This document shows, in pieces, positions 1-64,000 of a stretch of 64,000 bases of DNA. The DNA lies in assembly GCA_965178125.1 (NCBI GenBank), contig OZ237739.1, forward strand, positions 992,001 to 1,056,000, in the 5' to 3' direction. The number at the start of each line of letters is the position of its first letter. The first letter of the stretch is position 1. The position numbers and the translations under genes are program-made. Source of the stretch: Bilabrum cf. latius. Lineage: Eukaryota. The notes below the pieces were generated by a model. That model made no database searches and was not told the DNA's origin. It was given only the letters and a program-made list of their open reading frames with translations.

Positions 1-792
1 TCTGCCGCAGAGAGCAGGAGGCGATAGGTAGTCAGCGCGCGGTCAGCTGCCAGTGCAGGAGCCAGTTCTCCCATTGGAGGGGCATTTCGGACTGCGAGTG
101 GCGGCGCGTCTCCCTCCGCGCTGGCCTTGCGTGCGGCTGAATCTGCCGCGTACAGCAGCCGGGCTGGCATGGCTCGGGCCAGCAAGCGTGCGGCAAGCGG
201 CGGTGCCAAGGGCCGCGGCAGCAACGCGGTGGGTGGGCCACCACTAGTGCCGCGTCGAGCGTTCGCAGAGCTAGAGGCTGACTTCCACGCTGCTGATGCG
301 GTTCCAGGAGCCAGGCAGCAGCATGCTGCCCGAGGCAACAGCGTCGGGGGTGCCAAGCGAGTCAAGGCCAAGAGAACAGCGCAGGGGCACAGCAGAGAGG
401 AGTCGGCCGCTGCACCACTCTCCCTTGGTGTTGGCGGCGTTGGCCTTCAGGTGTCGGGACAGGGCGAGTCCGAGGGGGGCGGCTGGGTTGGTGTGGGGGA
501 TAGGGTGGCAGAAGAGAAGCAACGAGAGCTAATGAAGGAACGGCGCGCGGAAGAGCGGCTGAAGCAGCGGATCTAGGCGGGCGGAGCCAGAGCAATGATG
601 CCGGGGGGAGGGGGTGGTGCGCCAGTCAGGATTCCGGCTGGAGGTAGCCGCGAATCATCGCCCATTCAGGCAAAGCCAAGAAAGAAGAAGGACACTCTCA
701 AGCTCGCTGCGATGGCCTACGGCGTGGGAGGCAAGAGCAGCAAAAAGAAGAAGAAGAAAGCGCCTCACAAAAGGTCGCTTCTCATGTTGTAA
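1..792 (+). CDS. Hypothetical protein, 3' part (5' end outside window); low-complexity with Lys-rich C-terminus
   Basis: Frame 1 is open from base 1 through in-frame TAGs at 25 and 574 (joining track ORFs 127-576 and 595-792) to TAA at 790-792; ends KKKKKKKAPHKRSLLML. Confidence 0.6.
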
Positions 793-854
793 GTGATTGA
801 TTCTTGCACAACGAGGGTCAGCCAATTTCTCAATGCTTGTAGCTGCAAATCTGC

Positions 855-3800
855 TCAGTCATCTCTCAACAGCTTGACCCCAGCTGGAAACTTGCGGTGC
901 TTTCGCTTGTTCTCCATGCTGGTCTTCTTGCAAAGATCCTTGTGCTTCATCCTCGTGAGTCTGTCTGTCGAGGTGGCCGCCTGCAGCAGCTCCTTTGGCA
1001 CCACAACGTGCTGCCCAAGCCCTCCCGCGCGACTGCGGCTCGCAAGAGATTGCCCTGACCGGATCCCACCGAGCCTTTTAGGGCTCCTGCCACCCGTGAC
1101 CTGACTGCCGGACTGACCGTGGCTCCTCGGTCCTAGGCTGTGCCTGGCACCTGCACCAGCTGCGAATGCTGCGAATCTTGCACCACCTTCCGGTACTGCA
1201 ATCGCCACGCTGCGCTCCTCTCCGTCCACGGTGTCACCATCAGCAATGTCTGCCTCCTCCCTTGGCACACCAGCATCGGTGCCAGCGGTCTTTCGCTGAG
1301 AAGGGTCGTTGCCGCCTTGGGTCCAGCCCCGCATGTCGGATTCAGACGTTTGCCGCCCGGTGGTTGGTACGGCACCCGCCGCGGCCGCTGCGTGCTCCCC
1401 GGCGTCTCGGTGGCCGCTCGTAATTGCCGCATCAAAGTCGTCCGTGTCGCCTTGCGGTTCGCCATCGAGCCATTCTGTGACACCTATCCATAGCTCCTGC
1501 AGCGCCACAGCCTGCTGCTCCGTCATAGGTACACCCTGTGCATCCACTGCCTCCACCGCGCCAAGCAAAGCCCTAGCGCGGTCAGCTGCAACGCCGCCAA
1601 ACCCCTCCCTTTGGTGTATCCCAAGGATGCGATCAGCGAGCGCTGCCTTGTCTTGCAGCTCTTCTTGTACGCTGGCCGAGTCAGCCAATGCCATGGCCCA
1701 CTCGACCGGGTCGTCACCCTCCGCCATCTTGCGGTCGCCAGAGTCAAAAGTACCGGCAGCTGCCATCGCACCGAGGAAACCGCCCTGTGTAGACCCTTTG
1801 AGGGGTGTACTAGCCTTGCCCACCTTCGGTTTGGTCCGGCCGCGCAATTCGCCTGTGTGGTCTCCAAGGCCTGGCTGAGGCCGCCTGAGGCCCAGGGAAG
1901 ATCGTGACCGTCCAATAGCCAGGGAGGACTGCTTGCTGGCAACGGAGTCTCCCCCGTTTAGCCCGCTCTCCGTTGTAAGCGCGAGGCGGTTCTTTCTCAT
2001 GCTCTGAGGGGTCTTCGCAAGCTGCCTGGATGCGCCGCGCATCAGAAGGAACTCTTGCCCCTGCAGCATGGAGTCTGGCCCGCCGCCCCAGTCGCGCTTG
2101 GTTCGGAGGAGCGAGTGCACCGTCATGCCTCCCGGATAAGACCTGTCCGTTGGTGGAGAGATCATCGGGGAGACGCGACCAGCTGCTCCTGACCTGTCTG
2201 CCTTGAAGGTGCCGTCCCTGTTGCCTTGGATGCCAGTGATCGGTTCCAGCTGGCCGTAAACTCGACCTGTATTTGCCTACGGCTCGTCGTATGCATGATC
2301 GGGATCCAGCACTGCATGACCGGTGCGTCTTGAAGCGACATCAGTCCCGGCATTTTGTGACGGACGCACCAGACGGTCCGATACGCTGGGCGACGATCCC
2401 GTTGTCCCAGCGGGCTTGGTAGCCAGCGGACGAGTCGCGCTGCCATGCTTCAGTGACCCTCCTACCTTGCCCTGTGGTGCACGCGGACTGCCGAAGTCTC
2501 CCTTTCCCCGTTGTTCCCACTCTTTGGGTGTCATGGCCCGGCTGGCGCCCATGGATCCAGCAGGAGATAGGCCGCCTATGGCTCGAAGCACATCCTCGCC
2601 AGCCCCGTTCCGGCCCTCAGGCGACTGGGCGCCGCGCCTTGACGTGCGCAGCTGGACCTCAGCCTTTTCTGCAGCAGAAATCTCTACTCTTTGGTGGTGG
2701 GAGCCATCGGCACCTGCCTTCCTCTTGGACAGCTGGGCCGGGTGAAGGCTACGTTCCATGCGCTGACGCTGCACCACAACCGCGGCTGCAGCGCCCATCT
2801 TGGTTCCATAACTGGTGACCAGGACGTTTGGTGCCGTGGCCTGCTTCGTTCGCAGCCTTGTGATGGTGCGCTGCATCTCATGAACGCTTGCGTGCCCATC
2901 CGCGGCCACCTTTTCGGCCTTGCGTTGGGCCTGTTCGGCCTGCTCAAGCTTGCGCTAGTACCGCTGGACCATCGATTCCAGCTTGTTCTTCTCTTCTTCC
3001 GCTTGCTGTACTGCTTTGGCGGCCACGCTTGCATCACCACCAACAGAATCCATCATCTCCTGCAGCCTTGCAATTCTCATTTCTGCCTACTTTTGTTGCT
3101 GTCGCAGCTAGCCGCTCTCCTACCTGAGCTTCTGCAGCTCCCGATCAGCCTGCAGCGCCCTCTCCTCCTCCTCGGCCTTCTCTCTCTCCAGCGCAGCAAG
3201 GGCTGCCTCAGTGCTGTCGAGTGCCCTCTGCATCTTCTCGATCTGCTCTGGGCTCGGTCCATCATCGTTGCTAGCTCTAGCTAGTCGCGCACGAAGTTGA
3301 GCGACCTGTTCGAGAGCCTCATCACGCTGCTAGTTCGCAGCGGCCTCGGCCTCCTGCGCCTGTCGTAAGTCTTGCATCGCTGCAGCGAGATCCTGCTTGC
3401 TACCAGCACCGGACAGGGCGCGAAGTTGCGCTTCCAGAGCCTCTCGGGCTTTCTTCGCTTCGTCTAGCTGAGAGCGCATGTCATCACGTTCCTCAAGAGC
3501 AGCAGCAGCGCGCCCCATGGCCCCGGCTGCTTCGTCAGGTGCAGTGGCGTCGCTGTCACCTAGTGGTCGACCATGGTCGAGCTGCTGCTTGGTGGCGGCC
3601 AGATCTGCCCTCGCCAGCTCAAGCTCCTTGCGAAGCTGTGCCAGTTTGGCGCCCTGATCGTCCTCTGAATCGACAGATGAAGCGTGCCCTGGCGCCTATG
3701 CGCGTTTCTTCAACTGCCCTCGCAGCGCTTCGTTGTCGCTGTTCGCTGTCTCCAGCTCGTCGCTGAGCTTGGAGCACCGGTCGTCTGTCGAAGCAAGCCT

Positions 3801-6800
3801 GCCTTCGAGCGCCTTGACCTCTGCCCGCAGAGCATCGCCATCTTCCTTGAGCTCATCTACCTGAGATTTGAGCTCGGACTCTGTCGATCGCAGCTGGCTG
3901 ACCTGCTTTTTGAGTTGCTCGGACAGGGCTAGTGCGCGAGCGAGCTTGGAGCTTGCCTCGTCTGCTGCTTTTGAAGACGATGATGCTTTCTGGGCAGACT
4001 CTAGCTCCGATTGCAACCTTTCAGTCTCCTTTATCTGCTCCTCAAGCCTGGACTGCGCCGTGTGCAGCTCCTATTTGGATGTGTGGTGCTCGTCTAGCGC
4101 GGTCTTCAGCTGGCTCTTCAGCTCTCGGAGCTGTTCGCCCATCATGCTCCCTGCGTTGGCGTCTTCCTGAGCGAGCTCAAGCTTGCTCTGCAGATCTTGG
4201 ACGCGGTCCTTCTCTTCCTTAAGCTCCTGCTTGGCCTTCCTTAACTGCTCCTGCATCTCTTTCACGAGCTGCTCCAGTCGACCCTAGTCGCCCCCGCCCT
4301 GCTTGGCCTGCTGCAACCCAAGCTCCAGTGCGTCCACCTTTGACTGAAGCTCAGATGCCTTGGCTTTGGCTTCATCTGCCTCCCTGCGGGCCCCAGCCTC
4401 CGCAGACTTGGCTGCAGTCGCTTCGGCAGCGTGTGAAGATGCCTGCTCCCTCGCAGCAGCGAGCTAGGCCTTGACCTTCTTGGCTTCTGACGCTGACAGG
4501 CCGATGTCAACGTCGTCTCCGATGCCCTCCTCGCCGTCCTCTGCACCGACGTGAAGATGAGCCACGTGTCGCTTCAGCTTGAGCAGCGCCTGCGTCAGCT
4601 CTCTCTCGCGCTCCACCATCTCGCGCCGCTCTCTGCGGGCTGCTGCCAGCTCCCCCGAGGAGGCCCTGTGCTCTGCCCGTGCCCTCGTGACCTCCTTCTT
4701 CATCTGATGCGCAGCCACCTCCATCTCGTGCTGCTTGCGCTCAAGCTTGAGATTCACGTCTTTCAGCCGGTCTACCTTCGGTGCGACCCCGCGAAGGGTG
4801 TACTTTGCCTGCTCTAGTTGGGTTTGCAGCTCCTGTGCTGTCTTGACCTGCTCCTGCAGCTGTGCCTGCAGTGCAGCCACAGAGTCCTGAAGCCGCTGGG
4901 CCTGCTCTTCGAAGGCAGTTCGCATCTTTTGGTTTGAAGCCTGCAGCGCTTGCGTGGCGGTTCGGAAGACTCCCATGAGCTGCTGCTTGGCCGTCTTGAC
5001 GGTGGAGATAGAGGCATCAAGGCCGCCTTTGAACTTGCCCACGTCGATGCCGGAGAGGAGGGCCTGCGTGACGGTGTGGTCGTCGAAGTCCCGCTCGTCA
5101 CCTTCTGCTCCACCCGTGGATCGAGCCTGTGGCCCCACGCTCCTCGTGGTGGCATTCAGTAGCATCGGGTCGTCCTCGTCCTCCAGCACCCAGCCCGCAG
5201 CATCCCCATCCCCGGACCCCTGCTGGGTCTCGAGAAACTCCTTGGTTACCGTCCGGCGCCGTGCCTCAGTCTTCTATCCCAGCTACTCGGGACTCAAAAG
5301 CCGCTGCTCGATCCTGTCGAGCGCTTTCATATCGGCTCCCTCCAGCTTCTCGATGGTCTTTGCGGGCATGCTTTGCGGGTATGGCGACGGCGCCGGTGCA
5401 TCTGCCGACCCCCTGCGGCTGCTCGCAGCAGAGCCGCCCCGTCCTCTGCCCTAGGCGATCCCCTCCTGCCGCAGGGCAGCAGATGCGCTGAGTCTCTCTT
5501 CCACTTCCTGCATGAGTTTGTCCCTGCTTGCTTCGAGGTTCCGGTGTGCCATGGCCAGATCTTCCCTCAGTCGGAGCGATGTGCGGGTGACCGTGCTGAG
5601 TGCGCCCGCCGTGGACATCTTGCTCTCTTCCAGGGCCTGTTTCTTGCGCTGCATTGATGCTTGCATTCGCCTGTTGTTTCCGATGCCAAAATGGCCTTGC
5701 TGCGCCGCACCAGCACCACCCATTGCACCGGGTGCACCCCCGGACCCGATCATGCTCCCTGCGCTTGACCCACGCCTTCCCTGCACTGGTGTACCCGCTC
5801 TGGAACTATGTGCGCTGCCCCCTTGGGAGTGAAAAGAGGACGCCAAGGTCCCTCTGCGCGGTCCTACGCTCGCCATACCGCTCCCCTGCGGTGCACCTGC
5901 ACCTGAAATGCCGCTGGCATGCGGGGCAAGCCCCGGGGAGGTCTGCCTGAGGGGCGACTATGGCAGAGAGGGTAGCACACCTTTCTTGTGCTCGCCGGTG
6001 GGAGAATCCACGCGAATCCGCATCGGCTTTCCGGCCGGGGCGCCTGGGGCTGCTGCACTCGTCACACCGGATGGCGACTGCCGGCCTGAGATGGTCCCGT
6101 CGGCTCCTCCACGAATCGATGCTACCGAGGAGGGCGTGGCCGCCAGCGACCTTCCCACCCCCACCGAACTTGCAGTGCCTGGAGGATGCACCGCCGAAAA
6201 CCCACCCGAGCCGAAGTGAAGCTCGGGACCATCCGCATCCGACACCATGGAGCCCGCCTGGCTGCTGCCGGCAGCTCCAACTGCTTCATCCTCCCAAGCC
6301 CTGTCGAAGCCAAGCAAAGCGTCGTCGATTGACCCTTTTATCTTTGCGAGCTCCTTATTAAAGCCCTGCTGCCGCCGCTCAGCTTCGCGCTTCAGGTCTT
6401 TGACCCGTACGGTATGACCTGGAAGGTGTGAAGGACCCACCAGATCAGGAAACTCGATTTTGCCACCGACTCGCTTGGTGACAGCGTCTTTGCCTGATTT
6501 CCTGAATGCTGCAGTAGCTTTGAGCATGCGCCGTGCTGCAGCCCAACCTTTCCCCCCGCTCGATCGGGACGATGGTCTCGACGACTGCGCAGCACCCTTC
6601 GCCTGCGGCGAGGCTCGCCGGCTCACCGGCGAAGGAGAGCGAGCCGACTAAGATAGAGTACGAGTTGGACTTGTATTTCGGCTGCTGGGCAGCGAGCTTT
6701 GGGATCTCGCGTGGTTTCTGTTGCGCTTGCCTGTAGTTCGAGCAAGGGGCACTCTACCGCTGGGCTGGCTCGCAAATACCTTCGAAATTGCATTCTTTGT

Positions 6801-6842
6801 CCGGTTCTCAAACAATTGCTTGCTATTTGATGATTTTTTCAT
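855..6842 (-). CDS. Large coiled-coil protein (~1995 aa), function unknown
   Basis: Nine minus-strand track ORFs share one frame and are separated only by TAG (at least 15: 2277, 2955, 3087, 3108, 3120, 3330, 3696, 4071, 4284, 4464, 5274, 5283, 5451, 5958, 6648). No TAA/TGA seen until TGA at 855-857. E/Q/K/A/L heptad-rich centre. First in-frame ATG at 6842. Confidence 0.8.
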
Positions 6843-6979
6843 TAAATCAGCCGCAGTCAATCACAAACGTGGCCAAGAGAGTGCTGTGAACGCATTCAAC
6901 AGATAGTTGCCGTTTTGCTCTCTTGTCCCGGTTTATGCTTGCGCTGTCCCAAGTGACCCAGAGGACATATCATGCATGC

Positions 6980-9205
6980 ATGCGTGCAATAGTATTGATA
7001 TGTGCAATACTGTCTGCCCCCTTTGTCCGTGATGGCGTCGCAAGAGTGGTTGGGGATGGTGGACTTGCTGAGCTGACCGCGAGAGCGATTGCCTCTCGAT
7101 TGACTGGAACCGTTCGGGACGAGAGTTTTTAGCAAGAAGCCTTCACAAGTTTGGGATGTCCGCATGTATCAACTACGCGGAGCTTTGAGCTTGCAGCGAT
7201 CAGGCCAGTGAACCTTGCGCAATAGCGCGTGTCCCGGTCGAGCCGGTCCGATGATCCACAACACGGAGTCCAGAGCCAAGCAGGGCCAAGTGTCGCCCAC
7301 AATTGGATGGCGGGGCTACCAGCTGCAGTGCGGCCAGTATTACCACTTGCCCCAACGAATGCGGTGGCAGATAGATTGGCTCCACTCGCGTCGCTCGGCA
7401 AGCTGCTACAGGCTGCCGCGAAAGCCTCCAAGCAAATTCGAGTGTGGGACACTGGGCTGCAGCATGTAGATCGCTCAGGGACACTCCGTTAGATATAGGG
7501 CTGGGCCTAGGCAGCTGGTTTCGACCCCTATCTTCCTCTTGTCCCCGAGGACCCCTTGGGGGTTGCAGCTGCACAGGCTGCAGGGGCGCACCCGGTGCTG
7601 GGAGCAGAGCTGCAGGTATTTCTTGCCATTGGGGAGGGACTGGCGCAGCAGCTCGTCGTACCACCACAGTGCAATGCACTCGTGCTGCAGCTGGAGTAGG
7701 GGTGGCAGCCGAAATTCCCGAAAGCGCTACTGCAGCGGGCTCTCGGTGTTGATCCCAAAACCGCTGCTTCTGCTGCTGCCGCTGGGATCCAGCGTGCCAA
7801 TAATGGTACTAGCACCGGAGACACGCAGCACATTGCATTTACTCTCCGCACAGCCGCATACGGGATACCAGCCAGCCAGTGTGCCAAGCACGGTTTCGCA
7901 CCGACAGTGGTGTTGGACTATGCGAGCGGGAACGCGCATGCATACGCATCGCAAGAAATGCCGCCTCTAGATACCGATGCTGGTACAGAGCAAACAAACG
8001 GTGCGTAGGTGTGGAGACGAGTCATCGTCGGGCTGTCCGCGCTGCAGGTGCCAGACCCTTGGACACGATCTGCCCAAAGGTCGCAGCTCCAGCGCCTGGA
8101 AGAGGCGAGGGCGGTGAACGGGCAGCAGGGAGGATCGGAAGAGTCGCTGCGGTAGTGGAGACTGCGAGACGTGTCGGTTGGGTTCTACGGGCGCGTGTCA
8201 CCCCGCCGGCTGGTGCTCCTGAACGAGTTGCAGTCATTGATGGCGGGCCAGCAGATCTCCGTCCCTTGGCTCCCGGCTCCAGGGAACAACGGAAACTTGA
8301 GCCACCCGTCGGGGTCAGTTGGCCGGGGTGCACTGGGGCAGCAGCCACAGGCACCCGTGGGTGACAAGGCACCACTTGGCAGCTGCTGGTGGAGCCCAGG
8401 TACTGGGGCAAGCGGGAGCCCGCCGAGCAAGGGTCCTTCTGGCATGTCAGAGCTGTTAGTGGGCGGCGAGGGGCTCCGGCAGTTCCTATCGCGGGTGCAG
8501 GTGCTGCTGAACGTGCGAAAGCAGGGCCCCACCCTTGGCATGTGGGCGGCGGGTGCGTGCGGCGCCGACAAGGCCGCCAGGGTGAAGCAAGTGCTCGGTG
8601 CTCGCTTCGCGGCGGACGCGGCGGTCAGCTACCTGTTAAGCGCCGCGCCACGGGGAGTCACCGATGACTCGGAGCCCGAAATCGACAGGGGAGCCTTGCT
8701 GCGACACGCAGCTGAATTCCGGCGGGCCACGCAGCTGCCCGCAGCAGAATCGCAGAAGTGCTCGCCCTATGCAGTTGAGCAACTAGCCGGTATTCGTCGG
8801 CTGCGAGAAACCGAGAGCGCGGGGATAGTAGAGCCGGCTGTGCGACCGTACCTGTGGGTAGGTCAAGGCGGGCTGCAGTGCCAAACGGACGACACTCCAG
8901 AGCTGCACAGACTGTCGGAGGCAGGCGGGACCGTTGGAATCGCAGTGAGCGAGAGCGGACGATCCACAGGACTTATGGCGAATGCCTCGGGACTGCCAGG
9001 GTTCGGTGCCAGCGAGCCGCGTCTCGTCATCGAAGGCGACATTGTAGAGCTGGCCGCGCTTCTCTCGCTTCTGTTCAGTCGGGGGTCAGGGGCCGGGGTT
9101 CGCGAGTAGTACATGGCTGATCTGTCTGCCACGGCTCGATAGGGGTGGTACGACCTTGTAGACGCACACAGGGCGTGGATTGCGTCCTCTGTGGCTGGCG
9201 CATGA
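6980..9205 (+). CDS. Hypothetical protein with signal-peptide-like N-terminus (~741 aa)
   Basis: One frame joins 6923-7132, 7229-7492 and 8171-9109 through TAGs only and ends at TGA 9203-9205. N-terminus MRAIVLICAILSAP; alternative ATG at 6935. Confidence 0.65.
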
Positions 9206-9318
9206 GCAGGACGTCGCGCCCTCCCGAAAACCACAAAGGACACGTTACTCCGAGCGAGAGCCAGCGGTCACATAACTTGGTGGTTAGGAAGAGATGAAAC
9301 GCTAATTGTATTTTTGTG

Positions 9319-12180
9319 ATGACGGATAAGGTTTATATTCATGCGACGCGCTCTTTGTGGTTCCGGCTGCTGCAGCTTGCGTTGCTATCCCTCCTTAACT
9401 TGGGGTTGCAGACCTCATACGATTCTGTAGGTGCAAGTGCTCCTGTATTGAGGGACTCATGGGGAATGGACGCAGAAGCAATCGGAGATTTAATAGCAGC
9501 ATACCATTTGCCTAATGTGGTGATGGCTGCTATTGGCGGGATGCTCGTAGATTGGATTGGTGGCGAGCTCGCGAGCGTTGTGTTCGCATCGTTTGTCGTC
9601 GTGGGCACCGCCATCACAAGCGCAGCCCATACGCTTCAAGCGATGCTAATCGGACGAGTCATCTTAGGGCTTGGGGGCGAATCCTTGGTGGTTGCCTAGC
9701 TCGCGATTCTCACGCATGCCTTTCCGATGGCCGGCTCAGCGGATGCCTTGAGCAGCTTTCCGTCGCAAGGAGTTGCCCTTGCGATGCAGCTCATGGTCAC
9801 AAGAGCCGCAACATTAGGAACATTTCTATTGCTTCCAGCTGCGTACGACACGGACCACTTGTCCAAGATTGCGAAGGACGCAGCGGCCGGGGGTCGGTCG
9901 GTGCGAGCGCAACCGAGCGCCTTCGAGGCCGGGCCTGGGACTATCTTAGTGACGATATCACTGGTGTCTCTGGCCCTCGCACTGACCTTGTTGTTCATGC
10001 ACGGCTTGCTTGGCTTTTCGACTCCTGCCTAGGTGCATCTATTGCCGTGCTTTGTCAAGGGCACTGGCCATGGGGATGGGGGCGAGGACGGGAGCGGTGG
10101 CGGCGGCAAGGCATTGGGAGATGGGACTCCGACCGATAGTGACAGCTAGGCTGCATGTTCGTGCCTCTGCTGCTCATCGCGAGGACAACCCAAGCTTCTG
10201 TAGAGCAATGCAAAAGCGGCAGAGGATGGCTCAGGGAGGTCAGCGCCCGAAGTTGGGCAGCAGGCTGCAGCTCCAACCGCCGCAGTCACACAATTCGACG
10301 ATGCCGGTGCGCTAGGACAAGCCGAGGATGGCTTGGGTAGGAGTGGAACTGCGGAAGACTCGGATGCTGGTGCCGGTGCTGGTGCTGGTACGCGAGGGTT
10401 TAGGCATAGGATAGGCACTAGTGGCGGTCAACCTGCCCCACGCTTGGGTGGAGTGGAAGATAGCGAAGACCCGCTCTCAACTGAGGAGCAAGACAGGAGA
10501 CAGACGGCTGGCCGTGTGCGAAGGCTCAGCGGCAAGCAATCGAATTTGTTCGGCAGAGGAAGGCACGCCCTCCCTGGCGAGGAGCAGCACGAGGCAGAGG
10601 CGCTCTACAAGCAGCGAGGCGCGAAGTCAACCCCTACAAGCTATATTCCGTTGACAGACGCTGGGACATCTGCTGCTGGTTCAGTGCCTGGGGCTTCTCC
10701 TGCAGCTCCCGTCGAGGGCACATCACACGGTGCACGCCGCAGGCTTGGATTCAACAGCCCGCCCTCTCTACCAGCTGGATACAGCGCGAGCGTTCGTCTG
10801 ACTGGATTGCCATCCCGTCTGGAACATTCGCCTGCGGCGGCGGTTCCATCCATAGGTGGCCCATCCGATGTCCTAGAATCGGGCGCTTCGACCCCAGCGA
10901 ACCGATCCAGGGGGGGCCAGAGTACCCGGTCGAGACATAGCAAGCGCTCCCGTCGCAGTGCCAGAAGAAGGCGCCAGGACGCAGAGCCCCTGCCGCCCGG
11001 AGACTAGGCGGATTTATCCGACGGGAGTAGCTTGGACGAAGACAGAGATGTAGCGGAGGAAGTGCCCCTCGCAAAGCGAGGTCTCCTGATGCGATTCCTG
11101 TCGCTGGGGTGCGACTCGTGGCAGGACCAGGTGTGTGGGTGGCAGCGCCGCCCCGCACCCCTTCGAAGCGCGCGCGAGAGCCATCAGAAAAGAGTATTCC
11201 GCGGCGCAAAGGAGGCGGATGGTGGGGTTTGGGAGGAGGACGTGTCTGACCCCGGCGAGGCATCGTCGCCTGTGTACGCGCGGGAGAGGCGGCGGGGGTG
11301 CCTCGCGTGCATGGACATGTCGTGCTGGAGGTCGATGGGCTGCGCCGAGTGCTGCGATGAGGACGGATGCGAGGAGTGCCTGGGCGAGGACGGCTGCTGC
11401 GGGTGCTTGCTGTGCCTCGATGATTGCGGGTGCACGGAGGCGTGCGAGGATGGGGGGTGCTGCAGGTGCGACACGTGCAGCCGTGCGTGCGGCTGCGATG
11501 CCCTCGGGGCTTCGTGCTGGGCCTGCCTCACCTGCGAGATGGATCCTCCTGCCGATGGAGCCGGTGGCACGCGTGCGGTGGGCGTCATGGGGAACAGATG
11601 GGTGCTGTTCCTGCTCGGGTCCTTTTTGGTGCTGTGGTCCGGGGCCATGATCACTTTCGTTGACTTTGCCACGGACCTGTTTGCCGACCGGTGGCACTAC
11701 ACTCCCGCGCAAGCTGGCCGAACCACGTCGCTGCTGACTCTGTGCGCCATCGTGCTGATGGTGCCGGTCGGGGCGGTGGTCGATGCGACGGGTCAGGTGG
11801 GCGGGTTGCTGGTGGGTGGTTCCTCAGTGACTGCCCTTGGGATCGGGCTGCTGTGGCTGCTGCCGGTGCTGCCCCCGGAGTGGGGGGCTCTGCTGATCGG
11901 GATTGGAGCGGCCGTGGTATCGGCTGTGCTGTGGCCTGCTCTGGGTCAGGTCATCCCTGCAGGGTCTCGTGGATCGGTGCTGGGGCTGCTGCTGTGCCTG
12001 CAGAACCTGGTGCTGTGCTTCGGGCCGATGGCGCTGGGCGTGTTGCGGGACGCTGGGGGCGGGTATGACGAGGCGCTGGTGATTTTCGCTGGGCTGGTGT
12101 GCGTGTGCGTGTTTCTGTGCGGTGCTCTGTTGGTGGCGTGGCAGAGGGCCATGGGACAGGGCGTGAACAAAGGGGCGTGA
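9319..12180 (+). CDS. MFS transporter, MFSD1-like (~953 aa), with a very long central loop containing a Cys-rich tract
   Basis: GRVILGLGGESLVVA-TAG matches MFSD1 GRFVFGIGGESLAVAQ; motif A-like GGMLVDWIG and GAVVDATG; two hydrophobic TM bundles. In-frame TAGs at 9697, 10030, 10147, 10201, 11005; TGA stop. Confidence 0.85.
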
Positions 12181-12454
12181 CTTGATCGATGAGATGGAGG
12201 GGGATCTTGCAGTGGAGGACCGTCGAGCTGGACTGAGAACCATGATTGGTCGCCGTTCGGTTTCGCTCCCGCCCTTAGGGTTCCGGTCATTTAGCGCAAG
12301 ATACTGTCTTCAAGGTTAGTTCATTGCATCACATTGCACATCTGATCGTTGTGGTGGATCAATCCGGAATATTGCATTCGGCAAATCCGAGCTTGCAGAA
12401 ACTTCAATTGTATTTCACAGGACGGCTCGTTCTTGCCTGTTCTGTGTTTGCATC

Positions 12455-14158
12455 ATGGCAGGTGATCGATTCTCGGTGCGAAAAGAGGTCGAGCAATACG
12501 TCACTGGTAGTCCGTACCGAGATATCGAGACGATCGTAAGAGATAGTAGCGGGGCATTTCTATTGCCTCCGGAACTGCTGGATCGAGATTTCGGTGTCGA
12601 TTGTATTTGTTGGCAACGCGATTTGTACTTGCTTGCTACTTGTTGATTGCAGGCGGGATCCGATGGCATGCACGAACGACACAAACGAGGCAGGAACGAC
12701 TTCGCACCACAGTGCACGTTGGTTGCCGAGTTTGTCGGCTGCGTCCTTCGAGGATACGCCCGCGGTAGCATGCCTGCAGGATCCGGCACCGAGGCGCTCA
12801 AGCGCCTGCAGACTGCCATGGGAGCCGACGGAGTGCGCTTGCGGTCGCTGCGCCTCGTTGGCGAGACGATCGATGGTGCAGCGGGCCGATTGCTGTGCGA
12901 GATGGTGTGCATGGGAGGCGATAATGAGGGGTTGCGCTGCTTGCATCTGTGTGACTGTGACTGGGAGGCTGGAGCGATGGAGGCGTTGTCACCAGCGATG
13001 CTATGGGATGGTGTTGATGGCCGGCTGGACGCTCTGCTGGTGCAGGATACAAGGGAGTCCATCGATGGGATGCCGATGGAGTGCGTGAGGCGCCTTGGGA
13101 CAGTGCTGCAGGACGCAAGGTGCAGCGTGCGTGTGCTGGGCCTGAGCGGGCTGCTTGGATGTAAACGCGACACTGGGAATGGTCTGTGGTGCGCACCTGT
13201 GCTAAAAGTCCTGATTAACCGGAATGCGTTTATAGCTTATGCCATCGGGCTGAACAGCAGCGTGACGTACTTCCAAGCTGGAATGTGCGTGGTCGGCGCC
13301 GGCACTCTGCAGGCCTGGACGGATGCGCTGGCAACTACGCGGACGATACTCCAGCTTCAGATATTCTTCATGGTCGGGACGAAGCAAACGAGTTATCTGC
13401 TGGGCGAGTAGGTGGCCCGCATCGTGCGGGAGAACAGGAGCATCCGCGATCTGAAGCTGTTCTTCAATATGCAGGTCAACCCCAACCCCGGTTACACTCG
13501 CATGGGTCGATTGCGTGAGGCCATAGGGCAGAACAAGACACTTCGGTCGATCGCGATCGGGTACAGGCACGAGTACTGCTCCAATCACGAAGAATTATTC
13601 AAGCAATACGATTGGACGGTGAATACCGTGATTGCCAACCCGCGCATTGTGCATTTTGACTGGATCACTGTGCACATAGGGGATATGTACCACAGATTGT
13701 GTCCGACCTTGCTGCCTCGATTGCAAGCCATGCATTCGAGGCAGTCCAGGGTGTGGGCCATGATTAGGCACCGCCATGCAGCGCAGGCCCATCGGAACGC
13801 AGGGCTTGTCTATCAGGCTGCAGCGGAGGGGCGGCCGATGGAGCTGGCGAAGCGGCTAAAACTTGGCGTCATGGCAGGCACAGCTGAGAGTCAGGTGGGT
13901 GTCGGTGGGTCGATACAGAACGCACTGAAAGCAGCTGTGTCCAATGGGCACGACGAGTGTGCGCTGCTGGTGCGTCGGTCACTGGCACGCGAGCTGCATC
14001 GGAGGTTGATTTACTCTGGCTAGGACATGCAGAGGTCGACTGCTCATGTAAGCAAGGAGGTGCTGCCAAGTCTGTCGATTGGTAAGCCCAGAGCCGCGCA
14101 ACCAGCTATGGCGATGCCGGACGAAAATGAAGCTGATGGGTGTTGTGTGCTCTCATGA
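12455..14158 (+). CDS. LRR(RI-like)-ankyrin-CaaX protein, copy 1, subfamily A (~528 aa)
   Basis: Exon 1 12455-12535; intron 12536-12652 (GTAAGA...TTGCAG, phase 0); TAGs at 13409 and 14021. Repeated NxS/TL/IxxL motifs (NSSVTYF, NRSIRDL, NKTLRSI); ankyrin-like LVYQAAAEG and ALKAAVSNGHDECALLV; ends GCCVLS-TGA. Confidence 0.8.
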
Positions 14159-14440
14159 GTATCATGCTGATGCTGAAATGGGGCTGGCCTCTCCATCTGC
14201 GCGCTTGCACATATTTGTCATCTTTGCTCGACATCTTGACGAGTTGCCAAACGTGCAGATCGAGAAGCTGCCGCATCTGTTCCACCTGCAGCAGATGATA
14301 TTCGAGTGGATGGCCTCACCGAAGACCGCATCGCGCTTGCAGACGGCCGCGAGCCAACACCAGTACTGGTTGGCCTCACCTTTGACCGGAGCGAATCTTT
14401 TACGATGCCTTACTTCGATCCACAGTTCGAGCAAGAGGCT

Positions 14441-15062
14441 AGCCGGTGGCACGCGTGCGGTGGGCGTCATGGGGAACAGATGGGTGCTGTTCCTGCTCGG
14501 GTCCTTTTTGGTGCTGTGGTCCGGGGCCATGATCACTTTCGTTGACTTTGCCACGGACCTGTTTGCCGACCGGTGGCACTACACTCCCGCGCAAGCTGGC
14601 CGAACCACGTCGCTGCTGACTCTGTGCGCCATCGTGCTGATGGTGCCGGTCGGGGCGGTGGTCGATGCGACGGGTCAGGTGGGCGGGTTGCTGGTGGGTG
14701 GTTCCTCAGTGACTGCCCTTGGGATCGGGCTGCTGTGGCTGCTGCCGGTGCTGCCCCCGGAGTGGGGGGCTCTGCTGATCGGGATTGGAGCGGCCGTGGT
14801 ATCGGCTGTGCTGTGGCCTGCTCTGGGTCAGGTCATCCCTGCAGGGTCTCGTGGATCGGTGCTGGGGCTGCTGCTGTGCCTGCAGAACCTGGTGCTGTGC
14901 TTCGGGCCGATGGCGCTGGGCGTGTTGCGGGACGCTGGGGGCGGGTATGACGAGGCGCTGGTGATTTTCGCCGGGCTGGTGTGCGTGTGCGTGTTTCTGT
15001 GCGGTGCTCTGTTGGTGGCGTGGCAGAGGGCCATGGGACAGGGCGTGAACAAAGGGGCGTGA
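14441..15062 (+). pseudogene. Duplicated C-terminal half of the MFSD1-like transporter (open frame, ATG 14469)
   Basis: Near-identical to 11559-12180; lacks the N-terminal TM bundle. Confidence 0.75.
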
Positions 15063-15336
15063 CTTGATCGATGAGATGGAGGGGGATCTTGCAGTGAAGG
15101 ACCGTCGAGCTGGACTGAGAACCATGATTGGTCGCCGTTCGGTTTCGCTCCCGCCCTTAGGGTTCCGGTCATTTAGCGCAAGATACTGTCTTCAAGGTTA
15201 GTTCATTGCATCACATTGCACATCTGATCGTTGTGGTGGATCAATCCGGAATATTGCATTCGGCAAATCCGAGCTTGCAGAAACTTCAATTGTATTTCAC
15301 AGGACGGCTCGTTCTTGCCTGTTCTGTGTTTGCATC

Positions 15337-17034
15337 ATGGCAGGTGATCGATTCTCGGTGCGAAAAGAGGTCGAGCAATACGTCGCTGGTAGTCCGTACC
15401 GAGATATCGAGACGATCGTAAGAGAAAGTAGCGGGACATTTCTATTGCCTCCGGAACTGCTGGATTGAGATTTCGGTGTCGATTGTATTTGTTGGCAACG
15501 CGATTTGTACTTGCTTGCTACTTGTTGATTGCAGGCGGGATCCGATGGCATGCACGAACGACACAAACGAGGCAGGAACGACTTCGCACCACAGTGCACG
15601 TCGGTTGCCGAGTTTGTCGGCTGCGTCCGTCGGGGATACGCCCGCGGTAGCATGCCTGCGGGATCCGGCACCGAGGCGCTCAAGCGCCTGCAGACTGCCA
15701 TGGGAGCCGACGGAGTGCGCTTGCGGTCGCTGCGCCTCGTTGGCGAGACGATCGATGGTGCAGCGGGCCGATTGCTGTGCGAGATGGTGTGCATGGGAGG
15801 CGATGATGAGGGGTTGCGCTGCTTGCATCTGTGTGACTGTGACTGGGAGGCTGGAGCGATGGAGGCGTTGTCACCAGCGATGCTGTGGGATGGTGTTGAT
15901 GGCCGGCTGGACGCTCTGTTGGTGCAGGACACGAGGGAGTCCATCGATGGGATGCCGATGGAGTGCGTGAGGCGTCTTGGGACAGTGCTGCAGGACGCAA
16001 GGTGCAGCGTGCGTGTGCTGGGCCTGAGCGGGCTGCTTGGTTTTCATGCCGAAAGCATGCTGTCACCTGGCCCCGTGCTTGAGACGTTGATTAACCGGAA
16101 TGCGTTTATAGCTTATGCCATCGGGCTGAACAGCAGCGTGACGTACTTCCAAGCTGGAATGTGCGTGGTCGGCGCCGGCACTCTGCAGGCCTGGACGGAT
16201 GTGCTGGCAACTACGCGGACGATACTCCAGCTTCAGATATTCTTCATGGTCGGGACGAAGCAAACGAGTTGTCTGCTGGGCGAGTAGGTGGCCCGCATCG
16301 TGCGGGAGAACAGGAGCATCCGCGATCTGAAGCTGTTCTTCAATATGCAGGTCAACCCCAACCCGGGCTACACTCGCATGGGTCGATTGCGTGAGGCCAT
16401 CGGGCAGAACAAGACACTTCGGTCGATCGCGATCGGGTACAGGCACGAGTACTGCTCGGACGGGCAGGAACTGTTCACACAGTATGGTAGGACAGCGAAT
16501 ACCGTGATTGCCAACCCGCGCATTGTGCATTTTGACTGGATCACTGTGCACATAGTTGGTATGTACAACAGATTGTGGCCGACCTTGCTGCCTCGATTGC
16601 AAGCCATGCATTCGAGGCAGTCCAGGGTGTGGGCCATGATTAGGCACCGCCATGCAGCGCAGGCCCATCGGAACGCAGGGCTTGTCTATCAGGCTGCAGC
16701 GGAGGGGCGGCCGATGGAGCTGGCGAAGCGGCTAAAACTTGGCGTCATGGCATGCACAGCTGAGAGTCAGGTGGGTGTCGGTGGGTCGATACAGAACGCG
16801 CTGAAAGCAGCTGTGTCCAATGGGCACGACGAGTGTGCGCTGCTGGTGCGTCGGTCACTGGCACGCGAGCTGCATCGGAGGTTGATTTTCTCTGGCTAGG
16901 ACATGCAGAGGTCGACTGCTCATGTAAGCAAGGAGGTGCTGCCAAGTCTGTCGATTGGTAAGCCCAGAGCCACGCAACCAGCTATGGCGATGCCGGACGA
17001 AAATGAAGCTGATGGGTGTTGTGTGCTCTCATGA
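15337..17034 (+). CDS. LRR-ankyrin-CaaX protein, copy 2, subfamily A
   Basis: Intron 15418-15534, which contains an in-frame TGA supporting intron status; TAGs at 16285 and 16897; ends GCCVLS-TGA. Confidence 0.8.
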
Positions 17035-17363
17035 GTATCACGCTGATGCTGAAATGGGGCTGGCTCCATCTGCGCGCTTGCACATACTTGTCGTCTTTGC
17101 TCGACATCTTGACGAGTTGCCAAACATGCAGATCGAGAAGCTGCCGCATCTGTTCCACCTGCAGCAAATGATATCCGGTGGCCTCACCGAAGACCGCGTT
17201 GCGATTGCAGACGGCCACGAGCCAACACCAGCACTGGTTGACCTCACCTGAGCCGCTGCGGGCTGCGAGCCGGCCGCCGACTCCCCATCAGGAGTGGACA
17301 GTATTTGACCGGAGCGAATCCTTTACGATGCCTTACTTCGATCCACAGTTCGAGCAAGAGGCT

Positions 17364-17985
17364 AGCCGGTGGCACGCGTGCGGTGGGCGTCATGGGGAAC
17401 AGATGGGTGCTGTTCCTGCTCGGGTCCTTTTTGGTGCTGTGGTCCGGGGCCATGATCACTTTCGTTGACTTTGCCACGGACCTGTTTGCCGACCGGTGGC
17501 ACTACACTCCCGCGCAAGCTGGCCGAACCACGTCGCTGCTGACTCTGTGCGCCATCGTGCTGATGGTGCCGGTCGAGGCGGTGGTCGATGCGACGGGTCA
17601 GGTGGGCGGGTTGCTGGTGGGTGGTTCCTCGGTGACTGCCCTTGGGATCGGGCTGCTGTGGCTGCTGCCGGCGCTGCCCCCGGGGTGGGGAGCTCTGCTG
17701 ATCGGGATTGGAGCGGCCGTGGTATCGGCTGTGCTGTGGCCTGCTCTGGGTCAGGTCATCCCTGCAGGGTCTCGTGGATCGGTGCTGGGGCTGCTGCTGT
17801 GCCTGCAGAACCTGGTGCTGTGCTTCGGGCCGATGGCGCTGGGCGTGTTGCGGGACGCTGGGGGCGGGTATGACGAGGCGCTGGTGATTTTCGCCGGGCT
17901 GGTGTGCGTGTGCGTGTTTCTGTGCGGTGCTCTGTTGGTGGCGTGGCAGAGGGCCATGGGACAGGGCGTGAACAAAGGGGCGTGA
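17364..17985 (+). pseudogene. Duplicated C-terminal half of the MFSD1-like transporter, second copy
   Basis: Near-identical to 11559-12180 with three missense changes (G>E, V>A, E>G); frame open. Confidence 0.75.
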
Positions 17986-18259
17986 CTTGATCGATGAGAT
18001 GGAGGGGGATCTTGCAGTGGAGGACCGTCGAGCTGGACTGAGAACCATAATTGGTCGCCGTTCGGTTTCGCTCCCGCCCTTAGGGTTCCGGTCATTTAGC
18101 GCAAGATACTGTCTTCAAGGTTAGTTCATTGCATCACATTGCACATCTGATCGTTGTGGTGGATCAATCCGGAATATTGCATTCGGCAAATCCGAGCTTG
18201 CAGAAACTTCAATTGTATTTCACAGGACGGCTCGTTCTTGCCTGTTCTGTGTTTGCATC

Positions 18260-19969
18260 ATGGCAGGTGATCGATTCTCGGTGCGGAAAGAGGTCGAGCA
18301 ATACGTCGCTGGTAGTCCGTACCGAGATATCGAGACGATCGTAAGAGAAAGTAGCGGGACATTTCTATTGCCTCCGGAACTGCTGGATTGAGATTTCGGT
18401 GTCAATTGTATTTGTTGGCAACGCGATTTGTACTTGCTTGCTACTTGTTGATTGCAGGCGGGATCCGATGGCATGCACGAACGACACAAACGAGGCAGGA
18501 ACGACTTCGCACCACAGTGCACGTTGGTTGCCGAGTTTGTCGGCTGCGTCCGTCGGGGATACGCCCGCGGTAGCATGCCTGCGGGATCCGGCACCGAGGC
18601 GCTCAAGCGCCTGCAGACTGCCATGGGAGCCGACGGAGTGCGCTTGCGGTCGCTGCGCCTCGTTGGCGAGACGATCGATGGTGCAGCGGGCCGATTGCTG
18701 TGCGAGATGGTGTGCATGGGAGGCGATGATGAGGGGTTGCGCTGCTTGCATCTGTGTGACTGTGACTGGGAGGCTGGAGCGATGGAGGCGTTGTCACCAG
18801 CGATGCTATGGGATGGTGTTGATGGCCGGCTGGACGCTCTGCTGGTGCAGGATACAAGGGAGTCCATCGATGGGATGCCGATGGAGTGCGTGAGGCGTCT
18901 TGGGACAGTGCTGCAGGACGCAAGGTGTAGCGTGCGTGTGCTGGGCCTGAGCGGGCTGCTTGGTTTTCATGCCGAAAGCATGCTGTCACCTGGCCCCGTG
19001 CTTGAGACGTTGATTAACCGGAATGCGTTTATAGCTTATGCCATCGGGCTGAACAGCAGCGTGACGTACTTCCAAGCTGGAATGTGCGTGGTCGGCACCG
19101 GCACTCTGCAGGCCTGGACGGATGTGCTGGCAACTACGCGGACGATACTCCAGCTTCAGATATTCTTCATGGTCGGGACGAAGCAAACGAGTTGTCTGCT
19201 GGGCGAGTAGGTGGCCCGCATCGTGCGGGAGAACAGGAGCATCCGCGATCTGAAGCTGTTCTTCAATATGCAGGTCAACCCCAACCCGGGCTACACTCGC
19301 ATGGGTCGATTGCGTGAGGCCATCGGGCAGAACAAGACACTTCGGTCGATCGCGATCGGGTACAGGCACGAGTACTGCTCCAATCACGAAGAATTATTCA
19401 AGCAATACGATTGGACGGTGAATACCGTGATTGCCAACCCGCGCATTGTGCATTTTGACTGGATCACTGTGCACATAGGGGATATGTACCACAGATTGTG
19501 TCCGACCTTGCTGCCTCGATTGCAAGCCATGCATTCGAGGCAGTCCAGGGTGTGGGCCATGATTAGGCACCGCCATGCAGCGCAGGCTCATCGGAACGCA
19601 GGGCTTGTCTATCAGGCTGCAGCGGAGGGGCGGCCGATGGAGCTGGCGAAGCGGCTAAAACTTGGCGTCATGGCAGGCACAGCTGAGAGTCAGGTGAGTG
19701 TCGGTGGGTCGATACAGAACGCGCTGAAAGCAGCTGTGTCCAATGGGCACGACGAGTGTGCGCTGCTGGTGCGTCGGTCACTGGCACGCGAGCTGCATCG
19801 GAGGTTGATTTACTCTGGCTAGGACATGCAGAGGTCGACTGCTCATGTAAGCAAGGAGGTGCTGCCAAGTCTGTCGATTGGTAAGCCCAGAGCCACGCAA
19901 CCAGCAATGGCGATGCCGGACGAAAATGAAGCTGATGGGTGTTGTGTCACAACTTGTGTGCTCTCATGA
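18260..19969 (+). CDS. LRR-ankyrin-CaaX protein, copy 3, subfamily A (mosaic of copies 1 and 2)
   Basis: Intron 18341-18457; TAGs at 19208 and 19820; ends GCCVTTCVLS-TGA. Confidence 0.8.
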
Positions 19970-20307
19970 GTATCATCCGGAATCTGGATGCTGAAATGGG
20001 GCTGGCCTCTCCATCTGCGCCATCGCACATATTTGCCATCTTTGTTCGACATCTTGACGTGATATCAAGGAATTTTTTTAAAATAACAATTAAAATATTC
20101 TGATCCTAACGCCGGATGGGGTTCGGTGTTGATGCCAGAGTGCGAGCGAAATCTGAATCTGAAATCTGAAATCTGATTTAGGGTCAAGCATAACCGAACA
20201 ATGGGTGCTGCACAAGACAGCATAACCATGACGGTGGACTTTCGTCCGCAACCATACAGATGAAAGATTCACCACTTCCATCTGCAGGTCCCATCCACTC
20301 CGTCTTC

Positions 20308-20913
20308 TCACCATCCATACAGACTTGCTCGTGGCGCCATCCGCCTTACCAATCTCGTCTGCAGTGCCTCGTTGACGTCATTCTACCTGTTCCAAAGCTT
20401 CCTTTCTCCGTCCCTCAACCTAACGGTTCCTCGGATCGCTCTTAGCCCAGTCCTGCACCATATCTCCTCCATCTACTTTCGCACGCCTCTCATCTTCCGC
20501 TCATCCGGTCGTCCTCTAGGTCTCCCCCAATTCGTCCATCTCTCTAGCCCAGTCACAAGAGTTGGCCATGCTGACAAGGATGTTCCTCGCCATCTCAGCA
20601 TCCGACACCGCGTCGGGTACCTACTCCATGCGTTCTCCATTGCGTCCAGGAATCCACTCAGTTCCTTCCTTTGCACTTCCTCCTTGATCCTGTGCACTAC
20701 CTACCTCATCCTTGGAATTGCTGCTCCCTTGGATGACTCAATCGGCTCCGACTCCCAGGGTTTCTCTGTCCATGGGGATCGTCCATCCACCCCCTTCACC
20801 ATCAACTTCGTCGTCTGCTCCGTCGTGCCCTGGCCCGATTGCCATCGCTGAACCAACCTCCTCACCTGACGCTGACCTTCTGGTGTAAGCACCGTCGGCC
20901 GTGGCAATATCAT
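20308..20913 (-). CDS. Antisense ORF inside the retroelement (~201 aa, R/W/E-rich), unknown function
   Basis: Track ORFs 20701-21111 and 20473-20697 are in one frame, joined by TAGs, running to TGA at 20308-20310; ATG at 20913. Strong purine skew on the minus strand; plus frames are interrupted by TGA/TAA. Confidence 0.5.
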
Positions 20914-21129
20914 GCACCGAGCCTTAAGTGCCAATCCCCCAAGGTTCCCCGGCTCTGTACCCCCGCGAGCTTTGGGATAGCCCCTGGACCGAACACTCCC
21001 AACTAGGACCCGTCCATCCACTCTCGTACCATAGCATAGGCAACTGCATCCATAGCGCGTGAATGTCTCGTTGGGTTCCGATGGCGGTTGCGACCGGGAA
21101 GGTGCGACCAAGCCAACGGATTGCTCGCG

Positions 21130-24100
21130 ATGACGCGCATACCCTCTCTGTGTTCAGGAGAGGGGCGGAGATTGGGTAATTTTTTGATGCTCTCATCCCA
21201 TGACTGGCGCCATACAGGCGAACGCTGTGACGTTGAGATTCGTGACCTGGTTGGAAATGAGATTCCTTCGTGCTCCTCTGGAGACTGCATGCGCCTTCTG
21301 CAATTGCTGCACCCGTGGGCCACTGAGGCATGCAGATCCGGCGAACCTGGCCTTGTGCGCGGCCTGCTGCAAGGAGTCCAGGCTGACATGCAGGCACCGT
21401 CCCGTCGAGCAGCCCTGTCCCGTCACTTCGACCCCCGCGGGGGCAGTGGAGGTTCCAGGCGCGGCGGGGGTGACAGCGACCAGCCCGGTGCCGATCGTGG
21501 CGGAGATCGACGCCGTCGAGGCCGTGAACGTGGCGGTGCAGGCCAGCAAGGTGACCAACACCAGCGTGGGGACCGGAAGGACGGGGGATCTACCAGGAAG
21601 GCGAAGGATCCTTCACCTGACCCCCCACGAGATACTTCACGGCAGAGCCAGCCCAGCACTCCAACACTGCCACAGGGGCGTACGCAGACTGCCACCACCT
21701 CGGACGCGTGTGGTGCATCCACGCCACCTGTCACATCAACGCCCGCGCTTCACCCAGTCCTGGTGGCCCTAGCACGCCCGAAGCGACCGCGGCGGCCGCC
21801 CACAGCGTCCTCCACGAGGCTGCCAGGTAGGACGGACATCTCTCCAGCATTCGTTGACTGGGCCTATCCAGCTCCGGATCCAAGTCATGAGTGGGCAGGG
21901 ACGACAGCACCATCCGTGGAGGACTTCATCCAGCGAAAGGACGATCACCAGCGTACCAGAGACTGTCCCGGCGAATTCGTTGAGGCTCCAGCTGCAACGT
22001 GGGACCGTGAGCGGATCCACCTGAAGGTTCACGAAGACCCGCTGGCCTTCACGCCACGCAAGTACTTCGACAAGGTGCCTCGCTAGACTGCAACGCTGCG
22101 GACCCGCCGGGAGGTTCTGTTTGGCGGCCGCACACCGAGGAAGGTCCCGTCCCTTGCCGAGTTCAGAGCCCTCCCACGGATCGAACGTGTACTGGCAGCA
22201 CTGAACTATGGTTGCCCCCTGGCCATCGTGGACGAGGTGCCCAAAGAGCACGATCTAGACTACAAGGACCGTAAGCTGTCTCCGGAAGAAAAGTGGGAGA
22301 TCGCCTGTGAGATCGGGCGCTCCATGAGGGCTGGCGAGCGTGACTTCGTGTCACCCAAGGATTTCGACACAGCCCGGGCCCGGCCGCTGGTGATCCCCAA
22401 GAAGGACTCGACAAAGCTACGGTTCCTCCAGGACTCCTCACTCAAGGTGAACGGCCAGCGTACCGGTCTGAACAAGGCCATCGACTACAGTACAGCCACG
22501 CCAGTACAGCAGACGAGCAGCATGGACGTGCTTCGCTCGGCAGCCGCAGCAGTTCGATCCTGCCCCAAGCGTGCCAGTGGATACGTCGTCGACATTTCCT
22601 CGTACTTTCGTGTCCTGCCGGTGGCAGTGGAGGACCTCCAATACAACCTGATCAAGCTGCCCGACGGGCGCATCGTGCAAGATTTCCGGCTCTCCATGGG
22701 CAGCTCCTCATCTCCCGCGTTCGCAACCACGATCAGTTCGGCTTTGGCCCGGGCCCTCGAGGAGCAGTCCATTGGCAGGGCCATGCGACCCAGGCGGAGA
22801 CACAAGCAGAAGCAACGACACTGGAAGCAGCAGCACGCCAACGCCCAATCCAGCACGACGGACCAGGCGCCCCAGGAGAACTCGTCAGCAACGTCCACCC
22901 CGCCTGCCGCTGGCACGACAGCGGGACACGTCAAGACGGCCCAGGACTAGTCCCGCCATTGGTAGGTCGAAAATGAGGTGTTTGTGGATGATTTCGCCTG
23001 CCTCGGCGGAGATCACGAAGTCGATGCATGGGCAATTCGAGCCATGGGGCAGCTGGACTCCGCGAACTTCCCCGTCAGCATCTCGAAAGCATTGAAGCAA
23101 GGGGCCCCAGCCCCGTTGTTCGAGTACTTGGGCCTCACCTACGACTTGATCAAACACGAGGTGCGTTGCCCTACGGACAAGGCCACCGAGGTACTGCGCA
23201 GACTGCACGAAGCACTCACGACGAAGGGGATGCTGCTGTCTAGCTTTGAGACCTTGGTCGGCAAGTTGACCTTCCTGTCGGGCGCTCTTTATGGTATGCG
23301 CGGTGCTCTACGTCCCCTCTATGACGCCAAAGGCTGGGCCCTCCACAAGTAGGCCAGCCGGTCACGACCAGGTGAGGTGTGGGTCCCCACCTCCTTTGTG
23401 TCCAAGGGCGGCTTCACAGTTGGTGAAATCCTCGAAGGGTTCCAGGTGGCCATCCAGCGCAAAGGCGGGCGCAGTTTTCCGATGCGGGGCACCATTGACT
23501 GTCCCATCCTTCGCACTGATGCGTCGGTGACAGGCTACGGCGCCGAGCTGCTTCTCCACGACAAGGACGGCAACATCACTTCGCACACCGGCATCCAGGG
23601 CACTTGGCCGCATCGCCTAGAGGCGAAGGATGTAGCGGCGGCAGAACTTGCAACATGTTTGTTGGCGCTTGCGCATTGGCGACAGCACCTGCGTGGGCGT
23701 GTGGTGCGTTTGTGGTGTGACAATGATGCTTCCGTGTAGCTGATACGCTACGGCCGACCCAAGAGCCACATCATGGCAGCCTTACTTCGCCCTATCTTCG
23801 TACTGCAGACAACGCAAGATGTGTAGATTCACGTGAAACACATTTCTGGCGAGGACAACATCGTTGCGGACGCTTTGAGCCGCGGCTCGCGGGCGGCATA
23901 CGCGCACCTGGACGCGGTGTATCAGGTCGACTGTCCCGCGCCGATCTGGAAGACCTTGTACGAGCACGACCATTTCACGCTGGTGGCCACTCTGGACTCA
24001 GTGGGTTGCGCACGGCGTGGGGGCACTTCGACAACTTCCTCACGTGGTACGACATCGACCGCAGCTTCATGGACGGGCATCTTCCAGCAGCTCGCAGACT

Positions 24101-24870
24101 CTTCGCGTTCAGGCTCAATGCAGCGCTCTCGAGATTCGCAGTCTTCTTAGGGGAATGTTCGCCTCTCAGTGGCGGCACCATCGCTACATACACCAGAAAT
24201 GCCTAGCGAGTCGTCATCGAGTCCACAGGAGCGTGCGGCGTCCCACGGTCAAGCTAGCTCGACAGCATCCTCCGGTACTACCACAAAGCATCGCCATCGT
24301 CGCACCCTTTGCGTCGATCTTCAGCCCCACTCCGAGCAATCCGACGGTGTTTCTCGACAGCCGGTTGCGGCACAACAGAGCAGGCTGCTCGGGCAGCTGT
24401 CTGTATCTGCTTCTGTGGGGGCCTCCGGCTGGGAGAACTCGTCGGTGCGTCCAGACGACAAGCCGGCCTTTAATGGCAGCAAGTGCAGTTTATTACGCGA
24501 GACAGACGCATCCATGGTGTTGCCATCCGCCTGGGTCTCCACAAAGCCGACGGCCCAGCCAAGTTCTCCATCCAAGCCGCAGAGCCCATCACAGTCCATT
24601 GCAGAGCAGGCCGATGGGCAATCACAGGCAGCAGATTCTGCGGCGTGCGAGCCTTCGTGGCGTGGGCAGCAGCAAGCCACGCCCCAACTGCAGGCGCAGG
24701 CTAAGACTACGCCCGGTAGCTGGCGCTCAGCTGCCCCACGACAGGGCCGGTCTTCGTGGCGAACACGAGGCCGATCGTCAAGGCGCAGGTAGTCCGGGCG
24801 CTCCGCAGCTTCTGCCCACGCGAAGTTGCAGGAGCGGTGCACGGACATTCCATCCGCATCGCGGCAGTGA
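21130..24870 (+). CDS. Retroelement reverse transcriptase-RNase H ORF (start uncertain, up to ~1246 aa)
   Basis: VIPKKDSTKLRFLQD, VVDISSYFRVL (motif A), LSMGSSSSPAF (B), VFVDDF (C), FEYLGLTYD; RNase H TDASVTGYGA, AAELA, LWCDN, HISGEDNIVADALSR. Eight in-frame TAGs (22084, 22948, 22963, 23350, 23737, 23824, 24148, 24790); TGA at 24868-24870. Confidence 0.85.
21200..22024 (+). CDS. Retroelement ORF1 (putative Gag-like, Cys-rich CxxC...CxxC), overlapping the RT frame
   Basis: CAFCNCC...CAACC...C cluster; run of G/C-ending codons at about 21490-21575; TAG at 21770 read through to TGA at 22022-22024. The Gag assignment rests on position only. Confidence 0.45.
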
Positions 24871-25064
24871 TGTGTCTGGACCGTGCTGGGGTCGCCTTCG
24901 AGGTCATCAGGCGATTTAGCAGATGGAAGTCAGCATCTGCATGCGAGGTGTACTTGCGGGGCGTCAGGGAAGGCTTGCCTCCTCTGGAGCTCGGTGGCAG
25001 GAGCCTCGATTTGAACAGGCCAGTGTGGGTGCTGGCCAGCGCGCTGCGGCTGAACTTGGAGTGA
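24006..25064 (+). CDS. Tyrosine recombinase of the retroelement (no clear ATG; two in-frame TAA, possibly defective)
   Basis: TAWGHFDNF, LSGGTIATY, FCGGLRLGEL (catalytic R), LHKAD (K), GHSIRIAA (HxxR), RWKSASACEVYLR (W, Y). TAG at 24204, 24255, 24717; TAA at 24471 and 24702; TGA stop. Confidence 0.85.
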
Positions 25065-25357
25065 GCCACACAGCCGCAGCGTACAAGACATGGCGTTAAG
25101 ATTTGGCGGAGTAGTGCACGTGCTCTTCCCAGCCCCGGTCAGTCCGGTCAAGGGTCGCGCACAGGCACAGCTTTGTCAGGTCTGGCCATGTCTGATTGTT
25201 AACGAGACTAGGTTGCGCGTACACTCTGGCATCATGTTTGAAAGAGCTGGCTTCGCTGGTTTTTCTAAAACAGCAACTCGGCACGAATTAATATCAGCTT
25301 GCAAGTCCGTTCGCCCAACTGTAACCAAAGGTAGACCCAACCACCTAAGGGTGGGCT

Positions 25358-28300
25358 TCAGCCCGATTCACCCGCAGGCACAATGATTGAGGTGTCCCAT
25401 ACAAAGCCAGCTGGCAAAGGTCGCGTTTTAGCAGCAGGAAGCACGTGAAAGTACATTGTAGTCGCGTCTTTGTCCTACACGAACCATCGAATGCTCTCGT
25501 CATCTGCAGGCTTGCACGACCGATACTTGGATGGCGGCGAAGCCCCCAACCAATCGACCGCTTCCAAGGGGCTCTGAAATACATCGACAGAGACAGTTGC
25601 TCGCTTAGGTGGCGAAGCCGCTGCTGCTACAGCGCAAGGTAGCAAGTCAACAGTTTGAAAAGCAAAGAAACCTTTCTGCTATCCGTCTAAAGCCCACGGA
25701 CAGCCATCAAATAGCTGTACTACAGCTGGCAAGGGAGTCCCTTCGGCACACTCAGAGCACTGGTAGCATAGCGAGACGGACACGGTGGCAGATTTCATTT
25801 CCCCGTTTCCGCCTGGGTTACAGCCATTCTTAGTACTGCCACTCTGCAGCGCGTACGTGGCGCTGTGCGGTGGCACCCTTGGTGGTCGTGGAAGACCTTG
25901 CGCAAAGTCTCCGCTTGCTTCGGCCCCAGCACCTGCTCCTCGACCTGCCTAGCTCGAACGTGCTCCGGGGGCGACTGCCCGTGAGCTGCGACTGGGCGAG
26001 GTTGTGCGCGCTTGGAAACTTAGCATATTCTTGAAGTCGAGTGAGACAAGAAAAGAGGCGCGGTCACGATAGATCGGGGCTGTGCCACGCACGGTGACTA
26101 TGCCATCGCTATCTTTCGACGTGCTTGACTCTTGGTCGCCTTTCAATAAACCAGTGAAGCCATTTATCGTTTGTTGTAAGTTTAGGCCTCCTAATGTGAG
26201 ATCTGATCCCCCAGATGGTGGTATATAGTACTTGGAGCCACCTGATGCCACTGAGGAGTCTCCACTAGCTCCCCCCGTTATGCTGCCGGCGGCACTCGGG
26301 TCACTGGTAACAACTTTAAGCACCAAGTTGGGGCCATCATCTCGAGGCAAGCACTCACCTAGATGCAAAATCTCAAAGCATTTGCAAATGCATGCCTTGT
26401 ATCGTGAGTGGCACACTGGGAATGTTGCTCCAACCTTGTCCTCTGCCTTGCACGCACTACAGTCCTCCGCCAGTAGAACTGCATCGCTGGCCTTCCACAT
26501 GCTCTCGAATATGAATTGGCCGAGCACAATGTTGGGCCCACGTTGATTGATAGTTGCTTCAAGTCGGGCATTCAGCTCTTTTCTCGTGGCTGCCAGTGAC
26601 CGTCTCCTGCTCTCGTAGTCCTCGCCCTGCAGTCCCCTCAGTCGTGTATCCGTTGGCTTGATCTCGGGTATTTGAACAAGATGCCGGTCACCGCTGTTCT
26701 CCAGCACGAGATTGAGTGGACACATGCCATCCACGCGGGCTATCCGCTTCTCGGCAGCAAGCTGCGATAGCGCACAAGCTACCCTAGGAGCAGCATAAGA
26801 AGTGGCAAACGACCTGGCCAAGATGCCAGGAGTTTCTCCACTTTGTGCACCGTACTCCCTGGCCATTCGCTGTCTCGGTGGATCTTCCCCGTCGGCAAAT
26901 ATGCCCACGACTTGGCCCCAGTTGGAAAAAGCCTCAAGCTACACCTTTGTGGCTGCCCCACCACCGTATGCTCCGACACAAATAGTGTGGGGGGACGAGC
27001 ACGGAAACACGTCTGAGGCGTCTACGCCAGTGTTGCCAGCTGCTGCAATTGCTACGAAGCCAAGGCCGCGAAGAATCTGCAACTACCTGTTGATCTTTCC
27101 TTTGTTTTTGTCAATCATCGAGGCAGACCCGAGTGATATCTAGACGACGCCCAGGATTGATCCAGCTCTGTACAATGACCCACGAGCAGCCCGGACGACC
27201 TGATGCACCTGCTGCGCCATAGGTATCACGTTAGCTAGTCCCCATGCAATGCTGCCACCGTGATCGCCAAGATCGATCTGGTCTTTACGCTTCCAGACTT
27301 TGCTGCTCGCCTTGATTGGAACAATAATAGACGCGGTGTCCCTCGCCGAGAGTCTCGCGACCTTCGTACCATGCCTATCGCCGGCACTATCTAGCTCAAA
27401 TGCATTGCAGGGCTTCCGCTCTCTACCCACACACCCACAACACAGCAATGACACGACTGTTGGCACCATTTCGGCTACTGCAGCTCCTCTTGTGACCCTG
27501 CTAGAAGATCCAGGCTCGACGTGGCCCGCGGTGGCGGTGAACAGCTCCTCCTCGAGTGCATCAAAGTCTCGCGCTGACTGCAGCTCGTTCTGCGTGTACT
27601 ATACCCCGGAGTCTATGATGAAAATGACCTGATATCGCGCGGTTCTATCAATCGGCTGCGGCAGCACATTGACTGACCCTAGGTCAGCAATGTCGCTTTG
27701 AGCTGAACGTGTCCCTGCCATAGCAGTGCGCCTAGCTGACACAGCAGAGCTTGTATCTGCGCTATGTCTACTTCTTGCAACAGCATCGTGAGATCCAGCG
27801 ACCACATCTACCGCAAAAGGTATGGAGCCTGCTGCTGTTTCACTGAATTCGTCGGATACAGGCTCTGATTGGGCAGTGCGAACCTGGTTGATGGCGCCCG
27901 CACCGGCACGGGTCACGCGCTACGCACGCTCACTGATACGTGATCCACATGAATCCTCGGCACCTCTGTACATTGGATTCACTGCGCTTGTAGTCGTGTC
28001 CTGGTAGCCGGCTGTCGGTGGCCTGGGCGCCACGAGTTCAGAGTCTTTGGGACCGGCGCCATCTAGGTTTCCATGGCTCGCAGCTGCTGCGCCACCACCT
28101 GCGGAGACATCGGTGGACGACGAACCCGCGCCGCTGCTGGGAGCTTGCAGCCTTGAGGCACCCAAACTTCCAGTCTCCTGTGGATGTAGCCGGAAGACGC
28201 CGTCTATTACGGTGGGCCACTCATGAGACGGCAACAGTGATGTATGCTCCGAGGCAGACTGCAGCAGGGCGACACCGTCCTTCTGTCCAACAGGTAGGTA

Positions 28301-29581
28301 GGGTTGCACTAAATCTAGACCAAAAGCACCCCGAATCTATCCTTCGTTAGAAACCCCAGCGCTTTGCGGATGTTTTGTAGAATATCCTTTGCTGGCCTAG
28401 GCTCTCAGGTCCACAGCCTACTCCAGCAGCGCATGCATGTCGGGCCCCGTGCAGGCTGCCATGCCGATGGACGGCGACTGCGGGATCAAGGCTCCACTGC
28501 CCATGCTGGCCTCGCCCAGGCTCTTGATCTTTGACAGCAACGCATGCACTGGACCAAGGCCAGGCACCAGTAGTGGGGCCCTGGGCTTCTTCCCAGCCAC
28601 CTCCATGCGCTCCACCAGAGCCCCCAGCGCGGTGTCACAGAACGTGCGAGGGGCCCCGTGCTGGTCGCTGTGAGCGATGTCAGGCGCGTATCCGCCAATG
28701 GCGATGTGGTGCCTGTACTGCAGGCCGGGGTCAGGCCTGTCCATCCCACCCGACAGGTGGGCCAGCGTCATAGCGGAGGTAGCGAGCACCGCCCGCTCGG
28801 CCTCTGCTGCCACGAGGCTCCACGCGATGCGCATGTCAGGGCGCGCGGCGGCTTGGAAGGCGACGGACTGCACAGCCGCTTGCACCTGGCAGATGGGCTT
28901 GATGACGGGTGCGGCGTTGCCAGGGATGGTGGTGAGGCTGGCGAGCTGCTTTGTGCACGAGGCCACGAGGCGGTGCGTGCGGGCCATGGGATCGGAGCGA
29001 CCGCCATCTTCCGCTACGATGCCGTCTTGCTTCAGCCGATGGTTGGCCCCTGTGTCTGCATCTGCCGCTTGCACGTCGCGCAGGGCGCTAGACATGGCGG
29101 TGGCAGCGTCCCGCATGGCGCGACCGAGGGTGCGGGGATCCGTGCTGGTGACGAACGAGACGAAGTCGTCGGCCGGTAGCTCGTCTTCTTGATGCATCCA
29201 GTAGACATGATGCATGCATTGATCATCCACTGGGCGTTGCTCCTGGTCGGTTGAGTCCTGGGTTTGGGGGTGCGAGCCGGGCGCATGCTTGTGATCGTGC
29301 GAGTTCACGGCGGGAGCGGACCCATCTGCGAGGGCCGGCGGAAGCGCATACCAGGAGAAGGCAAATGTATGACATACGACCGTGTGTTTCTGGGCGCAGC
29401 TGACTTCAGTCTCACCGACATCGTGCTTCGAGACCTCCTGGGCGGGATCAATAACCGATTGCTTCGACTTGCGGTGCATGGGGCGAATCCTGCGGGCATT
29501 CCTCAAGCTTCTGGGCGGGTCATCAGCACGAATGCAGCACATGCATACGGCTAGTACACTCAGCACTGCCAGCGAACGCAT
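25358..29581 (-). CDS. Secreted subtilisin-like S8 peptidase, paralog A (~1407 aa unspliced)
   Basis: Signal peptide MRSLAVLSVLAVCMCCIRA; VIFIIDSGV (Asp), HGTKVA (His), AAAGNTG (oxyanion Asn), FSNWGQVVGIFA, ATSYAAPRVA (Ser). All track fragments are in one frame joined by TAG; TGA at 25358-25360. A 90-nt in-frame intron near the 5' end is possible. Confidence 0.8.
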
Positions 29582-30147
29582 GATGGCTTGGAATGATTGG
29601 ATCAGAAACACTCGCCGCGGTCATTCGGAATGTTGCATTTGCGACCTACCGAACTACCGGGGCTTGGAAGCTGATGGGATGTGTATTTATTAGCTGACTA
29701 GACAATTTTCATGTATATTGCTATCATACTAATGCGCTACTTGGCATAATTCATTTCGAGTCAAGGAATAGCGAAGATATCAACAGTAGCATTCCTTTCT
29801 TCCTCTCAAATGAAGCTGTCTCTCGATATCACCGGCATTGCTAAAATTCATGGGGTTCTATTCAAACCCACTGCTCAATGCAGCTCTCGATTCTGACTGG
29901 AGCTGCCTAGCGCTCGGCCAAGAGCGCCTCTACGATGAGTCAATGGAATAGCTCTCATCGACATCCACTACCCCTGCCAGCGATTCGCACCTCAATCCTG
30001 GTCAGGGATGAAGCATATCTCTTATACGTCTTCTGCTGCGATGCCTTGCCAGAAGCTTCACGTCGGCGCCTGCGCAATACCAACACACCGTCTGCGACCG
30101 GGTATCCGTCCAGTGGCAGCCTGGGCCCACGCCGACATCACAGCTAA

Positions 30148-30867
30148 CCTGCACCGCCGGAGTCACTCGCCGGCGGGAGCGTGCTGGCAGAGATATTCAG
30201 GGTGACCCGTCTAGGGCCACACCTCGCCATCAACGGGTGCAGGCTCGGCGAGCCCTCCCCCGCCTCTGGCATCACGCCAGACGAGTAGAACGCGTCCCTC
30301 GGTGGCCTGGCCTCCATGGTCTCTGCGGTGGCCACTAGGATGGGCGTGCCTCCCAGCAAGTACCAGGTGGTGCCCATGGGCTGCTCCACATACCTGACCA
30401 GCACCGTGGGCAGCGGGGCGCAGTTCCGGCTGCAGCAGCAGAGCAGCTTGTTCCGGGCCAGCTCGCTGGACCAGGCCCTGGGCGCTCTGTGCTTCTGCAT
30501 CGGCGAGCTGTGCCAGGAGGCTCAGCGGAGAGACAGGAGCCTGGTGCTTCCGTACGCCATGGACGTGTCCAAGAGCCTGGCGGGCGGGCTGCACATGCAG
30601 CTGAGGCAGTGCCGGGAGGGGGAGTGGGCGAGGGCGCTGGCAGCCGCGGCAGTGAACATGCGATGGCTGCTGGCGTGGGTGGTGCAGCGGGAGGCGGCTG
30701 GACGGAGGGCCAAGGCGGGCGAGAGGAGACCTGGGGCTGGGGCCGGGACTAGGAGAGGGAATGGGGTCGTGGATGGGGGAGGCGGTCGGAGAGTGGGGGG
30801 TGCAGGCATGGGGTCTTCGGGTGGGGCGGCGCGTGGAGGAGCCGGTGTGGCAGGCTTGGGGCAGTGA
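30148..30867 (+). pseudogene. 5'-truncated Atg6/Beclin copy (BARA/C-terminal domain only)
   Basis: Near-identical to the reverse complement of 44157-44875; frame open (TAG at 30286 where the parent has CAG); in frame with upstream ORF 29935-30147 across a TAA. Confidence 0.8.
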
Positions 30868-31126
30868 TGCGCTTCATCGGGATGGCGACGTGGCGATAGG
30901 CAGTGGTTGGATCAGAGACATGCATTGATGGTCATGGCCAGGCCTCGATCACTTTGACTTTGATGCGGCCTCAAGCAAAGTTTATGCAATGCACTGCAAT
31001 GGCAATGTTTGCTGGCCGCCGGATCCATCCACCCGGAAGTTTTGCCTTTTTCGGGATCCTCGCCTGGGCGTCCCATTGCTGCATCTACACTTTCCTTCCC
31101 AAGATATTCTAAGCCCGATTGCATAC

Positions 31127-32709
31127 ATGGACCAAGCTCGAAACAGGCCTATCGATCTTTTCACCAGTCCAGCAAGAGACATTGAACTGGTTGTGAGTCG
31201 ATTGGAATCCATTTCCGAATCGACCTTCCCGCGATGGCTCCATGCGTTTCCATGTTTGATCATTACTTTGTATTTTGCATATCCATCTGGATGCAGGCGG
31301 TATCCGATGGTGTGCAAGAGCGACACAAACGAGGCAGGAACGACTTCGCACCACAGTGCACGTCGGTTGCCGAGTTTGTAGGCTGCGTCCTTCGAGGATA
31401 CGCCCGCGGTAGCATGCCTGCGGGATCCGGCACCGAGGCGCTGAAGCGCCTGCAGGCTGCCATGGGAGCCGACGGAGTGCGCTTGCGGTCGCTGCGCCTC
31501 ATTGGCGAGACGATCGATGGTGCAGCGGGCCGATTGCTGTGCGAGATGGTGTGCATGGGAGGCGATGATGAGGGGTTGCGCTGCTTGCATCTGTGTGACT
31601 GTGACTGGGAGGCTGGAGCGATGGAGGCGTTGTCACCAGCGATGCTGTGGGATGGTGTTGATGGCCGGCTGGACGCTCTGCTGGTGTAGGACACGAGGGA
31701 GTCCATCGATGGGATGCCGATGGAGTGCGTGAGGCGTCTTGGGACAGTGCTGCAGGACGCAAGGTGCAGCGTGCGTGTGCTGGGCCTGAGCGGGCTGCTT
31801 GGATTCAATACAAGAAGCTCCAACTCTCCTGGTCCCGAGCAGCAGACACTCATCGACCGGAACGCATATGTAGGGTATGCCATCGGGCTGAACAGCAGCG
31901 TGAGGTATTTGAAGACAGGCCTGTGTTTTGTAGGCGCCGGCACATTGCAAGCATGGGCGGATGCTCTGGCATGCAGCCGGACTCTAGTGCAGGTACACGT
32001 GAACCTGCAGCCGATGTCACCGAAAGGGTACGACGCAATGGGCGGCTCTGTGGCACGGATCGTGCGGGAGAACAGGAGCATCCGGGATATGGTGCTGCAG
32101 TTTGAGATCCGACTTCCTCCGACTGGCAATCCTATCGCGATAGATGCTTTGCGTGCAGCCATCCGACAGAATCAGGCGCTCCGGTCACTTGGGGTTGCCT
32201 ACAACTCGAACGAGTACCGCTATCATCGCAGACGGAGCGAGTTCTATCATGAGTACTTCCGCACAGTCGATGCAGTGATCGACAATCCGCGCATCGTGCA
32301 TTTCGAGTGGACCACTGGCCGAATCGATCATGTGGACGACCACCTGGTTCCAACCGTGCTGCCTCGACTGCAAGCCATGCGCTCGACATAGTCCAGGGTC
32401 TGGGCCATAGCCAGGCACCGTCGTGCAGCGCAGGCCCAGCAGGACGCAGGGCTTGTCTATCAGGCTGCAGCCGAGGGCCGGCCGCTGGAGCTGGCGAAGC
32501 GCCTGAGGCTGGGAGTGATGGCAGGCGGTGCGGAGAGGAAGGTGCAAGTCGGGTGTTGGTCACAAGACGCGCTGGAGGCAGCCATGTCGAATGGGCATGA
32601 CGATTGCGCGCTGCTGGTGCGTCGGGCACTGGCTCGCGAGGTGAATCGGAGGTCGATCTATTTCGGGTGGTGGTCGTGCTCGGGGCCTGGGTGCTGCGTG
32701 CTGTCGTGA
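31127..32709 (+). CDS. LRR-ankyrin-CaaX protein, copy 4, subfamily B
   Basis: Exon 1 MDQARNRPIDLFTSPARDIELV; intron 31193-31296 (GTGAGT...ATGCAG), same position as in subfamily A; TAGs at 31687 and 32389; ends PGCCVLS-TGA. Confidence 0.8.
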
Positions 32710-32986
32710 TACACAGTATAACTACTGGACTTCGTAATATCAGATCAGTGTTTCGTTATTGGCGGTTTGTGTCTGATATTGCATGGCTTGTACTCGGTTT
32801 CAGAAAGATCAGATATTTAGCCAAGCAGTTTGTAGTGCAGTAGCATGTCACCAAAAGTGCATAATCTTACATCCAGGATGCAGTCCTCGTCACTGCAACA
32901 CAAAGTATTTGGTTAACAGCAGACGAGGAATAGTCATGAAGCCGCCCCGGACAACACGTAAGCTGGATGATGCCAACATACCCATC

Positions 32987-34619
32987 AGCCGTGAATTTGT
33001 CCTCCTCGCTCTCTGAAATCGTGATCTGAACCACGCCCAGCATGGAGCCTTCTCGGTACGCGGAACCACGTGCAGCACGCACAGCCGCCTGGACTCGTTT
33101 GCCCATTCGCTGTGCCATGGCAAGACCCCACGCGATGTCTGTCGTACAGCTCTGACCTGTGTCGCTTGCGCTTCCTGCGCCGCCTTTACCATCAGGGCCG
33201 TAGCTACCATCTTCATTTGGTAGTTTGAGCTGCAAGTCGGTTGGCTTTGTGTTCCAGCGCCCTGAGGTGCAATGTATCTTGATCGGCACAATGATGGACT
33301 CGGTTCCAGATGCCGCCAGCGATGCAACCAAGGTTCCGTGAGTAGACAAGTGGTGATACGGCATGTATGCGGGGTAGCGCCGAATCCCGCATACCTCATC
33401 TTTAGAGTTCCGAATCTCCCGGTTGCGCATCGCGGCTCCTCTGGTGACCCGGCTGGTTGACCCCGGGTACACGTGGCCCCCAGTTGCTGCGAATAGCTCC
33501 TCCTCGAGCTCATCGAAGTCACGGGCTGACTGGAATTGTTCATACGTGTACACGACAGCCTGATCTATCACGAACACGACCTGGTACCTAGCACTTTTGT
33601 CCACTGTAGCTGGATCTGGCGTAGCAGGACCGGCGACGCCAGCTCCACTGCCAGTGGCGGCGTCGGATGCTCCACTACCACTGGCGGCGCCGGACATTTT
33701 GGACGGCAGCGCAGCAGCGCCTGTACCCTCCACACTTGATGCCTCCATGCGCATTGCTGTGTCATCTGCCTGGCGACGAGGAGGAGCAGCACCAGCTGAA
33801 GCAGCATCCTCGGTGGTGCCGGCGGCGACTACTTGCGAATCAATGCCAGAGTCGTGTATTGCCTTCATGCGCACCAACGGATTGGACTGCATGGATACAA
33901 CTTGGCTCGCCTGTCCGATATCGCTGCTTGCAGCTGCAGCTCCGCCCCCTGATCGCATAGTGCTAGCCTTGTCGGATCCTCCAGCGGTCGAGGGAACTTG
34001 GTCCTTCTTGTCTGCGGCACTTGCTGCGCCTTCCACGGCTCCTTGACCGCAGGGGCACACTCCTGCGCAGCAGTCCACCGAGCAAGGGAGACTGCATGGA
34101 CCGCAACCGCCTGCTGGAGACTGTGGGACCCTGTACACGCCGTCCAACAGAGGAATCCCAGAGCCCTGCAAGTGCTCTGATGCAGACTGCAGCAGGGCGA
34201 CACCGTCCTTCTGCTCCATCGGTCGATGGCCTTGGGTTGATTCTGTACCCGACAGCGTCATGTCACAGCTGCACTGGCAGTCCGCTGCTCTGCTCTGGTC
34301 CACTGTCAGTGGGCTGGAATGTGTTGCTTCCACCAACCGGCTCGTGGCCTACTCCAGCAGCGCATGCATGTCGGGCCCCGTGCAGGCTGCCATGCCGATG
34401 GACGGCGACTGCGGGATCAAGGCTACACTGCCCATGCTGGCCTCGCCCAGGCTCTTGATCTTTGACAGCAGCTCATGCACTGGACCAAGGCCAGGCACCA
34501 GTAGTGGGGCCCTGGGCTTCTTCCCAGCCACCTCCATGCGCTCCACCAGAGCCCCCAGCGCGGTGTCACAGAAGGTGCGAGGGGCCCCGTGCTGGTCGCT
34601 GTGAGCGATGTCAGGCGCG
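32987..34619 (-). pseudogene. Internal fragment of S8 paralog B (Asp and His motifs, no Ser motif, no signal peptide)
   Basis: Matches about 38720-40349 in inverted orientation; truncated at both ends. Confidence 0.85.
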
Positions 34620-34697
34620 AGTAACCCATGCTGTACCGGAGTGCACGCCGTCAATAATGTGGCACAGATCCGACGACACGAAATCCAGTACTATGTA

Positions 34698-36277
34698 TCA
34701 CGACAGCACGCAGCACCCAGGCCCCGAGCACGACCACTACCCGAAATAGATCGACCTCCGGTGCACCTCGCGAGCCAGTGCCCGACGCACCAGCAGCGCA
34801 CAATCATCATGCCCATTCGACACGGCTGCCTCAAGCGCGTCTTGAGACCAACACCCGACTTGCACTTTCCTCTCCGCACCGCCTGCCATCACTCCCAGCC
34901 TCAGACGCTTCGCCAGCTCCAGCGGCCGCCCCTCGGCTGCAGCCTGATAGACAAGCCCTGCGTCCTGATGGGCCTGCGCTGCACGACGGTGCCTGACCAT
35001 GGCCCAGACCCTGGACTATGTCGAGCGCATGGCTTGCAGTCGAGGCAACACGGTTGGAACTAGGTAGTCATCTGGGCGATTTACTCGGCCAGTGGTCCAC
35101 TCGAAATGCACGATGCGCGGATTGTAGATCACTGCATCAGCTGTGCGGTAGTACTCGTGATAGAACCCGCTCCGCCGATGATAGAGGTACTCGTTCGAGT
35201 TGTAGGCAACCCCAAGTGACCGGAGCGCCTGGTTCTGTCGGATGGCTGCACGAAAATCATCTATCGCGATAGGACTGCCAGTCAGAGGAAGTCGGACCTC
35301 AAATTGCAGCACCAGATCCCGGATGCTCCTGTTCTCCCGCACGATCCATGCCACAGAGCCGCCCATTGCGTCGTACCCTTTGTGTGATATTGGCTTCAGC
35401 TCCACGTGCACCTGCACTAGAGTCCGGCTGCATGCCAGCACATCCGCCCATCCTCGCAATGTGCCGGCGCCTACCAAGCACAGGCCTGTATTCATATACC
35501 TCACGCTGCTATTCAGCCCGATGGCATACCCTACATAAGCGTTCCGGTCGATGAGTGTCTGCTGCACGGGACCAGGAGAGTGGGAGCTTATCGTAATGAA
35601 TCCAAGCAGCCCGCTCAGGCCCAGCACACGCACGCTGCACCTTGCGTCCTGCAGCACCGTACCAAGACGCCTCACGCACTCCATCGGCATCCCATCGATG
35701 GACTCCCTCGTGTCCTACACCAGCAGAGCGTCCAGCCGGCCATCAACACCATCCCACAGCATCGCTGGTGACAACGCCTCCATCGCTCCAGCCTCCCAGT
35801 CACAGTCACACAGATGCAAACAGCGCAACCCCTCATCATCGCCTCCCATGCACACCATCTCGCACAGCAATCGGCCCGCTGCACCATCGATAGTCTCACC
35901 AATGAGACGCAGCGACCGCAAGCGCACTCCGTCGGCTCCCATGGCAGCCTGCAGGCGCTTCAGCGCCTCGGTGCCGGATCCCGCAGGCATGCTACCGCGG
36001 GCGTATCCTCGAAGGACGCAGCCTACAAACTCGGCAACCGACGTGCACTGTGGTGCGAAGTCGTTCCTGCCTCGTTTGTGTCGCTCTTGCACACCATCGG
36101 ATCCCGCCTGCATCCAGATGAATATGCAAAATACAAAGTAATGATCAAACATGGAAAAGCATTGAGCCATCGCGGGAAGGTCGATTCGGAAATGGATTCC
36201 AATCAACTCACAACCAGTTCAATGTCTCTTGCTGGACTGGTGAAGAGATCGATAGGCCTGTTTCGAGCTTGATCCAT
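34698..36277 (-). CDS. LRR-ankyrin-CaaX protein, copy 5, subfamily B
   Basis: Intron 36108-36211; TAGs at 35715, 35016 and 34737; ends PGCCVLS-TGA. Confidence 0.8.
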
Positions 36278-36537
36278 ATATGCAGTCAGGCTTAGAATAT
36301 CTTGGGAAGGAAAGGGTAGATGCAGCAATGGGACGCCCAGGCGAGGATCCCGAAAAAGGCAAAATTCCGGGTGGATGGATCCGGCCACCAAACCATTGCA
36401 TTGCATAAACTTTGCTTGAGGCCGCATCAAAGTCAAAGTGATCAAAGTCAAAGTGATCGAGGCCTGGCCATGACCATCAATGCATGTCTCTGATCCAACC
36501 ACTGCCTATCGCCACGTCGCCATCCCGATGAAGCGCA

Positions 36538-37263
36538 TCACTGCCCCAAGCCTGCCACACCGGCTCCTCCACGCGCCGCCCCACCCGAAGACCCCATGCC
36601 TGCACCCCCCACTCTCCGACCGCCTCCCCCATCCACGACCCCATTCCCTCTCCTAGCCCCAGCCCCAGCCCCAGCCCCAGCCCTCCTCCCGCCCGCCTTG
36701 GCCTTCCGTCCAGCCGCCTCCCGCTGCACCACCCACGCCAGCAGCCATCGCATGTTCACTGCCGCGGCTGCCAGCGCCCTCGCCCACTCCCCCTCCCGGC
36801 ACTGCCTCAGCTGCATGTGCAGCCCGCCCGCCAGGCTCTTGGACACGTCCATGGCGTACGGAAGCACCAGGCTCCTGTCTCTCCGCTGAGCCTCCTGGCA
36901 CAGCTCGCCGATGCAGAAGCACAGAGCGCCCAGGGCCTGGTCCAGTGAGCTGGCCCGGAAGAAGCCGCTCTGCTGTTGCAGCCGGAACTGAGCCCCGCTG
37001 CCCACGGTGCTGGTCAGGTATGTGGAGCAGCCCATGGGCACCACCTGGTACTTGCTGGGAGGCACGCCCATCCTGGTGGCCACCGCAGAGACCATGGAGG
37101 CCAGGCCACCGAGGGACGCGTTCTACTCGTCTGGCGTGATGCCAGAGGCGGGGGAGGGCTCGCCGAGCCTGCACCCGTTGATGGCGAGGTGTGGCCCTAG
37201 ACGGGTCACCCTGAATATCTCTGCCAGCACGCTCCCGCCGGCGAGTGACTCCGGCGGTGCAGG
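36538..37263 (-). pseudogene. 5'-truncated Atg6/Beclin copy (BARA domain only), second copy
   Basis: Mirror of 30148-30867, with the same upstream ORF (37264-37476) and TAA. Confidence 0.8.
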
Positions 37264-37826
37264 TTAGCTGTGATGTCGGCGTGGGCCCAGGCTGCCACTG
37301 GACGGAAACCCGGTCGCAGACGGTGTGTTGGTATTGCGCAGGCGCCGACGTGAAGCTTCTGGCAAGGCATCGCAGCAGAAGACGTATAAGAGATATGCTT
37401 CATCCCTGACCAGGATTGAGGTGCGAATCGCTGGCAGGGGTAGTGGATGTCGATGAGAGCTATTCCATTGACTCATCGTAGAGGCGCTCTTGGCCGAGCG
37501 CTAGGCAGCTCCAGTCGGAATCGAGAGCTGCATTGAGCAGTGGGTTTGAATAGAACCCCATGAATTTTAGCAATGCCGGTGATATCGAGAGACAGCTTCA
37601 TTTGAGAGGAAGGGAATGCTACTGTTGATATCTTCGCTATTCCTTGACTCGAAATGAATTATGCCAAGTAGCGCATTAGTATGATAGCAATATACATGAA
37701 AATTGTCTAGTCAGCTAATAAATACACATCCCATCAGCTTCCAAGCCCCGGTAGTTCGGTAGGTCGCAAATGCAACATTCCGAATGACCGCGGCGAGTGT
37801 TTCTGATCCAATCATTCCAAGCCATC

Positions 37827-40800
37827 ATGCGTTCGCTGGCAGTGCTGAGTGTACTAGCCGTATGCATGTGCTGCATTCGTGCTGATGACCCGCCCAGAAG
37901 CTTGAGGAATGCCCGCAGGATTCGCCCCATGCACCGCAAGTCGAAGCAATCGGTTATTAATCCCGCCCAGGAGGTCTCGAAGCACGATGTCGGTGAGACT
38001 GAAGTCAGCTGCGCCCAGAAACACACGATTGTATCTCATACATTTGCCTTCTCCTGGTATGCGCTTCCGCCGGCCCTCGCAGATGGGTCCGCTCCCGCCG
38101 TGAACTCGCACGATCTCAAGCATGCGCCCGGCTCGCACCCCCAAAACCAGGACTCAACCGGCCAGGAGCAACGCCCAGTGGATGATCAATGCATGCATCA
38201 TGTCTACTGGATGCACCTAGAAGACGAGCTACCGGCCGACGACTTCGTCTCGTTCGTCACCAGCACGGATCCCCGCACCCTCGGTCGCGCCATGCGGGAC
38301 GCTGCCACCGCCATGTCTAGCGCCCTGCGCGACGTGCAAGCGGCAGATGCAGACACAGGGGCCAACCATCGGCAGAAGCAAGACAGCATCGTAGCGGAAG
38401 ATGGCGGTCGCCCCGATCCCATGGCCCGCACGCACCACCTCGTGGCCTCGTGCACAAAGCAGCTCGCCAGCCTCACCACCATCCCTGGCAACGCCGCACC
38501 CGTCATCAAGCCCATCTGCCAAGTGCAAGCGGCTGTGCAGTCCGTCGCCTTCCAAGCCGCCGCGCGCCCTGACATGCGCATCGCGTGGAGCCTCGTGGCA
38601 GCAGAGGCCGAGCGGGCGGTGCTCGCTACCTCCGCTATGACGCTGGCCCACCTGTCGGGTGGGATGGACAGGCCTGACCCCGGCCTGCAGTACAGGCACC
38701 ACATCACTATTGGCGGATACGCGCCTGACATCGCTCACAGCGACCAGCACGGAGCCCCTCGCACCTTCTGTGACACCGCGCTGGGGGCTCTGGTGGAGCG
38801 CATGGAGGTGGCTGGGAAGAAGCCCGGGGCCCCACTACTGGTGCCTGGCCTTGGTCCAGTGCATGAGCTGCTGTCAAAGATCAAGAGCCTGGGCGAGGCC
38901 AGCATGGGCAGTGGAGCCTTGATCCCGCAGTCGCCGTCCATCGGCATGGCAGCCTGCACGGGGCCCAACATGCATGCGCTGCTGGAGTAGGCCACGAGCC
39001 GGTTGGTGGAAGCAGCACAGTCCAGCCCACTGACAGTGGACCAGAGCAGAGCAGGGGACTGCCAGTGCAGCTGTGACATGACGCTGTCGGGTACAGAATC
39101 AATCCAAGGCCATCGACCGATGGAGCAGAAGGACAGTCTCGCCCTGCTGCAGTCTGCATCAGAGCACTTGCAGGGCTCTGGGATTCCTCTGTTGGACGGT
39201 GTGTACAGGGTCCCACAGTCTCCAGCAGGCGGTTGCGGTCCATGCAGTCTCCCTTGCTCGGCGGACGGCTGCGCAGGAGTGTGCCCCTGCGGTCAAGGAG
39301 CTGCGGAAGGCGCAGGAAGTGCCGCAGACAAGAAGGACCAAGTTCTCTCGACCGCTGGAGGATCTGACAAGGCTAGCACTATGCGATCAGGGGGCGGAGC
39401 TGCAGCTGCAAGCAGCGATATCGGACAGGCGAGCCAAGTCGTATCCATGCAGTCCAATCCGTTGGTGCGCATGAAGGCAATACACGACTCTGGCATTGAT
39501 TCGCAAGTAGTCGCCGCCGGCACCACCGAGGATGCTGCTTCAGCTGGTGCTGCTCCTCGTCGCCAGGCAGATGACACATCAATGCGCATGGAGGCATCAG
39601 GTGTCGAGGGTACAGGCGCTGCTGCGCTGCCGTCCAAAGTGTCCGGCGCCGCCAGTGGTAGTGGAGCATCCGACGCCGCCACTGGCAGTGGAGCTGGCGT
39701 CGCCGGTCCTGCTACGCCAGATCCAGCTACAGTGGACAAAAGTGCTAGGTACCAGGTCGTGTTCGTGATAGATCAGGCTGTCGTGTACACGTATGAACAA
39801 TTCCAGTCAGCCCGCGACTTCGATGAGCTCGAGGAGGAGCTATTCGCAGCAACTGGGGGCCACGTGTACCCGGGGTCAACCAGCCGGGTCACCAGAGGAG
39901 CCGCGATGCGCAACCGGGAGATTCGGAACTCTAAAGATGAGGTATGCGGGATTCGGCGCTACCCTGCATACATGCCGTATCACCGCTTGTCTACTCACGG
40001 AACCTTGGTTGCATCGCTGGCGGCATCTGGAACCGAGTCCATCATTGTGCCGATCAAGATACATTGCACCTCAGGGCGCTGGAACACAAAGCCAACCGAC
40101 TTGCAGCTCAAACTACCAAATGAAGATGGTAGCTACGGCCCCGATGGCAAAGGCGGCGCAGGAAGCGCAAGTGACACAGGTCAGAGCTGTACGACAGACA
40201 TCGCGTGGGGTCTTGCCATGGCACAGCGAATGGGCAAACGAGTCCAGGCGGCTGTGCGTGCTGCACGTGGTTCCGTGTATCGAGAAGGCTCCATGCTGGG
40301 AGTGGTTCAGATCACGATTTCAGAGAGCGAGGAGGACAAATTCACGGCTCCGTAGACCGAAGAGCTCAAGCGACTTGTAGCAGCCCTTGCAAAGCTCGGC
40401 TTCGTGACCGTCGCTGCCGCGGGTGCTGAAGGCTCCGACACGCACTCTGAGCTACCGAGCTCTCTCGAGGACGTGATCGCTGTTGGCTCCCACAAAGTCA
40501 TTCCAGTGGCTGATCATGCCAGCGCTGCACATGATACTCCAGTGGATCGATCGGAGTCCTCGGACTGGGGGCGCACTGTTGACATTTTCGCGGAGGGCGA
40601 GGGTATCCCGAGTATTCGACTGGCCACAGAAGACGTCCCGAGTGCTGGACATGGGACAGCAGCGGCGGCATCAGCAGCTGCGCCAGCACCTGAGCCTCGA
40701 CCGCGTCCAGATGGGCTCGAGGCCTCGATGGTTGTCAGAGAGCCCGGAGCTCGCAACGAGCAAGGCACTTCGTTTGCGTGCCCTAGAGTGACGAGAGCTC

Positions 40801-42038
40801 TCACCATCATGGCAGGCAGTCTCGCGATCGTCCGGTCGGAGAGGCTCCCAGCTCTGGACCTGCTGCTCAGTAATGCAAGGGACATGGAACTCGGCGAATA
40901 CAATCTGAAGGGCCCGAGGAAGGGCGAGATGGGCTATTCAGACCAGGAGCGCTCCAAACGTATCATGCTCGGGGACGTCGACTAGCCGGGAGCCTGGACC
41001 ACCCCAGCCACCTCGCTTCTGCCTGAAGACTGCGCACATTGCGGTGGCGGCGCCAAGTCATCGTGCCATCCGGTGTATAGGACGTGCTACTGCGGCTGCT
41101 TCATGACCCTTGATAAACACTTCCAATGCGTTTGGTCTGGGAGTGCGCCGCAGCTGGAGCTAAGACTTGTTGAGGGTACCTCGCAGCATGGTGGATCAGG
41201 CCCAAAGATGGCACACGCTGTTCCATCCATGCTGCAACACATGCGACTGGAACACATGCTGCGCACTGGCAGCAGTACACGGGGCGAAGAAGAGCCGAAG
41301 ATAACTGGGTTGGCTGACGAACAGGACGGAAGCGAGGACCAGATCAAAGTGAGCGGTCAGACCACCTTAGTATCCATCAACATGGGCAAAGTCACTGTGC
41401 AACCTGTCATCCACGCCGATGCTGGGTCACGTGCAACACCCACAGCTGGATCGGCTGGTGCTTGTCGCTCCAGTCCGGGTAAGCAGTCCACAGGCACGCA
41501 GGCGCACTCGTTTCTGCCGCGTACCCAATGGGATGCGCCATTTCTTGCACGAAGGAGCGCTGACGGTCAGGTTGGTTGCAGCAGCGAGAGCAGTGACGAG
41601 CGGGCATTTGCAACTGCCACAGTCAAACTATGCCTGCCCGCCTCAGGCTCACCTTGCCCTTTCTGCTTCGGAAAAGTTCCTGAGGCTACCGCTGTGACTG
41701 TGTAGCTGTACGATGAGTGTCCGTGGGTGCTCGAGAAGGAGCAGAAGGGCCACTTTGCCTCGCTGGACCTTTCCATCCCGACCTGTGGTGACGCTGTTAA
41801 GCCGGCGGAAATCGCAGTACAGGTGTACTGGACTCCTGTGGACACGAGGGCCAACCCGAACAGACCTCTTAGGTCCAAGCACAGGTCCTGTCAGGGCGCT
41901 GAAGAGGGCTTGAGGTGGTTCCTGAAAGACGTGCATACTACGAAGCTGTACGTTGCCATCCATTGGACCGAACCCGAGACAGTAGAGCTGCTGGCATGGA
42001 GAAGTGCTATCGCGCCTGTGCTGCCGCGTGAAGAGTAA
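37827..42038 (+). CDS. Secreted subtilisin-like S8 peptidase, paralog B (~1403 aa unspliced)
   Basis: Signal peptide; VVFVIDQAV, HGTLVASLAA, VAAAGAEG, VIAVGS, SSDWGRTVDIFA, GTSFACPRV. TAGs at 38988, 40353, 40983, 41703; TAA at 42036-42038 aligns with paralog A's TGA. Possible in-frame intron 37993-38082. Confidence 0.8.
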
Positions 42039-42336
42039 AGTCCACCGTGGCGCCGCGACGATCGCGCACGCAGGGTCCGTGTGAATCCTTCCAGCTGCTG
42101 ATGGGTATGTTGGCCTCATCCAGCTCACGTGTTGTCCGGGGCAGCTTTCTAACGATTCCTCGTCTGTTACGAATATTATGTGTTGCAGTGCCTAAGAAGG
42201 CATGCAAAATGCTACACTACACATTGCTTGGCTAGATATCTGATCTTTCTGAAACCGAGTACAAGCCATGCAATATCGGACACAAACCGCCAATAACGAG
42301 ACAATGATCTGATATTACAAAATCCAATGGCACGTG

Positions 42337-43916
42337 TCACGACAGCACGCAGCACCCGGGCACCGAGCACGACCACCACCCGAAATAGATCGACCTCCGA
42401 TTCACCTCGCGAGCCAGCGACTGACGCACCAGCAGCGCGCAATCATCATGCCCATTCGACATGGCCGCCTCAAGCGCGTCTTGTGACCACCACCCGACTT
42501 GAACCTTCCTCTCCGCACCGCCTGCCATCACTCCCAGCCTCAGACGCTTGGCCAGCTCCAGCGGCCGCCCCTCGGCTGCAGCCCGCCACACCAGCCCTGC
42601 ATTCTGCTGGGCCTGTGCTGCGCGACGGTGCCTGACCATGGCCCAGACCCTGGATTGTGTAGAGCGCATGGCTTGCAGTCGAGGCAACACGGTTGGAACC
42701 AGGTAATCATCTGGGCGATTTACTCGACCAGTGGTCCACTCGAAATGCACGATGCGCGGATTGTCGATCACTGCATCAGCTGTGCGGTAGTACTCCTGAT
42801 AGAACTCGCTCCGCCGTTGATAGAGGTACTCATTCGAGTTGTAGGCAACCCCCAGTGACCGCAGCGCCTGATTCTGTCGGATGGCTGCACGCAAAGCATC
42901 CATCGCGATAGGACTGCCAGTCGGAGGAAGTCGGATCTCAAACTGCAGCACCAGATCCCGGATGCTCCTGTTCTCCCGCACGATCCGTGCCACAGAGCCG
43001 CCCATTGCGTCGTACCCTTTGTGTGACATCGGCTGCAGGTTCACGTGCACCTGCACTAGAGTCCGGCTGCATGCCAGCACATCCGCCCATCCTCGCAATG
43101 TGCCGGCGCCTACCAAGCACAGGCCTGTATTCAAGTACCTCACGCTGCTGTTCAGCCCGATGGCATACCCTACATATGCGTTCCGGTCGATGAGTGTCTG
43201 CTGCACGGGACCAGGAGAGTGGGAGCTTATTGTAATGAATCCAAGCAGCCCGCTCAGGCCCAGCACACGCACGCTGCACCTTGCGTCCTGCAGCACCGTC
43301 CCAAGACGCCTCACGCACTCCATCGGCATCCCATCGATGGACTCCCTCGTGTCCTGCACCAGCAGAGCGTCCAGCCGGCCATCAACACCATCCCACAGCA
43401 TCGCTGGTGACAACGCCTCCATCGCTCCAGCCTTCCAGTCACAGTCACACAGATGCAAACAGCGCAACCCCTCATCGTCGCCTCCCATGCACACCATCTC
43501 GCACAGCAATCGGCCCGCTGCACCATCGATCGTCTCGCCAACGAGGCGCAGCGATCGCAAGCGCACTCCGTCGGCTCCCATGGCAGTCTGCAGGCGCTTG
43601 AGCGCATCGGTACCGGATCCTGCAGGCATGCTACCGCGGGTGTATCCTCGACGGACGCAGCCTACAAACTCGGCAACCGACGTGCACTGTGGTGCGAAGT
43701 CGTTCCTGCCTCGTTTGTGTCGTTCTTGCATGCCATCGGATCCCGCCTGCATCCAGATGAATACGCAAAATACAAAGTAATGATCAAACATGGAAACGCA
43801 TAGAGCCATCGCGGGAAGGTCGATTCGGAAATGGATTTCAATGAACTCACAACCAGTTCAATGTCTCTTGCTGGACTGGTGAAGAGATCGATAGGCCTGT
43901 TTCGAGCTTGGTCCAT
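42337..43916 (-). CDS. LRR-ankyrin-CaaX protein, copy 6, subfamily B (~491 aa, no TAG)
   Basis: Exon 2 is one uninterrupted ORF even in the standard code; intron 43747-43850; ends PGCCVLS-TGA. Confidence 0.85.
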
Positions 43917-44156
43917 ATATGCAATCGGGCTTAGAATGTCTTGTGAAGGAAAGTGTAGATGCAGCAATGGGTAGCCCAGGTGAGGATCCCGAAAAAGGCA
44001 AAATTCCGGGTGGATCCGGCCAGCAGACAATGCATTGCATAAACTTTGCTTGAGGCCGCATCAAAGTCAAAGTGATCAAGGCCTGGCCATGACCATCAAT
44101 GCATGTCTCTGACCCAATGACTGCCTATCTCCCCGTCGCCATCCCGACGAAGCGCA

Positions 44157-45734
44157 TCACTGTCCCAAGCCTGCCACACCGGCTCCTCCACGCGCCGCCC
44201 CACCCGAAGACCCCATGCCTGCACCCCCCACTCTCCGACCGCCTCCCCCGTCCACGACCCCATTCCCTCTCCTAGCCCCAGCCCCAGCCCCAGCCCCAGC
44301 CCTCCTCCCGCCCGCCTTGGCCTTCCGTCCAGCCGCCTCCCGCTGCACCACCCACGCCAGCAGCCATCGCATGTTCACTGCCGCGGCTGCCAGCGCCCTC
44401 GCCCACTCCCCCTCCCGGCACTGCCTCAGCTGCATGTGCAGCCCGCCCGCCAGGCTCTTGGACACGTCCATGGCGTACGGAAGCACCAGGCTCCTGTCTC
44501 TCCGCTGAGCCTCCTGGCACAGCTCGCCGATGCAGAAGCACAGAGCGCCCAGGGCCTGGTCCAGCGAGCTGGCCCGGAAGAAGCCGCTCTGCTGCTGCAG
44601 CCGGAACTGAGCCCCGCTGCCCACGGTGCTGGTCAGGTATGTGGAGCAGCCCATGGGCACCACCTGGTACTTGCTGGGAGGCACGCCCATCCTGGTGGCC
44701 ACCGCAGAGACCATGGAGGCCAGGCCACCGAGGGACGCGTTCTGCTCGTCTGGCGTGATGCCAGAGGCGGGGGAGGGCTCGCCGAGCCTGCACCCGTTGA
44801 TGGCGAGGTGTGGCCCTAGACGGGTCACTCTGAATATCTCTGCGAGCACGCTCACACCGGCGAGTGCCTCCAGCTGTGCCTTTCTCTGGACGATGGCACG
44901 CCGAGATAGGCTGATGGAAGTTTCTGCGGCTGTTTCGCGCGCCTGGATGGCTGCCAACGTCTCTTCATCGGCCTCTAGCCTCTCCCGAGCCAACTGGCGT
45001 ATCCTGTCGATGCGAGTCTGCCGCTGCGTCAGTGCCTTATGCCGCTGTTCTTCCGCAGCAATCATCTCCAAGAGAGTCTCTTCTGGAAGTTCTTCGAGTC
45101 TGCGGCTGTCTCCTTGCGGCTATTCGGCTGTGCTGCTTACCACTTCTGCTGCTGCTGCTGCTTCTCTGGACCCCGATGCGCTGGCGGCGGGTGAAGGGTC
45201 GTGTGCAGCCCCGCTAGCTGACTCGAATTCGCTTCCAATAGAACCGCGCCCTCGTTTTCGCCTAGAGCGCTTCCAGTCGGACAGAAATTCCTCCTCGGCA
45301 CGCAAACGGAGCAGTCGATCCTCCGCATAGTTTACGGCATCTCGCGAGCAAACATCGCATAGAGGCATCAGGACTCCCGTGAGCTCACTAACCGCAACTC
45401 CGAACGCATGCGCAAAGCCCTCGTTGTCACCAGCTTCGAACGCTTCGTCCATTGCACCCTCTAGCGGAAAGCTCTCTGCAGCCGATGCGCGACGCGTAGA
45501 TTCGATCGATTCCGGAAGCTGCGGAAGGGCGATCGTACTAGATTGCACTGATCTAGCGTCTTCAGAGCCTGCCCTTGAGCCAATTTCTGCAGCCGGAGGC
45601 AGGCCCTTGAGCATACCAACTGACGCAAAGATATCGCTTATCCGCTCGTGGTAGTCGCGAGGAATGTCTGACACGTTCATCATAACACAGCATTCCGGAT
45701 TTTGGCACCGAATTCCACCGTCATCCGCATCCAT
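44157..45734 (-). CDS. ATG6: Autophagy protein Atg6/Beclin-1 (~525 aa)
   Basis: N-terminal CQxxxC, PLCDVC, coiled coil, then BARA motifs AINGCRLG, EQNASLG, YQVVPMGCSTYL, LDQAL, LPYAM, EWARAL...NMRWLLAWV. One TAG at 45120; TGA stop. Confidence 0.9.
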
Positions 45735-45888
45735 GGCAAATCAAGCTAGAGATCGATGCGAATCGAGCTTGATGATTCGCTCCAGTGTTTTCTTCGACAT
45801 ATCAGCGAACCACACACGAACGTTCTTTTCGACGCAAATAGCAACTTTCGATCATTCTTTGCGTTTCCTTTGGTAGGCACTCACTGTC

Positions 45889-48800
45889 ATGGCAGCGACT
45901 TCCTCAGGAAGTACGCCCGTAGGTGCGGCTCTCCGCCGGGCATCGCGCTCGGCATCAACCAGCGATTTGCTTGAACGATTCAAGCCCCCCGGGCCGACCG
46001 TTCCTCTTCGATTTGTTAGAACTATAAGCATAGATCGCGGGCACAAGGTGTCATGCGGCGACAAGTATAATGCCAGTGATGTTATGAGGAGCGCAGTGGC
46101 TCACGGGACGTTTGAGAAGCGCCAAGGGTCCGGCTACCGCCGCTGGCAACGGAGACACTTTGCATTGTTGCCGATGACGATGCTCATGTACTACTTGAAC
46201 CCCTCAGATACAGAAGCATACGGGTGTGTACTTGTTGGACCTCATGCTACAGCTCGCGTTGTTGAAAACGACAAGGAAAAGAAGTTCGAACTGCACCTAT
46301 GCCCCTTTCCGTCGGCGGGAAACGACAAGATCGTCACGCTCGGCTTTCCGAATCGTACCGATGCAGAGCACTGGAGAGATGCAATATTAAATTGCCGCTA
46401 TGAGCACCTGCAATCCTAGGTGCACAGCATGCAGCGCAACCAGGAGCGACTGCACGGCTTCTACACTTCCATCGAGGGCCTGGCCCACTCGAGGAAGGAG
46501 CGCCTGGACGAAATCAACGAAGAGAAGGATGCGGCGCTCCAAGAGTGTGAGAGACTCCGGGATGAGCTCAGGCGCCGCGACGCGGCAACCGCGGAACTCC
46601 AGCGCCAGGTCGGGGCCTGCCTCAAGGCAGAGAGGCTCCTCCGTCAGTCCCTCGCTCGCAGCCTAGACCACAAGGAGGTGCAGAGAGTAGAATCGGAGTG
46701 GAAAACAAGCAGAGAGCCGGGGTGGAAGCGCGACCGCGCCAGGCTTCGCCAGGCCATGGCTGGTGCACCCGCACCGCCCAGCCCTGACCAGCCCGCTGTG
46801 CAGTCCCAGTCGCCCCCGCAGTCATCGGGCTCATCGGCTCTACGGACTGCGCCGTCTGCTGGTGCATCGCCTGCGGTTGGTTCTTCAGGCTCAAGCTTAA
46901 CGTCCTAGGCCTCCCTTGACATCGACTGCCGCACGTTGCCGCCGGCATGGCGCGTGGACGGAGCAGATGAGCTGCTTGCCTCCCACCTTCAAGGTGCGCC
47001 CTCTGAGCTCGAGCTCGACTCTCCCGACAAGCCGAACTCGCGCGGAGATTATGGCGCTTTTGTTGATGGGTACACCACCCAGCACACGGTTTTGGACGAG
47101 CCCGCTCTAGGCGAAGCCGTGGCTGCGCTGGCTGCCCGTCTAGATTTCGGAAGCGCGCTAAGCAAGCAGAACAGGGACTCGTTCGCCAAGATGGTGCAAG
47201 CCACTCTGACAGTGAAAGAGAAGTACAACCAGGTCTTAAACTCCCTCCTCTCCGAGCGCAGACGCAGCAGGAGTCGTAGCCACAGCCGGGGCGACGGCAG
47301 GAACCGAAGCAGGAGCTTCACGCGACATCCTGGCGGATCGCTACAAGCAAGCGGCCAGCAGCGCAGGTCCACAATGGCGAGCCCGCTAGCCAGTCGGAGG
47401 TAGGGATCAATCCCGAGGATGTCTCCGTTGAAGGACGGTGCGGCGGACGCCGCGGGGATCGGTCGGTCACAGTCGGTTGCGGACGTGGTTGGCCTCGATC
47501 TGCACGACGATCGCGCGCATCATGGTGCCGGTGAGGCAGGCGCGACTGCCGGTCTGTACGCGGTTGGGGCGCGGGCTTCGACCGGCTCGTTCTCCACTGG
47601 GAGCAGTACCACCGGCGGTGTCACTGTGCCGGGGCGGGGCCGCACCGAGAGCTTCGCAAGCGTGGGGTCTAGCATCGGCGTGAGAGACGCTGAGGTGTTT
47701 AGCGATACTGAGTCCGAATCTGGCAGCGATGGCGGTAAGGAGAGCCAGCACGGCGAAGTGGAGCAGCCCACCTACGAGTCAGGTGCTACTGGTACCGGTG
47801 CAGGGGACGGAGATGCCGAGGACGACATATTCAAGAGGGAGCGTGATGCAGTGGTGGCCAGGACGGCGAGCACTGCTACCCCGCGTGCCGCTGCACCTGC
47901 CCCCCCTGCGTCGTCTGCTGCCACTGCGGCACGACCAAGTGCCATCGTGGCCACGGCCCCAACTCCACCGAGACCCTTGATACCCGTGGATCCGCACCCC
48001 TGCAGGCTCTGGGTGCTGGCCATGACCGCGCGGCACCTGCCAAGGAGCGAGTTCCGCACGATGACGGGGGGCATGTGTAGGGCATGGCTCAAAATTCGCG
48101 CCTTTGGACACCTTACCGAAGGACAGAAGGTCTCGACTGCAGCCCTAGACGCAAACAAGGGCATTGCCGCGGTGTTCAAGGGTCCAGTGCAGCGTACGAG
48201 AGGGGTTGTGCCTGCTGCCAGCGGTGCCGGAGAACCGGAGACTGACTTGGACAAGCCCTCTGCCTCTGGCCTGCAGATGTTCTGGCTGCGAGTCACGGAC
48301 CACCTGGACATCGCTGGCAGCATCGTTCACGTGGATGTCATGCGCGAGGGCATGCGCCTGTTTGGCACTGACGCGCACGTCGGAACATCGGCGATTGACG
48401 TGTCGTGCCTCGAGGCATGGCCGAACCAGCCCCACGCCGTCTGGTGCGAGCTGCACAAGCCGCTCCGCTGGGACGTGGACAAGAAGAAGGCTGCTCTGAA
48501 TGCGGCCATGGCGGCGGCGCGCGCGGCAGAGTCCGGCAGGAAGTCTGCCGGCCCTCTCCGAGACGACAACGGAGACCCGCTGCCCTCGAGGCGGGAACGA
48601 CTCCTTCCAGTCGGTGGCCCCGCTGCCAACAAGCCTATTCCGAGTATCGGTCTGGTGCAGCGGTCGGCAAGCAGCATGCTGGAGGAAGAGGAGGCCGATG
48701 GGAAGGGCGACGATGCCGACGGCGAAGGTGTAGGGCTTGGTGATAGCGGGCCTCGCGTGATCCTTCGGCGTGAAGACTCCCGCCAAGATCGCTTTGCGGC

Positions 48801-49614
48801 GTCTGAATTACCTCCGCCACCTCTGGATACCCGGCCCAAGATCCTCCTGCAATTCGTCTACACGACAGCGCCTGGGGCTCTTCCTCGTTTTTTCGATCCG
48901 GCGCGGGCCAAGCGCCAGGCCTCCTCCCAGCAGGGCGCAGCCATGGGTGTGAGCCCCACCGGTGCCGACCAGCGAGAGCGCGGCTTCTCTGTGACTTCGC
49001 TGCCTCCTCCCACCATGGATGAAAAAACTCTGCAGGCAGCAGCGACAATGGAGGGGAGTGGAGCAGCAGCCGAGGCTTCCAAAATCGCCGGGGACGCACA
49101 GCTCGATCTGTCTAGGCTGCAACCTCGCCATCTAGACCCAGGTAGTGCGAGCAGCAGCAGCCTGAGCTTAGTCCCTGGGGGATATGAACGAGACCACGCC
49201 GGCTAGCCAGTTACAGGCGCAGGGGCTGAGATGCCAACAGGTGCTGCCGTCGCTGCAGCGACGCAAGCCGCTGCGGCCGCAGAGACAGAGCAGAGCGCCG
49301 ATGGGAAGTCTAACACGAAAGATACCAAGGTAGCAGGAGAACTTTCGGAGCGCGACAAGCTGCAGGTGCTGCGTCGAGAATACAAGAAGCTGTACAAGCG
49401 CCACAGGAAGCTGCGCAAGAAGGCAGTACTGATGCGCGACAAGCTCGTGCAGGTTGCGGCTCGCCGGCACATGGCGGGCCACCACAAGAAGCACGCAGAC
49501 TCGAGCCAAGAATCAGCTCCACCAGGCATGGCTGGGGCCGGTGGGGAACAGGACGGAGGGATTCGATTGGAAACAGCAGCCGACAGTCCGACGAGTCCTG
49601 GTAGGACGGAATGA
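45889..49614 (+). CDS. PH-domain, coiled-coil and possible C2-domain protein (~1241 aa)
   Basis: PH motifs HGTFEKRQG, RRWQRRHFAL, LMYY, DAEHWRDAI; C2-like RLWVLAMTARHLP...HVGTSAIDVS. TAGs at 46417, 46906, 47401, 49204; TGA stop. Confidence 0.8.
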
Positions 49615-49805
49615 CGCGGACCTGAAGGATCGCGAGGATGGGACGATGAAGAATGCACGTGACCGGTTCAGGCTTTGTCCGTGTTCTGACGCAGATCTTT
49701 ACGACACAACCACATCAAGAAACCAATAACTGGCCCAAGCAAGCCAAAGATCCCAACATGATCTCTTAGGCGAAGACGCAGCACCCATACAAAGGACCAC
49801 AGCCA

Positions 49806-52117
49806 TCAGGTGCCCAACACCGGCTTGCCCTTGGTGTCCCATGGTGCGGACTTTACATCTCCGATCGGGGGCAAAGATCCAAGCAAGCGAGACCCACCCT
49901 TGCCCCCCGGCATCTCCATGGGCGGAAGGTGGTGCGGAGCCCTTGCCATACCAGTCAACGAAATAGGCCCGAGGCTGCCGCCAGATCCACCGCCCAGAGA
50001 CTTCACGCCACCACCTGAAGCACCGGCACCAGAGCTCGCGCCGGCTCCAGAATCAGCGTCGTCTACCTTTCCTTCTCCCGCGCTCGAAGCTGCGCCTGCC
50101 GCTCCCGGCTCGGACGAAGCAGCAGCACCACCAGTCGCGGCACCTGGATCCGCCGCCGCGACTTCCTCGTCGGAGTCGTCGTCCTTGCCCTCGCCGGCCC
50201 CCGCAGCCCTCGCAGCCGCCTTCTTGGCAGCTGCCGCTGCCGCTCCTCGCATGGCCGCTGCGGTGGCCGCCTGCGCCCTCGCATCCCTCTCTGCCTGCAG
50301 CCTCGCCTTGTCTCTGATCTCCGCCCCTTTGCCGCCGTGCAGCTCGTCTTCCTCCACAGCCGCCACAGCGCCCCAGCCAACGCCAGCCACGCCCCGTCGC
50401 CTGCCCTCCCACACCTGCAGCTTTCGTACCGTGGGCATTCCCTTGCCCACGGGCCCATCCGAGGGTCCATATCCCTTCACCTGCACCCCCCTGCACCGAG
50501 CAGTCACGTCGGGAAATGCAACGTCCAGGAGCGGCATGTCTTCCACCATGTCTGCAAGCACGCAGTACAGGCTACCGCCGAAGTACACTGTGTGCAGGAC
50601 GATCCCTGACCTAAAGTACACCTTGCTGGCGATCACCTCGACTTTGCTGAGCTCGGGCGTGGGGTTGATGGCCAGCTCGAAAAAGGATGCGGCCCACTCG
50701 GCGTCGATCCACGAGGTCACGCCCAGCGAAGCGAGCCGCTCAAGCTCCGGCTCCGCGTTAATCATCTCTTTCTAAAAGTAGAACAAAGTGGCAAGGTATT
50801 GCCTCACCACGGGGGTGAGCTTGTGATCCCTTGGAAACTTGGATGCCTCGCACAGAAAGCCCAGCTGCCCCTGCTGCTTCTGGAGAGCGGGCAGCACGTC
50901 GGGCACGTCACCCAGGTGCAGCGTGGGCACGCCGAAATCCACCGACCCGCTGTAGACCCAGGATCCAAACCGGAACAAGGCCTCTCGCTTGGTGGCCCCT
51001 GGCTCCGGCTGCATGACCGTGTAGATCTGGATGTACCCCTCTCCCTGCAGGTCCTCTGCGGCCCCCAGGCCTGCCTCCATGAGGCCCACCCCAGGAGAGG
51101 CATCCACACCCGACGAAGCTGCATCGCTGCCCGCGCCGGGGTCTGATGCGGCAGCGGTTCCTGATGCCTTAGGTTCGGCCGGTTTGGTGGGGTCAGGGAC
51201 GGGCTCTGATGCTTGCCAGACGGAGAGCTTGGCGAAGATATCGTGGTTGTATGCCCTGAGCTGCACTCCCCTGCGCTGCCCGTATATCTGCGGAAAGAGC
51301 GTATCCACAAGGGCTTGCTCCTCGGTGGCCTCTGTCAGGGTCACGTAGCACGTGCCCTGCGAGAGACGGAGGGATAGTCGAGCGATTGCGGACTGGTGCA
51401 TGCATGGTCACTGATCCGTATGGCGTGGCGTGGCGTGAAGCGTCGTACCGGGGCGTGGGACGGCAAGCAGTCAGCACGACGCAGACTGATTCTCACATTA
51501 AAGTAAATATTAGTGACCATGAGGTCAGACATGAAGAATTTTGAAAACACTACATGTGCATCCTGCATCGTCAAGGGGGAGCAAAGTAACGGGAAACTTG
51601 GCTTAGCCGGATGTCATTAGAATGCATACAGAGACGAAGGCGTTTGACCCACCCTATAGGTGAAGCTTGGTTTAGTTTCGAACGCAAAGTAGAAAGCCAC
51701 GCCGTCTGCATCCAACCAAGGCTCTTGCTCGACAAGAACAGCGACAACCTGCGTGGAAACGCATGAATGTGCGCGCAACAACAATTGATAACTGGTAAGA
51801 TACTAGCAGTAACAGCAAGCAGCACTTGCGCATCACACCTCTTCGATTCCATCGAGCTCGCTACGAATAAACTCATTCATTGTCCGTACGGCTGCCAGCG
51901 TCTTTCCCTGGTCGGTGTCAGACGGGATCTTCTTCGTCTCAAGATGGAACGGAATGCTGTTTTGCACCGCTTGCAAGTCCATTAGTGCTTTGGGAAGTTC
52001 TCCAGGAGATTTAGGAGGTTCCACCTCAACCTGGCCATCGTACGTATAGTTGCCATACTGGTACAAGCATTCGGGTAAGTCCTCCCCGTTGTTTCTGAGG
52101 AAATATACTTGTTCCAT
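49806..52117 (-). CDS. Multi-exon hypothetical protein (5' exon structure only partly resolved)
   Basis: Long 3' exon (about 51360 to 49806) read through TAG at 50772 to TGA. Upstream short exons with GT donors near 51838 and 51497; ATG at 52117 (MEQVYFLRN). Confidence 0.55.
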
Positions 52118-52261
52118 TTTATTGCTACGTGCAGCTAGAGAGTACTGCTTGCGAGTATTTCGTTGGTCAACTGTCGCCAATCAAAATGCACTGTATAATA
52201 ATCAGTGATAAATCAGAATTTAGATCGCCAAATCCACAAGGCAGAAAGAATTGCCGGCAAC

Positions 52262-54047
52262 ATGTACACCGTGCTGTCCGCCCTTGCCCTGGCTTCTGCT
52301 GCAAGTGCTGCGTCTTGGAGCGTTGTTGCCAACGATGTGGCAACAGTCGCCACCGGCATCGCCTTCTCCGACTCGAACACCGGTGAGCACGGCATCGCCA
52401 ACGAGAGTGATCGCTCGAATTTGTGTATTGCAGGAAGTATTGGGTTTCGCATAGTGTACCACTTGCATCTGCAATCGTACGGCGGACTCAGGATTCTGGT
52501 TGCAGGCCGATAGCATCCGCTGTCTTGCGCTGCCGGGCCGTGGCCTAGCTAGGACTATGGATCCACTCTTCTGTGGCTGGTTCCTGGCCTTGCAGCGGCA
52601 GCTCTCCCGGCGTTTTGCCCCATTCTATATTTTATGATACCGTTGTATCCTACTTCACTCGCAGGATACCTGTAAGTGAACAGCGAAGGCGTCCTTGGTA
52701 CCTTGGGTCCACAAGAGGAACACTTCAGCAAGATCGCGATTGCCTAACTGTGCAGTCCCTAGCAGCAAAAGAATAGCTGCAATAATGCAATTTTGTTTTT
52801 AAGCAAAGCTCGTTTGCCCTACCCAAGCTATGTCTCTGATTGCAGGCCGGCTGATGCCAACGGAGCTGGCGCCGAGATTTTGAAGAGCACGGACGGCGGC
52901 AAGACTTGGAACACCAACGAGCCCCACCAGGGCGGTTTCCTCTTCCTGGACGTGACTGCGTTCGGCCAGCAGGTGGTTGTGTCTGGTGTGTTTGGCGAGG
53001 AGTACTCGGACGGTAAGAAGACTGGAAATCGTATCTTTCTTGCGCACCTCAACTCTTCAAATCAGCCCGTCAACTCGCCATCCCAAGCGACAATTTTACG
53101 CGCATGTGTTACTGTATTGTTGCACGCTGCACGTTCTCTGTTGCGCAGATGCCGGCGCTCACTTCAACACTAGCACTGGCGGCGGCCAGGCGCAGTGCGT
53201 GCGCAACGTCGGCCCCATCGGCAAGGAGACCGGCATGGCAGCTGTGGGCGACTTCGGGTTCCTGACCTCGAAGAACGGCGTGGGCGTCTCTACCGACGGC
53301 GGCCACACCTTCACCGCCTACGACGCGCAGCTCAAGACCGATGCCAGGTACGGCTCCTTCCCGTCGGCCACCACGTGGTTCGTGTCCGCCGGCTCTTGGC
53401 CCGGTGAGGGCGACGACGACAAGTCAGGCAGCAACGACGATCCTTTCCCGTCCAACGACAACACCTTCGAGGGCGAGATCGAGGGCGAGCTCGTGAAGCA
53501 GGTGACCCGCCGCGTCTCCCTCCGCAAGGGCACCGACGGTGTGGTGCGCCCCCATGTGGCACGCGCCCCCCGCGCCAACGCCAACGAGACCTTCGAGGCG
53601 GAGCTGTCCATGACCACCGACGGTGGCAAGACCTGGAACCAGCTGTTCTACTCGACCGAGTTCTACTTCAACGGTGGCGACTGCGCCTCCGAGACTGACT
53701 GCTGCTTCGCCGGTGAGGCCGACCAGGGCAGCGCGCCCGGCGCCCGCATCTACTGCACCACCGACGCTGGCAAGACCTGGACCAAGAACTACTTCCAGGC
53801 CGGCGCCCAGTACTCCCTGATCGACCTCAGGTACGACGGCCAGGGCTACTGGGCCGTGGGCGGCATCGAGTCTGCCCTGTCCATGGACTCCACCTTCCTG
53901 TACTCTGCTGACGGCAAGACCTGGACCGCTGCCACGGGCCCCAAGGGCATGTACGTCACCTCGGTGGACTGCGTGGGCCCCAACAAGTGCTGGGCCACCG
54001 CCGTGGAGATCTCCCAGCAGTCCAACGTGCTGGCTCTCTCCGCCTGA
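52262..54047 (+). CDS. Secreted BNR/Asp-box (Ycf48/sialidase-like beta-propeller) protein, 4 exons
   Basis: Signal peptide; repeats STDGGKTW, STDGGHTF, TTDGGKTW, TTDAGKTW, SADGKTW. Exons 52262-52382, 52665-52671, 52846-53012, 53149-54047; strong C/G3 codon bias. Confidence 0.85.
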
Positions 54048-54770
54048 GCGAAGAGACAACACGTGCGGGAAACTTTTTGACTGCTGCGTGACTGACTGCA
54101 TTGCGTGGGATCACGGAGGGCTTCTTGTTTGGCCCAATCTCTAGGCGTGGGTGCGTTTGGCGCATCGCACGGTTCGATTCCCTCGGTGCTTTGACACTGA
54201 TGGAACCGTCTGGGAGCAGGTCGCGACTCTCTCTGTGAATGCAAGTATCAATCCCTAGTTTCGTAGTTCGGTTTCAATTATAAATTTTGTTTCATTCGTC
54301 TTATCGTAATTCCAGTCCTGTCGCGCGGGCTGCTCTGGAGAGGCGGTCCTCGGGAGCGAAGCACCTGCTCCAGTGGCAGTGCTCACCTCCTCCTCGCACC
54401 TGCCCCTCTGTAGTCAGGGCTAGCGGCTGTGATAAAGAAATGGTCATGCTCCAAGCTGCACTGCCTCGGGGCCTGCGCGGAGGGTGATTGTCGGGTGGTG
54501 GTCCACAGGGTCACCACCACACGGCATCGCACCCACTGGCGCAGGGAGCTGCCAGCAGTGCCCTCTGGGCAGCCGTCCGTCGCAACCCCCGCTGACCGCA
54601 CTACATCAAGTTCTGCGGCGTTCCAGCCCTCACAGCACAGCATGAGATCGACCTTTCGTATTGACGATTGCTGTTTCCACCCACCATTGCTACACTGTAC
54701 CAGCGTGGCTGAATGTGCAATCACTTGTAGTTGCACCCGCAATCATCACACCCCTCCACAGTTCGCCAAA

Positions 54771-57008
54771 ATGCTGAAGGGCATACGGTTCAATATGCAG
54801 GCCACGAAAAGGAGTCTACGGATAACCAACAAGTTTCAGTCGCAAATATTGCGAGCATTTGCTGGGTTGCAGGGAGTTTCGGCTGAACAGCGATGTTTCG
54901 GACGCAGTAGTGTTGCCCACGGTTTGCACTCTAGTGCCAACGCAAGATAGTTCATGCTTGGTGAGTCCGTTCGCTAGCACAACCCATGCAAGCCAAATTA
55001 TGCGCCCCAAATACTAGACTTTATCGATGTGCTCCTCCTTCTATGCAGATGGGCCTCGAGAGGCTGCGGATGCGTCTGGGACGGCCCCGTCGAACTGGTA
55101 GGGCATCAAGCGATTCTATACGGAAGTCGGAGTCGAGCAAGCGACAGCTGATGGTGACTCACATAATGGATGGCACGTCATGGTCCAAGGCAGGGCTTTA
55201 CGCACGAGCAACTTGAACGAATTAGTGGTAAGGAACGGTCGCATGCTCATGCATGCCCTTTCAGCTTCCACGTCATGCAGATGCTTTTAGTTTCCCTCAC
55301 AAACCTAAATTTTGTTTTGCAGCTACCGACGAAGGCATTGGCCCTCGCAGTGGCGGCCGAGTTTGGTATGCAGGGCCGCAGGGTGGTTCCGTCCACGACG
55401 CCGCTCTACAACCTTTGCTGCAGCGCTATCGATGGCTACGCAGTGGACGACGAGCGAAGGGCGAAAACCCAGGAATCCAGCGAGGTAGTAAGCCGAGCAG
55501 ACAAGTACTTGAAACACCAGGCCTTGCTCAGACTCGCCGAGGCAGGTGACGCTGCTGCCAAGGAGCAGCTGGAGGCTAGCACCAGCACGAGCTCGAGCAA
55601 GCAGGTGCTTCGGCGCGCCACAGAAGCTAGCATCGACACGACAGTGACCGTTGTTACGGACGCTGACGCGAAGAAGCTTGGGCAGAGCTGGACCATCGGG
55701 GCCGCTTGCAGGCGAGTTGCAGACAGGGGATGGGAAGCGGAGGACGGTGCGGTCAGCTGTCTGCTCGGCGACATCCACGCCACCAAGAAGCCGGCCATGG
55801 ATTCTGGCATGCAAACTGCCGCCATGGCCGGCACAGACAGGCTCAGAAATCAGCTGAAGGAGTACCTAGAAACCGACACCGCCTGCTACAGGGTGCGGGC
55901 GCTGTCGGCCGCCGACTCTATCCTGAGGAGGAAGCAGGACCGGCACTACCAGCCTCTGCTGGACTGGTTTAGGGAGGCTTATGGCGTGCAGCTGAGCATC
56001 GCGGAGGGTCTCTCCGTGACGGAACACCCTGTGGAAGCCCTCGAGATCTGCGAGGACCTGGTGGATCGGGCGGACCCGTTCCTGCGGGCGGCTTTGGCCA
56101 TGCTGCTGGGTAGCACGAAGAGCTCTCTCACAGCCATGGCGCTCCTCCACAGGCAGATCACGGCGGCGCAGGCCTTCGAGTGCGCCAGGGTGGAGGAGGA
56201 GTTTTAGATCGAGGAGAACGGCTTCGTGGAGGACGGGCACGACACAGCGAGGGCAGAGACGATGCTCAAGGCCGCCTCAGCCTCGACCTTCCTGTGGCTG
56301 CTGCCGCAGTCGGCTCCGGGTCGAGATGCCCTGGCTTAGGTGGTCGGGCCGCAAACCGGAACCGCGGAGCAGACGACTCCGGACGCGCAGGGCCTGGTGG
56401 ACGTGACCGCCGAGCCCAGAAGGCGGAGGAGGAGGAGGAAGCAGCAGCCAACGGACGGCGGAGCGACGGCCGACGGCGGTGAGGGCGGCATGGACGGGGG
56501 AGCGGATGCGGCTGGCGCGTCAGGGGACTACACCCCGCGGGTGGTGCGCTGGTCGGACGAGCTGAGGGCCGCCATCGGGCGTACCCGCCGGCGCCGGTGC
56601 CTGGAGCTGTGCAAGGAGCTGCTGGAGGAGGAAAAGGCAGAGGAGCTGCGCGTGCGGTGGAACATCGAGGACGATTCCAAGCGTTTCGCGGACATGTCCC
56701 CGGAAGAGGCTCAGGTGGCGGCGTTGAAGGAGCTGTACAAGAAGCACACCGCCGGCGCTGCTCTTGCCACGGAGCTCCTGGACGGTGGCACGGAGGGCGC
56801 GGGTGCCGATGATGCGGCAGGCTCTGCGGGTGCGAGCTCTGCTTCTGCGGGGCCTGGCAGCGTGGCAGACGAGATTAGAGAGGACGCGAAGGAGGGCGCG
56901 AGGCGGGGCCAGGAGCTGGACAGGCTGCTGTCGCAGGTGCCCGGCCTGGGTGGGATCCCGTCTGGAGGTGCGCTTGGGGGTGGGGGCAGCTCGCAGAAAT
57001 CCAGCTGA
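54771..57008 (+). CDS. ATP12: Mitochondrial F1-ATPase assembly chaperone ATP12/ATPAF2 with C-terminal extension
   Basis: Basic targeting-like N-terminus; KRFYTEV, GRALRT, LALAVAAEF, PLYNLCCSAID, YLETDTACYR, ARVEEEF-TAG-IEENGFVEDGHD. Introns 54961-55048 and 55228-55322; TGA stop. Confidence 0.9.
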
Positions 57009-57298
57009 TGCGGGACGCGGCCGGCATTTTTGTACAGCTATTGAGGTATGTAGTAGTTGCAGTATGTACTAGGTTGCATAGCGTACGAATTTAGTGATTC
57101 ACGAGCTCTAATGTACCGGCTGCCGTGGCATCAACCGACCACCACCACGTGCAGCCCTTCCCAATCAAGACCACCGAGGCCTCGCTGCAAACTTGTGTTC
57201 CTCAGTAGCACATCAGTCCCACGGCGATCGAGCCAGCAAGACTGTTGCTTCGCAGAAGATCCCCCCGCCAGCCAGCCAGAGTTTCACCGAGCTGTCCT

Positions 57299-59443
57299 TC
57301 AAGGCCCGAACCGAGCCTTGCCGAACGACGGGCCGTGCTCCTAGCTGCCAGGCACGGCGCTGCTGTCCCTGCGGTACAGCGCCGGGAACTCGTCCAGCGG
57401 TGTGACGATTGTGACGTCCTGCCCGCCCTGGTAGCTGACGCTCGCGTTGTACAGGTAGGCCCACTCCTGCCCCTTGGCCAGCGAGGGGAGGTACAGCGTC
57501 CTGTTGGCGGCATCCTTCTACAGGACAGGGGCGACCACCCAGTCTGGCCCGAACATGAACTGGGATTCCATGGCCGCGGTAGGATCCGATGCCTTTGGGT
57601 CCTCGGGGAACTGCAGCGCCATGGGCCTCATCATGGGCATACCGGCCTCGCTGGCGGTCTTGGATAAATCCCTGATGTACTCGCCGAGTGAGTTTCTCAG
57701 GACGATGAGCCCGCCCAGGATAGGCTCGATCTCCTCGCCGTAGGTCCAGACCTCGTTGGGGCCGTTGGTGTACCCGCAGGTGGGATCGGTCGGGGGTCCG
57801 CCTTGCCTGGTGCCATGCAGTCGCATCAGAGGTGAGAACAGGCTGAACTGCATCCAGCGGACGATCAGCTGCTGCATGGTGGGGTCCGTATTCGGAGGAG
57901 AATTCCTGAAGCCACCCGTGTCTGTGGTCCAGTACGGAAAGCCCGAAGCAGCGACCCCTTGCCCAACGGTCACCTGCAGAGCGAGCTCCTCAAACGTGCT
58001 CACGATGTCACCGGACCAGGTGGTCATTCCGTACCGCTGGGAACCGGCCCAAGTGCTCCGAGAGAGTGCCATAAAGTCGCCCAGGGCCACACCCGATTCG
58101 TTGAGGCCTTCTGCCACCATCCGGTGATGCTCCAGCACCCACGCCTCGCCAGACTCCGCCATGGGTGTCCCCACGCCCGGCATGTATGCGTCAGCGGCAA
58201 CTTTCTCTCCAAAGTGCTCGGGTTCGGATGCGTCCAGCCAGTACGTTTTGATCCCGTACTTCAGGTAGCCTTCTTTTACCTTGGCGAAGACAGAAGCACG
58301 CGCTTCTGCAGAGGTGGGGTCGTACACGTAGTTGCCGCTGTCGAAGACGATGCTCTTTTCCGTGCTGCTATTCTGAAGGAGATAGCTGTTGCTATTGAAC
58401 TTTTCATAAGAGTCCGAGGGATCGGCCACGAGCGGCCACACGCTGACCATGAGCTCGATGCCCATCGTGTGGAGCTCATCCACCATGCCCTGCGGATCGG
58501 GCCAGCAGGCCTCCGTGAAGCGCCAGTCGCCCAGGGCGGGCCAGTGCTTCCAGTCGATCACGATCAGGCTCACGGGGAGCTTCCGCTCGAAGTATCCCCT
58601 GGCGACATCGAGCAGCTGCGACTGGTTCCTGTACCTGTTCTTGCATTGGATGAAGCCCGTCGCGTAGTCGGGGAGCATAGGTGGGCGCCCGGTCGCCAGC
58701 GAGTACCGGTGCAGCAGCTCGCCGTACGGAGAAGGCAGCCCGCTGCTCCCCGGAGTGGCCGGCGTGGTGGCGATCCAGAAATCCACCATGACGGTCCCGT
58801 TGCTGTACCATGTAAGGCTGTCGGACGTCAGGTTGGCGAATCCATAGGATGGCATGTTCCAAAGGAAAGCGTAGCCCTCGCTGGAAAGAATCACCGGTAT
58901 CGTCTGCTGCCCGCCATGAGAAATGGCGTAGTCCTCAGAATCCTCGAAACGGCCAAAGTAGGGCAGGCGTTGCACGGTCCCTGTCCTTTGCTCGCCCATG
59001 CCGTAGATCCTCTCGTGGATGCCGTGGCCCTCGAAGGACACTTGCGCGCTAAACGCACCATCTGACGGGTTTGTGTACCCATCGGGCGCGCCAGCGACCA
59101 ATGAGGTCTGCTACAATAACTACTTCGCATCGCTCAGGCGCGTGGCTGTCACCAGCGGCTCGCCGCTGGCTCCGCGACTTGTGGTAATGCGGAGGTTTCC
59201 GACATCTATGGATGGGAGCGCGCTCTCTGACGATCGCTGGAAAGAAAGAGACTCTGGTTTTGCAGCATACAATCCAGCAGCAACCTCGGGTCCATCTGGA
59301 AGGAGAGCTTGCAGCTTCGGGTCCACGATCTTCGGGCCGATCCGGACCCTTGCGGCGTCTGGACCGAACGGGTCGACCCGGACGTTCCACTCAATTCCAG
59401 CAGCATGATTTAATATGACAGCAAAGAAAGCAACGCTTAGCAT
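57299..59443 (-). CDS. Secreted glycoside hydrolase family 31 (alpha-xylosidase/glucosidase-like, ~714 aa)
   Basis: IYGMGE, IVIDWKHW, WPDPQGMV, WLDASEPE (nucleophile), WSGDI (acid/base), WTTDTGGF, RWMQFSLFSPLMRLHG, QFMFGPDWVVAPV. TAGs at 59120, 59111, 57518 and 57341; TGA at 57299. Confidence 0.9.
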
Positions 59444-59552
59444 TGCGATGCGTAGACTTGATGTGACACAACTTAGTGACGCGCACCGCACTTCCGGTTC
59501 GAAGTTGCACTTGGCGGATGCTAGCAGGAGCAACTGAATCGGGGCCGACCGC

Positions 59553-60749
59553 ATGGAGAAGGCAGTCGACTGTGATGTGCTGCCTACGATTGCAGTGCTG
59601 GCAGGAGCGCATGCATCTGCATCCCTCTCTCAGTGCTCCTGCAAGCTTCGTGATTCTATATCGAAAGCTGCAGGGACGTGGCGTGCGCTTTGCGTCCACC
59701 GGTGGGGAGAGCATGTCCCTCCGCTTCCCACCGGAACAGATTTTATGAAGTACTTTGCCCACCGCTCGTCGACGTGGACGCCGTGCCCTTCACCGTTGAA
59801 ATTGATACAAGAGGTGTATGGCGACGATCCGTGGCGACTGCTCATGGCCTGCGCTCTGTGCTCGAGGACGGCAGGTGGACCGGTCATTCATGGCGTGATT
59901 GCCACATTCGTTGAAAGGTATCCAACCCCTTCGAGCGTGCTCGATGCCGACTAGAGCGAGCTAGCGGCGCTGCTCCGGCCACTCGGTATGAATCGGGAGC
60001 GAACCATTGTACGCACGGCGCAAGGGTTTTTGCACGAGCACGGGTGGGATGTAGCCCAAGATCTTTACGGGATTGGAGCGTTCGGCAACGCTTCGTGGCG
60101 CCTCTTTTGCCACGGCGACTGGCAGTCGATCGTCATCGACCCTAAGTGCGACCGGACGGTCAAGACGTACGGCAGATGGCTGGAGCGTGCCGTCAGGGCG
60201 ACTGGAATGACTCCTGCCCAGCTCACAGAAGCCGTAAAAGAGAAGGATTTCGACGTGGAAGCGGCCGTCAGTGAGTATCAGCGGAAGCAGGTGGAGGCGG
60301 GGCAGGCAGCAGCAGCGCAGGCCACAGGCGGCTCCCCTGTGGCTGCAGGCGGCCGCAAGGGGAGCAAGGAGCGCAAGCGGGCTGGTATATCATCCGGTAC
60401 CGCAAGAGGAAAGAAGCGCAGCAAGGGCACACCCGTCAAATCCACTCGCAGCAGCCCGCGGTTCAGTTCGTGCCGATCCTCGGAGGCGTCCTCGGCTGCA
60501 TCATCGTCGGCGTCCTCGTCCTCCTCGTCCGTTGAATCGAATGCGTTGGGTCGCAAGCGATTGAGATCGGACGAAAGTCGTGACGGCGGCACGGGGACTA
60601 GTCATGCATCAAGCAAGGCCAAGGGCGGCACACCGAAGAAGCAGCCAAGTCGGAGCGAATCCACGCCGCGACAGGGAGGCAAGCGGAGGCGGGTCGCCGT
60701 CTAGTCGTCCAAGAGCAAGCAGGGAGGCAAGAGCAGCAAACGCAAATAA
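59553..60749 (+). CDS. MBD4-like HhH DNA glycosylase with basic C-terminal tail
   Basis: WTPCPSPLKLIQE...DPWRLL...SRT, LLRPLG, LYGIGAFGNASWRLFC, DRTVKTY (catalytic Asp position retained). TAGs at 59952 and 60702; TAA at 60747-60749. Confidence 0.85.
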
Positions 60750-61005
60750 AATCGTCCGTTCATTCACTAGGCTTGTCGCATCGTGCGCATATCTCTAAAT
60801 CCAAGGCAACAGAGCCAGCCTCGGCACTGAACGCAAGGCGAGTACCTTGTGCCATGCCGCACACATGATTTCCATCCACCAGCACTCGGGATCGATGGTG
60901 ACCCCGCACCCGAAGCAACAGCCGAACAGGCATACCTGGGGGGCCGTGGCTCCGAGTCGCTGCCATCCCGAACCGGATCATCATCATCACTGTATCACCA
61001 GTGAT

Positions 61006-63261
61006 TCACCACCCTCCATCGTCCTGCTGACGCCCGCCCATCCCGTCGCGGGCTGCCTGCATCGACACGCCGCTGCTGCCAGCCCCAACCGCCGTGCCAT
61101 CGCCTTGCAAATCATGCTTGCGCTCCCGCACAGCCGGCTGCACCCCGCAGATGCTCCCCACCATGGGGTAGCTTCCCCGCACCCCCCAGGCAAGATACGC
61201 CAGCACGAGCCCCATGATCGCCGCGACGAGACACAGGGCAGCCAGGGTCAAAAAGGTCCCCTGGAAGCATTTATGCCCGTAGCAGGTCGTCCCGTGTCCT
61301 GGCTGGATCTCCTTCTGGTACAGTGTGCTAGCGAGCCCCACTGCAAACGCGTAAGACCCAAAGGCAGGCGCCATGGACGAGATGCTGTAGATCCGCCCAA
61401 AGCTACTGCCCCCGAACACATCCGCGATGATGGACGGACTCAGGGTCCAGAAGCTGCCGTACGCCAGGCCGACCACAATCACGGACAGGTACAGGAGGTT
61501 CATGTCGCTGAAGGAACACAAGAGGCAGCCCAGGCCCATGAGGCCGACTCCCGCCGCGATCCAAACGGGCCGCGGGACAGATTTCTTGGTGAGGTCTGAG
61601 AGAAAGCCGAAGAGCATGCGGCCGGCGCAGTTGCCCACGGCCAGCACCGACACGTAGATCGCCTGCTGCTCCTCCTGCCGGGACAGCGCCAGCGTCAGCT
61701 GTCCGATGTTGTTGATGACTGCGAGACCGGATCCAACCCCGATGAACATGACCAGGAAGAGAAGCCAGAACTCCGCTGTGCACAGCGCCTCGCACACGGA
61801 GAAATCGTCGCCATGGCTGTGAAGGTCCTCTTCGTCTTCCCCGTCGTCCTGATCTTCATCTTCGTTCTGGTACCCATCCAGCATCACCCTGCCCGACCCG
61901 TCACCGCGCCCATTACCGTATGCGCCCCTGCTCCCGGGTCCGCTGGCTGGCCCATGGTCAGACTCACCGTACCCCAACGCACCACCACCACCACCACCAC
62001 CTACGCCATTGGTACCGTGCATAGGCCCGGTCTAGATGCTCACATCGCCATCGATCCGCATGGTGCTACCGCCCTCCAGGAGAGAGACCTGAGCCTGGGA
62101 CCCGGAGTAGGTTCCGCTACGCTTCTGCGCGGCGCCGGCGGCACCGTCATCCTCGAACCAGGGCAGGGGCAGAGAGGTGCACAGCACGAGGAGAAGCAGG
62201 GGGATCAGGCACCAGGGGAGTGCCCTCTCGGCGGAAGGAGAGAGCGAGCCCGCGTGGTGCAGCACCACCACGACCGTCACGAAGATTGCGGTCAGGATGA
62301 CGAGTGCGTACCCTGTGGTGAGCCGGCAGGTGCCACCTGGGCCCACCTGAAGGGAGGAGGCCTCTCCCTGCCCCGCATCCTTGGCTCTGGCTTCGGCCTC
62401 CTCCTCGGTGGCGCCTTGAGAGAGGGCCTGTGCCTTTGCCACGGTCGATGCCTGGCCCCCCACTAGGGCCTGGCACGCGGTTGCAAGCGCGATGAGGGCG
62501 GGGGTGGAGATGGAGAGGAACCGGAGGAGGCCCGGAGCGTCGCCCTCGAAGTACCCGGCGTACACGACCGCGATCATGATGGCGGATAGGCCAAAGAAAG
62601 CTTTCAGGACGCCCATAACAAGGCCGCGGTCTCGGGGGAAATTCCTGACCTGCGACATGCGAGCAGTTCGAAGCGAAGATCCAACAACAAGGTGGTGCCG
62701 GTCGGGTGGCAGCAAGGGGACGCGAGTTGCGCCCGGAAGGAAGGCACCTATGTAGCGACATCACACCAATCTTTAGTTCGGTACCATCCGCCGTGTCCAT
62801 CAGCTCACCTGCGTACTGATGGCGACCGTGTCGCCGCTCGACGACGCGTTTTGCCAGATGTAGGCAAAGATTGCCATGGCCACCCAGGAGTGCGAAATCC
62901 CGGGGAGCTCGCTTGCTCCAGCAAACATCAAGAAGTACCCCAGGAAGGAGAACACTGTCGCATAGGCCCCTGCCACCCAGGGGCCGAATGCGTCGAAAAG
63001 CGGACCTCCTGTGAACGCAGAGGTGTAGAAGCCAACATTTCCGATGGATCCGATCGACTGAAGCTAGTGCTATGTCAGTCCTAGCTTAATTTTCAAGTCG
63101 TTGGAGTATAGCCCAAAGGCGTACGCGGATCCCGCTGCCGCTTGCATGAGGATCCCGGCCACCAGACTCAACCACCGCCTGTCGCCGCATGGTCCGGTGC
63201 GATCGCTGTAGAACCATGGTCTATACTGCTGAATTGAACTGGTCAGAGGCAAGCTGCTCAT
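61006..63261 (-). CDS. Nodulin-like/Mch1-type MFS transporter
   Basis: AGSAYAFGLYSNDLKIKLGLT-TAG-H-TAG-L, VRNFPRDRGLVMGVLKAFFGLS, EFWLLF, INNIGQ, NCAGRMLFGFLSD. Intron 62650-62808; TGA stop. Confidence 0.88.
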
Positions 63262-64000
63262 TCGAAGCCAGTGTCTGCGATGAAGCTGAATGGAGTCACT
63301 GAGACGAATCTTGATGTTCAACACAGAAAGCAACTACTAGTTTTGGGACACTGCAGCGTCAGACTCTTACCAGACAAGACAACTTCTTGAGTAAAAGCTC
63401 GGGACGGGTCCGAAAAGGATACTGCACTGACCAGATCCGCAACAAATGGACACGGGATCGTGCAATTGTCGTCACATCGAAATGCAACACGCGCAACAGT
63501 TCTGATCCGATCGACTCGGATCTGTCGCTGTCTATGGATGCGTGAGCGGTTCGACGACACCCATGATACAAGCAAGAGCCCGTGCCTCGCTTGGGGACTC
63601 ACCGCCTGCTCGCCTTACACACACCACATACTCCGTTTACAGACTGGCACCTCCAGTTCGAACCCATATAGGCGTTAACCTGAGGTCGCGGTGGTCCCCT
63701 GTTCCCTTCCCCCTTCGCCGGTCGCAAACACCAAAGCAAAGTTGGGCCACCACTTGAACGTGCAGCAGGACAAAGAACTGGTACTAGTCTGGTGGACACC
63801 GATGTTTGCGGGGCCCACTGAGGGCATGTTGACTGCTTGAGGCCATTGCAGCAGGACTGTGAGAAGCCTGCTGGGATCAGTGCTTTCGTTCTTTCGTATC
63901 AGCGTTCGCTTATTGAATCGTTCATTTAAAGATCACCACCCGAACCCGCTGCCGGCAGCCGTCGCTGCCACACCAGACACCCCCGTCGGCCGCGCTGCAT

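Follow-up and report, generated by a model that had tools for sequence, protein, structure and literature searches.

Clustered LRR genes that diversify through sequence exchange are known from plant NB-LRR clusters and lamprey VLRs; there, concave strand residues are diversified with dN/dS > 1, or cassettes are assembled somatically. In the genes described here, A1-A3, the strands are instead conserved, and our searches showed neither donor cassettes nor signals. Stramenopile repeat-protein families resemble the A family in their birth-and-death evolution and in the shuffling of presumed binding parts, but in those families every repeat has its own exon and moves as a unit, alongside a GTPase or NB-ARC domain, whereas in the A genes all repeats lie in one exon and it is loops smaller than a repeat that are exchanged. 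RI, the LRR domains of NLRP3/NOD2, and LRRC34 share the beta-alpha solenoid with the A proteins, which differ in their 28-45-residue repeats, long ascending loops, lack of a NACHT domain, and unnamed C-terminal module with a CaaX end. Among protists, the available part of PMC5349171 describes Entamoeba BspA-like LRR proteins with a proposed prenyl membrane hold; these are surface-located and of the LRR_5 class, and block exchange is not described in that part. PMC3924837, in the portion seen by us, sets out the 'peak of divergence' signature, in which selection maintains divergence under concerted evolution. Its case is exon 5 of the red/green opsins, paralogues that, like the A genes, are nearly identical except for narrow islands of high divergence where specificity is presumed to lie; the A genes differ in having several islands of 23-53 bp in one exon, reassorted among at least three copies, at sites whose function is putative.

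The host is a marine-type flagellate protist, a Cafeteria-related bicosoecid (stramenopile); its RPB2 tree is a quick one with a long query branch, and a cox1 search turned up no named organism close to it. In the window, the whole 64-kb stretch of DNA that we analysed, units A1-A3 lie in tandem (11559-14381, 14441-17249, and 17364-20059) with a pairwise identity of 96.6-97.3% (Table 1). At its 3' end A3 has a 12-nt insertion and retains the CVLS end. All three A genes are intact and spliced, and their family has 39 full-length paralogues in the host genome; the family statistics leave aside one of these 39 hits, C9:333558, which the motif filter missed. The truncated C9_348415 was omitted from alignment A1 and from the C9 diversity and recombination statistics but kept in the island scan, where its island at 405-443 is an artefact of truncation. 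None of the sequencing runs carrying the locus is registered as RNA, and an Rfam scan of the window gave 0 hits.

Table 1 Features of the A and B genes in the window.
Feature	Position	Strand	Comment
MFS transporter gene, 3' part	11559..12180	+	Repeated within every A unit; other copies start at 14441 and 17364
A1 exon 1	12455..12535	+	27 codons from ATG; GT..AG skip in run X6 contig; translation
A1 intron, 117 nt	12536..12652	+	GT..AG skip (run X6 contig); same intron in A2 and A3
A1 exon 2	12653..14158	+	Encodes 10 predicted beta-alpha LRR units followed by the helical C-terminal module and a CaaX end (CVLS); contains two TAG codons, probably read as Gln
V1 of A1, unique form V1b	13159..13213	+	Differences at 13159-13211; ascending loop that follows strand 5, plus the beginning of its helix (model)
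In-frame TAG in A1, probably Gln	13409..13411 and 14021..14023	+	Two such codons per A copy
A3 switch region, from A2-like to A1-like	13526..13581	+	56 bases identical in A1-A3
V2a of A1, same as A3	13582..13620	+	18 substitutions vs A2; from the end of ascending loop 9 into the first half of its helix (model)
V2b of A1, same as A3	13680..13702	+	5 substitutions vs A2; start of helix after strand 10 (model)
Conserved C-terminal module, ~85-95 aa	13718..14010	+	At least 150 genomic matches
CaaX motif CVLS	14144..14155	+	Cys just before it
Gene A2	15337..17034	+	Exon 1 15337-15417, exon 2 15535-17034
V1 of A2, form V1a	16042..16089	+	Identical to A3
V2a and V2b of A2, unique forms	16456..16578	+	V2a 16456-16497, V2b 16555-16578
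Gene A3	18260..19969	+	Exon 1 18260-18340, exon 2 18458-19969
V1 of A3	18965..19012	+	Identical to A2
V2a and V2b of A3	19379..19501	+	Identical to A1
Gene B1	31127..32709	+	V1 31804-31851, V2b 32326-32349
Gene B2	34698..36277	-	V1 35553-35600, V2b 35058-35081
Gene B3	42337..43916	-	No TAG codon; V1 43192-43239, V2b 42697-42720

The coding sequences indicate that the host reads TAG as Gln, a code under which standard annotation would call the A genes broken. Once TAG is read through, long ORFs tile the window; TAG falls at Gln positions in RPB2 (3/3 shown), ATP12 (2/3), and BCAT (1/3 of the TAGs inside its printed alignment); and a tRNA with a CTA anticodon is present on C23. UAA and UGA remain stops, as expected of a nuclear code with UAG = Gln. 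Within the family, Gln is the commonest partner in only 11 of 27 TAG cluster-columns; the GH31 homologues, with four variable columns, are uninformative on the TAG residue. Under this code the A genes are intact, and a pseudogene reading with TAG as a stop is ruled out by the long ORFs, the Gln positions, and the CTA tRNA. The accessible part of PMC11687900 lists UAG-only reassignment to Gln in Iotanema spirale, Hartmannula sinica, Trochilia petrani, and Protocruzia, cases like the host in their UAG = Gln code, UAA and UGA stops, and CUA-anticodon tRNA; bicosoecid stramenopiles, the host's group, are unnamed among the cases in that part. If UAG = Gln in a bicosoecid is unreported, a stramenopile joins this short list. 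In the literature we searched (main texts, mostly outside subscription journals), no description was found of this LRR family or of a bicosoecid with UAG = Gln; the process at work in the A genes is already known, and the family and the side-finding on the genetic code appear to be new.

As the first-pass annotation had observed, A1-A3 are nearly identical save for short blocks dense in changes: divergence is ~1% outside the blocks and 45-55% within V1 and V2a, and the proteins are 94-96% identical, with their differences at defined loops of 8-18 residues. V1 reads CKRDTGNGLWCAPVLKVL in A1 and FHAESMLSPGPVLETL in both A2 and A3; form V1b differs from V1a by 27 substitutions and a 6-nt indel, near which the alignment is uncertain. 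In V2, A1 and A3 agree against A2, again as first described, but what had been taken for one block is really two, V2a and V2b, around 59 bases that are identical across A1-A3. Outside the blocks, the three A pairs have 18, 15, and 11 coding differences (~1,242 sites). The worst 40-bp window of each pair holds 23, 23, and 18 differences, against shuffle maxima of 12, 9, and 8, and 0/20,000 shuffles per pair reach the observed value; the clustering is far beyond chance. Subfamily B does carry the variants first reported at the same regions, with FNTRSSN/RIDHVDDH in B1 and FITISSH/RVNRPDDY in B2 and B3. Because both blocks move jointly there (B1 vs B2 and B3), no shuffling is visible in B.

The blocks had been read as the product of selected amino-acid change, and the silent sites contradict this for V1 and V2a. 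Indeed, pS is 0.78 in V1 and ~1.0 in V2a, compared to flank values of 0.019-0.035, and both blocks have a pN lower than their pS. Codons for the same residue differ silently in 6 of 10 cases inside the blocks and in 11 of ~414 outside. Old divergence survives in V1 and V2a as short islands, in genes otherwise homogenised recently; with a local peak of divergence that includes silent sites, the A genes show the peak-of-divergence pattern. The idea that positively selected point mutations built the blocks in place, in a recent burst, is refuted for V1 and V2a, near saturation as they are, and we consider it exceedingly improbable as an account of the blocks. It may hold for V2b alone, which in A has 4 replacements in 8 codons and 0 purely silent codon changes (P ~5e-6 at background); V1 in B has a similar look, with 4 replacement differences and 0-1 silent. 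This replacement-rich appearance is apparently confined to these two cases. No region-level dN/dS exceeds 1, and for recent changes dN/dS is 0.31-0.37 in loops vs a framework value of 0.26 (Fisher P is 0.11 at one threshold and 0.002 at another), leaving the recent loop ratio at 0.3-0.4.

The gene consists of a 27-codon exon and an LRR exon, with no NACHT or NB-ARC domain. Its assignment as an LRR protein is borne out by an AlphaFold model, in which 10 beta-alpha units form a solenoid (pLDDT 78, pTM 0.77), and by the best fold matches, NLRP, RI, and NOD2, with Z of 20-23.5 over ~300 residues. There is a profile match to LRRC34 (E 2e-10), and the repeat register aligns to LRRC34 and NOD2, although units span 28-45 residues, compared with 28-29 for the consensus LxxLxLxx(N/C)xL. 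Pfam LRR models match 0/37 family members, and a single-sequence search of PDB sequences gave no match. The predicted fold is an RI-like (ribonuclease-inhibitor-like) LRR solenoid. Mapping V1 and V2 onto the model, as had been proposed, puts all blocks at ascending loops and helix starts along one edge of the solenoid, off the concave sheet; the model is weak within the V1 region, where residues 168-171 have pLDDT < 50. Exposed strand positions are invariant in A. In this the A proteins depart from classical diversifying LRR receptors: the concave strand residues are conserved, not hypervariable. Ligand binding by the blocks, as first proposed, is putative, and any such role would lie away from the concave face, which classical LRR receptors diversify. 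Long loops accept change in any solenoid. TLRs, according to the part of PMC4598782 available, bind ligands via the ascending surface.

Clusters of the family on other contigs vary at the same places as the A blocks. In columns defined from A, replacement diversity is in excess on C9 (P=0.003), on C40 (P=0.0004), and in B (P=0.002), but not on C22 (P=0.36) or C31 (P=0.11). In a scan of 28 near-identical pairs, C9 and C22 again have islands where V2a and V2b lie. Replacement diversity is 0.00-0.12 in strands vs 0.03-0.33 in ascending loops, where it is 2-5 times that of descending loops in clusters with both above zero, and all 13 within-cluster indel columns fall in ascending loops.

V1 and V2a give two different deep genealogies, so exchange between V1 and V2 is required. 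This supports the part of the first-pass annotation that invoked exchange, but its claim that copy 3 is the recombinant was overstated: because only three of the four V1xV2 combinations exist, A3 may equally be parental and A1 and A2 recombinant, and the identity of the recombinant copy is not fixed. Of the 21 informative site pairs within the 5' half, 13 show four gametes. Incompatibility between near sites is below the overall level (0/500 permutations each on C9 and C22, 6/500 on C5). A silent-site conversion scan was positive for 7/105 pairs on C9 and not significant on C5 (0/15 pairs) and C22 (0/45 pairs); a runs test on the A SNP patterns was not significant either (P=0.19). Exchange tracts seem shorter than 60 bp. 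Gene conversion among copies had been described as cassette-like; exchange stands, and a programmed system does not. Diversification of the VLR, VSG, or DGR type is rejected, as we found no donors, no flanking repeats, and no base-specific changes: searches of the host genome, which are lower bounds, gave no donor for V1b or the A2 V2 blocks, repeats or signals at block edges were chance-level pairs only, and base changes in the blocks were not restricted to one base.

Taken with the age of the blocks, we think this pattern probably reflects concerted evolution with selection-protected specificity loops. The A copies would descend from anciently diverged paralogues whose framework is kept identical by frequent short-tract gene conversion of the ordinary homologous kind. 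Tracts that erase a block would be selected against because the blocks set each protein's binding, and the blocks would thereby go on ageing at synonymous and replacement sites; now and then a whole block would be copied into a neighbour, yielding a new V1xV2 combination. In a toy simulation, two narrow islands arose in 12/561 runs with protected sites, a result from one of four parameter sets, vs 0/592 low-background neutral runs. The same simulation gives some room to neutral locking, in which less constrained loops diverge faster, mismatches stop conversion tracts, and islands persist without selection on specificity. Single islands appeared in 64/592 low-background neutral runs, mostly in loops when these were fully relaxed, and in up to 12% of runs in another simulation set; dN/dS is below 1 everywhere, and accumulated differences end conversion according to the part of PMC3924837 that we saw. 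Nonetheless we regard this neutral explanation as unlikely: neutral islands are wider than those observed (median 88-112 vs 39-53 bp), at the measured loop ratio of 0.4 at most a quarter of them fall in loops, descending loops lack the effect, and the replacements in V2b run against it.

The sharp block edges and saturated silent sites would also follow if very short tracts had recently been imported from a donor that is diverged and missing from the assembly (a paralogue since lost, a different strain, or a related species), and close relatives of the family are present among metagenome proteins. In favour of protected loops, A and B are near identical up to codon 170 and part abruptly from V1 on. 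The 59 bases inside V2 are identical in A and silently different from B, and therefore one long imported tract is disfavoured; import would need two or three separate tracts on the same edge. With no donor found in the host genome by searches that are lower bounds, and with the same positions recurring in other clusters, import seems decidedly improbable.

An assembly chimera or haplotype switch in A3, or in the phasing of A1 and A2, would leave one divergent gene and two similar ones. Contigs from public runs break or collapse in the 56 shared bases and cannot phase V1 with V2, and the order A1, A2, A3 would misfit a single unequal crossover. In run X4, however, the V1b contig has a depth of 50 vs 154 for the shared sequence, and the junctions between units appear in two different contigs, at depths of 50 and 40; these depths fit three real tandem copies, although X4 may be the source sample. 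Private SNPs of A3 flank the switch on both sides, the A copies lie on a 1.6 Mb contig, and mosaics recur on other contigs, making a chimera very unlikely. The four of 11 listed public runs that we examined all gave collapsed contigs, and no new V1xV2 combination was called; among runs under other organism labels, X2 and X6 share junctions and X8 is too thin, and they were not counted as independent.

Divergence peaks under conversion are seldom as sharp in nature as at this locus. More tentatively, prenyl groups may hold the proteins at the cytosolic side of a membrane, where they would serve as sensors or adaptors; their variable edge would bind a foreign or fast-changing partner, such as a viral or prey-derived protein, and the shared module would couple to a common downstream partner. 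We can only speculate, with some doubt, that the host, a phagotrophic flagellate, has an intracellular recognition repertoire that includes these genes, with at least 150 proteins carrying one conserved module behind many sensor domains, in which the membrane-anchored LRR branch combines ancient balanced loop cassettes on its ascending edge to build new specificities; such a system would parallel, in a protist, MHC/R-gene diversity, with giant viruses or microbes taken up as food as its targets. Little is settled about the way in which free-living heterotrophic protists recognise viruses or prey, and the family offers concrete, swappable candidates: because A1-A3 differ at defined loops, specificity could be read directly from a binding or infection assay. 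The C-terminal module is modelled as helix-helix-hairpin-helix-helix; ankyrin-like leads are weak, with atlas scores of 0.87-0.89, below the reliable range, and no Pfam match. Canonical CaaX is absent from 10 C22 and 3 C31 members, and the CaaX end is present in 25 of the 39 members (24 of the 38 analysed and the 39th).

Comparison of the window with itself reveals three tandem units of ~2.9 kb (96.6-97.3% identity) that carry the LRR genes A1-A3, and three more-distant copies, B1-B3, further along. The amino-acid blocks that the first-pass annotation had claimed for V1 and V2 are borne out on re-reading; the two forms of V1 differ by 27 substitutions and a 6-nt indel, and V2 resolves into two blocks, a 39-bp V2a with 18 substitutions and a 23-bp V2b with 5, separated by 59 bases that are identical among the A copies. 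Outside the blocks, A pairs show 11-18 differences per ~1,242 sites. Variation is clustered, not uniform: none of 20,000 shuffles per pair came near the observed clustering. Region-level dN/dS was never >1. That the pattern is an assembly artefact or chimera is very unlikely. In public run X4, which may be the assembly's source, shared sequence has a depth of 154 and V1b (the V1 form of A1) one of 50, and two different unit junctions are covered at 50 and 40. These depths fit three copies in tandem, although the X4 contigs cannot phase V1 with V2.

Each A copy contains two in-frame TAG codons, and reading these as stops would make the genes pseudogenes. This reading is ruled out: TAG aligns to Gln in RPB2, in BCAT, and in ATP12 (two of three structures); the window becomes long ORFs if TAG, not TAA, is read through, with most broken frames ending at TAG; and the genome encodes a tRNA with a CTA anticodon, whose likeness to Gln tRNAs is suggestive, short of decisive. 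Twelve long ORFs contain 60 TAG, 369 CAG, and 137 CAA codons. These sequence data indicate that the A genes are intact and that TAG encodes Gln in the host nuclear code. The best named match of RPB2 is Cafeteria roenbergensis (57%), and a quick RPB2 tree places the host among bicosoecids next to Cafeteria on a long branch, identifying it at the sequence level as a bicosoecid near that genus. PMC11687900 names UAG-only reassignments in ciliates, a fornicate, a rhizarian, and a green alga; a literature search found no account of UAG=Gln in bicosoecids, and this is possibly an as-yet unreported reassignment. The 38.4-kb mitochondrial contig (G000:C111), read with table 4, carries ribosomal-protein-like ORFs that are strongly extended, to 808 and 1,063 aa.

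Both subfamilies appear to be spliced, since a contig from run X6 omits 12536-12652, with GT..AG borders, and in one from run X8 a first exon of B type runs directly into that acceptor; that these runs are RNA is a guess. The duplicated units each include the 3' part of an upstream gene, an MFS transporter in A and Beclin/Atg6 in B. The spliced X6 contig extends ~620 bases upstream of 12181, which matches the length of the MFS part, so this part may be co-transcribed with the LRR gene.

How old are the blocks? Silent divergence (pS) is 0.78 in V1 and ~1.0 in V2a, compared to 0.019-0.035 in the flanks, and 6 of 10 same-residue codons within blocks (edge codons excluded) differ silently; the chance of this at the background rate is ~1e-7, with a separate figure of 3e-8 for 6 of 9. 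Because of these silent changes, V1 and V2a are old by sequence and not fresh selected bursts, and a recent burst is extremely improbable. The selection-driven diversification first proposed thus fails for V1 and V2a as a burst, since pS exceeds pN (0.44 in V1, 0.26 in V2a) and silent sites are near saturation; V2b differs, with four replacements in eight codons and no purely silent codon changes. V1a, the form in A2 and A3, is similar in length and GP motif to B and to the paralogue cluster on contig C9, which makes V1b the derived form.

A3 matches A2 across V1 and A1 across V2, changing over within 13526-13581. Since each block divides deep lineages, V1 and V2 would have different histories, requiring at least one exchange. 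The earlier description of copy 3 as a recombinant holds for these matches and the exchange; with three of the four V1 x V2 combinations present, any of the copies may be the recombinant. We favor non-crossover conversion, because the order of A1, A2, and A3 is unlike the product of one unequal crossover in a two-gene array. In the 5' half of A+B, all four gametes occur for 13 of 21 site pairs, incompatibility grows with distance in C9, C22, and C5 (the contig bearing the window), and A and B are homogenized as far as V1 and divergent from there on. Against exchange, fragment scans limited to silent sites gave negative results in C5 and C22, and a runs test was not significant. The proposed cassette-like conversion stands as exchange between copies, but not as a programmed cassette system, and a genome search found no donor for the unique blocks. 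Import from a donor missing here is unlikely.

Pfam searches with single family sequences matched no family. A 37-member profile matches LRRC34 (E 2e-10), NOD2, and ribonuclease inhibitor (RI), and the AlphaFold model (pLDDT 78, pTM 0.77) has ten beta-alpha units, one long helix, and a small module of helices. NLRP3, RI, and NOD2 LRRs align at Z 20-23.5 across ~300 residues, and giant-virus LRR proteins share the fold at only 8-14% identity; by predicted fold, this is an RI-like LRR family. Mapped onto the model's secondary structure, much as first suggested, the blocks fall on ascending loops and helix starts on one predicted side: V1 in the loop following strand 5 and its helix start, V2a at the end of loop 9 and the initial stretch of its helix, and V2b at the start of helix 10. 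Replacement diversity is higher in ascending than descending loops in C9 (0.20 vs 0.06), C22 (0.19 vs 0.04), C40 (0.33 vs 0.17), and B (0.05 vs 0.00), and low in strands; all 13 indel columns lie within ascending loops. The columns defined in A also vary in C9, C40, and B; in C22 and C31 they are not the variable ones. Near-identical pairs from C9 and C22 again show islands at the V2a and V2b positions. TLRs bind ligands on this ascending surface (PMC4598782).

The genome holds 39 full-length matches in six clusters, 38 of which entered the family analysis, and 25 of the 39 have a CaaX terminus. Given the CaaX end, the family size, and the one-sided variation, we infer a putative sensor or adaptor at a membrane. 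The C9 cluster (G000:C9:277000-480000) comprises 17 paralogues whose loops are mosaic and whose C-terminal tails have been swapped, and is the best site for measuring conversion and selection. Ten paralogues without the CaaX end form the C22 cluster, where all four combinations of N-terminal and V2b variants are present. The module at the C-terminus matches at least 150 places in the genome (406 candidates, 150 scored), sits behind unrelated N-terminal domains (LRR, ankyrin-like, unknown) at the loci examined, and occurs in unnamed metagenome proteins; an ankyrin-like nature is a lead only. Its genes are often in tandem arrays (C32, C1, C14).

Where selection shields small sites from continuing conversion, a 'peak of divergence' is expected (PMC3924837), and the pattern at the A genes is of this kind. 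Selection would keep specificity loops from erasure while conversion continues elsewhere. In a toy simulation with guessed parameters, two narrow islands arose in 0 of 592 neutral runs with a low background. With four protected sites they arose in 12 of 561 runs, and a single short-tract setting accounted for all 12. Neutral locking does produce islands in this simulation, but single, wider ones, and we consider it doubtful. Selection-protected loops of putative specificity are the best reading, which we hold to be somewhat probable.

The feature is real and the evolutionary process already known. The A genes behave as in concerted evolution where some sites are protected, and they resemble R-gene clusters in outline; the family differs from NLRs in having no NACHT. 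Ectocarpus LRR genes are exon-shuffled, as PMC3341825 describes, whereas exchange in the A genes stays inside one exon and involves pieces smaller than a repeat. A literature search found no description of this LRR family, and one with one-sided loop exchange appears to be new.

Positions of features in the window and, where prefixed, elsewhere in host assembly G000
Feature	Position	Remark
C-terminal module, ~85 residues	13718-14010	also at least 150 places in G000
Upstream-gene 3' parts, A units	11559-12180, 14441-15062, 17364-17985	MFS transporter
Upstream-gene 3' parts, B units	30151-30870, 36490-37260	Beclin/Atg6
DIRS/Ngaro-like retroelement	20100-25250	directly after A3
Retroelement RT/RNase H frame	20737-24870	
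Retroelement tyrosine-recombinase frame	23727-25064	two TAA stops
Retroelement inverted ends, 25-nt	at 20130 and 25234	imperfect
Three related long ORFs	25358-29620 (-), 32867-34888 (-), 37788-42038 (+)	no Pfam match
tRNA gene	G000:C23:907607-907679	CTA anticodon

The three related long ORFs alternate with B genes inside inverted segmental duplications and contain motifs that, by eye, we take to be subtilase-like. Two tandem near-identical ORFs of ~550 aa lie just past the right end of the window (G000:C5:1056001-1066000).
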